Shown one piece after another: positions 1-32,000 of a stretch of 32,000 nucleotides of DNA (positions within the stretch are counted from its first letter, which is position 1; each line of letters begins with the position of its first letter). Source of the DNA: Vibrio alginolyticus NBRC 15630 = ATCC 17749. GTDB taxonomy: Bacteria > Pseudomonadota > Gammaproteobacteria > Enterobacterales > Vibrionaceae. The notes below the pieces were generated by a model. The model was not told the DNA's origin and did not search any database. It saw only the letters and a program-made list of their open reading frames with translations. Location of the stretch: NCBI RefSeq assembly GCF_000354175.2, contig NC_022359.1, positions 1,530,001 through 1,562,000 on the forward strand, written 5' to 3'. The position numbers were made by a program, and so were the translations under genes.

Positions 1-118
1 ACAAGCACCAGAAACCGGTTTCGATTATTTGTATGAATCGCTACCTCAAGAGCTTCATGCACAAAGAGATGAACTCATCAACAAGGCAATGAGAATGCAG
101 GGAGGCAGACATGGCTGA
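1..118 (+). CDS. 2-oxo acid dehydrogenase E1 alpha subunit, 3' end only (gene starts outside the window)
   Basis: Frame 2 is open from the window edge and reads QAPETGFDYLYESLPQELHAQRDELINKAMRMQGGRHG*. The TGA stop at 116-118 overlaps the E1 beta ATG (ATGGCTGA). The position fits the usual E1a-E1b-E2 gene order. Confidence 0.6.
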   Translation, partial: QAPETGFDYLYESLPQELHAQRDELINKAMRMQGGRHG

Positions 119-1094
119 GCTAACGTTGGTTGAAGCAGTAAACCTTGCCCTGCACCACGAAATGCAACAAGACCCCAATGTTGTCGTACTAGGTGAAGAC
201 GTGGGCGATAATGGTGGTGTATTTCGTGCCACTGTTGGACTCAAGCAAGAGTTTGGTCTTAAACGAGTCATCGATACGCCACTCGCTGAAGCCTTAATCG
301 GCGGGGTTGCGGTCGGTATGGCAACGCAAGGATTACGACCTGTCGCCGAATTTCAGTTTCAAGGTTTCGTTTTTCCTGCGATGGAGCACTTAATGTGCCA
401 CGCGGCTCGAATGCGTAACAGAACTCGCGGTCGGCTCACTTGTCCCGCGGTTTTTCGTGCGCCATTTGGCGGCGGTATCCACGCTCCGGAACACCACTCA
501 GAAAGCGTGGAAGCGCTATTTGCTCACACTGCTGGATTTAAAGTGGTGATTCCTTCTTCTCCACAACGCGCATACGGCTTACTTCTCGCTGCAATTAGAA
601 GCAATGATCCCGTCATGTTCTTCGAACCGAAGCGCATATATCGCACCGTTAAATCTGAAGTCGTCGATAACGGCGAAGCACTCCCACTCGACACCTGCTT
701 CACCTTACGTAAGGGGCGAGATATCACGCTCGTTACTTGGGGCGCATGCGTCGTAGAGTCACTTCAGGCCGCGCAAACCTTGTCTAGTCAGGGAATTGAA
801 GTCGAGGTGATTGATTTGGCGAGTATTAAGCCAATTGATACCGCGACGATTTTCAGCTCACTAGAAAAAACTGGACGTTTACTCGTTGTTCATGAAGCGA
901 GTAAAACTTGTGGTGTGGGCTCTGAGCTATTAGCTCGAACCGCTGAACATGCCATGTGCTTACTTAAAGCCCCACCTAAACGAGTAACTGGAATGGACAC
1001 CATTATGCCTTATTACCGTAACGAAGATTATTTCATGGTTCAGGAAGAAGACATTGTGACCGCGGCGCGCGAACTCGTGGAGGATTGGAAATGA
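111..1094 (+). CDS. 2-oxo acid (branched-chain keto acid/pyruvate family) dehydrogenase E1 beta subunit
   Basis: 327-aa ORF with ATG preceded by GGGAGG. It shows a typical E1 beta sequence (VVLGEDVGDNGGVFRATVGL..FG..RVIDTPLAE, transketolase-like pyrimidine-binding and C-terminal domains). Its stop overlaps the E2 start (ATGA). Confidence 0.93.
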   Translation: MAELTLVEAVNLALHHEMQQDPNVVVLGEDVGDNGGVFRATVGLKQEFGLKRVIDTPLAEALIGGVAVGMATQGLRPVAEFQFQGFVFPAMEHLMCHAARMRNRTRGRLTCPAVFRAPFGGGIHAPEHHSESVEALFAHTAGFKVVIPSSPQRAYGLLLAAIRSNDPVMFFEPKRIYRTVKSEVVDNGEALPLDTCFTLRKGRDITLVTWGACVVESLQAAQTLSSQGIEVEVIDLASIKPIDTATIFSSLEKTGRLLVVHEASKTCGVGSELLARTAEHAMCLLKAPPKRVTGMDTIMPYYRNEDYFMVQEEDIVTAARELVEDWK

Positions 1095-2239
1095 AGACGT
1101 TTAATTTACCCGATCTCGGTGAAGGTCTCGCTGAGTCAGAAATTGTCAAATGGCACGTTAATGTCGGAGACATGGTTAAATTAGATCAAGTGATCTTAAC
1201 CGTAGAGACAGCAAAAGCGACGGTAGACGTCCCTGCCCCCTATTCGGGCCGTGTGGTCAGCCGTCATGGTGAGGAAGGTGAAATCGTCAATATTGGTGCA
1301 TTACTGCTAGAGATTGATGAAACAGGTGCCGGGAGAGAAGTAACGGCAGAGAAAAAAGCCACTGCTGACGCCGCAACCGTCGTCGGTAGCGTTTCTCACC
1401 AAGCGCATCATGTTAACGTTGATGATTTCTGGATTGGTGGCAACCACAACACGACAGAAAGTAACCTCGTTACCGCCCTGCCTTCGGCTCGCTTGTTGGC
1501 ACAAAAACTTGGGGTAGATCTTAACCTCGTGTCAGGTAGTGGCCCGAACGGACTTATCGTAGATGCCGATATTTACGACGAAGCCGGAAAACAGCGTCCA
1601 GGCACCGAAGTTTTGAAAGGCGCTCGACGTACCATGGTATCGTCTATGACCGAGTCGCACGAACATGTTGCCGCCGTAACCATTACGGAAGAAGCGTTGT
1701 TGGAAGATTGGCTGCCAAACGAAGATATCAGTATCCGCCTTGTTCAAGCGATTGTTCATGCGTGTCAAGAAGAGCCTGCTTTAAACGCTTGGTTTGATGC
1801 CGAAACCATGACACGCTGTGTACACACAACGGTCAATGTAGGAATTGCAGTAGATAGCCGTCATGGATTGTACGTACCAGTTTTGCGCCACGCAGATGAA
1901 TACGAGCCACAAGATGTCCGTCGTTGGCTCGATCAAACCGTTGAAGGGATCAGAGAGAGAAAAATCGGTCGTGAGCAATTGCAGCACGCGACGATTACGC
2001 TTTCCAACTTCGGCGCGATTGCCGGTATTTACGCAACACCTGTCGTCACACCGCCACAAGTCGCTATTGTAGGCGCGGGCCGAATACTCGACCGAGTTGT
2101 GATAAGAAATGGTCAGGCAATTTCGGTGAAAGCAATGCCGCTATCCGTAACGTTTGATCATCGCGCTTGTACTGGTGGTGAAGCTGCAAGGTTTACGAAA
2201 GTACTTGCAGAGCACCTGCAACGTCCGAGCGAAAAGTAA
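1091..2239 (+). CDS. dihydrolipoamide acyltransferase E2 component (branched-chain type)
   Basis: The ORF track starts at TTG 1085. ATG 1091 is preferred because GGAGGA lies 6 nt upstream and it forms an ATGA overlap with the E1 beta stop. Lipoyl domain (VETAKATVDVPAPYSGRV), subunit-binding domain (PSARLLAQKLGVDLNLVSGSGPNG) and catalytic motif DHRACTGGEAARF are present. Confidence 0.92.
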   Translation: MKTFNLPDLGEGLAESEIVKWHVNVGDMVKLDQVILTVETAKATVDVPAPYSGRVVSRHGEEGEIVNIGALLLEIDETGAGREVTAEKKATADAATVVGSVSHQAHHVNVDDFWIGGNHNTTESNLVTALPSARLLAQKLGVDLNLVSGSGPNGLIVDADIYDEAGKQRPGTEVLKGARRTMVSSMTESHEHVAAVTITEEALLEDWLPNEDISIRLVQAIVHACQEEPALNAWFDAETMTRCVHTTVNVGIAVDSRHGLYVPVLRHADEYEPQDVRRWLDQTVEGIRERKIGREQLQHATITLSNFGAIAGIYATPVVTPPQVAIVGAGRILDRVVIRNGQAISVKAMPLSVTFDHRACTGGEAARFTKVLAEHLQRPSEK

Positions 2240-2260
2240 CTTATAAAAATCACATGATAA

Positions 2261-2289
2261 AGGCTTCCAGTCCGGAAGCCTTTTGTTTT
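2261..2289. terminator. intrinsic terminator between convergent E2 and etfA genes
   Basis: AGGCTTCC (2261-2268) pairs with GGAAGCCT (2274-2281), followed by TTTGTTTT on the + strand. The reverse strand has the same stem followed by a weaker T-containing tail. Confidence 0.7.
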
Positions 2290-2306
2290 AGGAAGCAAGA
2301 CTATAT

Positions 2307-3272
2307 CTACAGCTTCTCTAACAGCTCAGGCATTACCACAAACAAATCGTCGACCAATCCATAATCTGCAATGTCAAAAATAGGCGCATCAGGATCGCTA
2401 TTAATTGCAACAATCACCTTGGAATCTTTCATTCCCGCCAAATGCTGGATCGCGCCAGAAATTCCGACGGCAATGTATAACTCCGGTGCAACAATTTTGC
2501 CGGTTTGCCCGACTTGATGGTCATTAGACACATAGCCCGCATCGACCGCCGCTCGTGACGCCCCTACCGCTCCACCTAGCTTGTCAGCCAATTGTTCTAC
2601 TAAAACAAACTTCTCTTTACTCCCGAATGCACGACCACCCGACACTACTACTCTAGCCGCTGGCAATTCTGGTCGTTCACTTTCTGGCGTTTGTTGCGAA
2701 ACAAACTCACTAAGTTTATTGATAATCACCGTGTCGACTTGAGTAAGCTTAGGGACAACTGGTGTGTCAGATAGCTCTGCGGCATCAAAAGCCGTACTTC
2801 TTATGGTCATCACTTTATAGGGATCATTCGACGTGACTCTCGCCAATGCATTTCCAGCATAAATTGGACGAATCACCGTATCGATAGACTCGATTGTCAT
2901 CACGTCAGAAAGTTGACCAACATTAAGCAACGCCGCCACACGAGGCATCACATTCTTACCAAATGTACTGGCAGGAGAAAGAATGTGTGAGTAGTTTTTG
3001 GCTACTTGTGAGATCAAAGGTGCGATATTTTCCGCTAATCCATGTTCATATCCCTTCGCATCAACCCAGATAATTTCTGCAACACCCTGAACGCAATTCA
3101 ACTCATCCAAAACTGATTGGCACTGATAACCAATAAGCAACACAGAAACAGGAAGAGATTTATCATCATCCTTAATCTCAAATGCCGCTTTAATTGCACA
3201 CAGCGTCCCTACAGCCAACGATTGGTTGTCATGCTCTGCGAGCACAAGTGTTGCTAATGGTCGGTCTTCCAT
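2307..3272 (-). CDS. etfA: electron transfer flavoprotein alpha subunit
   Basis: Typical EtfA sequence including the C-terminal FAD-binding signature ([36 protein letters not shown]). The ORF track starts at 3278, but ATG 3272 has GAGG 7 nt upstream. Confidence 0.92.
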
Positions 3273-3409
3273 GGTCATGCCTCATATAACACGTCAGATC
3301 CATTACTTGAGCTTAGTCCACTTCACGTTAACGTCAACTGAGCTATAGTTTTCTGTATAGAAACCAAAACCTGTCACGCAGATGACGATAATAGAAAGGA
3401 AGCATAAAG

Positions 3410-5071
3410 ATGGAACGAGAATGCATGGAGTTTGATGTCGTGATCGTGGGGGCCGGACCTGCAGGCTTAAGCGCCGCTTGTCGGCTAGCTCAACTCAGCC
3501 AAGACAGTGAAGGTGACGCACTTTCAATTTGCGTTGTAGAAAAAGGCTCAGAAGTGGGCGCACATATTTTATCTGGCGCTGTTTTTGAAACTAGTGCCTT
3601 AGATGAGCTTTTCCCCAATTGGAAAGAAATGGAGGCCCCGCTAGCAGCCTCGGTTCAACGAGATAATTTCCTTTATCTTACTACTGAACAAAACCATATT
3701 CGCGTTCCCCACTTCCTTACACCGCGTCCAATGATAAATGGCGAGAATAATTACGTAATTAGCCTTGCCAACCTTTGCCGTTGGCTCGCTAACCAAGCAG
3801 AAAATCTTGGGGTGGAAGTTTTTCCGGGCTTTGCCGCTGCAAGCATCAATTATGATCAGACTGGCGCCGTGACAGGCATTAACACGAGCGATATGGGACT
3901 AGATAAGAACGGCCAGGCCAAACCTAACTTTGAACCAGGTATCGAGCTAAGGGCAAAATACACCCTTTTTGCTGAAGGTTGTCGCGGACATCTGGGTAAA
4001 GAACTTATTCAAAGGTTCGACCTAGACGCAGGAAAGCAACCACAGCACTACGCGCTTGGCCTAAAAGAGATATGGGAGTTACCCACTGACAGTAAGGATG
4101 TATCTGGCAGTGTTATCCACTCCGCTGGCTGGCCCTTGAGTGAAACAAATACTACAGGCGGCGGTTTTCTCTATCACATGGAGAACAACCAAATCGCCGT
4201 CGGGCTTATTGTCGACTTGAATTACAGCAATCCTTACTTGAGTCCGTTTGACGAATTTCAACGCTTTAAGCACCATCCTGCTATTGAACCACATTTGAAA
4301 GGTGCTCAGCGCATCGCTTACGGCGCAAGAGCCATTGCGAAAGGTGGGCTTTCCTCTCTGCCGAGACAGCAATTCCCTGGCGGTTTATTGATTGGTTGTG
4401 ATGCGGGGACTTTGAACGTCGCAAAAATTAAAGGCAGCCACACAGCAATGAAGTCCGGAATCATTGCAGCAGAAGCGGTACATACGGCCCGACAAACTGG
4501 AGCTTCTGAGCCAGACTACCAGTCGTTGTTTGAATCATCATGGTTGTATGACGAACTCGCCGAAACGCGTAACTTTGGCGCGAACATTCATAAGTTTGGC
4601 AGCATACTTGGCGGTGCTCTTTCGACTTTTGAACACAACCTGTGGCAACCACTGGTTAAGAAGCCGTTACCTTGGTCTATCAAGGACTATTCGCACGATC
4701 ATGAGCAGTTAAAGCCTAAACAAGAGTGCCACCCAATTGCATACCCAAAACCAGATGGTGAAATCAGTTTTGATAAGCCTTCGTCGGTATTTTTGTCGGG
4801 AACACAGCACGAAGAGAATCAACCTTGTCACCTGGTTCTGACTTACCCTCACATTCCAATTGATGTGAATTTAGGTATGTATGACGAACCAAGTCAGCGC
4901 TATTGCCCCGCTGGGGTTTACGAAGTGGTGGAAGTGAACAATAAGTTGAAGTTTCAGATAAATGCCGCCAACTGTGTGCATTGCAAAACCTGTGACATCA
5001 AAGATCCTTCGCAAAACATCACGTGGAAAGCACCAGAAGGTGGCGGCGGACCAAGCTATCAAAACATGTAG
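3410..5071 (+). CDS. electron-transferring-flavoprotein:ubiquinone oxidoreductase (ETF-QO)
   Basis: N-terminal FAD fold (FDVVIVGAGPAGLSAA). C-terminal 4Fe-4S region (YCPAGVYE...NCVHCKTCDIKDP) ending GGGGPSYQNM. AAGGAAG lies upstream of the ATG. Confidence 0.94.
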   Translation: MERECMEFDVVIVGAGPAGLSAACRLAQLSQDSEGDALSICVVEKGSEVGAHILSGAVFETSALDELFPNWKEMEAPLAASVQRDNFLYLTTEQNHIRVPHFLTPRPMINGENNYVISLANLCRWLANQAENLGVEVFPGFAAASINYDQTGAVTGINTSDMGLDKNGQAKPNFEPGIELRAKYTLFAEGCRGHLGKELIQRFDLDAGKQPQHYALGLKEIWELPTDSKDVSGSVIHSAGWPLSETNTTGGGFLYHMENNQIAVGLIVDLNYSNPYLSPFDEFQRFKHHPAIEPHLKGAQRIAYGARAIAKGGLSSLPRQQFPGGLLIGCDAGTLNVAKIKGSHTAMKSGIIAAEAVHTARQTGASEPDYQSLFESSWLYDELAETRNFGANIHKFGSILGGALSTFEHNLWQPLVKKPLPWSIKDYSHDHEQLKPKQECHPIAYPKPDGEISFDKPSSVFLSGTQHEENQPCHLVLTYPHIPIDVNLGMYDEPSQRYCPAGVYEVVEVNNKLKFQINAANCVHCKTCDIKDPSQNITWKAPEGGGGPSYQNM

Positions 5072-5130
5072 ATACGTTAGTATGTTGACGATCTAACAAA
5101 TGGATAAACAAACCGATTGGCAGAGCCTCA

Positions 5131-6015
5131 TTACTCCTGCCAATCGACAAAATGATCAAGCAAGAAGTCGATAGCCAATCGCGCTCGTAGTGGTAGAAAG
5201 TGACGATTCTGATAAACAATCCAGCTGCTGTTGCCGATTCCCCAATACGGCTCTAGTATTGGCACCAAACGACCAGACGAAATAGCATCGTTGAAACTAC
5301 TCTTCGGTAAGTACGCCACACCTAATCCTTCTGCACAGGCTTGCAAGACCGTGTGTGCGTTATTGCTCTTCCATCTGCCCTGCACTTTTACGCCATCTAA
5401 AGGCTTGCCGTCTTTTTCAAACAACCAAACGTCCTTATTGGCAATAATGCAGCTATGACGCTTGAGTTGCTCTGGGTGCGTTGGTAAACCATGTTCATCG
5501 AGATAACGCTGACTGGCTGCCGCTGCCATGGGACGATCCACCAGCTTTCTCGCAACCAAGCCTGAATCACTCAACCTGCCGTAACGAATGGCAAAATCGA
5601 AACCATCTTCAATAAAGTTGACCATGCTGGTGTTGAAGTTAATTTCAACCGTGAGATTAGGATGTTGCTTGGCAAACGCCATCAAGGCAGGCGCTACATG
5701 GTTCTCAGAAAACGCACCAGCGGCACTCACGCGTAACGTACCACTCAACTGAGTTTGCTGCGTGGTGAGCTGTTCATTGGCTTGCTGAAGCCCAATCACC
5801 AATTCTTTACACTGCTGATAATACGCTTGCCCCGCTTCCGTTAGACTCACCATTCTTGTCGAACGGGCTAACAAAGCGACACCTAATCGCTCTTCTAATC
5901 TTGTGACTTGGCGACTGACATGACTGGTACTGCAACCTAACTGTTTTGCCGCTGCAGAAAACCCTAAGCTCTCAGCAACCGTAACAAACTCATTGATGCC
6001 TTCAAAACTGTCCAT
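5131..6015 (-). CDS. LysR-family transcriptional regulator
   Basis: wHTH motif FSAAAKQLGCSTSHVSRQVTRLEERLG followed by a LysR substrate-binding domain. The ORF track starts at 6051. ATG 6015 (MDSFEGINEF) has AAGGTAAG upstream and matches the usual LysR N-terminus. Confidence 0.9.
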   Translation of the reverse strand: MDSFEGINEFVTVAESLGFSAAAKQLGCSTSHVSRQVTRLEERLGVALLARSTRMVSLTEAGQAYYQQCKELVIGLQQANEQLTTQQTQLSGTLRVSAAGAFSENHVAPALMAFAKQHPNLTVEINFNTSMVNFIEDGFDFAIRYGRLSDSGLVARKLVDRPMAAAASQRYLDEHGLPTHPEQLKRHSCIIANKDVWLFEKDGKPLDGVKVQGRWKSNNAHTVLQACAEGLGVAYLPKSSFNDAISSGRLVPILEPYWGIGNSSWIVYQNRHFLPLRARLAIDFLLDHFVDWQE

Positions 6016-6132
6016 ACTTACCTTTGCTATATAGCAATAATGTTTTGCCAATTAATCGTATTATCACTTATTTATTTAGCAATTAGTATGAAGGTGTTCA
6101 ACAAATACACGTAAGCCAAAAAGGAAACCATC

Positions 6133-6804
6133 ATGAAGAAAGTACTCATCATTGTGACGAACCATGCGACTCTTGGTGAAACTGACCAAGCAAACGGAAC
6201 TTACGCGCCAGAGCTCACTCATGCCCTTAGCGAGCTACTAGGTGCAGGCTTCGATTACGACATTGCCTCTATCAAAGGTGGACAAGCACCACTGTACGGA
6301 ACCGACATCGAAGGCGACGCAGTCAACGAGAAAATTTTGGCGGATGATGATTTCCAGAACCGCATCAACAACACGATTCCAGTATCACAAATCAACGGTG
6401 ACAACTATGATGCGATCTTCTATCCGGGTGGCTTTGGTCTTCTTTCAGACCTAGCGAGCAACGAAGATTTTGCCAAGATTTCCGCAAAACACTATGAAGA
6501 TGGCGGTATTGTGGCAGCAGTTTGTCATGGTCCGGGCGCTCTTCTTCCTATCACGCTTAGCAATGGCGAGAAGCTACTTGCGTCTAAATCAGTGACAGGT
6601 TTCACTCGCGAAGAAGAGATCGACTTCGGCACTATCAACGACATCCCATTCCTGTTGGAAGAGTCTCTTGCTCGTGGCGCAGCGCGATACTCTAAAGTGC
6701 AACCATGGCAAGAGCTTGTGATTGTGGACGACCGAGTCATCACAGGTCAAAACCCAACGAGCGCACACGGCGTAGGCAGAGCGATTGTTGAACACCTAGC
6801 TTAA
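6133..6804 (+). CDS. DJ-1/PfpI family (class I glutamine amidotransferase-like) protein
   Basis: 223 aa with nucleophile-elbow motif AAVCHGPGALL and C-terminal VITGQNPTS. AAGGAAA lies upstream of the ATG. The gene is divergent from a LysR gene. Confidence 0.85.
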   Translation: MKKVLIIVTNHATLGETDQANGTYAPELTHALSELLGAGFDYDIASIKGGQAPLYGTDIEGDAVNEKILADDDFQNRINNTIPVSQINGDNYDAIFYPGGFGLLSDLASNEDFAKISAKHYEDGGIVAAVCHGPGALLPITLSNGEKLLASKSVTGFTREEEIDFGTINDIPFLLEESLARGAARYSKVQPWQELVIVDDRVITGQNPTSAHGVGRAIVEHLA

Positions 6805-6835
6805 ACGCGCCGGAAACTACAACCATCCTAGAAGA

Positions 6836-6861
6836 GGAAAGCGTGCTTTGTCATGCTTTCC
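6836..6861. terminator. candidate hairpin terminator between convergent DJ-1/PfpI and GST genes
   Basis: GGAAAGC (6836-6842) pairs with GCTTTCC (6855-6861) around a 12-nt loop. The flanking T-tract is weak. Confidence 0.35.
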
Positions 6862-6888
6862 CTTGCTACAGGCGATCGCAAGATGCGC

Positions 6889-7536
6889 TTATACTTCTTC
6901 CCCTGCCTCGTCCTCTTTTACGATATCTGTTTCTTGGTTCGCCTCTTCCAACCATTGCTGTAAAGATTCACTTGCTAGCACCTTCTGTTGGTAAGCTTTG
7001 GCACCTTCGGATAACTCGATACCGTAAGTTTGGAAACGCAATGCCACAGGTGCATACATAGCATCCGCTATCGACCATTCTCCAAATAGCCAACCGTTTG
7101 GATGCAGTTCTGCTTGCCCTGCCCAAATGGCGTCAATACGAGCAATATCTTTAAGCGCACCCTTCGTTAAGTCGACTTTTCTGTGTGCGCGGATGTTCAT
7201 TGGGAGTTCGTTTCTTAAATCAAAGAAACCCGAATGCATTTCTGATGCAATGGCGCGTGCTTTAGCTCGTTCTGCGGAGTTGCTTGGCCAAGCTTTACCT
7301 TGTAAGTATTGCTCGTTAACGTATTCCAAAATCGCTAATGAATCCCACACGGTTGCGTCACCATCCACCAAGGTAGGTACTTTCGCGGTTGGTGTAATAC
7401 CTTCCAAGGTCTTATAAAAGTCTTCTGTGAATAATTTGAGCTTGGTGACTTCGACATCTAGTTTGAATTGAGAAAAGATCAGCCATGCGCGAAGTGACCA
7501 GCTTGAGTAGTTTTGATTAGCAATAAACAGTTTCAT
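6889..7536 (-). CDS. glutathione S-transferase family protein
   Basis: GST N-terminal thioredoxin-like fold (MKLFIANQNYSSWSLRAW.., KVPTLVDGDATVWDSLAILEYV) and a helical C-terminal domain. The ORF track starts at 7575. ATG 7536 has GGAGG 5 nt upstream. Confidence 0.9.
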   Translation of the reverse strand: MKLFIANQNYSSWSLRAWLIFSQFKLDVEVTKLKLFTEDFYKTLEGITPTAKVPTLVDGDATVWDSLAILEYVNEQYLQGKAWPSNSAERAKARAIASEMHSGFFDLRNELPMNIRAHRKVDLTKGALKDIARIDAIWAGQAELHPNGWLFGEWSIADAMYAPVALRFQTYGIELSEGAKAYQQKVLASESLQQWLEEANQETDIVKEDEAGEEV

Positions 7537-7573
7537 GACGCCTCCATGCGGTTTGTGTTTTGAGTACCCATTC

Positions 7574-7588
7574 ACAATATCTGATTGT
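7574..7588. promoter_or_regulatory. dyad ACAAT-N5-ATTGT, candidate LysR-type operator in the GST/LysR divergent region
   Basis: Perfect 5+5 inverted repeat 38 nt upstream of the GST start and 67 nt upstream of the LysR start. Based on position and symmetry only. Confidence 0.3.
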
Positions 7589-7654
7589 ATTTAAGGGGAC
7601 TAACGGATAGTTTTGATGGAACACTTCAACAAAAACGATGGATGAGTTTTAGAT

Positions 7655-8485
7655 ATGGATATCGATGCGTTACGCAGCTTTCTGGCTTTTGCCGAAACGG
7701 GAAGTTTCACTCGTGCAGCCAAGCAGATCAATCGCACCCAATCCGCGTTCAGTGCGCAAATGCGTAAGCTAGAAGACGAACTCAGCGTCAGTTTGTTTGA
7801 AAAAGAAGGTCGCAATCTTGTCTTAAGTGAAGCGGGATTAGCACTACGCTCTCACGCAGAGCAATTGGTTAGCTTGCACAATCAAGCACTGAAACAAGTG
7901 AAACGTTATGAAAATAAGCGTCCTCTTCGCTTAGGTTGCCCAGAAGATTACAACGACAATATCTTGCCTAAAGTCATCCGCGTATTACAGCAATCTGAGC
8001 CCACATGTTCGATTCAGGTCTTTAGTGAGCCGAGCATCACCTTGAGAGAAAAACTTGATGAAGGAAAGCTAGACGCCGCTATTGTGACAAGAGCACCGGA
8101 CAGTGAGGAAGGTTACTGGCTAGCAAGCGACAAAGGCGTGTGGATTGCTCATCCTGATTTTGACATTGAGAGCGCCCAACCTCTCCCTCTCGCCCTATTC
8201 CAAACCGACTGTAAATACCATGCGGCAGCAGTAGACGGATTAACCAAACGTGGCACTCCTTATCAACTACTGGCATGTTGCAATACGGCTTCTGCACAAC
8301 GAGCAATTGTACGTTCAGGCATGGCTATCGGTGCGATGGGGAGTATTAGCGTTAGCGATGATCTCGAGATCTTAGACGATATGCCATCACTGCCTTCCGT
8401 GGATATAGTGCTGGTCACGGGTGTTGAGCCTCATCCAATACTGGACAAAGAATGCTTGGCGCAATTGGTTGAGTTAGTAGCTTAA
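7655..8485 (+). CDS. LysR-family transcriptional regulator
   Basis: wHTH motif FTRAAKQINRTQSAFSAQMRKLEDEL followed by a LysR effector domain. Divergent from the GST gene. Confidence 0.9.
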   Translation: MDIDALRSFLAFAETGSFTRAAKQINRTQSAFSAQMRKLEDELSVSLFEKEGRNLVLSEAGLALRSHAEQLVSLHNQALKQVKRYENKRPLRLGCPEDYNDNILPKVIRVLQQSEPTCSIQVFSEPSITLREKLDEGKLDAAIVTRAPDSEEGYWLASDKGVWIAHPDFDIESAQPLPLALFQTDCKYHAAAVDGLTKRGTPYQLLACCNTASAQRAIVRSGMAIGAMGSISVSDDLEILDDMPSLPSVDIVLVTGVEPHPILDKECLAQLVELVA

Positions 8486-8494
8486 CCGGATTCG

Positions 8495-9067
8495 CTAGCC
8501 AATCACAAAGTTAAATTCTCCCGTTAACCGCCCGTCGATTCGCATGGTTTCAAACTGCAGATAATCACGGGCTTTGCCACCCCACCATTCATCACCAGTA
8601 TTGCCTTTTAAGTACAACTGAGTGGTCAGAAGCTCTTGGTTATCCCGCCACAACTTAACGTGAATGTGCGGCGGACGAGAAGCATAAGGCACAGGATACA
8701 AAGTCTGGAACAAGTAACGACCATCCGATTGAGTTTCGACTGCGCCAAAGCCTGCAAAGTGAGCATCAAACTTATCATTATTTGGCTGGTTAGGATGATC
8801 GTAAATCCCCTGCCCATCACATTGCCAGATTTCTACTTTGATGCCTGAAACTGGGTTTCCTGTTGTATCTACAACTTTGCCTTGCAGCACAATAGGTTCA
8901 CCAAGCAAGCCCTCCGATTGCAGAATCAAGTTTTGACGAAGAGGAATGTCCACCACTGGATAAAATGGCCCTTCTGTTTGTGCTGGCGTTGGCCGCATTG
9001 GTGCTTTCGCTTTTAAAGAGGGTGCGAGCAACAATGTCCACAGCGCTAAAAAGTGTCTTCTTTCCAT
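8495..9067 (-). CDS. intradiol ring-cleavage dioxygenase-like protein with twin-arginine signal peptide
   Basis: The ORF track starts at 9172. ATG 9067 gives MERRHFLALWTLLLAPSLKAKA, a Tat-type RRxFL motif followed by a hydrophobic core. TEGPFYP and RPPHIHVK motifs typical of the intradiol dioxygenase fold are present. Confidence 0.8.
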   Translation of the reverse strand: MERRHFLALWTLLLAPSLKAKAPMRPTPAQTEGPFYPVVDIPLRQNLILQSEGLLGEPIVLQGKVVDTTGNPVSGIKVEIWQCDGQGIYDHPNQPNNDKFDAHFAGFGAVETQSDGRYLFQTLYPVPYASRPPHIHVKLWRDNQELLTTQLYLKGNTGDEWWGGKARDYLQFETMRIDGRLTGEFNFVIG

Positions 9068-9132
9068 GATGCCACCAATGCAATTGCGTTGAATTAAGTT
9101 TGGTGGAACTTGAGGAATTTGCCATGACGAAT

Positions 9133-9171
9133 ATAAAAAATGCCCCTGCAAGAGAGTCATTCGCAGAGGCA
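9133..9171 (-). terminator. intrinsic terminator of the art operon
   Basis: On the minus strand, TGCCTCTGC pairs with GCAGGGGCA (one G-U pair) and is followed by TTTTTTATATT. It lies 35 nt downstream of the artM stop. Confidence 0.7.
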
Positions 9172-9205
9172 CTGTGGAACTAAATGATGAGTGTTGATTT
9201 AAAGT

Positions 9206-9874
9206 TTATGTGGCTTCGAACGCCAATGCTTTCTTCTCTACCTGACGGAAAATGAGAGTTAGCACACCATTTACCGTTAAATAAAATGCGCCTGCAATAC
9301 CAAATACTGTCAACGTATCGTAAGTTTGTGCGTTAATGCGCTGCGCGTAACCCATCAGATCCATGATCGTAATCGTGCTTGCTAGTGACGTACCTTTGAA
9401 GACCAAAATCACTTCGTTCGAGTAAGCCGGAACAGCACGACGAATAGCGTATGGCAACAACACTTTCAGTGTGGCGGTTTTGTTCATGCCTAATGCACGA
9501 CACGCTTGCCATTGACCGGAAGGAATCGCGTTAAACGCCCCTTTGAACAATTGAGTACTGTACGCCGCGGTATTCAACGCTAACGCCAACATCGCACAGA
9601 ACCAAGGTTGGCTTAACCATGTCCAGAATACGCTTTCTCTCACAGCATCAAACTGACCCGGACCGTAGTACACCAAGAAGATCTGTACCAACAAAGGCGT
9701 ACCTGTGAACAAGGTGATGATGCCACGACTTACCCAATGCAAACCCGGAGTACGTAGGATCAGAGTCAGCGTCATCATCAGAGCTAAGAGACAGCCGACA
9801 ACCAAGGAAGCGGCGGTCAATTGAAGGCTAGTGCCTAAGCCATCCAGCATTTGCCAAACGTGTTGTTCGTTCAT
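9206..9874 (-). CDS. artM: arginine ABC transporter permease
   Basis: Polar amino-acid ABC permease (His/Glu/Gln/Arg family) and last gene of a P-I-Q-M ordered operon. Its start overlaps the artQ stop (ATGA). Confidence 0.88.
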
Positions 9875-10560
9875 GCAGTTGCCTCCTGTCCCATGCTCAT
9901 GCCTTGAATTGAGAACTTCTTATCAATCAGTTTGACGGCACGTTGTGTAATCAAAGTAATGCCTAGGTAAATCGCCGCAGCAGTTGCGTACCATGTAAAC
10001 GCTTCATGCGTCGCTGCAGATGTTAGCTGCGCTTGCTTCAACAAATCCGTTACACCAATCAGTGATACAAGCGCGGTATCTTTCAGCAAAACCAACCATT
10101 GGTTCGTTAAGCCTGGTAGTGCGTGTCTTACTGCTTGTGGCAAAACAATGCGAACGAAAGCGTGTGCTTGACTGATGCCGAGTGCACTTGCTGCTTCTCT
10201 CTGCCCTCTTCCAACGGCTTTTAATGCGCCACGTAGAGTTTGAGAAGCATAAGAAGCGAAGATCAATGACAACGCCACCACGCCAGACAAGAACGGGCTA
10301 ACTTCAATAAAGTCGCCGGTGATTAAAAACAGAACCTGCGTCGAACCAAAATAGATAAACAACACGACAAGGATTTCTGGCAAACCACGTACAATCGTCA
10401 CAAACGCCGTCATTGGCCATTTAACGAAAACGCGGCGAGACATTTCACCACTGGCGAATACCACTGCCAGAATCAAACCGACTAAAAGGCTTGTGAAGGC
10501 CAGCTGGACAGTCATCCAACTAGCTTGAACAAGCGATAAAGAGTAACCCGTTAGTGCCAT
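9871..10560 (-). CDS. artQ: arginine ABC transporter permease
   Basis: Polar amino-acid ABC permease with multiple TM segments. It starts 1 nt after the artI stop. Confidence 0.88.
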
Positions 10561-10561
10561 A

Positions 10562-11293
10562 TTACTTACCGAAGTACTTGTTGTAGATTACGTCGTATTC
10601 GCCGTTCGCTTTCACTGTTTTCAGTGCCGTGTTCAGCTTGTTCACTAGCTCGTCGTTACCTTTGTTTACTGCGATACCGAAACCGTTACCGAAGTATTTA
10701 GGGTTAGTAACGTGCTCACCAACGTACGCTAGGTTATCTTCTTTCTTGAACCATTCTGCTACGACTGCTGTGTCACCGAATACAGAATCAATACGGCCAT
10801 TCTTCATATCGATGAATGCGTCTTGGTAGCTTGAGTAAGGAACCGCTGTTACACCTGGCATTTGCTCAATTAGGTAACTTTGGTGTGTTGAACCGTTTTG
10901 AACACCAACACGCTTACCTTCTAGTGCTTTTTGATCAGCCACTTTTTCTTTGATAGAAACAAACGCTGCTGAGTTGTCGTAGTAAGGGTCAGAAAAGTTC
11001 ACTTGCTCCAAACGCGCATCAGTAATATCCATTGCAGAAATAGCCGCATCGTAACGCTTGAATTTTAATGCAGGGATCAGGCTGTCAAAAGATTGGTTGT
11101 GGAAGGTACATTTTGCTTCCATTTCTTTACATAGTGCGTTCGCCAGATCCACATCAAAACCTTGGATTTGGTTGTTTTCATCCATGTATTCGAACGGTGC
11201 GTAAGTTGCTTCCATCGCGAATTTGATCTCTTCTTGTGCTGCTGCATTTGCTGAGACAAGACCGATTAGTGAAGCTAGTAAAATCTTTTTCAT
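10562..11293 (-). CDS. artI: periplasmic arginine-binding protein
   Basis: Signal peptide [19 protein letters not shown] followed by a family-3 solute-binding protein sequence ([25 protein letters not shown]). GGAG lies upstream of the ATG. Confidence 0.88.
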
Positions 11294-11381
11294 TGCAATA
11301 CTCCGTGTGTACTTAGTGGGCTGACACTCGCAATGACAGCCGAGCTTATCTGTTAAATAGACTGAACTTTAAAAACGTAAT

Positions 11382-12110
11382 TTAGTGATTTAGGTAATCG
11401 GCAAACTGAGTGGTTTGCGGATTAACAAATGCGTCGTGCGTGCCGTGTTCTACGATGTGTCCTTGTTCTAGGTATAGAACATGGCTAGCGATTTTCTTGG
11501 CGAAATCCACTTCGTGTGTCACAACTACTTGTGTAATTCCGGTTTCGCTTAAATCATTAATGATTTTGACCACTTGGTTCGTGATTTCAGGGTCAAGCGC
11601 CGCGGTAGGCTCATCAAAAAGCAAGACTTCTGGTTTCATCATCAGCGCGCGGGCAATCGCCACACGTTGTTGCTGACCGCCAGAAAGTTGCATCGGCCAT
11701 GCATCCGCTTTGTCTGCCAAATGCAGCGTCGCGAGAATTTGCATTGCCTGCTTCTTCGCTTCTTCTTTATCCATGCCAGAGACTTTTACCGGAGCCTCAA
11801 TCAGGTTCTCCATCACTGTCATGTGTGGCCATAGGTTGTACTGTTGGAACACCATGCCCACTTTACGACGAAGCGCTAAACCTTGCTTCTCTTTGATTTC
11901 AGTTGAAAAGTCGAATGCGTCATTAGCGATGTTTAACTGGCCGTTATCCGCCCCTTCAAGAAGGTTAAGAACACGTAGTAGAGAGCTCTTCCCTGCCCCA
12001 CTTGGACCGAGTAACACCAACGTTTCACCGCTTTCACAATTAAAACTGACATCGTGTAGAACTTGGGTATCGCCGTAAGACTTATTGATACTTTTAACTT
12101 GAATACTCAT
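11382..12110 (-). CDS. artP: arginine ABC transporter ATP-binding protein
   Basis: Close collinear match to my recollection of E. coli ArtP from MSIQ onward. Walker A (GPSGAGKSS), signature ([15 protein letters not shown]) and Walker B ([11 protein letters not shown]) are present. The ORF track starts at 12125; ATG 12110 is chosen by homology. Confidence 0.92.
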
Positions 12111-12144
12111 GCTGCCATACTGCATTAATTGTCACTTGGCATTT

Positions 12145-12172
12145 ATATTACTCAAAAGGATTTTTTATGCAA
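12145..12172 (-). promoter_or_regulatory. candidate sigma-70 promoter of artPIQM
   Basis: On the minus strand, TTGCAT (12172-12167), a 16-nt spacer, then TAATAT (12150-12145). It lies 35 nt upstream of the artP ATG. Confidence 0.3.
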
Positions 12173-12194
12173 TAAAAATGTATAAAAATTAATT
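12156..12194 (-). promoter_or_regulatory. candidate tandem ARG boxes (ArgR operator)
   Basis: Two 18-bp elements separated by 3 bp. AATGTATAAAAATTAATT (12177-12194) matches 8/10 core positions of wnTGAATwwwwATTCAnw. ATTGCATAAAAAATCCTT (reverse of 12156-12173) matches 7/10. Together they overlap the candidate -35. Confidence 0.4.
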
Positions 12195-12472
12195 TTGTTA
12201 AATTTTTGTATGATGAGCAATCAATACAACAGAGAATATGACTGGTTTAATCAGTTGGTTTTAACTGAAATTGTTGATGAAAATCCAACAATATGATGGC
12301 AATCGAAACAAGGTTAAAATTCTGGTTACTTTTGTGCTTGTGTAGACGGAATTTTGAGTCTTTGAACGTACTACACCCGACGCAGACCTTCTCATTTTTG
12401 CCGGGCTTCTCCCCTCGGTTTCCGGTAAAGCCTTCTATCGGCGGGTTCCTGATTAGGACTTTGTGAATGGAC

Positions 12473-12478
12473 TATAAT
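12473..12478 (+). promoter_or_regulatory. consensus -10 hexamer TATAAT upstream of the 707-aa gene
   Basis: Perfect TATAAT 58 nt upstream of ATG 12536. No good -35 lies at 16-18 nt spacing. Confidence 0.25.
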
Positions 12479-12535
12479 TTCTCTTTGTATTCTGGCCCTT
12501 AATTTGAGTCATCTAAGTATGAGTGAGATAACTCC

Positions 12536-14659
12536 ATGTTGAAGTCGCATTGTTTTTCTCTCATTGCACTTGCTTCTCTGAGCTTACTTTCTATACCCAA
12601 CGTTTGGAGTAGAACAGCAATCGTGTTACCTGGATTGCATGAACAGGGTATTGATCTTCAAGATAAGCCTATCTCTGCTGCGGCTACACGTGAATGGGAA
12701 CTGGATTATGCTGATATCTTATTCGGTGCTTACGAAAGTAAAAGTCATAATGAGCGTGTACAAGCACTTGGTTACATGTACAACCAAAAGCTGGAACTTA
12801 ACTCAGGTTGGCTGGAAAACGATATACGTAACCAAGCAGAACTGAATGGAATTGACTACGAAGATTTCTTTCTCCACTTTTCTGAAGACACTATCCTAGC
12901 TGAAGTCGACTCAAGCCATGGCGAGAATACTCTGCTCAATCGAAAACCGATGATTGTTGGTTATACGGCTAGTGCTGACCACGCCGGTTTTTGGCTATAT
13001 CAACCACCGCCATGGGATGCTGATGTATTCGGTCAGGCGAATAATGGTGGTGCCCTCTATGTTTATCACTCAGAGAAGTTCGACCGCTTAACCCTTACGT
13101 TTTCCCAGTTTGCTCAAGGTGGCAACTTCATAATTGAATACCCTTCTGCTATCGACTCGTTTGGTCAGGTATCGGAGTGGAAGCCCTTTGATATTAAGAA
13201 AGATAGAACACAGGGCATGACCAAAGACCAAACAGTAAACTGGTCTGTTCCTTCGGATTGGGTTCGCGCTACAACGCATGATGGTAGCGGAAAAACTTAT
13301 GGTGGCGGTCAGTACTTTGGCTCCACCTTTTTACGCGACGGCGGCCGCCTTTACTTTGCGAAAATTACTTGGCATGACGACAACATAGAAAACCGCCCAC
13401 GTCTCGAAAACATTCGACTCAAAAATAGCTTCCCTGCCGTCAACATCTCAGGAGCACCAACGGAGACACCTGAAGGTCAAACCATTCAACGCTGGCGTAA
13501 AATTCGTGGCTTCGACAAATCTGCAGATCGAAACCAAGACAATTATCTTTCTTGGAATGAATACAAAAACCGTTCGAATAAGAATGCAACGGCACGATTT
13601 CGTTGGGAGTCACGGGTTATTCCACTTGGTCGTATGTGGAATCAAACCTCTTCTTGGGCATTGACCAATCTCGGCAATCCCGTTTTTACCAATACAATGC
13701 GCCACTATTACCAAGCTGAATGGGCGAAACAAGGTTTAAATGGTGCGTACAACGACGACACGAATAAGTTACTCGGTGCAAATCAGTTCTACATATATTC
13801 CGGAGGCACAGTGGGTGAGCTTGGTTTGGTGGCGGGTAGCCAAGCTGCTGACGATGCGTACAAAGCGCAATTCTCGGCGTTCTTGAATAAACTGGCAACG
13901 CAGGATGAAGATGCGTTAATTGGCCTCAACATAGGTACGGCAAACTTATTCGGTCGTAATGGGCAAAACCACTTGGTTGACGCTGGCTCCTTGTACTTGC
14001 GCGAGCACTACCTTTTCCCTTCTACCGGCTTTAGTGGCTATGCTGGGTTAGCTAAGTTTTGGGATAACTCTGCACTCGCCAAAGCTGGCCAGAAAGTGAT
14101 TTATCAAGCGACAACGCGTTATGGTCGCGTTCAATACTTTGGGAACACAGAAGACAATTGGAAACAGGACCAATACTCTGCACTAGCAGTGTTCTACTTA
14201 AACTATCACCCTGAGCGCAGTTACTTTAATCAGTGGAACAATGGCTACTTATATGGAAGTAATAACACAACAAGTGACAACTTCTGGAAGGCAGGCGTAC
14301 CAAAGAATATTGCTTATCAACCTAGCACCTTGCTTGCCGTTGATTTGGGAGAGCCTGCCAATCAAATACCAGAGGGGTATCAGGCGACTCCGGTAATGAT
14401 GTCCACCAGCACGCCCTATCCTGCCGATTACACGGTGATTGGAGATGCTTCTATGAGCAAAGTGGCTCATCCTGACTTGCCCAATGGCGCTATCGATTTG
14501 TTACCAACCCATACGTACTTTGCGTATCACTCAGACGATACGGTGGTGGTGCATGGTCCTACGGAGATGGTGTTAGCCCGCGAATTCACTAAAGGCCGAG
14601 TGCTGTATCGGACTGATTTTTTGGCAAAAATATCGGTTACTTCTCCTCACCGAGGATAA
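12536..14659 (+). CDS. secreted protein of unknown function, possibly glycoside-hydrolase-like; 3' end apparently frameshifted
   Basis: 707-aa ORF with signal peptide MLKSHCFSLIALASLSLLSIPNVWS. An EF-hand-like loop DRNQDNYLSWNE lies at 13526-13561. I recognise no family with certainty. The reading frame appears to continue in another frame to 14769 (see findings). Confidence 0.8.
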   Translation: MLKSHCFSLIALASLSLLSIPNVWSRTAIVLPGLHEQGIDLQDKPISAAATREWELDYADILFGAYESKSHNERVQALGYMYNQKLELNSGWLENDIRNQAELNGIDYEDFFLHFSEDTILAEVDSSHGENTLLNRKPMIVGYTASADHAGFWLYQPPPWDADVFGQANNGGALYVYHSEKFDRLTLTFSQFAQGGNFIIEYPSAIDSFGQVSEWKPFDIKKDRTQGMTKDQTVNWSVPSDWVRATTHDGSGKTYGGGQYFGSTFLRDGGRLYFAKITWHDDNIENRPRLENIRLKNSFPAVNISGAPTETPEGQTIQRWRKIRGFDKSADRNQDNYLSWNEYKNRSNKNATARFRWESRVIPLGRMWNQTSSWALTNLGNPVFTNTMRHYYQAEWAKQGLNGAYNDDTNKLLGANQFYIYSGGTVGELGLVAGSQAADDAYKAQFSAFLNKLATQDEDALIGLNIGTANLFGRNGQNHLVDAGSLYLREHYLFPSTGFSGYAGLAKFWDNSALAKAGQKVIYQATTRYGRVQYFGNTEDNWKQDQYSALAVFYLNYHPERSYFNQWNNGYLYGSNNTTSDNFWKAGVPKNIAYQPSTLLAVDLGEPANQIPEGYQATPVMMSTSTPYPADYTVIGDASMSKVAHPDLPNGAIDLLPTHTYFAYHSDDTVVVHGPTEMVLAREFTKGRVLYRTDFLAKISVTSPHRG

Positions 14660-14883
14660 CTATCGCACTTCCAGAGCCTATGCGACCTGTAGATCAAGAC
14701 GGTAACATCGGCGACTATGTTTCTCATATTGAGATTGGCGGCTACGAAGGAGTGTTCTTGCTGTATTAACGCCCTTTAAACCCCTCTCACCAAACGCTTC
14801 ATAAATCGCCGTTTTTATGCTCAACGTCACTGAAAAAAACTTGTTCACTGAATCTTTATAAACCGATGTATATACTGAAGTAA

Positions 14884-15906
14884 ATGACAACGACAAGGAA
14901 ATTCAGTCACATGAAGACGACACCTTCAATGCTCTCTGTTATGCTGCTCTCAGCATTATCAACTCATGCAAATGCGGATGAATGTGGAAAAATAACCATC
15001 GCGGATATGAATTGGAATTCGGCCAGCTTAATGGCGCACATCGACCAATTTGTCTTAAATGAAGGCTACCAGTGCGATGCGGAATTGATCCCTGGTGATA
15101 GCGTTCCTACGGGCACCTCTATGATTGAAAAGGGGCAGCCTGACGTTGCGCCAGAGTTATGGACAAACGGCATTAAAGAAGCACTTGATAAAGGAATTGC
15201 GGATAAACGCTTGCGCATCGCTAGTGAATCGCTTGTCAATGGTGGTGAAGAAGGGTTTTGGGTTCCCGCCTATCTGGTAAAACAGTATCCAGAACTCGCG
15301 ACGATAGAAGGCGTCATCAAGCACGCCAAACTATTTGAACACCCAGAAGATGATGACAAGTTCGCGTTTTATAGCTGCCCTGCTGGTTGGACATGCCAAA
15401 TCACCTCCGGTCACTTGTTTAATGCATTAGGGTTAAGTGAGCACGGCTTTGAGATGGTTGACCCAGGCTCTGGCGCTGCACTAGCTGGTACCATCGCCAA
15501 AGCCTATGATCGCAAAATGCCTTGGTTTGGTTACTACTGGTCACCAACACCCGTATTGGGCAAGTATGATATGGTCAAAGTGGATTTTGGTAGCGGAACG
15601 GATCTGGAAGAGTATCGCAACTGTACCACCCAGCCTGATTGTACTTCTCCCAAAGTAACAATGTACCCACCTTCTCCAGTTCGCACAGTAACAACTGAGG
15701 CATTTGCGAACAAAGAACCCCAAGCATTCGCGTACTTGCAGAAACGCGGATTTACCAACGAGCAAATGAGTGAAATGCTGGCCTGGATGGAAGATAACTA
15801 CGCGGACGGTGAAGAAGCGATGTTTTACTTCTTTAATACCTACCCTGACTTGTGGAAAGGCTGGGTATCTGAAGACGTCGCGGTGAGAATCGAAAAAGCG
15901 CTTTGA
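14884..15906 (+). CDS. glycine betaine/quaternary-amine ABC-type substrate-binding protein (OpuAC/ProX family), orphan
   Basis: Signal peptide (..MLSVMLLSALSTHANA) followed by an OpuAC-like sequence rich in Trp/Tyr (DMNWNSA, PELWTNG, FGYYWSPTP). An alternative start is ATG 14911. No permease or ATPase gene is adjacent. Confidence 0.85.
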   Translation: MTTTRKFSHMKTTPSMLSVMLLSALSTHANADECGKITIADMNWNSASLMAHIDQFVLNEGYQCDAELIPGDSVPTGTSMIEKGQPDVAPELWTNGIKEALDKGIADKRLRIASESLVNGGEEGFWVPAYLVKQYPELATIEGVIKHAKLFEHPEDDDKFAFYSCPAGWTCQITSGHLFNALGLSEHGFEMVDPGSGAALAGTIAKAYDRKMPWFGYYWSPTPVLGKYDMVKVDFGSGTDLEEYRNCTTQPDCTSPKVTMYPPSPVRTVTTEAFANKEPQAFAYLQKRGFTNEQMSEMLAWMEDNYADGEEAMFYFFNTYPDLWKGWVSEDVAVRIEKAL

Positions 15907-15939
15907 TGATTAATACTTCGAGTGCCACAAATCATTTAA

Positions 15940-15973
15940 CCTCCCATACCGTTTGAATAAACGGCATGGGAGG
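15940..15973. terminator. long hairpin between convergent binding-protein and SnoaL-like genes
   Basis: CCTCCCATACCGTTT (15940-15954) pairs with AAACGGCATGGGAGG (15959-15973): 15 bp with one mismatch and a GAAT loop. T-tracts are poor on both sides. Confidence 0.55.
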
Positions 15974-15988
15974 CTAATCAACGACTCG

Positions 15989-16366
15989 TTAATACATGGT
16001 GTGACCATTCAATGTTTCTTTGGGTATCTCTTGCAGAGCGTCCCAATGTTCAACGATCTTCCCATTGTGATCAAAACGAAAGAAATCCATCGTCACGTAT
16101 TCAATATCATTAGGCCATGTTTGGTGAGTGTGTAGTGCCACCAAATTCCCTTCAGCAATGGCTCGCACAAACGTAATATCTTTATCGGGATACTCATTTT
16201 GCATCCGCTCAAAATACTCGATAAAAGCCTCGGGGCCATTTCCAACTAATGGATTGTGCTGGATGTACTCATCACCTACGTAGTCTTCAACTGCCTTTCT
16301 TGGGTTACCTCTATAGGCGGTTTCGTAAAACGCAATGGCATTTCTTTTATTCTCTTGCAGATCCAT
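15989..16366 (-). CDS. SnoaL-like / NTF2-fold family protein
   Basis: The ORF track starts at 16495. ATG 16366 gives a 125-aa protein, MDLQENKRNAIAFYETAY...HTHQTW...FFRFDHNGKIVEHWD, typical of the SnoaL/NTF2-like fold. Confidence 0.8.
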   Translation of the reverse strand: MDLQENKRNAIAFYETAYRGNPRKAVEDYVGDEYIQHNPLVGNGPEAFIEYFERMQNEYPDKDITFVRAIAEGNLVALHTHQTWPNDIEYVTMDFFRFDHNGKIVEHWDALQEIPKETLNGHTMY

Positions 16367-16445
16367 TTTTCTTACCTGTGTTGCTCCATCTTGCGGATAA
16401 CGGTAATCATAGTCTTTGAACTTCAGAAGTGACTGAACATCGCGC

Positions 16446-16474
16446 ACAAAAAAGGCCGCTAAACAGCAGCCTTC
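16446..16474 (-). terminator. intrinsic terminator ending the RidA-to-243-aa operon
   Basis: On the minus strand, AAGGCTGCT-GTTT-AGCGGCCTT (one internal mismatch) is followed by TTTTTTGTG. It starts 35 nt downstream of the stop at 16509. Confidence 0.75.
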
Positions 16475-16508
16475 ATCACTTCTACTTGGAATCATCGCCT
16501 TTCATAGC

Positions 16509-17240
16509 TTAAACCACACCACCAGCACCGAGCATAGAACGCTCACTGTTCTCCACCAGCAACGCGGTTGCGGTTTGTTTCAGTGTTTCCCATTCTTGGT
16601 CTTCGACAAAGATACCATTTTGCCAAGAAGCTTGTTGCGTACGGCTTAACTCATCGCCTTCAATGTGGGTGGTATATCCTTGTGCACTTTTCTCGATATC
16701 GAAATCGTTCACGGAGAGCTCGATAACCATACTATGCAAATCCGTATCATGCCCATCAAACTGATCCGAGAAAAAGACTTCTGGCGCGATTCGTCCACGG
16801 TTTAACACATAAAGCGTTCGCTTGGGACTAGAGCCATTGACCCATTGTGCACGGCACGCAATGCCTTTTGCAGAGAGCTTCAACAACTCACTAAAACCTA
16901 GCCAACGGTTATGACACTGTTTCAACGTAACGGTAATCGACTTACGGTTGATCATTTTCTCGAGCGCGAAATCCAACACCGCGGGTAAATGACACGCTAC
17001 ACTCCCGTTGTGCAGTTCTACCTCTATGCTTGACGGCGTACTGTTGGTCACCGATACGGCGCAGTCTGAATCTAACCCAAGAAACAGACTGGCGTTATTA
17101 AAATGACGAACTCCATGTAAGCCAACCATTTGCAAGTCCGCCACCATGTTCGCAATGACATCCGCCTCACCACAGTGACGGCGCATGCCAAGAAATGCCT
17201 TATTAACCGCGGCCACCAATTCGTTGTGAGAGACGATCAT
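16509..17240 (-). CDS. hypothetical protein, 243 aa (no family recognised)
   Basis: Long ORF with an ATG start and GGAGG 9 nt upstream. ATGA overlap with the stop of the upstream 578-aa gene. No signal peptide, TM segment or cofactor motif seen. Confidence 0.85.
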   Translation of the reverse strand: MIVSHNELVAAVNKAFLGMRRHCGEADVIANMVADLQMVGLHGVRHFNNASLFLGLDSDCAVSVTNSTPSSIEVELHNGSVACHLPAVLDFALEKMINRKSITVTLKQCHNRWLGFSELLKLSAKGIACRAQWVNGSSPKRTLYVLNRGRIAPEVFFSDQFDGHDTDLHSMVIELSVNDFDIEKSAQGYTTHIEGDELSRTQQASWQNGIFVEDQEWETLKQTATALLVENSERSMLGAGGVV

Positions 17241-18973
17241 AATGCAAATCCTCCACTGATTTTTTGATTGTCACTTTGCGCAATTTCGTCACGTGGCGGC
17301 ATGCTAGGGAAAATCCATGTGTCTGCCAGTTTAGGGTCGTGAATTTCATCTAACAACGGCGCACCTTGGAAGAAAGTTACTCGAACCCAACGATCCGAGC
17401 GCGGATCAAACTTAGTCGCGCCAAAGATCGCCAATTTACAGCGCAGTAAGTGCATTGGTAACGCATCTTTACGCAGCACATTCATTTGAATATCCCCCAT
17501 CGCACGGTTGCCTAGCGTCCATACGCGACGTGTGATCGAACGATAAGCCGGTTTTTGCAATAGAAACTCTGCTACGGACATTTCTACATCACAGTCAAGC
17601 AAGGCCTGGTACAAGCGATTCACTTGTCTGCCGATATCAAGCGGCAGTTCTTTTTCTTCTCCAGCCTCTTCCCCGCGAACACCAAGCCTTGGCTCTTCTT
17701 TATCTTGTGAGCGATACCAGAACCAGTAGTTGTTCTCGGCTAGTGAGTAATCCGCATCAATCGCCCAGCGGTACTTGCTTTGCAACACTTCCAGTAAATC
17801 TTGGATCTTTTTCCCGCCCGGAATAGATAACGTTTCATCCGTATTCATTTGGCTAGCAAATTCATCCACTAAAGATGGGTAGAGTTCGATCAAGCAAGAG
17901 GTGAGGATTTCTTGGGCCTCCACACTCATTGTTTTCTTATGCTCGACCAAACTCGCCCAATTCGGATGTGATGCCATTAACGTTGTTAGCTCTGATAGCA
18001 GTTGTTTGATGTCTGCTATCGCTTGATGATTGAGCCTGTCTTGATGTTCATTGATGGTGATGACTTGCTCTAAATGACGCTGTGCTTTTTGCAGCAATCC
18101 TTGCAAAGGAGCATGGAATGAAGCTTCACATGGCATCGCAAAGACTCGCGCTACCGCACGTTCGCGAGAGGTCATCCATTGGTCAACGATGCACGGGTGA
18201 TGAATCAAGTATGGAGCCATGCCTAAGCCAGTCGCATTGCCGACACCAAGGTAGCGCTGCAAGCCACGATGCAAAGCCACCGCCTTGTCGCCACCTTGTT
18301 GAAGTGCCAGATAGTGCACCCAATCTAGGCTGAATTCACGCAACATATATACGGCACACATTTGCGCACTAAAAGACTGGCTGAAATCTGAGTTGTTCTC
18401 TAACAGTTTGAAATCGGCGATACCAAACTTTCCGTTACCATAAACAGCTGTGGTACGCAGGATATAACCCACTTCCGCTAACTCTTTCGGCTCAGGCTGC
18501 TCGCCTTGAGAAAGCGCGCTAACAATGTGCTCAAACACGCGCACACTTTTGTTTGCGCGAGCAAGAACAAGTACGTTGTTTGGATTACGTCCCGCTTCTT
18601 GCAGCGGTACATTTTCTCGCAATCTTTCCAACAAAGTAACATCAACATCGCCTTGAAACAGTGCAAATGTGACGTCCCACTTTTCAGCAATTACGCGATC
18701 ATTACGCTCGTCGTCGGCAATTTCATCACAGAATACCACCAAATGATAAACGTGCTCTGGCGTGGTCAATTTGTAAATCACATGACCATAACCACGAGGA
18801 CAAAGCTGCCACTCATGCTTGGTTACTTGCCAGTTTTGGCTTGCCATATTACGAATCAGACTGCGAACAAAGCTGATTCGGTTTTGGTGCATTGCGCCAA
18901 GCCTTTCGGCTGCCATGACAATCGCTGCATCGCGCATAGTTGCTTCCGTATAAGTAGAACGATGTGCATCCAT
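17237..18973 (-). CDS. hypothetical protein, 578 aa (no family recognised)
   Basis: Long ORF. The ORF track starts at GTG 18985; ATG 18973 has AGGTGGT 7 nt upstream. It appears soluble, with no P-loop, Rossmann or Cys-cluster motif. Confidence 0.85.
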   Translation of the reverse strand: MDAHRSTYTEATMRDAAIVMAAERLGAMHQNRISFVRSLIRNMASQNWQVTKHEWQLCPRGYGHVIYKLTTPEHVYHLVVFCDEIADDERNDRVIAEKWDVTFALFQGDVDVTLLERLRENVPLQEAGRNPNNVLVLARANKSVRVFEHIVSALSQGEQPEPKELAEVGYILRTTAVYGNGKFGIADFKLLENNSDFSQSFSAQMCAVYMLREFSLDWVHYLALQQGGDKAVALHRGLQRYLGVGNATGLGMAPYLIHHPCIVDQWMTSRERAVARVFAMPCEASFHAPLQGLLQKAQRHLEQVITINEHQDRLNHQAIADIKQLLSELTTLMASHPNWASLVEHKKTMSVEAQEILTSCLIELYPSLVDEFASQMNTDETLSIPGGKKIQDLLEVLQSKYRWAIDADYSLAENNYWFWYRSQDKEEPRLGVRGEEAGEEKELPLDIGRQVNRLYQALLDCDVEMSVAEFLLQKPAYRSITRRVWTLGNRAMGDIQMNVLRKDALPMHLLRCKLAIFGATKFDPRSDRWVRVTFFQGAPLLDEIHDPKLADTWIFPSMPPRDEIAQSDNQKISGGFAL

Positions 18974-19074
18974 TTTGCTCACCACCTATTTGTTATTGTA
19001 AGAATACTAGGGTTTGTGCGGATGCAGGAGGAAAACACCCGCACAAGCTCCACGTTGTTTGAATTAGATAATTG

Positions 19075-20676
19075 TTATAGCCCTTGCTCTTTCGCCATTT
19101 TGATTGCGATTTGCGGCGCATTCCAAAGTGACGGTAACAGAATCAACGAAACCGGAACCGCGGTAATCACAATGAAAGATTGCAGTGCAGAGATGCCACC
19201 AGAGCCAAGAGAAATCAGGATCAATGCCGTCACACCCATCATTACTCCCCAGAAGGTACGGATGATCGCATTCGGCTCCGTTTCACCACTGATCACGACA
19301 CTGATTGTGTAGGTCATTGAGTCGCCCGTCGTGACGATGAAGATCGTGGTTAAAATCAGAAATAGAATTGAAGTCAGCATTGGCATTGGTAGTTGCTGAG
19401 TCACCGCAAGCAAAGCACCTGGCAGGTTAAAGCCTTCGAACGCCGCACTCACGCTACCCGGTTCAGCAATTTCAAACGCAAGACCTGAGCCGCCCACAAT
19501 CGTGAACCAAAAACAGGTGGTTAACGGAGCCACAATACTGATGGTGGAAATAACTTGGCGAATAGTTCGACCACGGGAAATACGCGCAATAAAGATTGCC
19601 ATCATCGGACCATAACCCAGGAACCAGCCCCAGAAAAATACTGTCCACCAACTTAGCCAACCTTCGTCACCGCGATAAGTCGCCATTGGGATAAAGTTAT
19701 CCAACATGCTTCCTACACCTTGAATGTATCCGTTAAAGATAAAATTCGTAGGGCCAAAAAACAGGATGTAAACCATCAATGCCATTGCCAGAATCACGTT
19801 GTAACGACTAAGCAGTTGCATGCCTCGGCTTAATCCACTGAGTGCTGACAAGGTGTAAAGAGCAATCGCAAACAAGATGATGATAAGCTGAGTGGTAAAG
19901 CCATCAGGAATATCAAACAGCGCATTTAACGCGTAGCTAACCTGCAAGCCTAGAAACCCAATTGGCCCGATGGTGCCTGCGGCTACCGCGATAATGCAGC
20001 ACGCGTCAATCAATGCACCGAGTTGGCCTTTAAGTGCTCGTTCGCCCAAGACTGGGTAAAGCAAAATACGGGGTTTTAGTGGTAAACCTTTGTCGTAATG
20101 CAGGTGCATCACCACGATCGAAGTTAAGCTACCTACAATCGCCCAAGCCAGAAAGCCCCAGTGCATAAAGGATTGCGACAACGCATTCACCGCACCTTGC
20201 TGCGGGTTATCTTGCGCGCCGTATAAAGGGGGTGGGCTAACATAGTGTGCGATAGGCTCAGCCGCGGCCCAGAAAACGCCACCACCAGCCAATAAGGTAC
20301 AGAAAATAATCGCCATCCAGCGGAAAGAATCCATTTCTGGTTTTGCAATCCCGCCCAACATCACCTTGCCTGTTCGCCCTGCAGCCAAGCCAAGACCAAT
20401 AAGAAAAGTGAGAAGCAGCAGTAACTGCCAGTATGGACCAAACACCTGAACTGCCCAGCTAAAACCGGCGTTAACGATCGTAGATAACAGCTCGCCGTCA
20501 TAAAGTGCAATAGCAACGAACAACGCGATGAAACCACCGCTATACCAAAAGGCCGGGTTATTCAGTCCTAATTTGTCCATCGTGTTTTCTGTTGTTGATG
20601 TGTTGTGTTTTACTTTTGACTTGCCCGATGACACGCTCATCGTGGAAGCTTTCATGCTATTGGTTAAATCAGACAT
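19075..20676 (-). CDS. BCCT family (betaine/carnitine/choline-type) transporter
   Basis: About 12 TM segments and the BCCT signature region WLSWWTVFFWGWFLGYGPMMAIFIARISRGRTIRQ. The start is uncertain: ATG 20676 has GGAG 8 nt upstream, the ORF track uses TTG 20709, and ATG 20580 is also possible. Confidence 0.9.
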   Translation of the reverse strand: MSDLTNSMKASTMSVSSGKSKVKHNTSTTENTMDKLGLNNPAFWYSGGFIALFVAIALYDGELLSTIVNAGFSWAVQVFGPYWQLLLLLTFLIGLGLAAGRTGKVMLGGIAKPEMDSFRWMAIIFCTLLAGGGVFWAAAEPIAHYVSPPPLYGAQDNPQQGAVNALSQSFMHWGFLAWAIVGSLTSIVVMHLHYDKGLPLKPRILLYPVLGERALKGQLGALIDACCIIAVAAGTIGPIGFLGLQVSYALNALFDIPDGFTTQLIIILFAIALYTLSALSGLSRGMQLLSRYNVILAMALMVYILFFGPTNFIFNGYIQGVGSMLDNFIPMATYRGDEGWLSWWTVFFWGWFLGYGPMMAIFIARISRGRTIRQVISTISIVAPLTTCFWFTIVGGSGLAFEIAEPGSVSAAFEGFNLPGALLAVTQQLPMPMLTSILFLILTTIFIVTTGDSMTYTISVVISGETEPNAIIRTFWGVMMGVTALILISLGSGGISALQSFIVITAVPVSLILLPSLWNAPQIAIKMAKEQGL

Positions 20677-20785
20677 ACTCTGGCTCCAGAGGTTCTTTGC
20701 AGCAGCCAAAGACTGGCTACAAATGTGAGTTTTACGCCTGCCGTATTGTTATTATGTGGGCAGGCGGTTCCTACTTTGGGGAATG

Positions 20786-21775
20786 CTATGAAATAGGCTC
20801 TAATCCTTCTTTAAGGAAGTTGAACCAGTTTTCACCCAATATTTTTCCAGCCTCAGATTCACTGAATCCGTGATCCATTAATCCGTTGTAGATGTTCTCC
20901 ATCCCTGCGCTGCCGCAGAACCATGGCAGCGCATCTGGCCATCCCGAGTTACTTGCTGAACCTTCGCCGTAATCCATCGCTTTTGACCAACGCCCGTTGC
21001 GCATCCACTCCAACACTTGTTGCGGCTGATTTAGGCACAAATCGCTACCGATACCTAAATGCTCAACGCCAAACATGTCTGCGGTTTTCGCAACCATCTG
21101 GCAGAAATCATCCAACGTGCACTGGCTGCCATTTGGCAAATGGAACGGATATAAACTGAATCCAATCAAACCACCGCGCTCCGTCAGTGCTTTGATCACG
21201 GTGTTAGACTTGTTGCGCAGTGCGTCATGCGCAAACGTCGGGTTAGCATGGCTGATACAAATTGGACGCGAAGAAAGATCGATGGCTTCCAACGTCGAAC
21301 GCTCTGCACTGTGGGACATATCAATGATCATCCCGACTCGGTTCATCTCTTCAATCGCTTGCTTACCAAAGCGAGTTACGCCGGAATCGTTTTGTTCGTA
21401 ACAACCTGTCGCCAGTAAGCTTTGGTTGTTGTAGGTCAGTTGCATGATCAGCAGACCTTGGCGGCGCATCACTTCAATCAGACCAATTTCATCATCGATA
21501 GGTGAGCAATTTTGCGCGCCGAAGAAGATGCCGACTTTGCCTTCTGCTTTGGCTTTTTCTACATCTGCCATTGAATAAATAGGCATGATGAGGTCCGCAT
21601 TTTGCTCGAAGCGCAAGTTCCATTCAGCAAAACGCGTTAAGGTTTCGCGCGCAGTTTCGTGGTAGACGATGGTGGCATGAACGGCGGTAATGCCACTCGC
21701 CTTAAGCGTTTGGAAATACTCTCGATCCCAATTGCAGTACTGCAATCCGTCAATCACAATCCGTTGTTGGTACAT
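20786..21775 (-). CDS. peptidase M19 (renal dipeptidase)-like protein with a degenerate metal site
   Basis: Collinear with my recollection of DPEP1: IIDMSHSA, CISHANP..LRN and LGIGSD are retained, but VIDGHND reads VIDGLQY. The ORF track starts at GTG 21781. ATG 21775 has AAGGAG 5 nt upstream. Confidence 0.88.
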   Translation of the reverse strand: MYQQRIVIDGLQYCNWDREYFQTLKASGITAVHATIVYHETARETLTRFAEWNLRFEQNADLIMPIYSMADVEKAKAEGKVGIFFGAQNCSPIDDEIGLIEVMRRQGLLIMQLTYNNQSLLATGCYEQNDSGVTRFGKQAIEEMNRVGMIIDMSHSAERSTLEAIDLSSRPICISHANPTFAHDALRNKSNTVIKALTERGGLIGFSLYPFHLPNGSQCTLDDFCQMVAKTADMFGVEHLGIGSDLCLNQPQQVLEWMRNGRWSKAMDYGEGSASNSGWPDALPWFCGSAGMENIYNGLMDHGFSESEAGKILGENWFNFLKEGLEPIS

Positions 21776-21844
21776 AACCACTCCTTAAACAATTTCTTAG
21801 CCTTTCAGTGCGGGTAACTGACACCATCAGCTACCCTGCTGTTC

Positions 21845-23305
21845 TTAGTAAGGGCGCTGATAAGCGGTTTTCACCACGGTGTAGAACTCTTTGGCGTACT
21901 GCCCTTGCTCACGAGGGCCAAAGCTAGATTCTTTACGGCCACCAAATGGGACGTGATAATCTGTACCCGCAGTTGGCAAGTTAACCATGACGCAGCCCGT
22001 TTGGACTTGCTGTTTGAAGATCGCGCTATTGCGCAGACTTTGCGTGATAATGCCGCCTGTCAGGCCAAAGCGCGTATCGTTCGCGACTGCAATTGCCTCA
22101 TCCAGATCAGAAACGCGAATCACGCTTGCCATTGGTGCAAAGACTTCTTCTTGGTTCACTTCCCAGCTGTTTTGTGTGTTCAAGAACAGGGTTGGTGACA
22201 TATAGTAACCGTCATGCTCTAGGCTCAGACGCTCACCACCGAAAGCCAGCTCCGCGCCTGCTTGGCGTGCGTTTTCGATCCACTCAAAGTTCGCATTCAG
22301 CTGGTTACCATCAACAACAGGGCCCATGAATACGCCCTCTTCTAGAGCGTGACCCACTTTAAGTTCGCTCATGCGTTTGATTAGCGCTTCAACATACGCG
22401 TCGTGAATTCCGTCCATAACCACAAGACGAGAAGACGCGGTGCACTTTTGACCCGCACCCGAGAATGAGCCTGCGATTGTCGCTTCGACAGCAATTTGAA
22501 TATCTGCATCATCTGCCACTACGAGCGCGTTTTTGCTGCCCATCTCTAGCTGACAACGTACAAAGTTTGGTGCCGTAGCCGCTGCAACTTTACGGCCTGT
22601 GTCCACAGAACCAGTGAAGCTCACGCCGTTCACATCCTTCGAATTGATAAGGGTATTACCGACTTGCGAACCGCTACCCAAAACGAGGTTAAACGTGCCA
22701 GCAGGTAAACCTTGGCGATGGATAATCTCTGTCAGCGCAACGGCACTTGCTGGGGTTAGGTTGGCAGGCTTCCAGACGACGCTGTTGCCAAACGCAAGTG
22801 CTGGCGCGATTTTCCAAGCCGCTGTTGCTGTTGGGAAGTTCCAAGGAGAGATAATGGCGATAACGCCGACGGCTTCGCGAGTAACTTCAACGGAGACACC
22901 TGGACGGACGGAAGCAGCGCTATCGCCAATTTGACGCAGAACCTCAGCAGCAAAGTATTGGAAGAATTGGCCAGCACGGTAAATCTCACCTCGACCTTCA
23001 GAAAATGGCTTACCTTCTTCACGCGAAAGCAAGGTGCCCAATTCGTCACATCGTGCAATGAGCTCATCACCAATCGCTTGTAGCACTGCTTGCTTGCGCT
23101 CGATTGGTGTTTTTTCCCACTCTGGCTGCGCTGATTTAGCCGCTTGAATCGCTTGCTCTACTTGCGACACACTCGCTTGTGCGAAATCGCCAATGTTTTC
23201 GCTGATATCAGAAGGGTTAATATTGGCGATGGTGTCCATGCCCGATTGCCACTCACCCGCTATATAGAGGGATTTTTCTGCTTGAACATTGTTAATAAAA
23301 GTCAT
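21845..23305 (-). CDS. NAD(P)-dependent aldehyde dehydrogenase
   Basis: ALDH superfamily with general-base Glu motif LEMGSKNA and catalytic Cys motif GQKCTASSR. The ORF track starts at 23353. ATG 23305 (MTFINNV) has AAGGAAAG upstream. Confidence 0.92.
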   Translation of the reverse strand: MTFINNVQAEKSLYIAGEWQSGMDTIANINPSDISENIGDFAQASVSQVEQAIQAAKSAQPEWEKTPIERKQAVLQAIGDELIARCDELGTLLSREEGKPFSEGRGEIYRAGQFFQYFAAEVLRQIGDSAASVRPGVSVEVTREAVGVIAIISPWNFPTATAAWKIAPALAFGNSVVWKPANLTPASAVALTEIIHRQGLPAGTFNLVLGSGSQVGNTLINSKDVNGVSFTGSVDTGRKVAAATAPNFVRCQLEMGSKNALVVADDADIQIAVEATIAGSFSGAGQKCTASSRLVVMDGIHDAYVEALIKRMSELKVGHALEEGVFMGPVVDGNQLNANFEWIENARQAGAELAFGGERLSLEHDGYYMSPTLFLNTQNSWEVNQEEVFAPMASVIRVSDLDEAIAVANDTRFGLTGGIITQSLRNSAIFKQQVQTGCVMVNLPTAGTDYHVPFGGRKESSFGPREQGQYAKEFYTVVKTAYQRPY

Positions 23306-23378
23306 GGTTCTTTCCTTGTTCTTCCGATTTGTGATGGCAAGCCACTCACTCACTGATCTCTAATTATTCTCGTTGGAT

Positions 23379-23777
23379 TTATTCTGGTTGGCTTGCCGAC
23401 GCGTAGACAACAAACTCCACCAACATCTCTTCTCGCGCTAACCCTGCAACCACCATGGCGGCGCGATTTGGGTACGGCGCTTCAAAATATTCCGCGTACA
23501 CTTGGTTAACGGTCTTTAAGTATTCTCTGTCAGTCACATAAATCAGGACCTGCAACACCGAGTCCAAAGACTCCCCTGCACACTCCAGGGTGTGAATGAG
23601 ATTGTTAAAGGTTTGACGTGTTTGTGCTTCGATACCGCCTTCCACAACCGCGCCTGTGTCATCAATAGGAATTTGAGCCGTATACAGGGTTCCGTTGTTG
23701 ACTATCGCCCATTCAAGCGGCGCTTTAGAAGCAAATAGACTGGTTTTAACTGGGTGTTTTTTAGTAGGAGTATTCAC
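23379..23777 (-). CDS. RidA/YjgF/TdcF family (enamine/imine deaminase-like) protein
   Basis: 132 aa with a GTG start. YjgF-fold sequence (GTLYTAQIPID..G.VVEGGIEAQTRQTFNNL) retaining the Arg of the PxR motif (YPNRAAMVV). Confidence 0.85.
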   Translation of the reverse strand: MNTPTKKHPVKTSLFASKAPLEWAIVNNGTLYTAQIPIDDTGAVVEGGIEAQTRQTFNNLIHTLECAGESLDSVLQVLIYVTDREYLKTVNQVYAEYFEAPYPNRAAMVVAGLAREEMLVEFVVYASASQPE

Positions 23778-23868
23778 GTGCCTTTCAACCTTTGTAACAG
23801 CTTTGTTTCAATATGGTTAAATGATGCACATTGACAAGCGATAAATCTAACGGTAAATTTTTGACATT

Positions 23869-23887
23869 TGATAAATTAAACTTATCA
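23869..23887. promoter_or_regulatory. dyad TGATAA-N7-TTATCA, candidate LysR binding site
   Basis: Perfect 6+6 inverted repeat in the 155-bp divergent region between RidA and LysR. GATAAAT recurs 30 bp away (23840-23846 and 23870-23876). TTGACA-17 nt-TAAATT (23831-23859) could be the LysR gene promoter. Confidence 0.4.
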
Positions 23888-23932
23888 CTCTGTTTAAAAT
23901 AACGTAAATAAAGGGATTAAGAGGCATTAGGG

Positions 23933-24823
23933 ATGAGTATTAAGCTTCAACAATTAATGCATTTTGTGATGGTAGTCGAGGAAGGAGGCTTTCGAGCCGC
24001 TTCACATCGTGCAAATCGTTCTCAGGCGGCACTGTCAACATCGATAAAAGAGCTTGAAAAAATTCTAGGGCAAACGCTGTTTGAACCCGGAAACAAAACC
24101 AAATTGACCCCGTTTGGTGAAATTTGTCTTCCCAAAGTGGTTCAGTTTCTCAATATCTACAGTGCACTAGACAACGATCTCAAAGCAGCCGCTGCCGGAC
24201 AGCAAGGGAGAGTGCGAATTGCGAGCGTTCCTTCTGTTGCAGCAAAGCTCATTCCTAGCGTGTTGGGCGCCTTTTGCGAACAGTATCCAAATGTAGAAGT
24301 AAGCTTGATAGACGATAATGCCGCTGGTGTCGAGGCTCGCCTACTCTCCGGTGAGGTCGACTTAGCGCTCGGTAACCCCTCTCACCTCGATGAGGGCGGC
24401 ATTGACTTTACGCCGCTGTTAGCTGATCCAATAGGCGTGGTGTGTTTAAAGGACAACCCTATTGCGAGTCATCCAGAAGGAGTCGAGTGGCAAACTTTGT
24501 TGGAACAACCCTTTATCCGTAACGGCACTTGTACACTTCTCGATCCAACCCCAGCAAGAGCTCTGAGTCAGCAAGCGCTCTATTCGGTCGAAAATATTAC
24601 TTCGCTGTTTTCTGTCTTAGAACTTGGGATTGGTGTCACGACCCTACCGAAGCTTGCTTTCCCAACCAATGAAACACGCTTGGTTTGGATTCCGCTTATC
24701 GATCCACCACTTGAAAGGCAAATTGGTATATTTACGTTAACCGATCGCACGATCTCGCCTCAAGCTAAAGCATTTCACGATCTTTGTGTGCATTATTTAA
24801 ACTATCAAAAAGAAGATAAATAA
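23933..24823 (+). CDS. LysR-family transcriptional regulator, divergent from the BCCT operon
   Basis: wHTH motif FRAASHRANRSQAALSTSIKELEKILG followed by a LysR effector-binding domain. Confidence 0.9.
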   Translation: MSIKLQQLMHFVMVVEEGGFRAASHRANRSQAALSTSIKELEKILGQTLFEPGNKTKLTPFGEICLPKVVQFLNIYSALDNDLKAAAAGQQGRVRIASVPSVAAKLIPSVLGAFCEQYPNVEVSLIDDNAAGVEARLLSGEVDLALGNPSHLDEGGIDFTPLLADPIGVVCLKDNPIASHPEGVEWQTLLEQPFIRNGTCTLLDPTPARALSQQALYSVENITSLFSVLELGIGVTTLPKLAFPTNETRLVWIPLIDPPLERQIGIFTLTDRTISPQAKAFHDLCVHYLNYQKEDK

Positions 24824-24849
24824 TGGTTCGATTAACATGCGGATAATTA

Positions 24850-24890
24850 AAAGCCTCCATATTCAGAGTGGAGGCTAATTTGTATTTGTG
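24850..24890. terminator. bidirectional intrinsic terminator between LysR and flavin oxidoreductase genes
   Basis: GCCTCCA (24853-24859) pairs with TGGAGGC (24869-24875), flanked by TTAAAA upstream and TAATTTGTATTTGTG downstream. Confidence 0.7.
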
Positions 24891-24903
24891 TATTCGCTTC
24901 GTT

Positions 24904-26010
24904 CTATTTTTTGCGACGATTTCGGTTCTTATACACCACGCAAAAGTTACCACGCTTGGTACGACACTTTGAGCAACGCTCACAATCTACTGGTGCGCGA
25001 TTGCCTTCTTTCCAACGTTTGATCAACTGTGGCTCAGCCAATAAAGGGCGTGACACAGCAAAAAACTGGATATCTGTGTTTTCTGCAATTTTCTCAATCG
25101 CATCAATGTCGCTCAGCCCGCCGACAGTAATCACCGGTATACTAACGTCCTGACTGATCACGTGACCATATTCGTGAAAGTAACCTTCTTCTTGTAGTGT
25201 GTAACCATCGAACGTTTGACCAACAAGTTCGTTTGCTTTGCCGTGAACATTGCCAGATACGATGATCGCATCAACGCCTATTTCTTCAAGTTTCTTACAG
25301 ACGACGCGAGTTTCATCGAACGTTAAACCGCCGTCAAAGAACTCTGTTGCCGTCAGTTTAACGAGGATGGGAAATTCGCTTCCAACCAGCTTTCTGGTTT
25401 CAGAATAAATTTCTAAAAGAAAGCGCATGCGATTTTCTAAGTCACCACCATATTCGTCTTCGCGACGATTATAGTACGGGCTTAAAAACTGGTTAATTAA
25501 ATAAGTGTGCGCCGCATGAATCTCTACGCCGTCAAAACCAGCGTCTTGAGCACGTTTGCTCGCCAATGCGAATGCCTTTACGATGTAGTCTATTTCGTCC
25601 TTTGTCATCGCTTTGCCTTGCGTATTTGTACCACGCTCAGGCACGTCACTCGGAGCGAAGATGACACGCTCACCGACGTTATGGGTGGTTTTGGTGCCAC
25701 CGTAAGCAATTTGCATCACGATTTTAGAATCTTGTTGATGTACTAGCTCTGTTAGCTTTTTGTATTCTTCAATAAAAGAGTCGTTGTAGATCCCCATCAT
25801 ACCTGCGTTGGGTTTCTCTTCTTCAACGATATTGGCATAACCTGTAACAATAAGCCCAACTTCCCCTTTCGCAAGCGTTTCGTAAATATCGTAAAGCTTT
25901 GCCGTCATGTGACCATCTTCGGTCGCCATGTTCTCCCACGTTGCGCTTCGCACAAAACGGTTCTTTAGGGTCATGTTGCCAATGCGGGCTTCGGAAAACA
26001 AAATGCTCAA
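24904..26010 (-). CDS. NADH:flavin oxidoreductase, Old Yellow Enzyme family, with C-terminal Cys cluster
   Basis: OYE TIM-barrel sequence (LFSEARIGNMTLKNRFVRSAT, GFDGVEIHAAHTYLINQFLSP). C-terminal CERCSKCRTKRGNFC. TTG start with AAGAGGA 6 nt upstream. Confidence 0.9.
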   Translation of the reverse strand: MSILFSEARIGNMTLKNRFVRSATWENMATEDGHMTAKLYDIYETLAKGEVGLIVTGYANIVEEEKPNAGMMGIYNDSFIEEYKKLTELVHQQDSKIVMQIAYGGTKTTHNVGERVIFAPSDVPERGTNTQGKAMTKDEIDYIVKAFALASKRAQDAGFDGVEIHAAHTYLINQFLSPYYNRREDEYGGDLENRMRFLLEIYSETRKLVGSEFPILVKLTATEFFDGGLTFDETRVVCKKLEEIGVDAIIVSGNVHGKANELVGQTFDGYTLQEEGYFHEYGHVISQDVSIPVITVGGLSDIDAIEKIAENTDIQFFAVSRPLLAEPQLIKRWKEGNRAPVDCERCSKCRTKRGNFCVVYKNRNRRKK

Positions 26011-26059
26011 AACCAGTCCTCTTAAAGTTGTCTTTATGTTTTATCTTTTCGCAAGTAAA

Positions 26060-26105
26060 CAAGAACGAAAAAGGAACAGCGATACACGATGTATGGCTGT
26101 TCCTT
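26060..26105 (-). terminator. strong intrinsic terminator not assigned to any gene
   Basis: On the minus strand, AAGGAACAGC pairs with GCTGTTCCTT (10 bp perfect; + strand 26071-26080 and 26096-26105), with an inner 5-bp stem, followed by TTTTCGTTCTTGTTT. It lies about 55 nt upstream of the oxidoreductase TTG start. Confidence 0.65.
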
Positions 26106-26600
26106 CTCTGAATCCTTGAGACCTGCAAACTACAGGCGCACCTTAATGCCTCGGAGACGACAAAACTTTAATCTGGGTTAAGGTTTAGTGAGTTTTTAGA
26201 TTATGTAAAAGGATGATTCTTAATCGTGTTCATTTCACTGGAGTTAAGATGCTTCCTCACCCACTTTCAGTCGTAAAACTTGTGTATTTCGCTAGCTGGT
26301 GATTCAAATTAAACATTCACATTGTTAGTTTGTATGCTGCTATGGGAACTAGCACTACCCCAAATGTTTACATTACAAACTATCGATATTGAATTCTCAT
26401 ATGGTAAGTAGAGTTATTGCGCTGTTTATACTTTTTAGCTTAATAGTCGCTATCTCTTGGCATTATTGCACGTCAGCAAAAACGTGCTCCACTATGTTTT
26501 ACACACTGGTTGTTTTTACTTTTAGATATGAATACGTGATAGTGAAGCTAGAGGAGGAACAGGAAAAACAGTGAAAATAAAGGACAATAGAAAGTTAAAT

Positions 26601-26622
26601 GACCTTACTTCCAGGTAAGGCC
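26601..26622 (-). terminator. weak hairpin downstream of cyoE
   Basis: GACCTTAC pairs with GTAAGGCC (one mismatch) 58 nt after the cyoE stop. The T-tail is poor (ATTTAACTTT). Confidence 0.3.
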
Positions 26623-26679
26623 ATTCATGCATTCAGCAGCAAAAGATATTGGCGTTTAGCAAACGCTTAGGTTTGGTTG

Positions 26680-27546
26680 TTACAGAGCTAGAGGAATCAA
26701 CTCGACACCAAGCACACCACTGATCCCCATCACCACTAGCAGTGAGACTTTAAACACCGACTTTGACCAAGCGATGTAGTTGTTGTCATCAATGCTGCGA
26801 AAGGTCACTTTCGTCCACATAAAGCAAACAACCGCTGCAACCGCTAAGTATTCATACCCGGCTTCACCTAGTAAAAATAACCCCAACGATACTGCTCCAA
26901 ACGCCACGACATACGCTTTCATGTGTCGATGCGCTTTATGAATACCTTCTTTAACTGGCAATACGGGAATCCCGGCTTCTCGGTAGTCTTGCATGCGAAA
27001 CATGGCAATGGCATACGAGTGCGGCATTTGCCAGAGACAGAACATGGTAAAGAGTAAAATCGCTTCCAAGCTAATGAAGTTTGTTACCGCTAAGTAACCC
27101 ACCAATGGCGGAACTGCACCTGAGATACTTCCCACTAAGGTCCCATACACCGAGTTACGTTTATACCACATCGTGTAAAAGAACACGTAATACACGTAGC
27201 CAAGCAACACGACGACAGCGGATAGTGGGTTCACTCGGATAAATAACAGTGCGGTTCCTACCAGCAATAAAGCAAGTGCATAAACAAACGCAATATCGAT
27301 ATTGATGTTGCCTTTCACTGTTTCACGATTTCGTGTACGTGCCATCTTTTGGTCGATATCACGATCGAAAATATTATTCACCACACAACCTGAAGCGATG
27401 ACTAACCCAACACCAACTAACGTCGTAACGAACAACATTAGACTGGCTGGTTCTGTTTTTGCGGCGAGGAAGAACCCCGCCGCAACAGAAATCAGGTTGC
27501 CGAAAATAATGCCCGGTTTAGTGATAGACAAATAACTTTTCAGCAT
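26680..27546 (-). CDS. cyoE: protoheme IX farnesyltransferase (heme O synthase)
   Basis: UbiA-family polytopic membrane protein (NNIFDRDIDQKMARTRNR motif) and last gene of the cyo operon. The ORF track starts at 27657. ATG 27546 (MLKSYLSITKPGI) matches the usual CyoE N-terminus. Confidence 0.9.
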   Translation of the reverse strand: MLKSYLSITKPGIIFGNLISVAAGFFLAAKTEPASLMLFVTTLVGVGLVIASGCVVNNIFDRDIDQKMARTRNRETVKGNINIDIAFVYALALLLVGTALLFIRVNPLSAVVVLLGYVYYVFFYTMWYKRNSVYGTLVGSISGAVPPLVGYLAVTNFISLEAILLFTMFCLWQMPHSYAIAMFRMQDYREAGIPVLPVKEGIHKAHRHMKAYVVAFGAVSLGLFLLGEAGYEYLAVAAVVCFMWTKVTFRSIDDNNYIAWSKSVFKVSLLVVMGISGVLGVELIPLAL

Positions 27547-27554
27547 ACCTTGAC

Positions 27555-27866
27555 CTACAACTTCATGTTGACGTTCATGTTGTAGATGATCCATACCGAG
27601 CCAGCGATAAGGATAAGTACAACAATGGCGGTAAACATCAGTGATACAAGGTTCCAACGTCCGTCGGATGTTTTTGTTTCCATGTGCAAGAAGTATTTAA
27701 AGTGAACAAATATCTGCACTAATGCACATCCAAATAGAATCGCATAGGTCGTTGTATCTGGTAATGATTTCGTCCAAACAAAGTAGAACGGAATTACCGT
27801 CAGAATCAGTGAGGCAATAAAGCCTTTCACGTAATCTGACGAACTGGTTTCTACATGTTGATCCAT
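27555..27866 (-). CDS. cyoD: cytochrome bo3 ubiquinol oxidase subunit IV
   Basis: 103 aa with three TM segments. Its start overlaps the cyoC stop (TAATG). The ORF track starts at 27911. Confidence 0.87.
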   Translation of the reverse strand: MDQHVETSSSDYVKGFIASLILTVIPFYFVWTKSLPDTTTYAILFGCALVQIFVHFKYFLHMETKTSDGRWNLVSLMFTAIVVLILIAGSVWIIYNMNVNMKL

Positions 27867-28468
27867 TACATTACCCCCAGTAAGTAAACGATGGTAAAGA
27901 CACAAATCCAAACGATATCTAGAAAGTGCCAGAATAGGCTTAAGCAGTTAAAGCGCATTGCCATATTGTCGTTTAGACCTTTCGTCGACAGTTGATGGTA
28001 CGCTACCGCTAACCAAATCAGACCAAAGGTTACGTGCAGGCCGTGCGTACCAACCAACGTAAAGAATGCCGACAGGAATGCACTTGTTTGTGGGCCATAG
28101 CCTTCTTCAATCAGGTGATGGAACTCATAGACCTCCATACAGATAAAGCCAAGACCAAGCGCGAACGTGACTAACATCCAACGTTTGAGACCAGCAACGT
28201 TGTTGCGCTTCATCGCGATAATGCCAAAACCAAATGTGATACTGCTAAACAGCAGCAGCATGGTTTCGACAAAAACGAATGGAAGTTCGAAAATGTCTTT
28301 ACCTGTTGGGCCCGCAATTGAATTGCTCGACAGCACAGCGTAAGTCGCGAACAAGGTCGCAAACAGTACACAGTCACTCATCAGGTAAACCCAGAAACCA
28401 AATAGCTTGTTGCCATTCGTGTCATGGTGGTGATCATGGTCGTGATGTGCTGCGATATTAGTTTGCAT
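27866..28468 (-). CDS. cyoC: cytochrome bo3 ubiquinol oxidase subunit III
   Basis: 200 aa. His-rich N-terminus followed by [24 protein letters not shown], closely matching my recollection of E. coli CyoC. Confidence 0.92.
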
Positions 28469-30494
28469 ACGTCACCTCCAGATCATCTTTACTTTCGCTG
28501 TCTTTCACTGAGTTTTTCTTCGCTTCTTCAAGCTGAGCTCGACGTTCGGCCTCAATTGCTTTGATCTCTTCAACTTCCACGTAGTAATCCACATCATCGT
28601 TATAGCTATGCTGAATACACGTCACGATAATACCGACCAAACTTGCCGCCGCTAGCCACCAGATGTACCAAATCATGCCGAAGCCAAATAGGAGCGACCA
28701 AGCCGACACGTAGATGCCTGTTGCAGTGTTTTTTGGCATATGAATACGTTCGTATTCCACTTCTTTAGTTGGATCGAACTCGCCACTTTGTTTCTGGTAC
28801 CAGAAGGCATCCAGCACATCACCTTTTGGTAGGTGCGCAAAGTTGTAGAACGGCGGTGGAGACGATGTTGCCCACTCAAGAGTACGTCCACCCCACGGGT
28901 CACCAGTTAAATCACGGTTTTGCTCGCGGTCACGGATACTCACGTAAATTTGGATGAACTGAGACAATACGCCCAGCGCAATCACAACCGTACCTGCTGC
29001 GGCAATCGACAACAGTGGGAAGTATTCTGGGTTGATGTCTTGGCTTAAACGACGAGTCATCCCCATAAAGCCCAGCGCGTAAAGCGGTAAGAACGCCATT
29101 AAGAAACCAATAATCCAAAGATAGAACGCGCGTTTGCCCCAAGTTTCATTCATGGTGAAACCGGTCGCTTTCGGGAACCAGTAAGTGATCGCAGCGAAAC
29201 ATCCAAACACCACACCACCAATGATTACGTTATGGAAGTGAGCGATAAGGAATACTGAGTTATGCAGAACGAAATCTGCGCCCGGAACAGCCATTAGTAC
29301 GCCCGTCATACCACCAACAGTAAAGGTGATAAGGAAGCCCACCGTCCACATCATTGGCGTCGTAAAGCGGATGCGGCCTTTGTACATCGTGAATAGCCAG
29401 TTGAAGATCTTCACCCCTGTTGGGATAGAAATGATCATCGTGGCAATACCGAAGAAGGCATTTACGTTCGCGCCAGACCCCATCGTAAAGAAGTGGTGTA
29501 GCCAAACGACAAAGGCAAGAATCGTGATAACTACGGTAGCCCAAACTAGCGATGTGTAACCGAACAACTTTTTACGTGAGAAGGTTGCGGTGACTTCTGA
29601 GAACACACCAAAAATTGGCAAGATCAAAATGTACACTTCTGGGTGACCCCAAGCCCAAATCAGGTTGACGTACATCATTACGTTGCCGCCAAGATCATTG
29701 GTAAAGAAGTGCATGCCTAGGTATCTATCCAGCGTAAGCAGAGCGATAGTCACCGTTAGGATTGGGAATGAAATGATGATCAAAATGTTTGCACACAGAG
29801 ACGCCCAAGTGAAAACTGGCATCTTCATCATTGGCATAGACGGTGTACGCATACGCAAAATGGTCGCGAAGAAGTTCACGCCTGTTAACGTCGTACCAAC
29901 ACCTGATATCTGCAGCGCCCAAATCCAATAGTCGACCCCGACTCCTGGGCTAGCCTCAATACCTGAAAGCGGCGGATACGCCAACCAGCCGGTACGACCA
30001 AATTCACCTAAGCCGAGAGACATGTTTGTTAGGATGACACCTACAACAAACAGCCAGAAGCTCAAGTTATTCAGATACGGGAAAGCTACGTCACGCGCAC
30101 CAATCTGCAATGGCACGATGATGTTCATCAGACCAATGACCAATGGCATCGCTACAAAAAAGATCATGATCACGCCGTGGGCAGTAAAAATTTGATCGTA
30201 GTGATGCGGTGGCAAGTAACCTGCTTCACCCGCAGAAGAAAGGAGTTGCTGACTACGCATCATGACTGCGTCAGCAAAACCACGAACAAGCATCACCATC
30301 GCTACTGCGATGTACATGAAGCCAAGTTTTTTATGGTCTACTGAAGTAAACCATTCATTCCACAAATATTGCCACTTTCCGGCTTTGGTCACCGCGTAAA
30401 CTACGGCTAAACCAACCAGCGCCACAACCGCTAGGGTGATGACGATAATAGGTTCGTGGAATGGAACTGAATCAAGAGTTAATCTTCCAAACAT
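28458..30494 (-). CDS. cyoB: cytochrome bo3 ubiquinol oxidase subunit I
   Basis: 678-aa heme-copper oxidase subunit I ([41 protein letters not shown]). Confidence 0.96.
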
Positions 30495-30499
30495 TACGA

Positions 30500-31381
30500 T
30501 TATCCTTGGTTTTCAGGCAAACAGTTCATTGAACCAGGATGCTGAGTCACAACGTCGGTGAACAAGAACGGAGGAACGCTAGAGAACAAAGTGACTGGCT
30601 CTGCGATACTTGGCGCTGCCAGTGAGCTGTATTGCTCCCAATCTTCAATACGATCAGGGCTCGCCTTCACTTTCTGCACCCAATTTAGGAACGCAGCACG
30701 ATCAGACATTGCTGAAGCTGTGAACTTCATTTGCGAAAAGCCTTCGCCGCTGTAGTTCGATGCAAAACCCTTATAGTCACCTTCGTGGTTCGCTATGAGG
30801 TTGAGCTTGGTTACCATTCCTGGCATCGCGTAGATCTGTGTACCTAAGCGAGGGATGAAAAACGCGTTCATGATGTTGTCCGAAGTCAGTTTGAACTGCA
30901 CTGGCACGTCTTTCGGGAACGCCACATAGTTCACCGTCGCAATGTTTTCCTCTGGATAGATGAACAACCATTTCCAATCGAGTGACACCACTTCGATGGT
31001 CATTGGTTTAACATCACTTTCCAAAGGTTTGGATGGCTCTAGTTCATGAGTCGAACGCCATGTGATCGTCGCAAGAATCGCAATGATGATGATTGGAATT
31101 GTCCATACCACCACTTCGATTTTGGTCGAGTGTGACCACTCGGGTGCGTACTCTTCTTCAGTATTAGAGGCGCGGTATCGGTAAGCGAAGTAAATCGTCA
31201 TTAAAATCACAGGGATTACAACGATCAACATCAGCAAAAGAGCAGTAATAATTAACTCTTTTTCTTGCACACCAATGGCACCTTTGGGGTCAAGTAAAGC
31301 TGAATTACATCCTGAGAGCATAAGTATGACGGACGCCAAACTTCCCCTCGACAAGATGCGTTTATATCTTGAGGCTTCCAT
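30500..31381 (-). CDS. cyoA: cytochrome bo3 ubiquinol oxidase subunit II (lipoprotein)
   Basis: Lipobox LSGC followed by NSALLDPKG, as in E. coli CyoA, then two TM segments and a cupredoxin-like domain ([26 protein letters not shown]). The ORF track starts at 31426; ATG 31381 is preferred. Confidence 0.92.
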
Positions 31382-32000
31382 TAACTTTCTCGATGGTTGT
31401 CTGGTTTCAAAACAGATGCCAATCAAAGTAAATAAGAGCTCACAAATTGCGCAGAGGTAATGTATGAGAACAAGAAGAAACTTCGATAAGTAGTTATTCT
31501 ACTTACAATTTTTCAACTTCGTCATCAAGCATTTAACCAGCTAGAATGAACCGTTATTTGCTACGATACGATTGGTATCAAGCCAAGAACCAGTTGTTAT
31601 AGTCATTAGAATGTTTATGTGTTGAGCATGAGTAACGTCGGGTTCAGAGCGAAACAAAACGGAATTGAGTGGAGATCAAAACCACACTCTTAGTGTGAGT
31701 TTATTGTTACACTTTGAAACACTATGTTACATTTGGCGCATTATGAGGAGTAAAAAGTTAAAGCTCATTAGCCACAACTGGAAACTAACCTTCCATTAAT
31801 GGAAGTTACACACTTTAAATAGAATATTAACCTCAACACGAATTTCTCGTGCTTCAACAATTAATTATTTAAAAACAAATAGTTGAAACTTAAAATTGAT
31901 GAGACTGACTATCAACTTCATTTACGCAGATAGCCTTAATGAGAAGCGGAAACTAAAAAACCAAAAGTGTGATCAACATCAAATTAATGATTTCACTTAA

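Follow-up and report, generated by a model that had tools for sequence, protein, structure and literature searches.

A BCCT-linked operon of Vibrio alginolyticus as the probable orthologue of the homarine catabolic operon hom

Gene organization of the locus

A LysR- and BCCT-linked operon with two proteins that an earlier note on this DNA could not place in any family raises the question of which solute it degrades and by which enzymes. It lies in a 32,000-nucleotide stretch of V. alginolyticus NBRC 15630 = ATCC 17749 (NC_022359.1, positions 1,530,001 to 1,562,000), referred to below as the window, positions in which are used throughout; the genes are named after their proposed hom counterparts. 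Genes, intergenic gaps and terminator were all retrieved where the earlier note had placed them, as checked by open reading frames and stem-loops, and the gene calls of a 97%-identical V. diabolicus contig match the window genes. Six genes are located on the minus strand, namely homE (RidA/YjgF family; 23379-23777; Pfam Ribonuc_L-PSP), homD (aldehyde dehydrogenase, 486 aa from its ATG; 21845-23305; Pfam Aldedh), homC (M19-like amidohydrolase, 329 aa; 20786-21775; Pfam Peptidase_M19), homT (BCCT transporter; 19075-20676; Pfam BCCT), homB (core protein of 578 aa; 17237-18973; without Pfam or NCBIfam family), and homA (243 aa, with a truncated Ldh_2-like fold; 16509-17240; Pfam DUF3726). The LysR-type regulator gene homR (23933-24823, plus strand; Pfam HTH_1 and LysR_substrate) is divergent from them. 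From the RidA gene to homB, the intergenic gaps are 73, 69, 109 and 101 nt, after which homB and homA overlap by 4 nt (ATGA). An intrinsic terminator (16446-16474, minus strand), consisting of an 8-bp stem with one G-U pair and a T-run, is found 35 nt past the homA stop codon, and none of the four internal gaps of the operon contains a terminator-like site.

The divergent intergenic region of 155 bp (23778-23932) harbors a putative operator (23840-23887) composed of two sites to which HomR would bind. The downstream one (23869-23887), TGATAA-N7-TTATCA, had been called a perfect dyad; this is true of its 6-bp arms, but it is not a 19-bp palindrome. The upstream one is GATAAATCTAACGGTAAAT (23840-23858). 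The upstream site GATAAATCTAAC and the dyad are kept in V. campbellii, Vibrio sp. THAF190c, Photobacterium, and three Psychrobacter loci. HomR may bind these conserved GATAA-type sites and activate a single six-gene transcript ending at 16446-16474.

Assignment to the hom operon

Homarine (N-methylpicolinate), an algal betaine, ranks among the nitrogen-containing metabolites that phytoplankton release in greatest abundance, and through the hom operon marine bacteria import and degrade it, feeding it into glutamate. To our knowledge, none of the pathway enzymes has yet been studied in vitro. The operon, homABCDER/homT, was published in March 2026; it was defined in Cobetia sp. OBi1 and Ruegeria pomeroyi DSS-3, in which transcriptomes were analyzed and genes knocked out (Ferrer-Gonzalez, Heal et al., Nat Microbiol 2026; PMC13236597). 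Its seven genes encode a regulator, a glycine-betaine-type transporter and five catabolic proteins, among which HomC is a predicted peptidase and HomD an aldehyde dehydrogenase (SPO3191); homA (about 700 nt) and homB (about 1,700 nt) are adjacent in 97.7% of genomes, and homE adjoins homA in about half of the genomes and lies beyond homD in the other half (PMC13236597). The gene order is E-A-B-T-C-D-R in Cobetia and A-B-C-D-R in R. pomeroyi (PMC13236597). Growth on homarine requires homB, homC, homD and homR, homD being essential in both model organisms; it is abolished by knockout of homB and, in R. pomeroyi, of homR, and deletion of homT, which aids uptake, slows it in Cobetia (PMC13236597).

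The window LysR gene and the six genes beside it agree in content, gene sizes and order with homR-homE-homD-homC-homT-homB-homA, the families having been recognized via gene size, order and intermediate loci. [quoted passage not shown] Furthermore, homA (732 nt) and homB (1,737 nt) are adjacent, with their 4-nt overlap, and the adjacent regulator, as well as homT and homE, which belong to the operon in Gammaproteobacteria, are represented by the LysR, BCCT and RidA genes according to Pfam. Without homT and homE, the window order is that of R. pomeroyi, A-B-C-D-R. Hence, 16509-24823 is very probably the Vibrio orthologue of the homarine catabolic operon (probability of roughly 0.88). This assignment draws on which genes are present, on their sizes and order, and on intermediate homologues, since the published proteins were compared by description and not by alignment; the 80 genome loci listed included neither R. 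pomeroyi nor Cobetia, and R. pomeroyi was outside the 120 listed relatives of the HomB of Ruegeria TM1040.

Because the operon matches published hom, it can no longer be called undescribed, as the earlier note had done, and its substrate, held there not to be deducible, is named as homarine. That note was right in seeing a catabolic operon under LysR control and linked to a BCCT carrier, with a quaternary-nitrogen solute as its substrate, and in finding it devoid of the classical enzymes for betaine, carnitine, ectoine and DMSP: none of BetAB, GbcAB/DgcAB, CdhCAB, DoeAB or Ddd occurs in the Pfam and NCBIfam matches of the ten proteins of 14884-26010. The assignment would provide functions for two Vibrio proteins listed as 'hypothetical' and would explain genes otherwise annotated merely as dipeptidase, aldehyde dehydrogenase, RidA or BCCT.

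Conservation across genomes and alternative readings

Strong conservation of the neighborhood, proposed earlier as a check, was found when 10 kb around HomB was examined in 64 genome loci flanked by 5 kb or more of sequence. An M19 gene (homC) is adjacent to homB in 60/64 loci and an aldehyde dehydrogenase gene neighbors it in 56/64; a divergent LysR gene, mostly divergent from the aldehyde dehydrogenase gene, occurs in 47/64, a BCCT gene in 43/64, and a RidA gene in 32/64. Five genomes of the Halomonadaceae, the family to which Cobetia belongs, possess the order RidA-HomA-HomB-BCCT-M19-ALDH-LysR, which is the Cobetia order E-A-B-T-C-D-R with RidA beside homA, thereby identifying homE as the RidA gene. 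Identities of the window proteins to those of the Halomonadaceae clusters are 47-48% for HomB, 61-62% for HomC, 63-65% for HomD (as also to the cluster aldehyde dehydrogenase of Ruegeria TM1040), and 67-69% for RidA. The gene set was also retrieved from the TM1040 megaplasmid, beside sarcosine-oxidase-like genes, and from one Pseudomonas plasmid. Genes resembling sox or mgd (beta-like or alpha-like subunit counted) adjoin hom in TM1040 and eight other genome loci, in keeping with the connection of hom to N-methylglutamate dehydrogenase that has been published (PMC13236597). The window itself does not contain mgdABCD, the N-methylglutamate dehydrogenase genes for the last step to glutamate; the same has been noted for the homarine-growing Vibrio isolate (PMC13236597).

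Alternatively, the Vibrio cluster could be a hom-like paralogue degrading another N-methylated heterocyclic or onium solute, such as trigonelline or a different betaine of the pyridinium or proline-derived type. Identities to the Ruegeria-, Halomonas- and Pseudomonas-type proteins are indeed only 41-48% for HomB and 25-30% for HomA, and the Vibrio/Psychrobacter HomA clade has lost W35 and H39, which are conserved elsewhere. In addition, a clearly divergent variant in Sinorhizobium, which is about 31% identical and comes with an aminotransferase, an IclR regulator and an ABC transporter, indicates that the hom family does diversify. However, growth on homarine has been reported for Vibrio isolate PS01, a carrier of the hom operon, and homB transcripts of Vibrionales follow homarine in situ (PMC13236597). 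Moreover, the whole gene set is kept, with HomC, HomD and HomE being 61-69% identical to their Halomonadaceae orthologues, so that a paralogue with another substrate is improbable.

Less probable still is an eight-gene undescribed osmolyte catabolic system that would also comprise the flanking SnoaL-like gene (125 aa; 15989-16366, minus strand; Pfam SnoaL_2) and orphan OpuAC-type binding protein gene (14911-15906, plus strand; Pfam OpuAC), as the earlier note supposed for a substrate not known: both genes directly adjoin the operon in an arrangement preserved in near-identical V. diabolicus contigs, and OpuAC follows homA in two Amphritea loci, but apart from those contigs the SnoaL gene is missing from all 84 other hom loci and OpuAC from all but the Amphritea ones, V. 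campbellii and Vibrio sp. THAF190c carry unrelated genes at this position, and the seven-gene core has a published substrate. Terminators also stand between the genes, the operon terminator separating SnoaL from homA, and a strong, bidirectional terminator with a 19-bp stem lying between SnoaL and the convergent OpuAC gene. Among PDB entries, the OpuAC protein is most similar to DmpX of Roseovarius nubinhibens (7yle; E 4e-70), which specifically binds DMSP, again at odds with a role in such a system. SnoaL and OpuAC are neighbors and not conserved parts of the hom cluster.

Predicted properties of the Hom proteins

With the cluster read as hom, it is an already known system and the residual interest is mechanistic. 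Of the two proteins considered unplaceable, the 578-aa HomB remains so, since it has no match in Pfam, NCBIfam or a PDB sequence search, but the 243-aa HomA belongs to Pfam DUF3726. The HomB family is large (1211 representatives at 50% identity) and its AF2 model is confident (pLDDT 94.1); yet a Foldseek search of the PDB gave nothing below E 0.02, with TM values of about 0.1. The HomA model (AF2 pLDDT 88.8) gave 27 Foldseek matches in the PDB with E <= 0.001, all of them Ldh_2-family oxidoreductases at probability 1.0, with TMq values of 0.42-0.70 (0.58-0.70 for the 24 best) and delta1-piperideine-2-carboxylate reductase (1wtj; E 3e-9) on top. Similarly, 51/70 HomA orthologues match Pfam Ldh_2 (PF02615) at E <= 1, with a best value of 8.6e-14; the window HomA stays below threshold (E 0.19; 11 bits versus a cut-off of 38.8), its match covering profile positions 1-113. 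Thus, HomA shares the Ldh_2 fold (TM 0.6-0.7) and N-terminal sequence motifs, but is about 100 residues shorter than Ldh_2 enzymes (243 versus about 335 aa) and lacks the full-length domain of about 333 positions. It is also always paired with HomB, and its NAD(P)H binding is putative. The histidine of the Ldh_2 'SHG' motif is presumably catalytic; its column holds Val in the window HomA and His in 43/70 orthologues. Taken together, the models and profiles indicate that HomA is a truncated relative of the NAD(P)H-dependent Ldh_2 imine reductases and not a recognizable flavoprotein.

HomC is assigned to Pfam Peptidase_M19 (PF01244; E 2e-70, 238 bits), with 2i5g, an 'amidohydrolase', as its best PDB match (E 1e-61). 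Compared with 2i5g and M19 enzymes such as renal dipeptidase and Sco3058, it keeps the fold and two metal-binding His, and its Asp aligns with the GIGsD motif, these two His and one Asp being invariant among 74 orthologues. In contrast, the five M19 metal ligands (HxD, bridging Glu and two His) are not all present: HxD is changed into LxY (72/74 and 71/74 orthologues) and the bridging Glu into Gln (74/74), which bears out the degenerate metal site noticed earlier. With these replacements, which affect three of the five zinc ligands canonical for M19 and recur across the orthologues, HomC probably does not act as a binuclear dipeptidase. HomD matches Pfam Aldedh (E 2e-151), and its best NCBIfam models, all below cut-off, are alpha-ketoglutaric semialdehyde dehydrogenases; it contains the stretches GQKCTA and LEMGSKN, which presumably hold the catalytic Cys and Glu. 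The closest PDB relatives of HomE are RidA/YabJ proteins, and the Arg of its PNRAA stretch is at what we take to be the position of the substrate-binding Arg of RidA. HomT matches Pfam BCCT (E 8e-150) and is under all NCBIfam equivalog cut-offs. The unfamiliar enzymology expected by the earlier note is therefore present, with HomB lacking a fold match, HomA being Ldh_2-like and the HomC metal site remodeled. As to whether the 578-aa and 243-aa proteins are enzymes of a known pathway, they do match the named pathway genes homB and homA, but these do not represent biochemically characterized enzymes.

Proposed pathway

Homarine carbon, nitrogen and N-methyl are recovered intact in N-methylglutamate and then glutamate, and intermediate formulas, among them C7H9NO5, have been reported (PMC13236597). 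The reactions allotted here to HomA, HomB, HomC and HomE are proposed on the basis of folds and these formulas. Homarine would be imported by HomT. HomA and HomB may act as a complex, their genes being translationally coupled and fused in some taxa; the 4-nt overlap recurs in a majority of the 71 related loci with a HomA-sized open reading frame beside HomB, and fused HomB-DUF3726 proteins of about 800 aa occur naturally in Arcobacter and others. Such a complex would de-aromatize the pyridinium ring and open it between C5 and C6, yielding an N-formyl-N-methyl unsaturated aldehyde that HomD could oxidize to the acid, which would be the C7H9NO5 intermediate. HomC, as an M19-type amidohydrolase with an altered metal site, may then remove the formyl group or open a lactam to give C6H9NO4 or C6H9NO3, and HomE may handle the resulting N-methyl enamine or imine before a final reduction to N-methylglutamate. 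The ring-opening step is uncertain, as FAD-binding motifs have been reported in HomA (PMC13236597), whereas an Ldh_2-like fold alone was found here.

Comparison with known systems

Compared with the hom operons of Cobetia and R. pomeroyi, the window cluster is alike in its seven gene types, the sizes and adjacency of homA and homB, the relative order A-B-(T)-C-D-(E)-R, and the divergent regulator, and Vibrio is explicitly named among the carriers. It differs in the location of homE, between homD and homR and not beside homA, and in being without nearby mgd genes. Among the Ldh_2 enzymes, the cyclic imine 2-carboxylate that is the substrate of DpkA (1wtj; delta1-piperideine-2-carboxylate reductase/N-methyl-L-amino acid dehydrogenase) is the closest known analogue of the homarine ring.

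The trigonelline pathway of Acinetobacter baylyi ADP1 (TgnAB-C-D-E-F), reportedly described by Perchat et al. in 2018, resembles hom in that an isomeric N-methylpyridinium carboxylate is degraded, the ring is opened before demethylation, and an aldehyde dehydrogenase step is involved. The product of TgnC presumably has the same formula as the hom intermediate C7H9NO5. This pathway has been cited as an analogy for hom (PMC13236597). However, the fold of HomA is Ldh_2-like and not that of a flavin reductase, and HomB displays no flavin-oxygenase fold, matching neither a solved flavin monooxygenase nor any other solved structure. It is conceivable, albeit doubtful, that HomA-HomB represents a new class of pyridinium ring-opening enzymes instead of the flavin two-component system of its discoverers, with the novel-fold HomB cleaving the ring. 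Just as tentatively, the truncated Ldh_2-type HomA might give hydride to the N-methylpyridinium ring or reduce a later N-methyl imine. If so, RidA (HomE) and full-length Ldh_2, genes for which were never found together at hom loci, would be alternative handlers of the same N-methyl enamine/imine intermediate. The value left in this locus is the mechanism: a HomA fold that points to NAD(P)H-type and not flavin chemistry, a HomB fold without solved relative, and the conserved non-canonical active site of HomC offer biochemists concrete leads on the opening of an aromatic N-methylpyridinium ring. The two routes also end differently, as in hom the N-methyl group is retained on the final C5 amino acid, whereas the trigonelline route releases methylamine.

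Organization of the hom cluster

The gene coding for the LysR regulator (homR; 23933-24823, plus strand) is divergent from six minus-strand genes, coding for a RidA protein (homE; 23379-23777), an aldehyde dehydrogenase (homD; 21845-23305), an M19-like protein (homC; 20786-21775), a BCCT transporter (homT; 19075-20676), a protein of 578 amino acids (homB; 17237-18973), and a protein of 243 amino acids (homA; 16509-17240). The first five genes are separated by gaps of 73, 69, 109, and 101 nt, and homB and homA overlap by 4 nt. No terminator-like sites were found within these gaps, and a stem-loop with a T-run (16474-16446) lies 3' of homA, the last gene of the operon. Both the ORF listing and the profile searches agreed with the gene map of the earlier note, its dyad, terminator, and gaps were recovered upon inspection of the sequence, and identical gene starts were called in a Vibrio diabolicus contig that is 97% identical to the window. 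The two last proteins had been considered impossible to place; this still holds for the 578-amino acid protein, for which profile searches returned no Pfam or NCBIfam family, but not for the 243-amino acid protein, which belongs to Pfam DUF3726. The remainder of the window encodes unrelated functions (cyo oxidase, ETF, and an amino acid ABC system).

In Cobetia sp. OBi1, homarine induces a cluster of seven genes, five of them catabolic and the other two coding for a regulator and a glycine-betaine-type transporter, the counterpart of which in Ruegeria pomeroyi is SPO3188-3192 (PMC13236597). Knockouts of homB, homC, homD, and homR abolished growth on homarine, and deletion of homT slowed it down (PMC13236597). 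Of 11,755 genomes, 97.7% have homA (about 700 nt) and homB (about 1,700 nt) side by side. A peptidase function is predicted for HomC, whereas HomD is an aldehyde dehydrogenase; the auxiliary homE, located either beside homA or beyond homD, is retained in 93% of the gammaproteobacterial operons and lost in 94% of the alphaproteobacterial ones (PMC13236597). The window fits every one of the hom descriptors of that study, with overlapping homA (732 nt) and homB (1,737 nt) genes, an M19 'peptidase', an aldehyde dehydrogenase, a BCCT transporter, a LysR regulator, and one more small gene, which separates homD from homR. In addition, a Vibrio isolate with the hom operon grows on homarine, and oceanic homB transcripts originate partly from Vibrionales (PMC13236597). 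As judged from its sequence, the cluster is the hom system, already described and known also in Vibrio, with homarine as the predicted substrate. This identification is based on gene content, sizes, order, and intermediate loci, whereby Halomonadaceae loci served as a proxy for R. pomeroyi and Cobetia. Neither of these two organisms was among the 120 listed relatives of the Ruegeria sp. TM1040 HomB, the cluster members of ten representatives, or the 80 loci of the genome scan. The proposal of an undescribed onium-osmolyte system was reasonable on the sequence alone, but is superseded, as the cluster matches the published operon, Vibrio included (PMC13236597). The literature search retrieved nothing on DUF3726, nor on the combination of BCCT, dipeptidase, aldehyde dehydrogenase, and RidA genes. 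What remains of interest is the enzymology of HomA, HomB, and HomC.

Neighbouring genes

A SnoaL-like gene (125 amino acids) lies past the operon terminator and is convergent with an OpuAC-type binding protein gene (14884-15906, plus strand) across a strong hairpin with a 19-bp stem (15936-15977), which is likely a bidirectional terminator. The earlier note had linked both genes to the cluster. However, a SnoaL gene occurred in none of the 84 other hom loci, near-identical V. diabolicus contigs excepted, and an OpuAC gene adjoined hom only in two Amphritea loci of the genome scan and in those contigs, while unrelated genes occupy this position in Vibrio campbellii and Vibrio sp. THAF190c. Both genes are therefore neighbours and not parts of the hom system. 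An assignment of homE to the SnoaL gene was rejected too, because of this absence from the other loci and because RidA occupies the published homE positions. The OpuAC-type protein is closely homologous to DmpX (PDB 7yle; E 4e-70), a binding protein specific for DMSP, and no ABC permease or ATPase genes were found near its gene. A protein of 707 amino acids with a signal-like N-terminal sequence and no Pfam match is encoded at 12536-14659 (plus strand); its V. diabolicus counterpart, called as a gene of 744 amino acids, adjoins the OpuAC gene.

On the other side, the gene convergent with homR (24904-26010, minus strand) codes for a flavin oxidoreductase of the Old Yellow Enzyme type, the C-terminus of which carries a cysteine cluster. 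V. campbellii and V. diabolicus keep it at this position, and such a gene also adjoins the hom loci of a Psychrobacter (L084) and an alphaproteobacterium (L076). The protein could assist the pathway by reducing an ene or imine, or its presence could be a coincidence.

Conservation of hom loci

Scanning genomes with a Pseudomonas HomB as the query yielded 80 hom loci. Where the upstream flank measured 5 kb or more (64 loci), homB was accompanied by M19 (60), aldehyde dehydrogenase (56), LysR (47), BCCT (43), and RidA (32) genes, so that the neighbourhood proposed for the 578- and 243-amino acid proteins recurs in other genomes. Five Halomonadaceae genomes display the order LysR<ALDH>M19>BCCT>HomB>HomA>RidA>, which is exactly the order homE-A-B-T-C-D-R published for Cobetia, which belongs to the same family; accordingly, homE corresponds to RidA. 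The location of RidA between homD and homR in Vibrio, Photobacterium, and Psychrobacter is the other published arrangement, and alphaproteobacterial loci are ordered R-D-C-B-A, like SPO3192 to SPO3188. Identities between the window and the Halomonadaceae proteins amounted to 47-48% (HomB), 61-62% (HomC), 63-65% (HomD), and 67-69% (RidA).

Searches of plasmid records with tblastn revealed the set LysR | ALDH-M19-BCCT-HomB-DUF3726 on a megaplasmid of Ruegeria sp. TM1040 and an equivalent set, RidA included, on a Pseudomonas plasmid; two Vibrio matches in the plasmid collection carried no annotation. The TM1040 set directly adjoins sarcosine-oxidase-like genes. Counting beta-like or alpha-like subunits, sox/mgd-like genes adjoin hom in TM1040 and eight other genome loci, in agreement with the published coupling to N-methylglutamate dehydrogenase. 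Additional 'conserved' ORF clusters of the first clustering were mostly antisense shadow ORFs of hom genes, judged by their coordinates, and vanished after filtering of ORFs overlapping hom genes.

A distant variant (L005) on a Sinorhizobium meliloti megaplasmid (6223-15671), present in 64 Sinorhizobium records, encodes an IclR regulator, HomB-like (about 31% identical) and HomA-like proteins, a dipeptidase, an ABC transporter, and an aminotransferase, and lacks an aldehyde dehydrogenase; it may act on a different substrate. Beyond the Proteobacteria, homB and M19 genes occur together in a member of the Thermoactinomycetaceae (L082), Brevibacillus reuszeri (L085), and two Chloroflexota MAGs (L041 and L055). 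The two Firmicutes loci also contain aldehyde dehydrogenase and BCCT genes, in the order HomB-M19-ALDH-BCCT, unlike the others, and no HomA-sized ORF adjoining homB was detected in them.

HomC, HomD, and HomE

HomC retains the M19 fold, and the degenerate metal site noticed earlier extends to 74 orthologues. Indeed, three of the five zinc ligands are replaced, HxD by LxY (72/74 and 71/74) and Glu by Gln (74/74), and two His and one Asp are invariant. This altered site is, as its conservation suggests, a selected alternative active site and no decay. HomD contains the stretches GQKCTA and LEMGSKN, which presumably hold the catalytic Cys and Glu. Similarly, HomE possesses an Arg within a PNRAA stretch, which we take to be at the position of the substrate-binding Arg of RidA.

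A full-length Ldh_2 gene was present at 16 hom loci (L003, L019, L024-L026, L029-L031, L035, L037, L039, L057, L070, L073, L077, and L081), never together with RidA. The 60 loci with enough flank contained RidA only (32), Ldh_2 only (10), both (0), or neither (18), with a Fisher p-value of 1.7e-4 that overstates the case, since the kinship of the loci is ignored. This suggests that RidA and Ldh_2 are alternative solutions for one intermediate.

Regulation

Two elements of the divergent homR/homE intergenic region are kept from Vibrio to Psychrobacter, namely GATAAATCTAAC and the dyad TGATA-N9-TATCA (23869-23887; TGATAA-N7-TTATCA in the window), the LysR proteins being only 61% identical. Promoters of Halomonas and Pseudomonas also contain GATAA-rich sequences. 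LysR operators usually have a two-site layout, to which both elements appear to conform, and HomR probably binds there.

Proposed homarine pathway

The steps proposed are modelled on the trigonelline pathway. HomAB would perform a reductive, oxygen-dependent C5-C6 cleavage to an N-formyl-N-methyl unsaturated aldehyde (C7H9NO4), which HomD would oxidize to C7H9NO5. HomC would then carry out a deformylation or lactam hydrolysis to C6H9NO4 or C6H9NO3, after which HomE may handle an enamine or imine, and a last reduction would yield N-methylglutamate. This order appears to fit the labelled intermediates (C7H9NO5, C6H9NO4, and C6H9NO3) and the end product, N-methylglutamate (PMC13236597). Release of methylamine and its re-assimilation was rejected as the source of N-methylglutamate, because labelled homarine gives fully 13C6,15N-labelled N-methylglutamate (PMC13236597). 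All that is established for the pathway is that homB, homC, and homD are needed and which end products are formed (PMC13236597); the assignment of individual steps to Hom proteins is what we infer.

HomB and HomA

HomB is a member of a large family; clustering at 50% identity left 1211 representatives, and 358 of these fall below E 1e-30. The HomB model was very confident (pLDDT 94.1), and a Foldseek comparison with the PDB gave no match better than E 0.03, with a TM of about 0.1; at the sequence level, neither HomB nor HomA had a meaningful match in the PDB. Single-chain HomB-DUF3726 fusions of about 800 amino acids occur in Arcobacter, other taxa, and metagenomic proteins (P0242-P0245, P0262, and P0266), supporting the predicted HomA-HomB heterodimer (PMC13236597). 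Other HomB relatives, of 840-960 amino acids, have C-terminal extensions without Pfam match.

The HomA model (pLDDT 88.8), built from an alignment of database proteins and natural fusion proteins, had only NAD(P)H oxidoreductases of the Ldh_2 family as PDB matches (27 Foldseek matches at E <= 0.001, TMq 0.42-0.70), with delta1-piperideine-2-carboxylate reductase on top (1wtj; E 3e-9, probability 1.0). At the C-terminus lies an almost invariant motif, S-x-S-R-x-G-A-G, which has no structure when HomA is modelled alone and may insert into HomB. HomA has been described as FAD-binding (PMC13236597), an annotation for which fold and sequence comparisons provided no support; the Ldh_2-like finding disagrees with it, and does not disprove it. 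Pfam Ldh_2 was matched at E <= 1 by 51 of the 70 HomA orthologues (best 8.6e-14), and when profiles of HomA and of the Ldh_2 gene adjoining the TM1040 cluster were compared, the N-terminal halves aligned in register. HomA is, however, about 100 residues shorter than the Ldh_2 enzymes, and the histidine column of their 'SHG' motif holds a Val in the window and a His in 43/70 orthologues. By its modelled fold, and for most orthologues also by sequence, DUF3726 is a truncated, remote homologue of the Ldh_2 NAD(P)H oxidoreductases.

Follow-up and report, generated by a model that had tools for sequence, protein, structure and literature searches.

Vibrio copies of the homarine genes homB and homA, and a proposed role of their products in pyridinium ring opening

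Two overlapping genes at the end of an operon in Vibrio alginolyticus NBRC 15630 = ATCC 17749, which public annotation still lists as ‘hypothetical protein’ and ‘DUF3726’, raise the question of what pathway their 578-aa and 243-aa products belong to and which step of it they may catalyse. The genes lie within the window analysed here, a stretch of 32,000 nucleotides (contig NC_022359.1, positions 1,530,001 to 1,562,000), and had previously been read from the letters alone, without database searches.

The gene pair, its operon and its identity

The operon lies on the minus strand and runs in the order RidA, aldehyde dehydrogenase (ALDH), M19 peptidase, BCCT transporter, 578-aa protein and 243-aa protein, with a LysR-type gene divergent from it. 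The features are listed under the names of the published counterparts to which they are assigned below.

23933..24823, plus strand: homR, divergent LysR-type regulator (Pfam HTH_1 and LysR_substrate)
23379..23777, minus strand: homE, RidA-family protein, auxiliary gene (Pfam Ribonuc_L-PSP, E 7e-23)
21845..23353, minus strand: homD, aldehyde dehydrogenase (Pfam Aldedh, E 2e-151); coordinates are those of the longest ORF, as against orthologues of ~486 aa
20786..21781, minus strand: homC, amidohydrolase of the M19 ‘membrane dipeptidase’ family (Pfam Peptidase_M19, E 2e-70)
19075..20709, minus strand: homT, BCCT-family transporter (Pfam BCCT, E 8e-150); start codon uncertain
17237..18973, minus strand: homB, strongly conserved large subunit of 578 aa (ORF starting at a conserved ATG)
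17250..17254, minus strand: GGAGG Shine–Dalgarno sequence for homA, within the end of homB (sequence)
17237..17240, minus strand: ATGA overlap of the homB stop and the homA start (sequence)
16509..17240, minus strand: homA, 243 aa, DUF3726, predicted shortened Ldh_2-like fold
16455..16467, minus strand: weak terminator-like hairpin and T-run directly past the homA stop (pattern scan only, and sequence)

The mechanical ORF of homB spans 17237–18985 and would start at a GTG (582 aa); the ATG at 18973, which is preceded by AGGTGGTGA and aligns with an invariant Met of 54 homologues, gives the 578-aa protein. The resulting 1,737-nt homB overlaps the 732-nt homA by 4 nt: the plus strand reads TCAT at 17237–17240, i.e. 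ATGA in the coding sense, and CCTCC at 17250–17254, i.e. GGAGG, 9 nt ahead of the homA ATG, exactly as described in the sequence-only reading, which gave the coordinates without naming the minus strand. Among related loci the 4-nt overlap is the commonest arrangement (26 of 60, from raw ORF calls), a frequency that exceeds chance. Other features claimed for the pair were also confirmed: a Kyte–Doolittle scan with a 19-residue window found no TM segment in HomB or HomA (maximum mean ~1.0), neither sequence contains a P-loop, an HExxH motif or a Cys cluster, and the genes are the distal ones of the operon, followed by the weak terminator-like hairpin at 16467–16455. The statement that GxGxxG is absent was literally wrong, as HomB residues 179–184 read GNGKFG.

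The operon matches, gene for gene, the hom operon homE-D-C-T-B-A/homR for homarine catabolism described by Ferrer-Gonzalez et al. (Nat Microbiol 2026, PMC13236597). The published hom genes are homABCDER, in which HomA/HomB are ACFLL8_11495/11500 in Cobetia sp. OBi1 and SPO3188/3189 in Ruegeria pomeroyi, with homB at ~1,700 nt and homA at ~700 nt (PMC13236597). The same seven-gene cluster was found in the genome of C. amphilecti, a Cobetia that stands in here for strain OBi1, whose counterparts show 46% identity to HomB over the full length (E 2e-180) and 29% identity to HomA (E 4e-19); the position of the window homT also matches that of the glycine-betaine-type transporter homT of Cobetia. 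Because gene order, predicted functions, gene sizes and sequence similarity all mirror the Cobetia hom cluster, the 578-aa and 243-aa genes are identified by comparison as homB and homA of this Vibrio, at a locus that was already known. This identity confidently places the two proteins in a characterised family and so speaks against the sequence-only view that the pair has none; the locus is now explained, and the description ‘no recognisable family’ has been overtaken for the pair. Glycine betaine/dimethylglycine, hydroxyproline betaine, creatine and ectoine were dropped as substrates given the match to the homarine operon, and literature searches on DUF3726, or on BCCT, dipeptidase and RidA together, found nothing useful.

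The genetics of the system were determined by Ferrer-Gonzalez et al. (PMC13236597), who showed for Cobetia and R. pomeroyi that growth on homarine requires the hom operon, with N-methylglutamate as product, that deletion of homD abolishes this growth, and that neither a homC mutant (HomC being termed a peptidase) nor an R. pomeroyi homB transposon mutant grows on homarine. They also reported a homarine-growing Vibrio isolate that carries the operon, and expression of homB by Vibrionales. Their genome search used homC and homD within 10 kb as its criterion; in the window, both genes lie inside that distance, in the same operon as homA and homB.

Conservation of the module and pairing of the subunits

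A search with a 21-sequence alignment gave 80 related loci from the Gamma- and Alphaproteobacteria, Chloroflexota, Campylobacterota and Brevibacillus. Of these, 76 have a called HomB, 63 an M19 protein, 61 an ALDH, 61 HomA, 49 LysR, 44 BCCT and 39 RidA, and the pair shows strong purifying conservation across phyla. The LysR gene is usually divergent from the operon, and the RidA gene is found beside the ALDH gene in Vibrio and beside homA in Halomonas, Marinobacter and Cobetia, positions with which the placement of homE in PMC13236597 agrees. Sarcosine oxidase- or N-methylglutamate dehydrogenase-like genes adjoin the cluster in several loci, and full-length Ldh_2 genes do so in eight. Two further neighbours in the window, a SnoaL-like gene downstream of homA and an OYE gene adjoining homR, were rejected as parts of the hom system, as they are co-conserved with the cluster in 0/80 and 3/80 loci, respectively.

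HomB and HomA also occur as natural fusions, which make up 43 (~29%) of the 150 top-ranking representative clusters of HomB and are a finding beyond the published study. In a distant fused subfamily, the M19 gene was present in all three loci examined, the ALDH gene in two and the RidA gene in one, while the usual carrier and regulator are replaced by ABC-transporter genes and a LacI regulator. The stoichiometric two-subunit enzyme that had been proposed from the overlap alone is supported by the conserved coupling, by the fusions and by the HomA/HomB heterodimer that AlphaFold predicts (PMC13236597), and on these grounds HomB and HomA are considered to be such an enzyme.

Family and fold of HomA and HomB

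For HomA, the view that the small protein has no recognisable family was wrong, as it matches Pfam DUF3726 (E 1.4e-15), while the faint likeness to Ldh_2-type dehydrogenases that had been offered alongside it was borne out. A search of the PDB by Foldseek with the AF2 model of HomA (pLDDT 86) gave 27 matches at E<=0.001, all of them Ldh_2 proteins, with a best E of 3e-9 at probability 1.00 and query-normalised TM values of 0.54–0.71; the top match was DpkA (1wtj). The HomA family profile similarly matches YiaK (3.3e-5) and ComC (4.8e-5), and 19 of 35 HomA orthologues match Pfam Ldh_2 at E<=0.01 (best 5.8e-13), a match that the window HomA itself does not make at E<0.1. An HHalign comparison of a narrow Vibrio HomA alignment with seven neighbouring Ldh_2 proteins reached a probability of 0.3, and it was the more diverse HomA profile that gave the match missed by the narrow one.

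Only HomA residues 1–113 and 199–226 align, to YiaK 1–118 and 306–333; the central region is missing from the alignment and, as had been noted, the 243-aa protein is ~100 aa shorter than full-length Ldh_2 proteins (~330–360 aa). The catalytic residues of the Ldh_2 family are the His of an ‘SHG’ motif and a nearby Arg. Among 35 diverse HomA sequences, the His column (H42 in the window protein) contains N6 H5 D4 G3 P3 R3 and others, and the Arg column (H46 in the window protein) A8 H5 E4 I4 and others, whereas column statistics show the C-terminal S-x-S-R-x-G-A-G tail to be conserved, reading LVENSERSMLGAG in the window protein. Profile and model together indicate that HomA is a shortened, degenerate relative of Ldh_2 that lacks the conserved catalytic dyad, an ancestry that goes beyond the published description.

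A search with HomB gave 1,211 representative clusters at E<=1e-3. Numerous Arg, Asn, Glu, His and Trp positions of HomB are invariant, and no homologue whose function is known was detected; for this larger protein, profile and predicted-structure searches upheld the earlier impression that no family is recognisable by sequence or fold. No match was found in Pfam, NCBIfam, PADLOC or the PDB, sequence searches of HomB and HomA against PDB chains gave noise only, and weak Pfam matches to PFam54_60, PSDC and SRP54_N were attributed to chance because they occur in single members only. A HomB profile built from 47 diverse sequences found only helices of P450 BM3 in the PDB, judged to be chance matches at E 0.05–0.2. 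With the HomB model, which is of moderate confidence (pLDDT 75) and least confident in its most conserved loops, the best Foldseek match in the PDB had an E of 0.26, and kinase-like, JetABC and fumarase matches were scattered and not significant. The GNGKFG motif is nearly invariant in the family and sits in a low-confidence loop of the model, not in a classic beta-alpha-beta unit.

Proposed pathway, competing explanations and related systems

Considering the question of function, HomB and HomA probably form the two-subunit enzyme with which the catabolism of homarine (N-methylpicolinate) begins. They are the ring-opening candidate because every other catalyst of the conserved module has an assignment, as ALDH, M19 amidohydrolase or RidA, and this elimination supports the earlier suggestion that the pair carries the chemistry that defines the pathway. 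Most likely the enzyme opens the N-methylpyridinium ring; the mechanism, the step catalysed, the cofactor and the structures of the intermediates we infer as follows. Homarine would be imported by HomT, the BCCT carrier, and its ring attacked and opened by HomB/HomA, with HomB as the catalytic subunit and HomA as an Ldh_2-derived partner, without the catalytic His/Arg pair, that would contribute structure, its conserved C-terminal tail and perhaps also a site that binds the 2-carboxy-iminium moiety of homarine. If the ring is cut between C5 and C6, C6 would be retained as an N-formyl group and C5 would become an aldehyde (C7H9NO4), which HomD may oxidise to C7H9NO5; the closest NCBIfam model to HomD, which it matches below the cut-off, is alpha-ketoglutarate semialdehyde dehydrogenase. 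HomC, as a ‘dehydropeptidase’-like M19 amidohydrolase, could then remove formate to give C6H9NO4. This product would either undergo reduction to N-methylglutamate or, as an imine or enamine, be hydrolysed with HomE (RidA). No conserved gene is assigned as the reductase of the last step. Labelled features assigned C7H9NO5, C6H9NO4, C6H9NO3 and N-methylglutamate have been reported (PMC13236597), and by our arithmetic their formulae fit the proposed intermediates, while other structures, e.g. N-methyl-2-oxoglutaramate or N-methylpyroglutamate, are possible for them.

Ferrer-Gonzalez et al. (PMC13236597) proposed that HomA and HomB form a two-component flavin-dependent oxygenase similar to TgnA/TgnB, in which HomA supplies reduced flavin and HomB activates O2, and they report ‘FAD binding domain motifs’ for HomA and draw an analogy with trigonelline, a structural isomer of homarine. 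The stoichiometry homarine + O2 + 2[H] = C7H9NO4 would suit such an enzyme, but every significant match of HomA is to DUF3726 or Ldh_2 and HomB matches no oxygenase family. Ldh_2 enzymes are NAD(P)H-dependent and are not known to use flavin. In Pfam, NCBIfam, PDB profile and Foldseek searches, HomA matched neither a flavin reductase nor an FAD-binding family, and Pfam and NCBIfam showed no such family, nor any flavin oxygenase, in the window pair or in 47 HomB and 35 HomA diverse homologues; a flavin system of this kind is regarded as unlikely.

An equally speculative variant of oxygen-dependent opening is a class unrelated to the flavin two-component oxygenases. Here, HomA and a glycine- and arginine-rich site of HomB would hold homarine as DpkA holds its substrates, NAD(P)H would reduce it to a dihydropyridine, and O2 in HomB, without an organic cofactor, would cleave C5–C6 to the N-formyl aldehyde. 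The permanently charged nitrogen would spare the general-acid His that HomA has lost, and HomB would supply a catalytic fold without known relatives.

Rather doubtful is a role of the pair as an imine or ene reductase, forming N-methylglutamate from an imino or dehydro intermediate by the N-methyl-amino-acid dehydrogenase chemistry of DpkA, with the ring opened elsewhere. This would make sense of the Ldh_2 ancestry of HomA with DpkA as its nearest structure, of the full-length Ldh_2 genes beside some clusters, and of a two-electron reduction that the pathway needs and that no conserved gene explains; however, the columns of the catalytic His and Arg vary in HomA and the middle of the Ldh_2 family is unaligned, the better-conserved subunit, HomB, is unrelated to reductases, and the cluster has no other conserved companion that might open the ring. 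Slightly less probable again is hydrolytic opening without O2, where water would add at C6 to give a product like N-methyl-2-aminomuconate-semialdehyde for the ALDH and a RidA-type deaminase, both present in the operon, as in the 2-aminophenol and kynurenine pathways. 2-Aminomuconate semialdehyde cyclises to picolinate, in a pathway that uses an ALDH and a RidA-family deaminase. Such a route does not explain why a ring carbon is lost before N-methylglutamate, why an M19 amidase is needed, or the C7H9NO5 feature. A non-catabolic role as a defence or mobile-element module or a regulator, or as spurious ORFs, to which one UniRef name with a Zorya ZorC domain, one NCBI name ‘protein kinase family’ and weak JetABC and kinase Foldseek matches (E>0.2) might point, is very improbable and effectively refuted by context and published genetics, viz. 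no PADLOC matches, catabolic surroundings in 80/80 loci rather than phage or defence islands, the conservation across phyla and the failure of the R. pomeroyi homB mutant on homarine (PMC13236597).

Homarine is among the most abundant small nitrogen metabolites of the surface ocean, and the hom operon has been reported in ~11,755 genomes, SAR11 included (PMC13236597). The picture of HomB as a protein without relatives of known function, of HomA as a probable degenerate derivative of Ldh_2 and not a flavin protein, and of the two as natural fusions offers constructs and hypotheses for an ecologically important ring opening; were the O2 mechanism in HomB without an organic cofactor correct, HomB/HomA would be a pyridinium ring-opening enzyme of a new class.

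Of the known systems, the published homABCDER genes are closest, resembling the Vibrio locus in gene sizes, adjacency, order and neighbours (BCCT, M19, ALDH, RidA-type and LysR). Differences are the RidA gene, which is promoter-proximal beside the ALDH gene in Vibrio and follows homA in the published operon, and the published FAD motifs of HomA, which were not reproduced for the window protein. TgnA/TgnB of Acinetobacter baylyi, which act on trigonelline, have the same proposed job, i.e. opening of an N-methylpyridinium carboxylate, after which a dehydrogenase acts and a hydrolase releases a one-carbon unit, but no relation in sequence or fold to HomB/HomA was detected, nor a flavin-reductase domain. 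Similarly, the dgc (dimethylglycine) operon, which serves methylated-amine catabolism, begins with a pair of genes for an M19 ‘dipeptidase’ and an uncharacterised small protein (PA5396–PA5397 in P. aeruginosa, pepD-hp in V. natriegens); unlike the hom locus, it has no HomB. Finally, the Ldh_2 family (PF02615), which includes DpkA (delta1-piperideine-2-carboxylate/N-methyl-amino-acid dehydrogenase), YiaK, ComC (sulfolactate dehydrogenase) and AllD (ureidoglycolate dehydrogenase), shares its fold with HomA, whose N-terminal ~113 and C-terminal ~30 residues align to it in sequence, and the cyclic 2-carboxy imines on which DpkA acts are homarine-like; unlike these enzymes, HomA is always partnered by or fused to HomB and has a conserved C-terminal tail of its own.

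The homarine operon of Vibrio alginolyticus

The hom operon for catabolism of homarine (N-methylpicolinate) was described by Ferrer-Gonzalez et al. (Nat Microbiol 2026, PMC13236597), and in Cobetia sp. OBi1 comprises homE, homA (~700 nt), homB (~1,700 nt), the glycine-betaine-type transporter gene homT, homC (peptidase), homD (aldehyde dehydrogenase) and homR. Mutants of R. pomeroyi in homB, homC, homD or homR failed to grow on homarine, as did a Cobetia homD deletion, and an operon-carrying Vibrio isolate grew on it. Labelled homarine gave N-methylglutamate, glutamate and N-methylglutamine, along with features of C6H9NO3, C6H9NO4 and C7H9NO5. A HomA/HomB heterodimer was predicted with AlphaFold, and the pair was likened to TgnA/TgnB of trigonelline catabolism (PMC13236597).

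A Cobetia amphilecti contig carries, beside a divergent LysR gene, genes in this order for an aldehyde dehydrogenase (ALDH), an M19 protein, a BCCT carrier, a 599-aa protein of the HomB family without a Pfam match, a 262-aa protein matching Ldh_2 and DUF3726, and a RidA protein, the same seven genes as the window operon. The 578-aa and 243-aa proteins of the window align with their C. amphilecti counterparts over their full length, at 46% (E 2e-180) and 29% identity (E 4e-19) respectively. Given the shared seven genes and these identities, the 578-aa protein is HomB and the 243-aa protein HomA, and the M19, ALDH, RidA, LysR and BCCT proteins are HomC, HomD, HomE, HomR and HomT. The sequence-only reading had taken the pair to be of unknown family, a view superseded by the 2026 paper (PMC13236597), and the locus is therefore already known. 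The nearest homologues come from Vibrio (97% to V. diabolicus), every one labelled 'hypothetical'.

Features of the hom locus in the window
15989-16495, minus strand: SnoaL-like gene directly 3' of homA; likely true start ATG at 16366
16509-17240, minus strand: homA ORF, 243 aa
17254-17250, minus strand: GGAGG, 9 nt 5' of the homA start
17237-18985, minus strand: homB ORF, 582 aa from GTG
20709-19075, minus strand: homT, BCCT carrier, 5' of the pair on the same strand
21781-20786, minus strand: homC, M19 'membrane dipeptidase', 5' of the pair on the same strand
23353-21845, minus strand: homD, aldehyde dehydrogenase; nearest model alpha-ketoglutarate-semialdehyde dehydrogenase, under the model cut-off
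23777-23379, minus strand: homE, RidA family, 5' of the pair on the same strand
23933-24823, plus strand: homR, LysR gene, divergent

The ATG at 18973, preceded by AGGTGGTGA, gives a HomB of 578 aa and matches an invariant Met in an alignment of 54 homologues. The two ORFs, their coupling and the GGAGG were confirmed in the window sequence: the homB stop and homA start overlap as ATGA on the coding strand (plus-strand 17237-17240, TCAT), and a 4-nt overlap is the most common spacing across related loci (26/60).

A weak terminator-like hairpin lies 3' of homA and 5' of the SnoaL-like gene, which has a strong 19-bp terminator on its 3' side (15977-15936). None of 80 related loci has a counterpart of this gene, so it is unlikely to belong to the conserved operon. 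An OYE-family NADH:flavin oxidoreductase gene (24904-26010, minus strand), conserved in only 3 of the 80, adjoins homR, and past it is a cytochrome bo3-type oxidase operon with a UbiA-family gene (26680-31426, minus strand). Farther off are genes for ETF-alpha and ETF-ubiquinone oxidoreductase (2307-5071). A 707-aa protein (12536-14659, plus strand) has an N-terminal signal-peptide-like segment and no match in Pfam, NCBIfam or PADLOC; just 3' of its gene is an orphan gene for an OpuAC-type betaine-binding protein (14884-15906), without adjoining ABC-transporter partner genes.

Conservation and fusion of homB and homA

The related loci, taken from one genome per species, span Vibrionaceae, Psychromonas, Psychrobacter, Shewanella, Marinobacter, Halomonas, Pseudomonas and Paraburkholderia, as well as several Alphaproteobacteria, Chloroflexota, Poseidonibacter and Brevibacillus. 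By clustering of our own ORF calls, HomB was found in 76 of the 80, M19 in 63, ALDH and HomA each in 61, LysR in 49, BCCT in 44 and RidA in 39. PADLOC gave no defence-system matches. The RidA gene adjoins the ALDH gene in Vibrio and lies 3' of homA in Halomonas, Marinobacter and Cobetia, in agreement with the variable homE placement described for the hom operon (PMC13236597). A complete hom cluster is also present on pMPC6-328K, a conjugative plasmid of Pseudomonas sp. MPC6 (188256-206999), where the RefSeq labels read 'hypothetical protein' and 'DUF3726 domain-containing protein'. On either side are an IS6 transposase and a second BCCT gene, the latter accompanied by two genes of the enolase superfamily, and the whole has the look of a mobile island devoted to the catabolism of betaine-type solutes.

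An exhaustive search among representatives clustered at 50% identity yielded 1,211 HomB relatives; among the best 150, 48 were at least 690 aa long, and 43 of these 48 bear a C-terminal HomA-like domain. These natural fusions give independent support to HomB and HomA forming a physical two-subunit enzyme, as the sequence-only reading had proposed. More distant fused forms (~30-35% identity, 860-960 aa), examined at three loci (L084, 8001-10595; L085, 7026-9818; L086, 8001-10811; 864-936 aa), lie beside LacI regulator and ABC-transporter genes, and may act on a different substrate. M19 is kept at all three, ALDH at two and RidA at one; the enzyme module therefore outlives transporter and regulator swaps. 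At one of these loci, genes for a creatinase-like M24 protein and an oxidase of the DAO family are also present.

Sequence and predicted structure of the two subunits

HomA had been placed in no recognisable family, with a hunch of Ldh_2 likeness; it matches Pfam DUF3726 (E 1.4e-15), and the hunch is vindicated. All 27 Foldseek matches of its AF2 model (pLDDT 86) at E<=0.001 are Ldh_2 proteins, including DpkA, ComC, YiaK, AllD and type-2 malate dehydrogenases (best E 3e-9, query-normalised TM 0.54-0.71). By sequence, a profile built from 35 diverse HomA proteins matches both YiaK (3.3e-5) and sulfolactate dehydrogenase (4.8e-5); HomA residues 1-113 and 199-226 align with YiaK 1-118 and 306-333, leaving the central part of the Ldh_2 sequence without an aligned counterpart in this profile. 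A Pfam Ldh_2 match is also seen in 19 of 35 orthologues. By profile and model comparison, HomA is thus identified as an Ldh_2 derivative. The column at the Ldh_2 catalytic His (His42 of the window HomA) is variable across the family, as is a nearby Arg column, and conservation in HomA is highest at its C-terminal tail, LV[EP]x[ST][ED]xS[R]xGAG, predicted to be flexible. HomA has been stated to have 'FAD binding domain motifs' (PMC13236597); this was not reproduced: no FAD-related signal emerged, and all significant matches of HomA and its orthologues are to DUF3726 or Ldh_2.

HomB has no family or fold match in the databases searched: Pfam on 47 diverse members detected only the DUF3726/Ldh_2 domain of fused ones, and NCBIfam, PADLOC and PDB (by profile and by Foldseek) gave nothing significant. 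The HomB model has moderate confidence (pLDDT 75, pTM 0.79). The most conserved motifs (RNDRVIAEKWD, RANKSVR, GYILRTTAVYGNGKFG, GVGNATGLGM, EEPRLGVRG and KFDPRSDRW, among others) fall in loops modelled with low confidence, where ligand or partner sites would be expected. Neither protein has a P-loop, HExxH, Cys cluster or hydrophobic segment, but HomB does hold a literal GxGxxG, previously reported absent:

18439-18422, minus strand: GNGKFG loop (in YGNGKFGIAD), HomB residues 179-184; near-invariant in the family, pLDDT <50

This glycine-rich loop resembles a nucleotide-binding or kinase-type G-loop and may mark a cofactor site.

A possible route of homarine ring opening

Amide hydrolysis is the activity of M19 enzymes and aldehyde oxidation that of ALDHs, which by elimination leaves HomB/HomA as the only conserved candidate for ring activation and opening. 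The formulae below were assigned by simple arithmetic against the published features, and as other structures fit the same formulae the assignments are hypotheses. Homarine (C7H7NO2) with O2 and 2[H] would give C7H9NO4, an N-formyl, N-methyl amino-enal, via C5-C6 cleavage; ALDH would convert this to C7H9NO5, a published feature, and amide hydrolysis would then release formate and C6H9NO4, another, from which a 2-electron reduction would give the published product N-methylglutamate (C6H11NO4). Were the amidase to act before ALDH, the product would be C6H9NO3, also a published feature. In formal terms this compound is alpha-ketoglutarate semialdehyde as its N-methyl enamine, in keeping with the nearest relatives of the ALDH. 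RidA could hydrolyse an enamine or imine to a keto acid and methylamine, a possible bypass in Vibrio strains without N-methylglutamate dehydrogenase.

Candidate imine reductases forming N-methylglutamate are encoded by full-length Ldh_2 genes (~335 aa, most with an SHG motif) adjoining the hom cluster in eight loci, from OM60/Halieaceae, Arenicellales, Woeseiaceae, Hellea and others.

Full-length Ldh_2 genes beside hom clusters (related locus, coordinates)
L052: 17646-18647
L053: 15011-16027
L059: 12495-13523
L060: 5250-6254
L065: 4180-5181
L068: 16725-17843
L070: 5186-6229
L071: 4724-5728

Interest now centres on the chemistry of an abundant enzyme of ecological importance, the large subunit of which lacks known relatives. 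Directly 3' of homB-homA in six related loci (L051, L052, L056, L057, L068 and L074) are four-gene sets (~415, 98, 980-1007 and 185-199 aa) which, recognised by reading their sequences, resemble sarcosine oxidase of the heterotetrameric kind or N-methylglutamate dehydrogenase; they are sometimes accompanied by a gene like that of serine dehydratase and by a GbdR-like AraC regulator. The dgc (dimethylglycine) operon likewise starts with an M19 dipeptidase and a small hypothetical protein, viz. PA5396-PA5397-dgcA-dgcB in P. aeruginosa and pepD-hp-dgcAB in V. natriegens.

Follow-up and report, generated by a model that had tools for sequence, protein, structure and literature searches.

A cytoplasmic M19-like protein of Vibrio alginolyticus with an altered, conserved active-site signature and its linkage to two partner proteins

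The window analysed here, a 32,000-nucleotide stretch of Vibrio alginolyticus DNA, contains a gene for an M19-like protein, M19L (20786..21775, minus strand). The open reading frame flagged in an earlier interpretation of the letters alone, the sequence-only reading, is a genuine gene encoding 329 amino acids from an ATG start, with a GTG at 21781 as an alternative. On this strand the genes run in the order RidA-ALDH-M19L-BCCT-X582-DUF3726. The first operon gene encodes a RidA-family imine/enamine deaminase (23379..23777, minus; Pfam Ribonuc_L-PSP, E=7e-23), and an NAD(P)-dependent aldehyde dehydrogenase, ALDH (21845..23353, minus; Pfam Aldedh, E=2e-151), lies immediately upstream of M19L. A BCCT transporter (19075..20709, minus; Pfam E=8e-150) stands between M19L and its near-obligate neighbour X582, an orphan conserved protein of about 570-580 amino acids (17237..18985, minus), probably translated from the ATG at 18973. 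The DUF3726 protein (16509..17240, minus; 243 amino acids; Pfam PF12525, E=1.4e-15) follows; a 4-bp overlap joins its start to the X582 stop, here as in Phaeobacter, which indicates that the two genes are translationally coupled. A SnoaL-like protein (15989..16495, minus) is the last product of the transcription unit in the window; directly after its gene a terminator-like hairpin with a 19-bp stem (15936..15977, minus) likely marks the end of a seven-gene operon. A LysR-type regulator gene, with orthologues in 27-29 loci, is divergent from the operon (23933..24823, plus), and a consensus scan only places divergent promoter-like sites at 23810..23859, the one for the operon on the minus strand (23837-23810) and the one for LysR on the plus strand (23831-23859).

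Several of these products are hard to name precisely. The nearest NCBIfam models for the ALDH are 2-oxoglutarate-semialdehyde dehydrogenases, with scores below cut-off, and its best PDB match is the putative aldehyde dehydrogenase 3ty7, followed at similar scores by succinate-semialdehyde and betaine-aldehyde dehydrogenases. The aromatic box of the BCCT transporter is altered when compared with the transporters of PMC12093977, with the TM4 Tyr changed to Val and the TM8 WWxxW to WFxxY. V. natriegens BCCT transporters with the same altered box did not take up six common osmolytes (PMC12093977), a result that says nothing positive about the substrate of the operon. No obvious oxidant able to make an imine from a quaternary amine is encoded in the operon. 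X582 has no credible Pfam match (to E≤10, and with 23 members also searched) and no NCBIfam match, no PDB match by profile search, nothing credible by hhalign against the Ldh_2 and M19 profiles, and no recognisable cofactor motif; apart from one automatic UniRef label, its names in the sources are hypothetical or uncharacterised throughout. Over its first 135 or so residues, the DUF3726 protein shows a remote relationship to the N-terminal domain found in Ldh_2/DpkA-type dehydrogenases (probability 84%, E=7e-6 by hhalign with the DpkA-like family). No NCBIfam model names M19L, X582 or the DUF3726 protein.

M19L belongs to the M19 family by both sequence and fold. Peptidase_M19 (PF01244) matches it with E=2e-70, residues 17-323 aligning to profile positions 35-319 of 319 (Pfam). 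An AF2 model built from an alignment has a pLDDT of 95; alignment input was needed, the single-sequence model (pLDDT 39) not being usable. Whole-barrel superposition of the model on 1itq, 3id7 and 5lwz gives TM scores of 0.79-0.83, in agreement with the sequence-only reading, which had judged the protein collinear with human DPEP1 along the entire barrel. There is no signal peptide in M19L, the N-terminus leading directly into strand beta-1, and the protein is cytoplasmic.

The binuclear zinc site of M19 enzymes is built from His20, Asp22, the bridging Glu125, His198 and His219 (PMC9305348). Ligand positions in M19L were assigned by aligning a 41-member family profile to M19 enzymes of solved structure, with hhalign against three canonical bacterial M19 sequences as a second check. 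Both alignments pair Gln88 with the bridging Glu (GAEGGH), Tyr115 with His152 (LTHN), His155 with His198 (DLSH), His176 with His219 (FSHS), Arg187 with Arg230 (PRN) and Asp245 with Asp288 (GGD/GSD), and the motif pairings made earlier by eye were all correct. The active-site signature is thus L11/Y13, Q88, Y115, H155, H176, R187, D245: Leu11, Tyr13 and Gln88 replace three of the five zinc ligands, leaving only His155 and His176. In canonical M19 enzymes Arg230 binds the substrate carboxylate, His152 polarises the scissile carbonyl, and Asp288 lies on strand 8. As the sequence-only reading had proposed, M19L keeps both beta-site His, the Arg that binds the carboxylate and the Asp of strand 8, Arg187 and Asp245 being present and conserved, and the alpha-site ligands are gone together with His152, the equivalent of which is Tyr115.

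The loss of His-x-Asp, claimed earlier, holds with VIDG-LQY of M19L equated with the canonical (L/V)(I/F)DG-HND, an equivalence based on the IDG anchor, the AF2 strand (residues 8-12) and the superposition on 1itq, 3id7 and 5lwz, that is, on a motif anchor and structure; no scored local alignment underlies it. Neither MAFFT nor BLOSUM local alignment nor hhalign paired strand beta-1 of M19L with the canonical HND strand; local aligners stop short of it because the canonical enzymes have about 18 extra residues just after beta-1. Residues 10-16 of M19L contain no other His or Asp, and the alignments speak against ligands shifted in the sequence.

This pattern is shared across the subfamily. In a set of 103 full-length sequences, each representing a cluster at 50% identity, Gln is found at the bridging position in 99, Tyr at the His152 position in 99, the two retained His in 101 and 102, Arg in 100 and Asp in 98; His at position 11 is restored in one sequence only, which also keeps the Glu. 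M19L shows every feature of this Gln-Tyr-His-His-Arg-Asp subfamily, having the Gln and the Tyr, lacking His-x-Asp and keeping His, His, Arg and Asp, which indicates a conserved subfamily signature and no decayed copy. The ligand pattern is under strong selection, and the earlier view that M19L is not a conventional binuclear dipeptidase is therefore well founded.

The linkage of M19L to its neighbours was followed through loci whose M19-like gene is at least 54% identical to M19L, of which 77 were assessable and 80 were scored by tblastn. X582 adjoins the M19-like gene on the same strand in 71/77, and in five of the 77 no X582 lies nearby. Loci with the pair occur in Gamma- and Alphaproteobacteria, among them 14 Pelagibacteraceae as well as SAR116, and in Acidimicrobiales, and carriers of the module include Vibrio, SAR11, SAR116, roseobacters and Acidimicrobiales. 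Tblastn scoring found ALDH in 38 of the 80 loci (it also occurs in distant versions), BCCT in 23 and RidA in 15, a minority of close loci that includes the Vibrio-type operons; DUF3726 is present in 48/80. RidA appears again in four independently arranged distant versions, which bears out the suggestion in the sequence-only reading that it is a companion of M19L. M19L, X582 and DUF3726 lie adjacent or near-adjacent on one strand in the window, and the trio persists where the M19-like protein is only 33-42% identical (loci L003, L097, L100, L102 and L104) and gene order, regulator and transporter all differ. X582 is 31% identical to its counterpart in a distant locus, and the distant trio versions include one in Sinorhizobium. 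The S. meliloti version, on pSymB, is followed by class-III aminotransferase, ALDH and RidA genes; the SAR11 trio has no adjacent ALDH or RidA genes. Assorted transporters recur around the module, as does a gene for a DpkA-like imine reductase (best PDB match 1wtj, E=7e-60), and amine-oxidising flavoenzymes occur near other subfamily members, as DgcA/DgcB, an Amino_oxidase protein, a DAO protein, SoxBDAG or a DMGDH-like gene. The SnoaL, OYE and 707-amino-acid genes of the window are not conserved with the module. The literature and curated family libraries searched contained no description of the module; searches for literature on DUF3726, on M19 proteins paired with BCCT transporters, on a Pelagibacter dipeptidase or on the Phaeobacter genes found nothing, and a search on 2I5G gave one unrelated match only.

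M19L is probably not a dipeptidase, because three of the five ligands are missing as a family signature and the genes lie in amine and osmolyte clusters. The best explanation appears to be that the subfamily gave up the alpha metal and the metal-bridging carboxylate and is for that reason no dipeptidase. What the analysis observed directly is the residue pattern, how well it is conserved, the fold and the linkage of the genes; that the proteins form a complex, which metal they hold, what type of reaction they carry out and on which class of substrate are inferred. We suggest, with a probability of roughly 0.5, that M19L, X582 and the DUF3726 protein form a C-N hydrolase unit with one metal or none, acting on an imported carboxylate-bearing amine. 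M19L would be a catalytically competent cytoplasmic barrel of the M19/amidohydrolase type, and one part of a conserved three-protein unit, encoded within a LysR-controlled operon for the uptake and breakdown of a carboxylate-bearing, N-substituted compound. This would be a betaine-type osmolyte in the window and polyamine-, taurine- or peptide-like solutes in the distant versions; the osmolyte-derived amide suggested in the sequence-only reading is a reasonable candidate substrate. Arg187 would clamp the substrate carboxylate and Asp245 shuttle a proton, and His155, His176 and Gln88 would either bind a single metal at the most or act on the substrate themselves by polarising it. A dehydropeptide-, imine- or carbinolamine-like species could then be cleaved at a C-N bond with no need for a metal-generated hydroxide. 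One product, a 2-imino or enamine acid, would pass to RidA or a DpkA-like reductase, and the other, an aldehyde, would be oxidised by the adjacent aldehyde dehydrogenase. How the three proteins divide this labour is a guess, since X582 has no recognisable cofactor motif. Also weighing against this reading are the lack of an evident oxidant gene in the operon, the SAR11 trio with neither ALDH nor RidA beside it, the five loci with no X582 nearby and the small share of close loci that carry RidA.

More tentatively, and with the odds somewhat against it, the trio may be an unrecognised three-component, redox-cofactor-poor C-N-cleaving enzyme that degrades an abundant marine nitrogenous osmolyte by means of a metal-depleted dipeptidase barrel in SAR11, SAR116, roseobacters and vibrios, with soil variants tuned to polyamine-, taurine- and peptide-like solutes. 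Candidate osmolytes would be a betaine of the homoserine, beta-alanine or hydroxyproline type or an N-alkyl amino acid related to these. Of the other substrates considered, namely ectoine, creatine, carnitine/gamma-butyrobetaine, DMSP, choline, homarine/trigonelline, opines and gamma-glutamylmethylamide, none fits all contexts.

Other explanations of the same residues deserve consideration. M19L could be a classical amide or amidine hydrolase in which Gln88, His155 and His176 hold a single beta-site metal, acting on an N-acyl or cyclic-amidine amino acid. Substrates of ectoine, N-acetyl-diaminobutyrate or N-acyl-omega-amine type would come into question, and the amine set free would be turned into an aldehyde and then oxidised. 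In favour, M19L still has the carboxylate clamp and the general base, mononuclear beta-site amidohydrolases such as E. coli NagA exist, and the S. meliloti row of aminotransferase, ALDH and RidA parallels the Doe ectoine pathway in its downstream half. A Gln at the bridging position need not abolish metal binding: E125Q is reported to be alone among the exchanges at Glu125 in leaving human renal dipeptidase active (PMC9305348). However, several carrier genera, such as roseobacters and Sinorhizobium, already have canonical ectoine genes. Also against such a hydrolase, Tyr takes the place of the carbonyl-polarising His152 throughout, no aminotransferase accompanies the versions in Vibrio, roseobacters and SAR11, and the need for X582 and DUF3726 is left unexplained; we consider it doubtful. 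Alternatively, M19L, which is always accompanied by partner proteins, could be a non-catalytic, ligand-binding or substrate-presenting subunit. Its barrel would only hold a substrate or intermediate for X582 and DUF3726, or for DgcAB in the sister clade, where the M19-like protein is sometimes fused to DUF5943-V4R, a protein of the PA5397 type whose V4R domain binds small molecules. PvdM, an M19 homologue without a zinc site whose structure (3b40) is among the fold matches of M19L, acts non-hydrolytically (PMC9305348), and M19L has lost three of the five ligands. Yet PvdM is periplasmic, has a hydrophobic bridging residue and keeps only the His219 equivalent, whereas M19L has no signal peptide, and invariance across clusters at most 50% identical reaches 95-99% for Asp245, the two beta-site His, Arg187, Gln88 and Tyr115. 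Such invariance exceeds what a binding role usually demands and argues against a binding subunit, which we regard as unlikely.

An ordinary binuclear zinc dipeptidase with ligands displaced in the sequence is what the database label of membrane dipeptidase would imply, and some relatives do carry an upstream LHxD that MAFFT pairs with GHND. We rejected that pairing because the segment precedes strand beta-1, whereas ligands in these barrels lie at strand C-termini, and because it is missing from M19L, which reads MYQQR there, with no His or Asp. The near-universal exchange of Glu for Gln and gene contexts of amine and osmolyte catabolism instead of peptide use weigh the same way, and the alignments already contradict a displaced site, making it highly improbable. 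The three-protein C-N hydrolase unit is our preferred reading.

The label membrane dipeptidase, attached to this M19-like protein in thousands of genomes, is almost certainly wrong. The gene marks a compact and widely transferred module with three core proteins, one of which has no match among curated families or solved structures. The module lies within the catabolic islands for betaine, sarcosine and methylamine of the most abundant heterotrophs in the ocean, and a sister clade is found in the dimethylglycine operon in Pseudomonas and Vibrio. Knowing the substrate would close a gap in the picture of marine carbon-nitrogen cycling and of osmolyte turnover, add a new catalytic solution with one metal or none to the amidohydrolase superfamily, and give a function to the X582 and DUF3726 families.

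Among known relatives, the canonical enzymes DPEP1 (1itq), Streptomyces Sco3058 (3id7) and GliJ (5lwz) are TIM-barrel collinear with M19L (TM about 0.8) and share with it the two beta-site His, the Arg for the substrate carboxylate and the Asp of strand 8. They differ in that His-x-Asp, the bridging Glu and His152 are replaced in M19L, about 18 residues are deleted after beta-1 and about 35-40 inserted after beta-8, the M19L insertion lying at residues 247-285, M19L is neither secreted nor membrane-anchored, and its gene context is not peptide-related. PvdM, of pyoverdine maturation, is likewise an M19 barrel minus the binuclear site and works with another enzyme (PMC9305348). It is linked to TonB-dependent uptake and PvdP, whereas M19L keeps an apparently catalytic residue set. 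The closest structural relative is 2i5g, an unpublished structural-genomics entry for a P. aeruginosa 'amidohydrolase', which has the same fold (TM 0.93, rmsd 1.6 Å), the same signature (VIDGL.., GFQNAH, CYNTQ, DLSH, YSH, PRN, GTD) and, like M19L, a cytoplasmic location and a length of about 325 amino acids. However, the two are only 33% identical and differ in the insertion after strand beta-8, and M19L is 41-99% identical to trio-linked homologues as against 31-33% to 2i5g and the Ralstonia dgc homologue. From organism, length (978 bp) and clade context, 2i5g is probably PA5396, the first gene of the dgc operon. That context, glyA/M19L/DUF5943-V4R/dgcA/dgcB/etfAB, serves dimethylglycine catabolism and does not lie beside X582 and DUF3726; conversely, the window gene adjoins neither DUF5943-V4R nor dgcA/dgcB/etfAB. 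Human DPEP3 (6vgo), also a fold match, has an M19 fold with substituted active-site residues and reportedly, from a 2020 structure paper, lacks dipeptidase activity; it differs from M19L in its substitutions, in being a eukaryotic GPI-anchored surface protein, and in having no conserved alternative catalytic signature. E. coli NagA and the lactonase LigI belong to other families of the amidohydrolase superfamily and offer a functional analogy only, the LigI-like 4i6k being only a weak fold match to M19L. NagA has a beta-site metal only and LigI is metal-free, and both illustrate that an amidohydrolase barrel can hydrolyse with only the beta metal or with none, by means of the strand-8 Asp and histidines.

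The M19-like protein M19L (20786-21775, minus strand, 329 aa) is encoded by the sole ORF of its interval, and its best database match is 99% identical. It belongs to Peptidase_M19 (Pfam E=2e-70; residues 17-323 align with profile positions 35-319), and none of the NCBIfam models claims it. Because the protein has no signal peptide and begins directly at strand beta-1, we consider its common database label, 'membrane dipeptidase', to be inherited from the mammalian ectoenzyme. After strand beta-8, M19L has ~35-40 inserted residues (~247-285) that the canonical enzymes lack.

When a 41-sequence profile of the M19L family was run against all PDB sequences, it aligned to Sco3058, GliJ and human renal dipeptidase DPEP1 (E=1e-50 to 1e-59), and hhalign of the family against three canonical, plasmid-encoded bacterial M19 proteins gave E=3e-54. 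Both alignments place Gln88 of M19L at the bridging Glu125 of DPEP1 (motif GAEGGH), Tyr115 at His152 (LTHN), His155 at His198 (DLSH), His176 at His219 (FSHS), Arg187 at Arg230 (PRN) and Asp245 at Asp288 (GGD/GSD), which confirms the motif pairings proposed in the sequence-only reading. In the human enzyme, His20, Asp22 and Glu125 hold the first zinc, and Glu125, His198 and His219 the second (PMC9305348). The ligand assignment has a single weak point, His-x-Asp, whose equivalence is structural and motif-based and not derived from a scored alignment. Local aligners begin past strand beta-1, since the canonical enzymes carry ~18 extra residues there. A MAFFT pairing around this strand was rejected as a mis-pairing. 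Judged by the anchor motif, the AF2 strand at residues 8-12 and a whole-barrel superposition (TM ~0.8), VIDG-L-Q-Y of M19L probably corresponds to (L/V)(I/F)DG-H-N-D, so that Leu and Tyr would replace His and Asp, as had been claimed; near the end of strand beta-1, M19L has no alternative His or Asp.

An exhaustive HMMER search over 1.84 billion cluster representatives returned 9,720 matches at E≤1e-3, of which 561 reached E≤1e-30. Among 103 full-length sequences from the top 150 matches, conservation was high at Gln88 (99), Tyr115 (99), His155 (101), His176 (102), Arg187 (100) and Asp245 (98). Leu occupies position 11 in 66 of the 103 and His essentially never does, whereas position 13 varies. 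The closest solved structure, 2i5g, an unpublished structural-genomics entry of 2006 from P. aeruginosa, has the same signature and superposes on the M19L model with a TM of 0.93. These counts and the shared signature argue for an old, large subfamily selected for a specific non-canonical active site. The residue pattern of M19L is a family signature and not decay.

Scanning one genome per species gave 80 loci whose M19-like proteins are 54-95% identical to M19L. They come from Vibrio, Photobacterium, Psychrobacter, Marinomonas, Marinobacter, Halomonas, Pseudoalteromonas, Pseudomonas and Caballeronia, from 14 Pelagibacteraceae (SAR11), 3 SAR116 and 2 Acidimicrobiales, and from many roseobacters and other Alphaproteobacteria. 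Neighbours were found by ORF clustering and tblastn. X582, an orphan protein family of ~570-580 aa, adjoins the M19-like gene in 71 of 77 assessable loci: it is full-length in 69 of the 80, cut by a contig end in 2, only a fragment in 1 and absent despite adequate flanks in 5, with 3 left out as non-assessable. The five with no X582 within 10 kb (L076, L062, L044, L031 and L063) have M19-like genes 54-57% identical to that of the window; the one in L076 adjoins PqiABC and glycerate-kinase-like genes. DUF3726 accompanies the gene in 48 of the 80 loci, with a divergent equivalent in SAR116, followed by ALDH (38), the same LysR (29), BCCT (23), a DpkA-like Ldh_2 protein (21), RidA (15), SoxB (15), SoxA (12) and OpuAC (8). 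The commonest order is ALDH > M19L > (BCCT) > X582 > DUF3726 > (DpkA-like).

In the window, the minus-strand operon is bounded by a promoter-like site (23837-23810) and a terminator with a 19-bp stem (15977-15936), and a LysR regulator diverges from it. It runs RidA, aldehyde dehydrogenase (ALDH), M19L, a BCCT transporter (19075-20709), X582 (17237-18985; 582 aa, unmatched in Pfam, NCBIfam and the PDB), a DUF3726 protein and a SnoaL-like protein; there is a 4-bp overlap between the stop of X582 and the start of the DUF3726 gene. In the BCCT protein, the aromatic box that binds trimethylammonium has Val for Tyr in TM4 and WFxxY for WWxxW in TM8, a change suggesting that glycine betaine is not its substrate. 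This transporter resembles BCCT4/7 of V. natriegens, for which a study that left their expression unverified saw no uptake of glycine betaine, dimethylglycine, sarcosine, ectoine, DMSP or proline (PMC12093977).

Near the operon lie a solitary OpuAC-type substrate-binding protein (14884-15906, plus strand; no adjacent permease or ATPase genes), ~40% identical to OpuAC proteins a few kb from the M19L-X582-DUF3726 trio in SAR11 loci L042, L045 and L055; a 707-aa protein (12536-14659, plus strand) with a signal-peptide-like N-terminus, no Pfam match and no counterpart in the related loci; and, beside the LysR gene, a short (368 aa) Old-Yellow-Enzyme-type flavin oxidoreductase (24904-26010, minus strand) that resembles DgcA/StcD-type demethylases in its N-terminal half only. 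The SnoaL, Old-Yellow-Enzyme and 707-aa genes show no conservation with the module in related loci. The flanks (26680-31426, minus strand, and 111-5071) hold ordinary housekeeping genes, one a cytochrome bo3-type quinol oxidase operon and a UbiA-family prenyltransferase gene, the other branched-chain 2-oxoacid dehydrogenase E1-beta and E2, ETF-alpha and ETF-ubiquinone oxidoreductase.

The trio is kept at far greater distance with other regulators, gene orders and transporters. In L003, a TauA-type ABC transporter and a TPP enzyme precede X582-M19L-Ldh_2-like-ALDH-RidA, and X582 is 31% identical to that of the window (E=5e-92). L100 has LysR, then ALDH-X582-M19L-244aa-RidA-MFS transporter; L102 and S. 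meliloti pSymB have IclR-X582-~240aa-M19L-PotF-type ABC transporter, with a class-III aminotransferase, an ALDH and two RidA genes downstream in S. meliloti; and L104 has IclR-X582-230aa-M19L beside a Dpp-type ABC transporter. The recurrence of RidA here and in the closer loci bears out the earlier suggestion that it is a companion of M19L. In S. meliloti ml28 pSymB, the ALDH between the aminotransferase and RidA genes lies in two overlapping frames (L098, 1438-2900) and is missing from the gene table; the cause is a frameshift unless the sequence is in error. The Phaeobacter inhibens module sits between soxBDAG and a DMGDH-like/Rieske cluster. In the type strain, DSM 17395 (pPGA1_262), a frameshift splits the DpkA-like gene (L096, 12333-13405) that follows DUF3726; this gene too is missing from the gene table and may be a pseudogene, in an organism widely used as a model.

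Trio-linked M19-like proteins are 33-99% identical to M19L, and those of the dgc type 31-33%. Genes of the 2i5g type, a sister clade, occur in glyA-M19L-(DUF5943-V4R)-dgcA-dgcB-etfAB clusters in Ralstonia. V. natriegens and P. aeruginosa are described as having the same arrangement, 'pepD-hp-dgcAB-fixAB', in a study that did not test its function (PMC12093977). A PA5396 transposon mutant resembles dgc mutants in behaviour (PMC13492115); that 2i5g is the PA5396 product is a circumstantial identification. In P0143, a metagenomic representative of 511 aa, the M19-like domain is naturally fused with DUF5943 and V4R, matching the separate dgc-operon genes PA5396 and PA5397 joined in one protein. 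Elsewhere in the subfamily, the M19-like gene lies next to that of an Amino_oxidase flavoprotein, a DAO-family oxidoreductase, a hydantoinase A/B fusion or a peptide transporter.

X582 may be the most novel object of the window. The search for it gave 7,868 matches, the family has at least 7,800 database members, and every naming source calls it hypothetical or uncharacterised except for one automatic UniRef label. Comparison of family sequences revealed invariant polar, Arg/Gly-rich motifs (DRVIA..WD, RAN.S.R, GY..RTTAVYG.GK.G, G.GN.TGLGMAP, EPR, FDP.S..W) and no conserved Cys or known cofactor motif. DUF3726 shows remote homology, His-Gly motif included, to the Ldh_2 N-terminal domain (hhalign probability 84%, E=7e-6). 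The accessory Ldh_2 protein most resembles DpkA, the delta-1-piperideine-2-carboxylate reductase (1wtj, E=7e-60). DpkA additionally has N-methyl-amino-acid dehydrogenase activity, and the RidA family hydrolyses 2-imino/enamine acids. With ALDH, amine-oxidising flavoenzymes and imine-directed enzymes as repeated companions, the partner set suggests that a carboxylate-bearing amine undergoes C-N bond chemistry via imine, enamine or carbinolamine species.

M19L retains the carboxylate clamp position (Arg187), the proton-shuttle position (Asp245) and both beta-site histidines, and has lost the alpha-metal holders, the hydroxide bridge and the peptide-carbonyl-polarising histidine. A normal binuclear dipeptidase is effectively excluded, in agreement with the sequence-only reading. 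Gln at the bridging position is compatible with a single metal, since human renal dipeptidase stays active with E125Q, alone among Glu125 exchanges (PMC9305348). A mononuclear amidase of conventional type, with an N-acyl or cyclic-amidine amino acid as its substrate, is a serious alternative, above all for S. meliloti, where an aminotransferase gene follows the module. M19L could also be a non-catalytic protein like PvdM; however, its catalytic-looking residue set is near-invariant, and it differs from PvdM (PMC9305348). Taken as an enzyme of C-N bond chemistry, M19L would have a site suited to substrates that need no metal-generated hydroxide. Candidate reactions would be carbinolamine collapse, iminium hydration or hydrolysis of a dehydropeptide-like N-acyl enamine, and we infer that the products would match the neighbours, an aldehyde passing to ALDH and an imino acid to RidA or the DpkA-like reductase.

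Neither the open-access papers searched nor the curated NCBIfam models (June 2026) describe X582, the trio or a function of the M19L subfamily. Together, M19L, X582 and DUF3726 may turn out to constitute a new enzyme system. There are precedents for the altered site of M19L: DPEP3 is an M19 homologue without the zinc site, and amidohydrolases with one metal or none exist. PvdM is a further M19 homologue that lacks the zinc site (PMC9305348).
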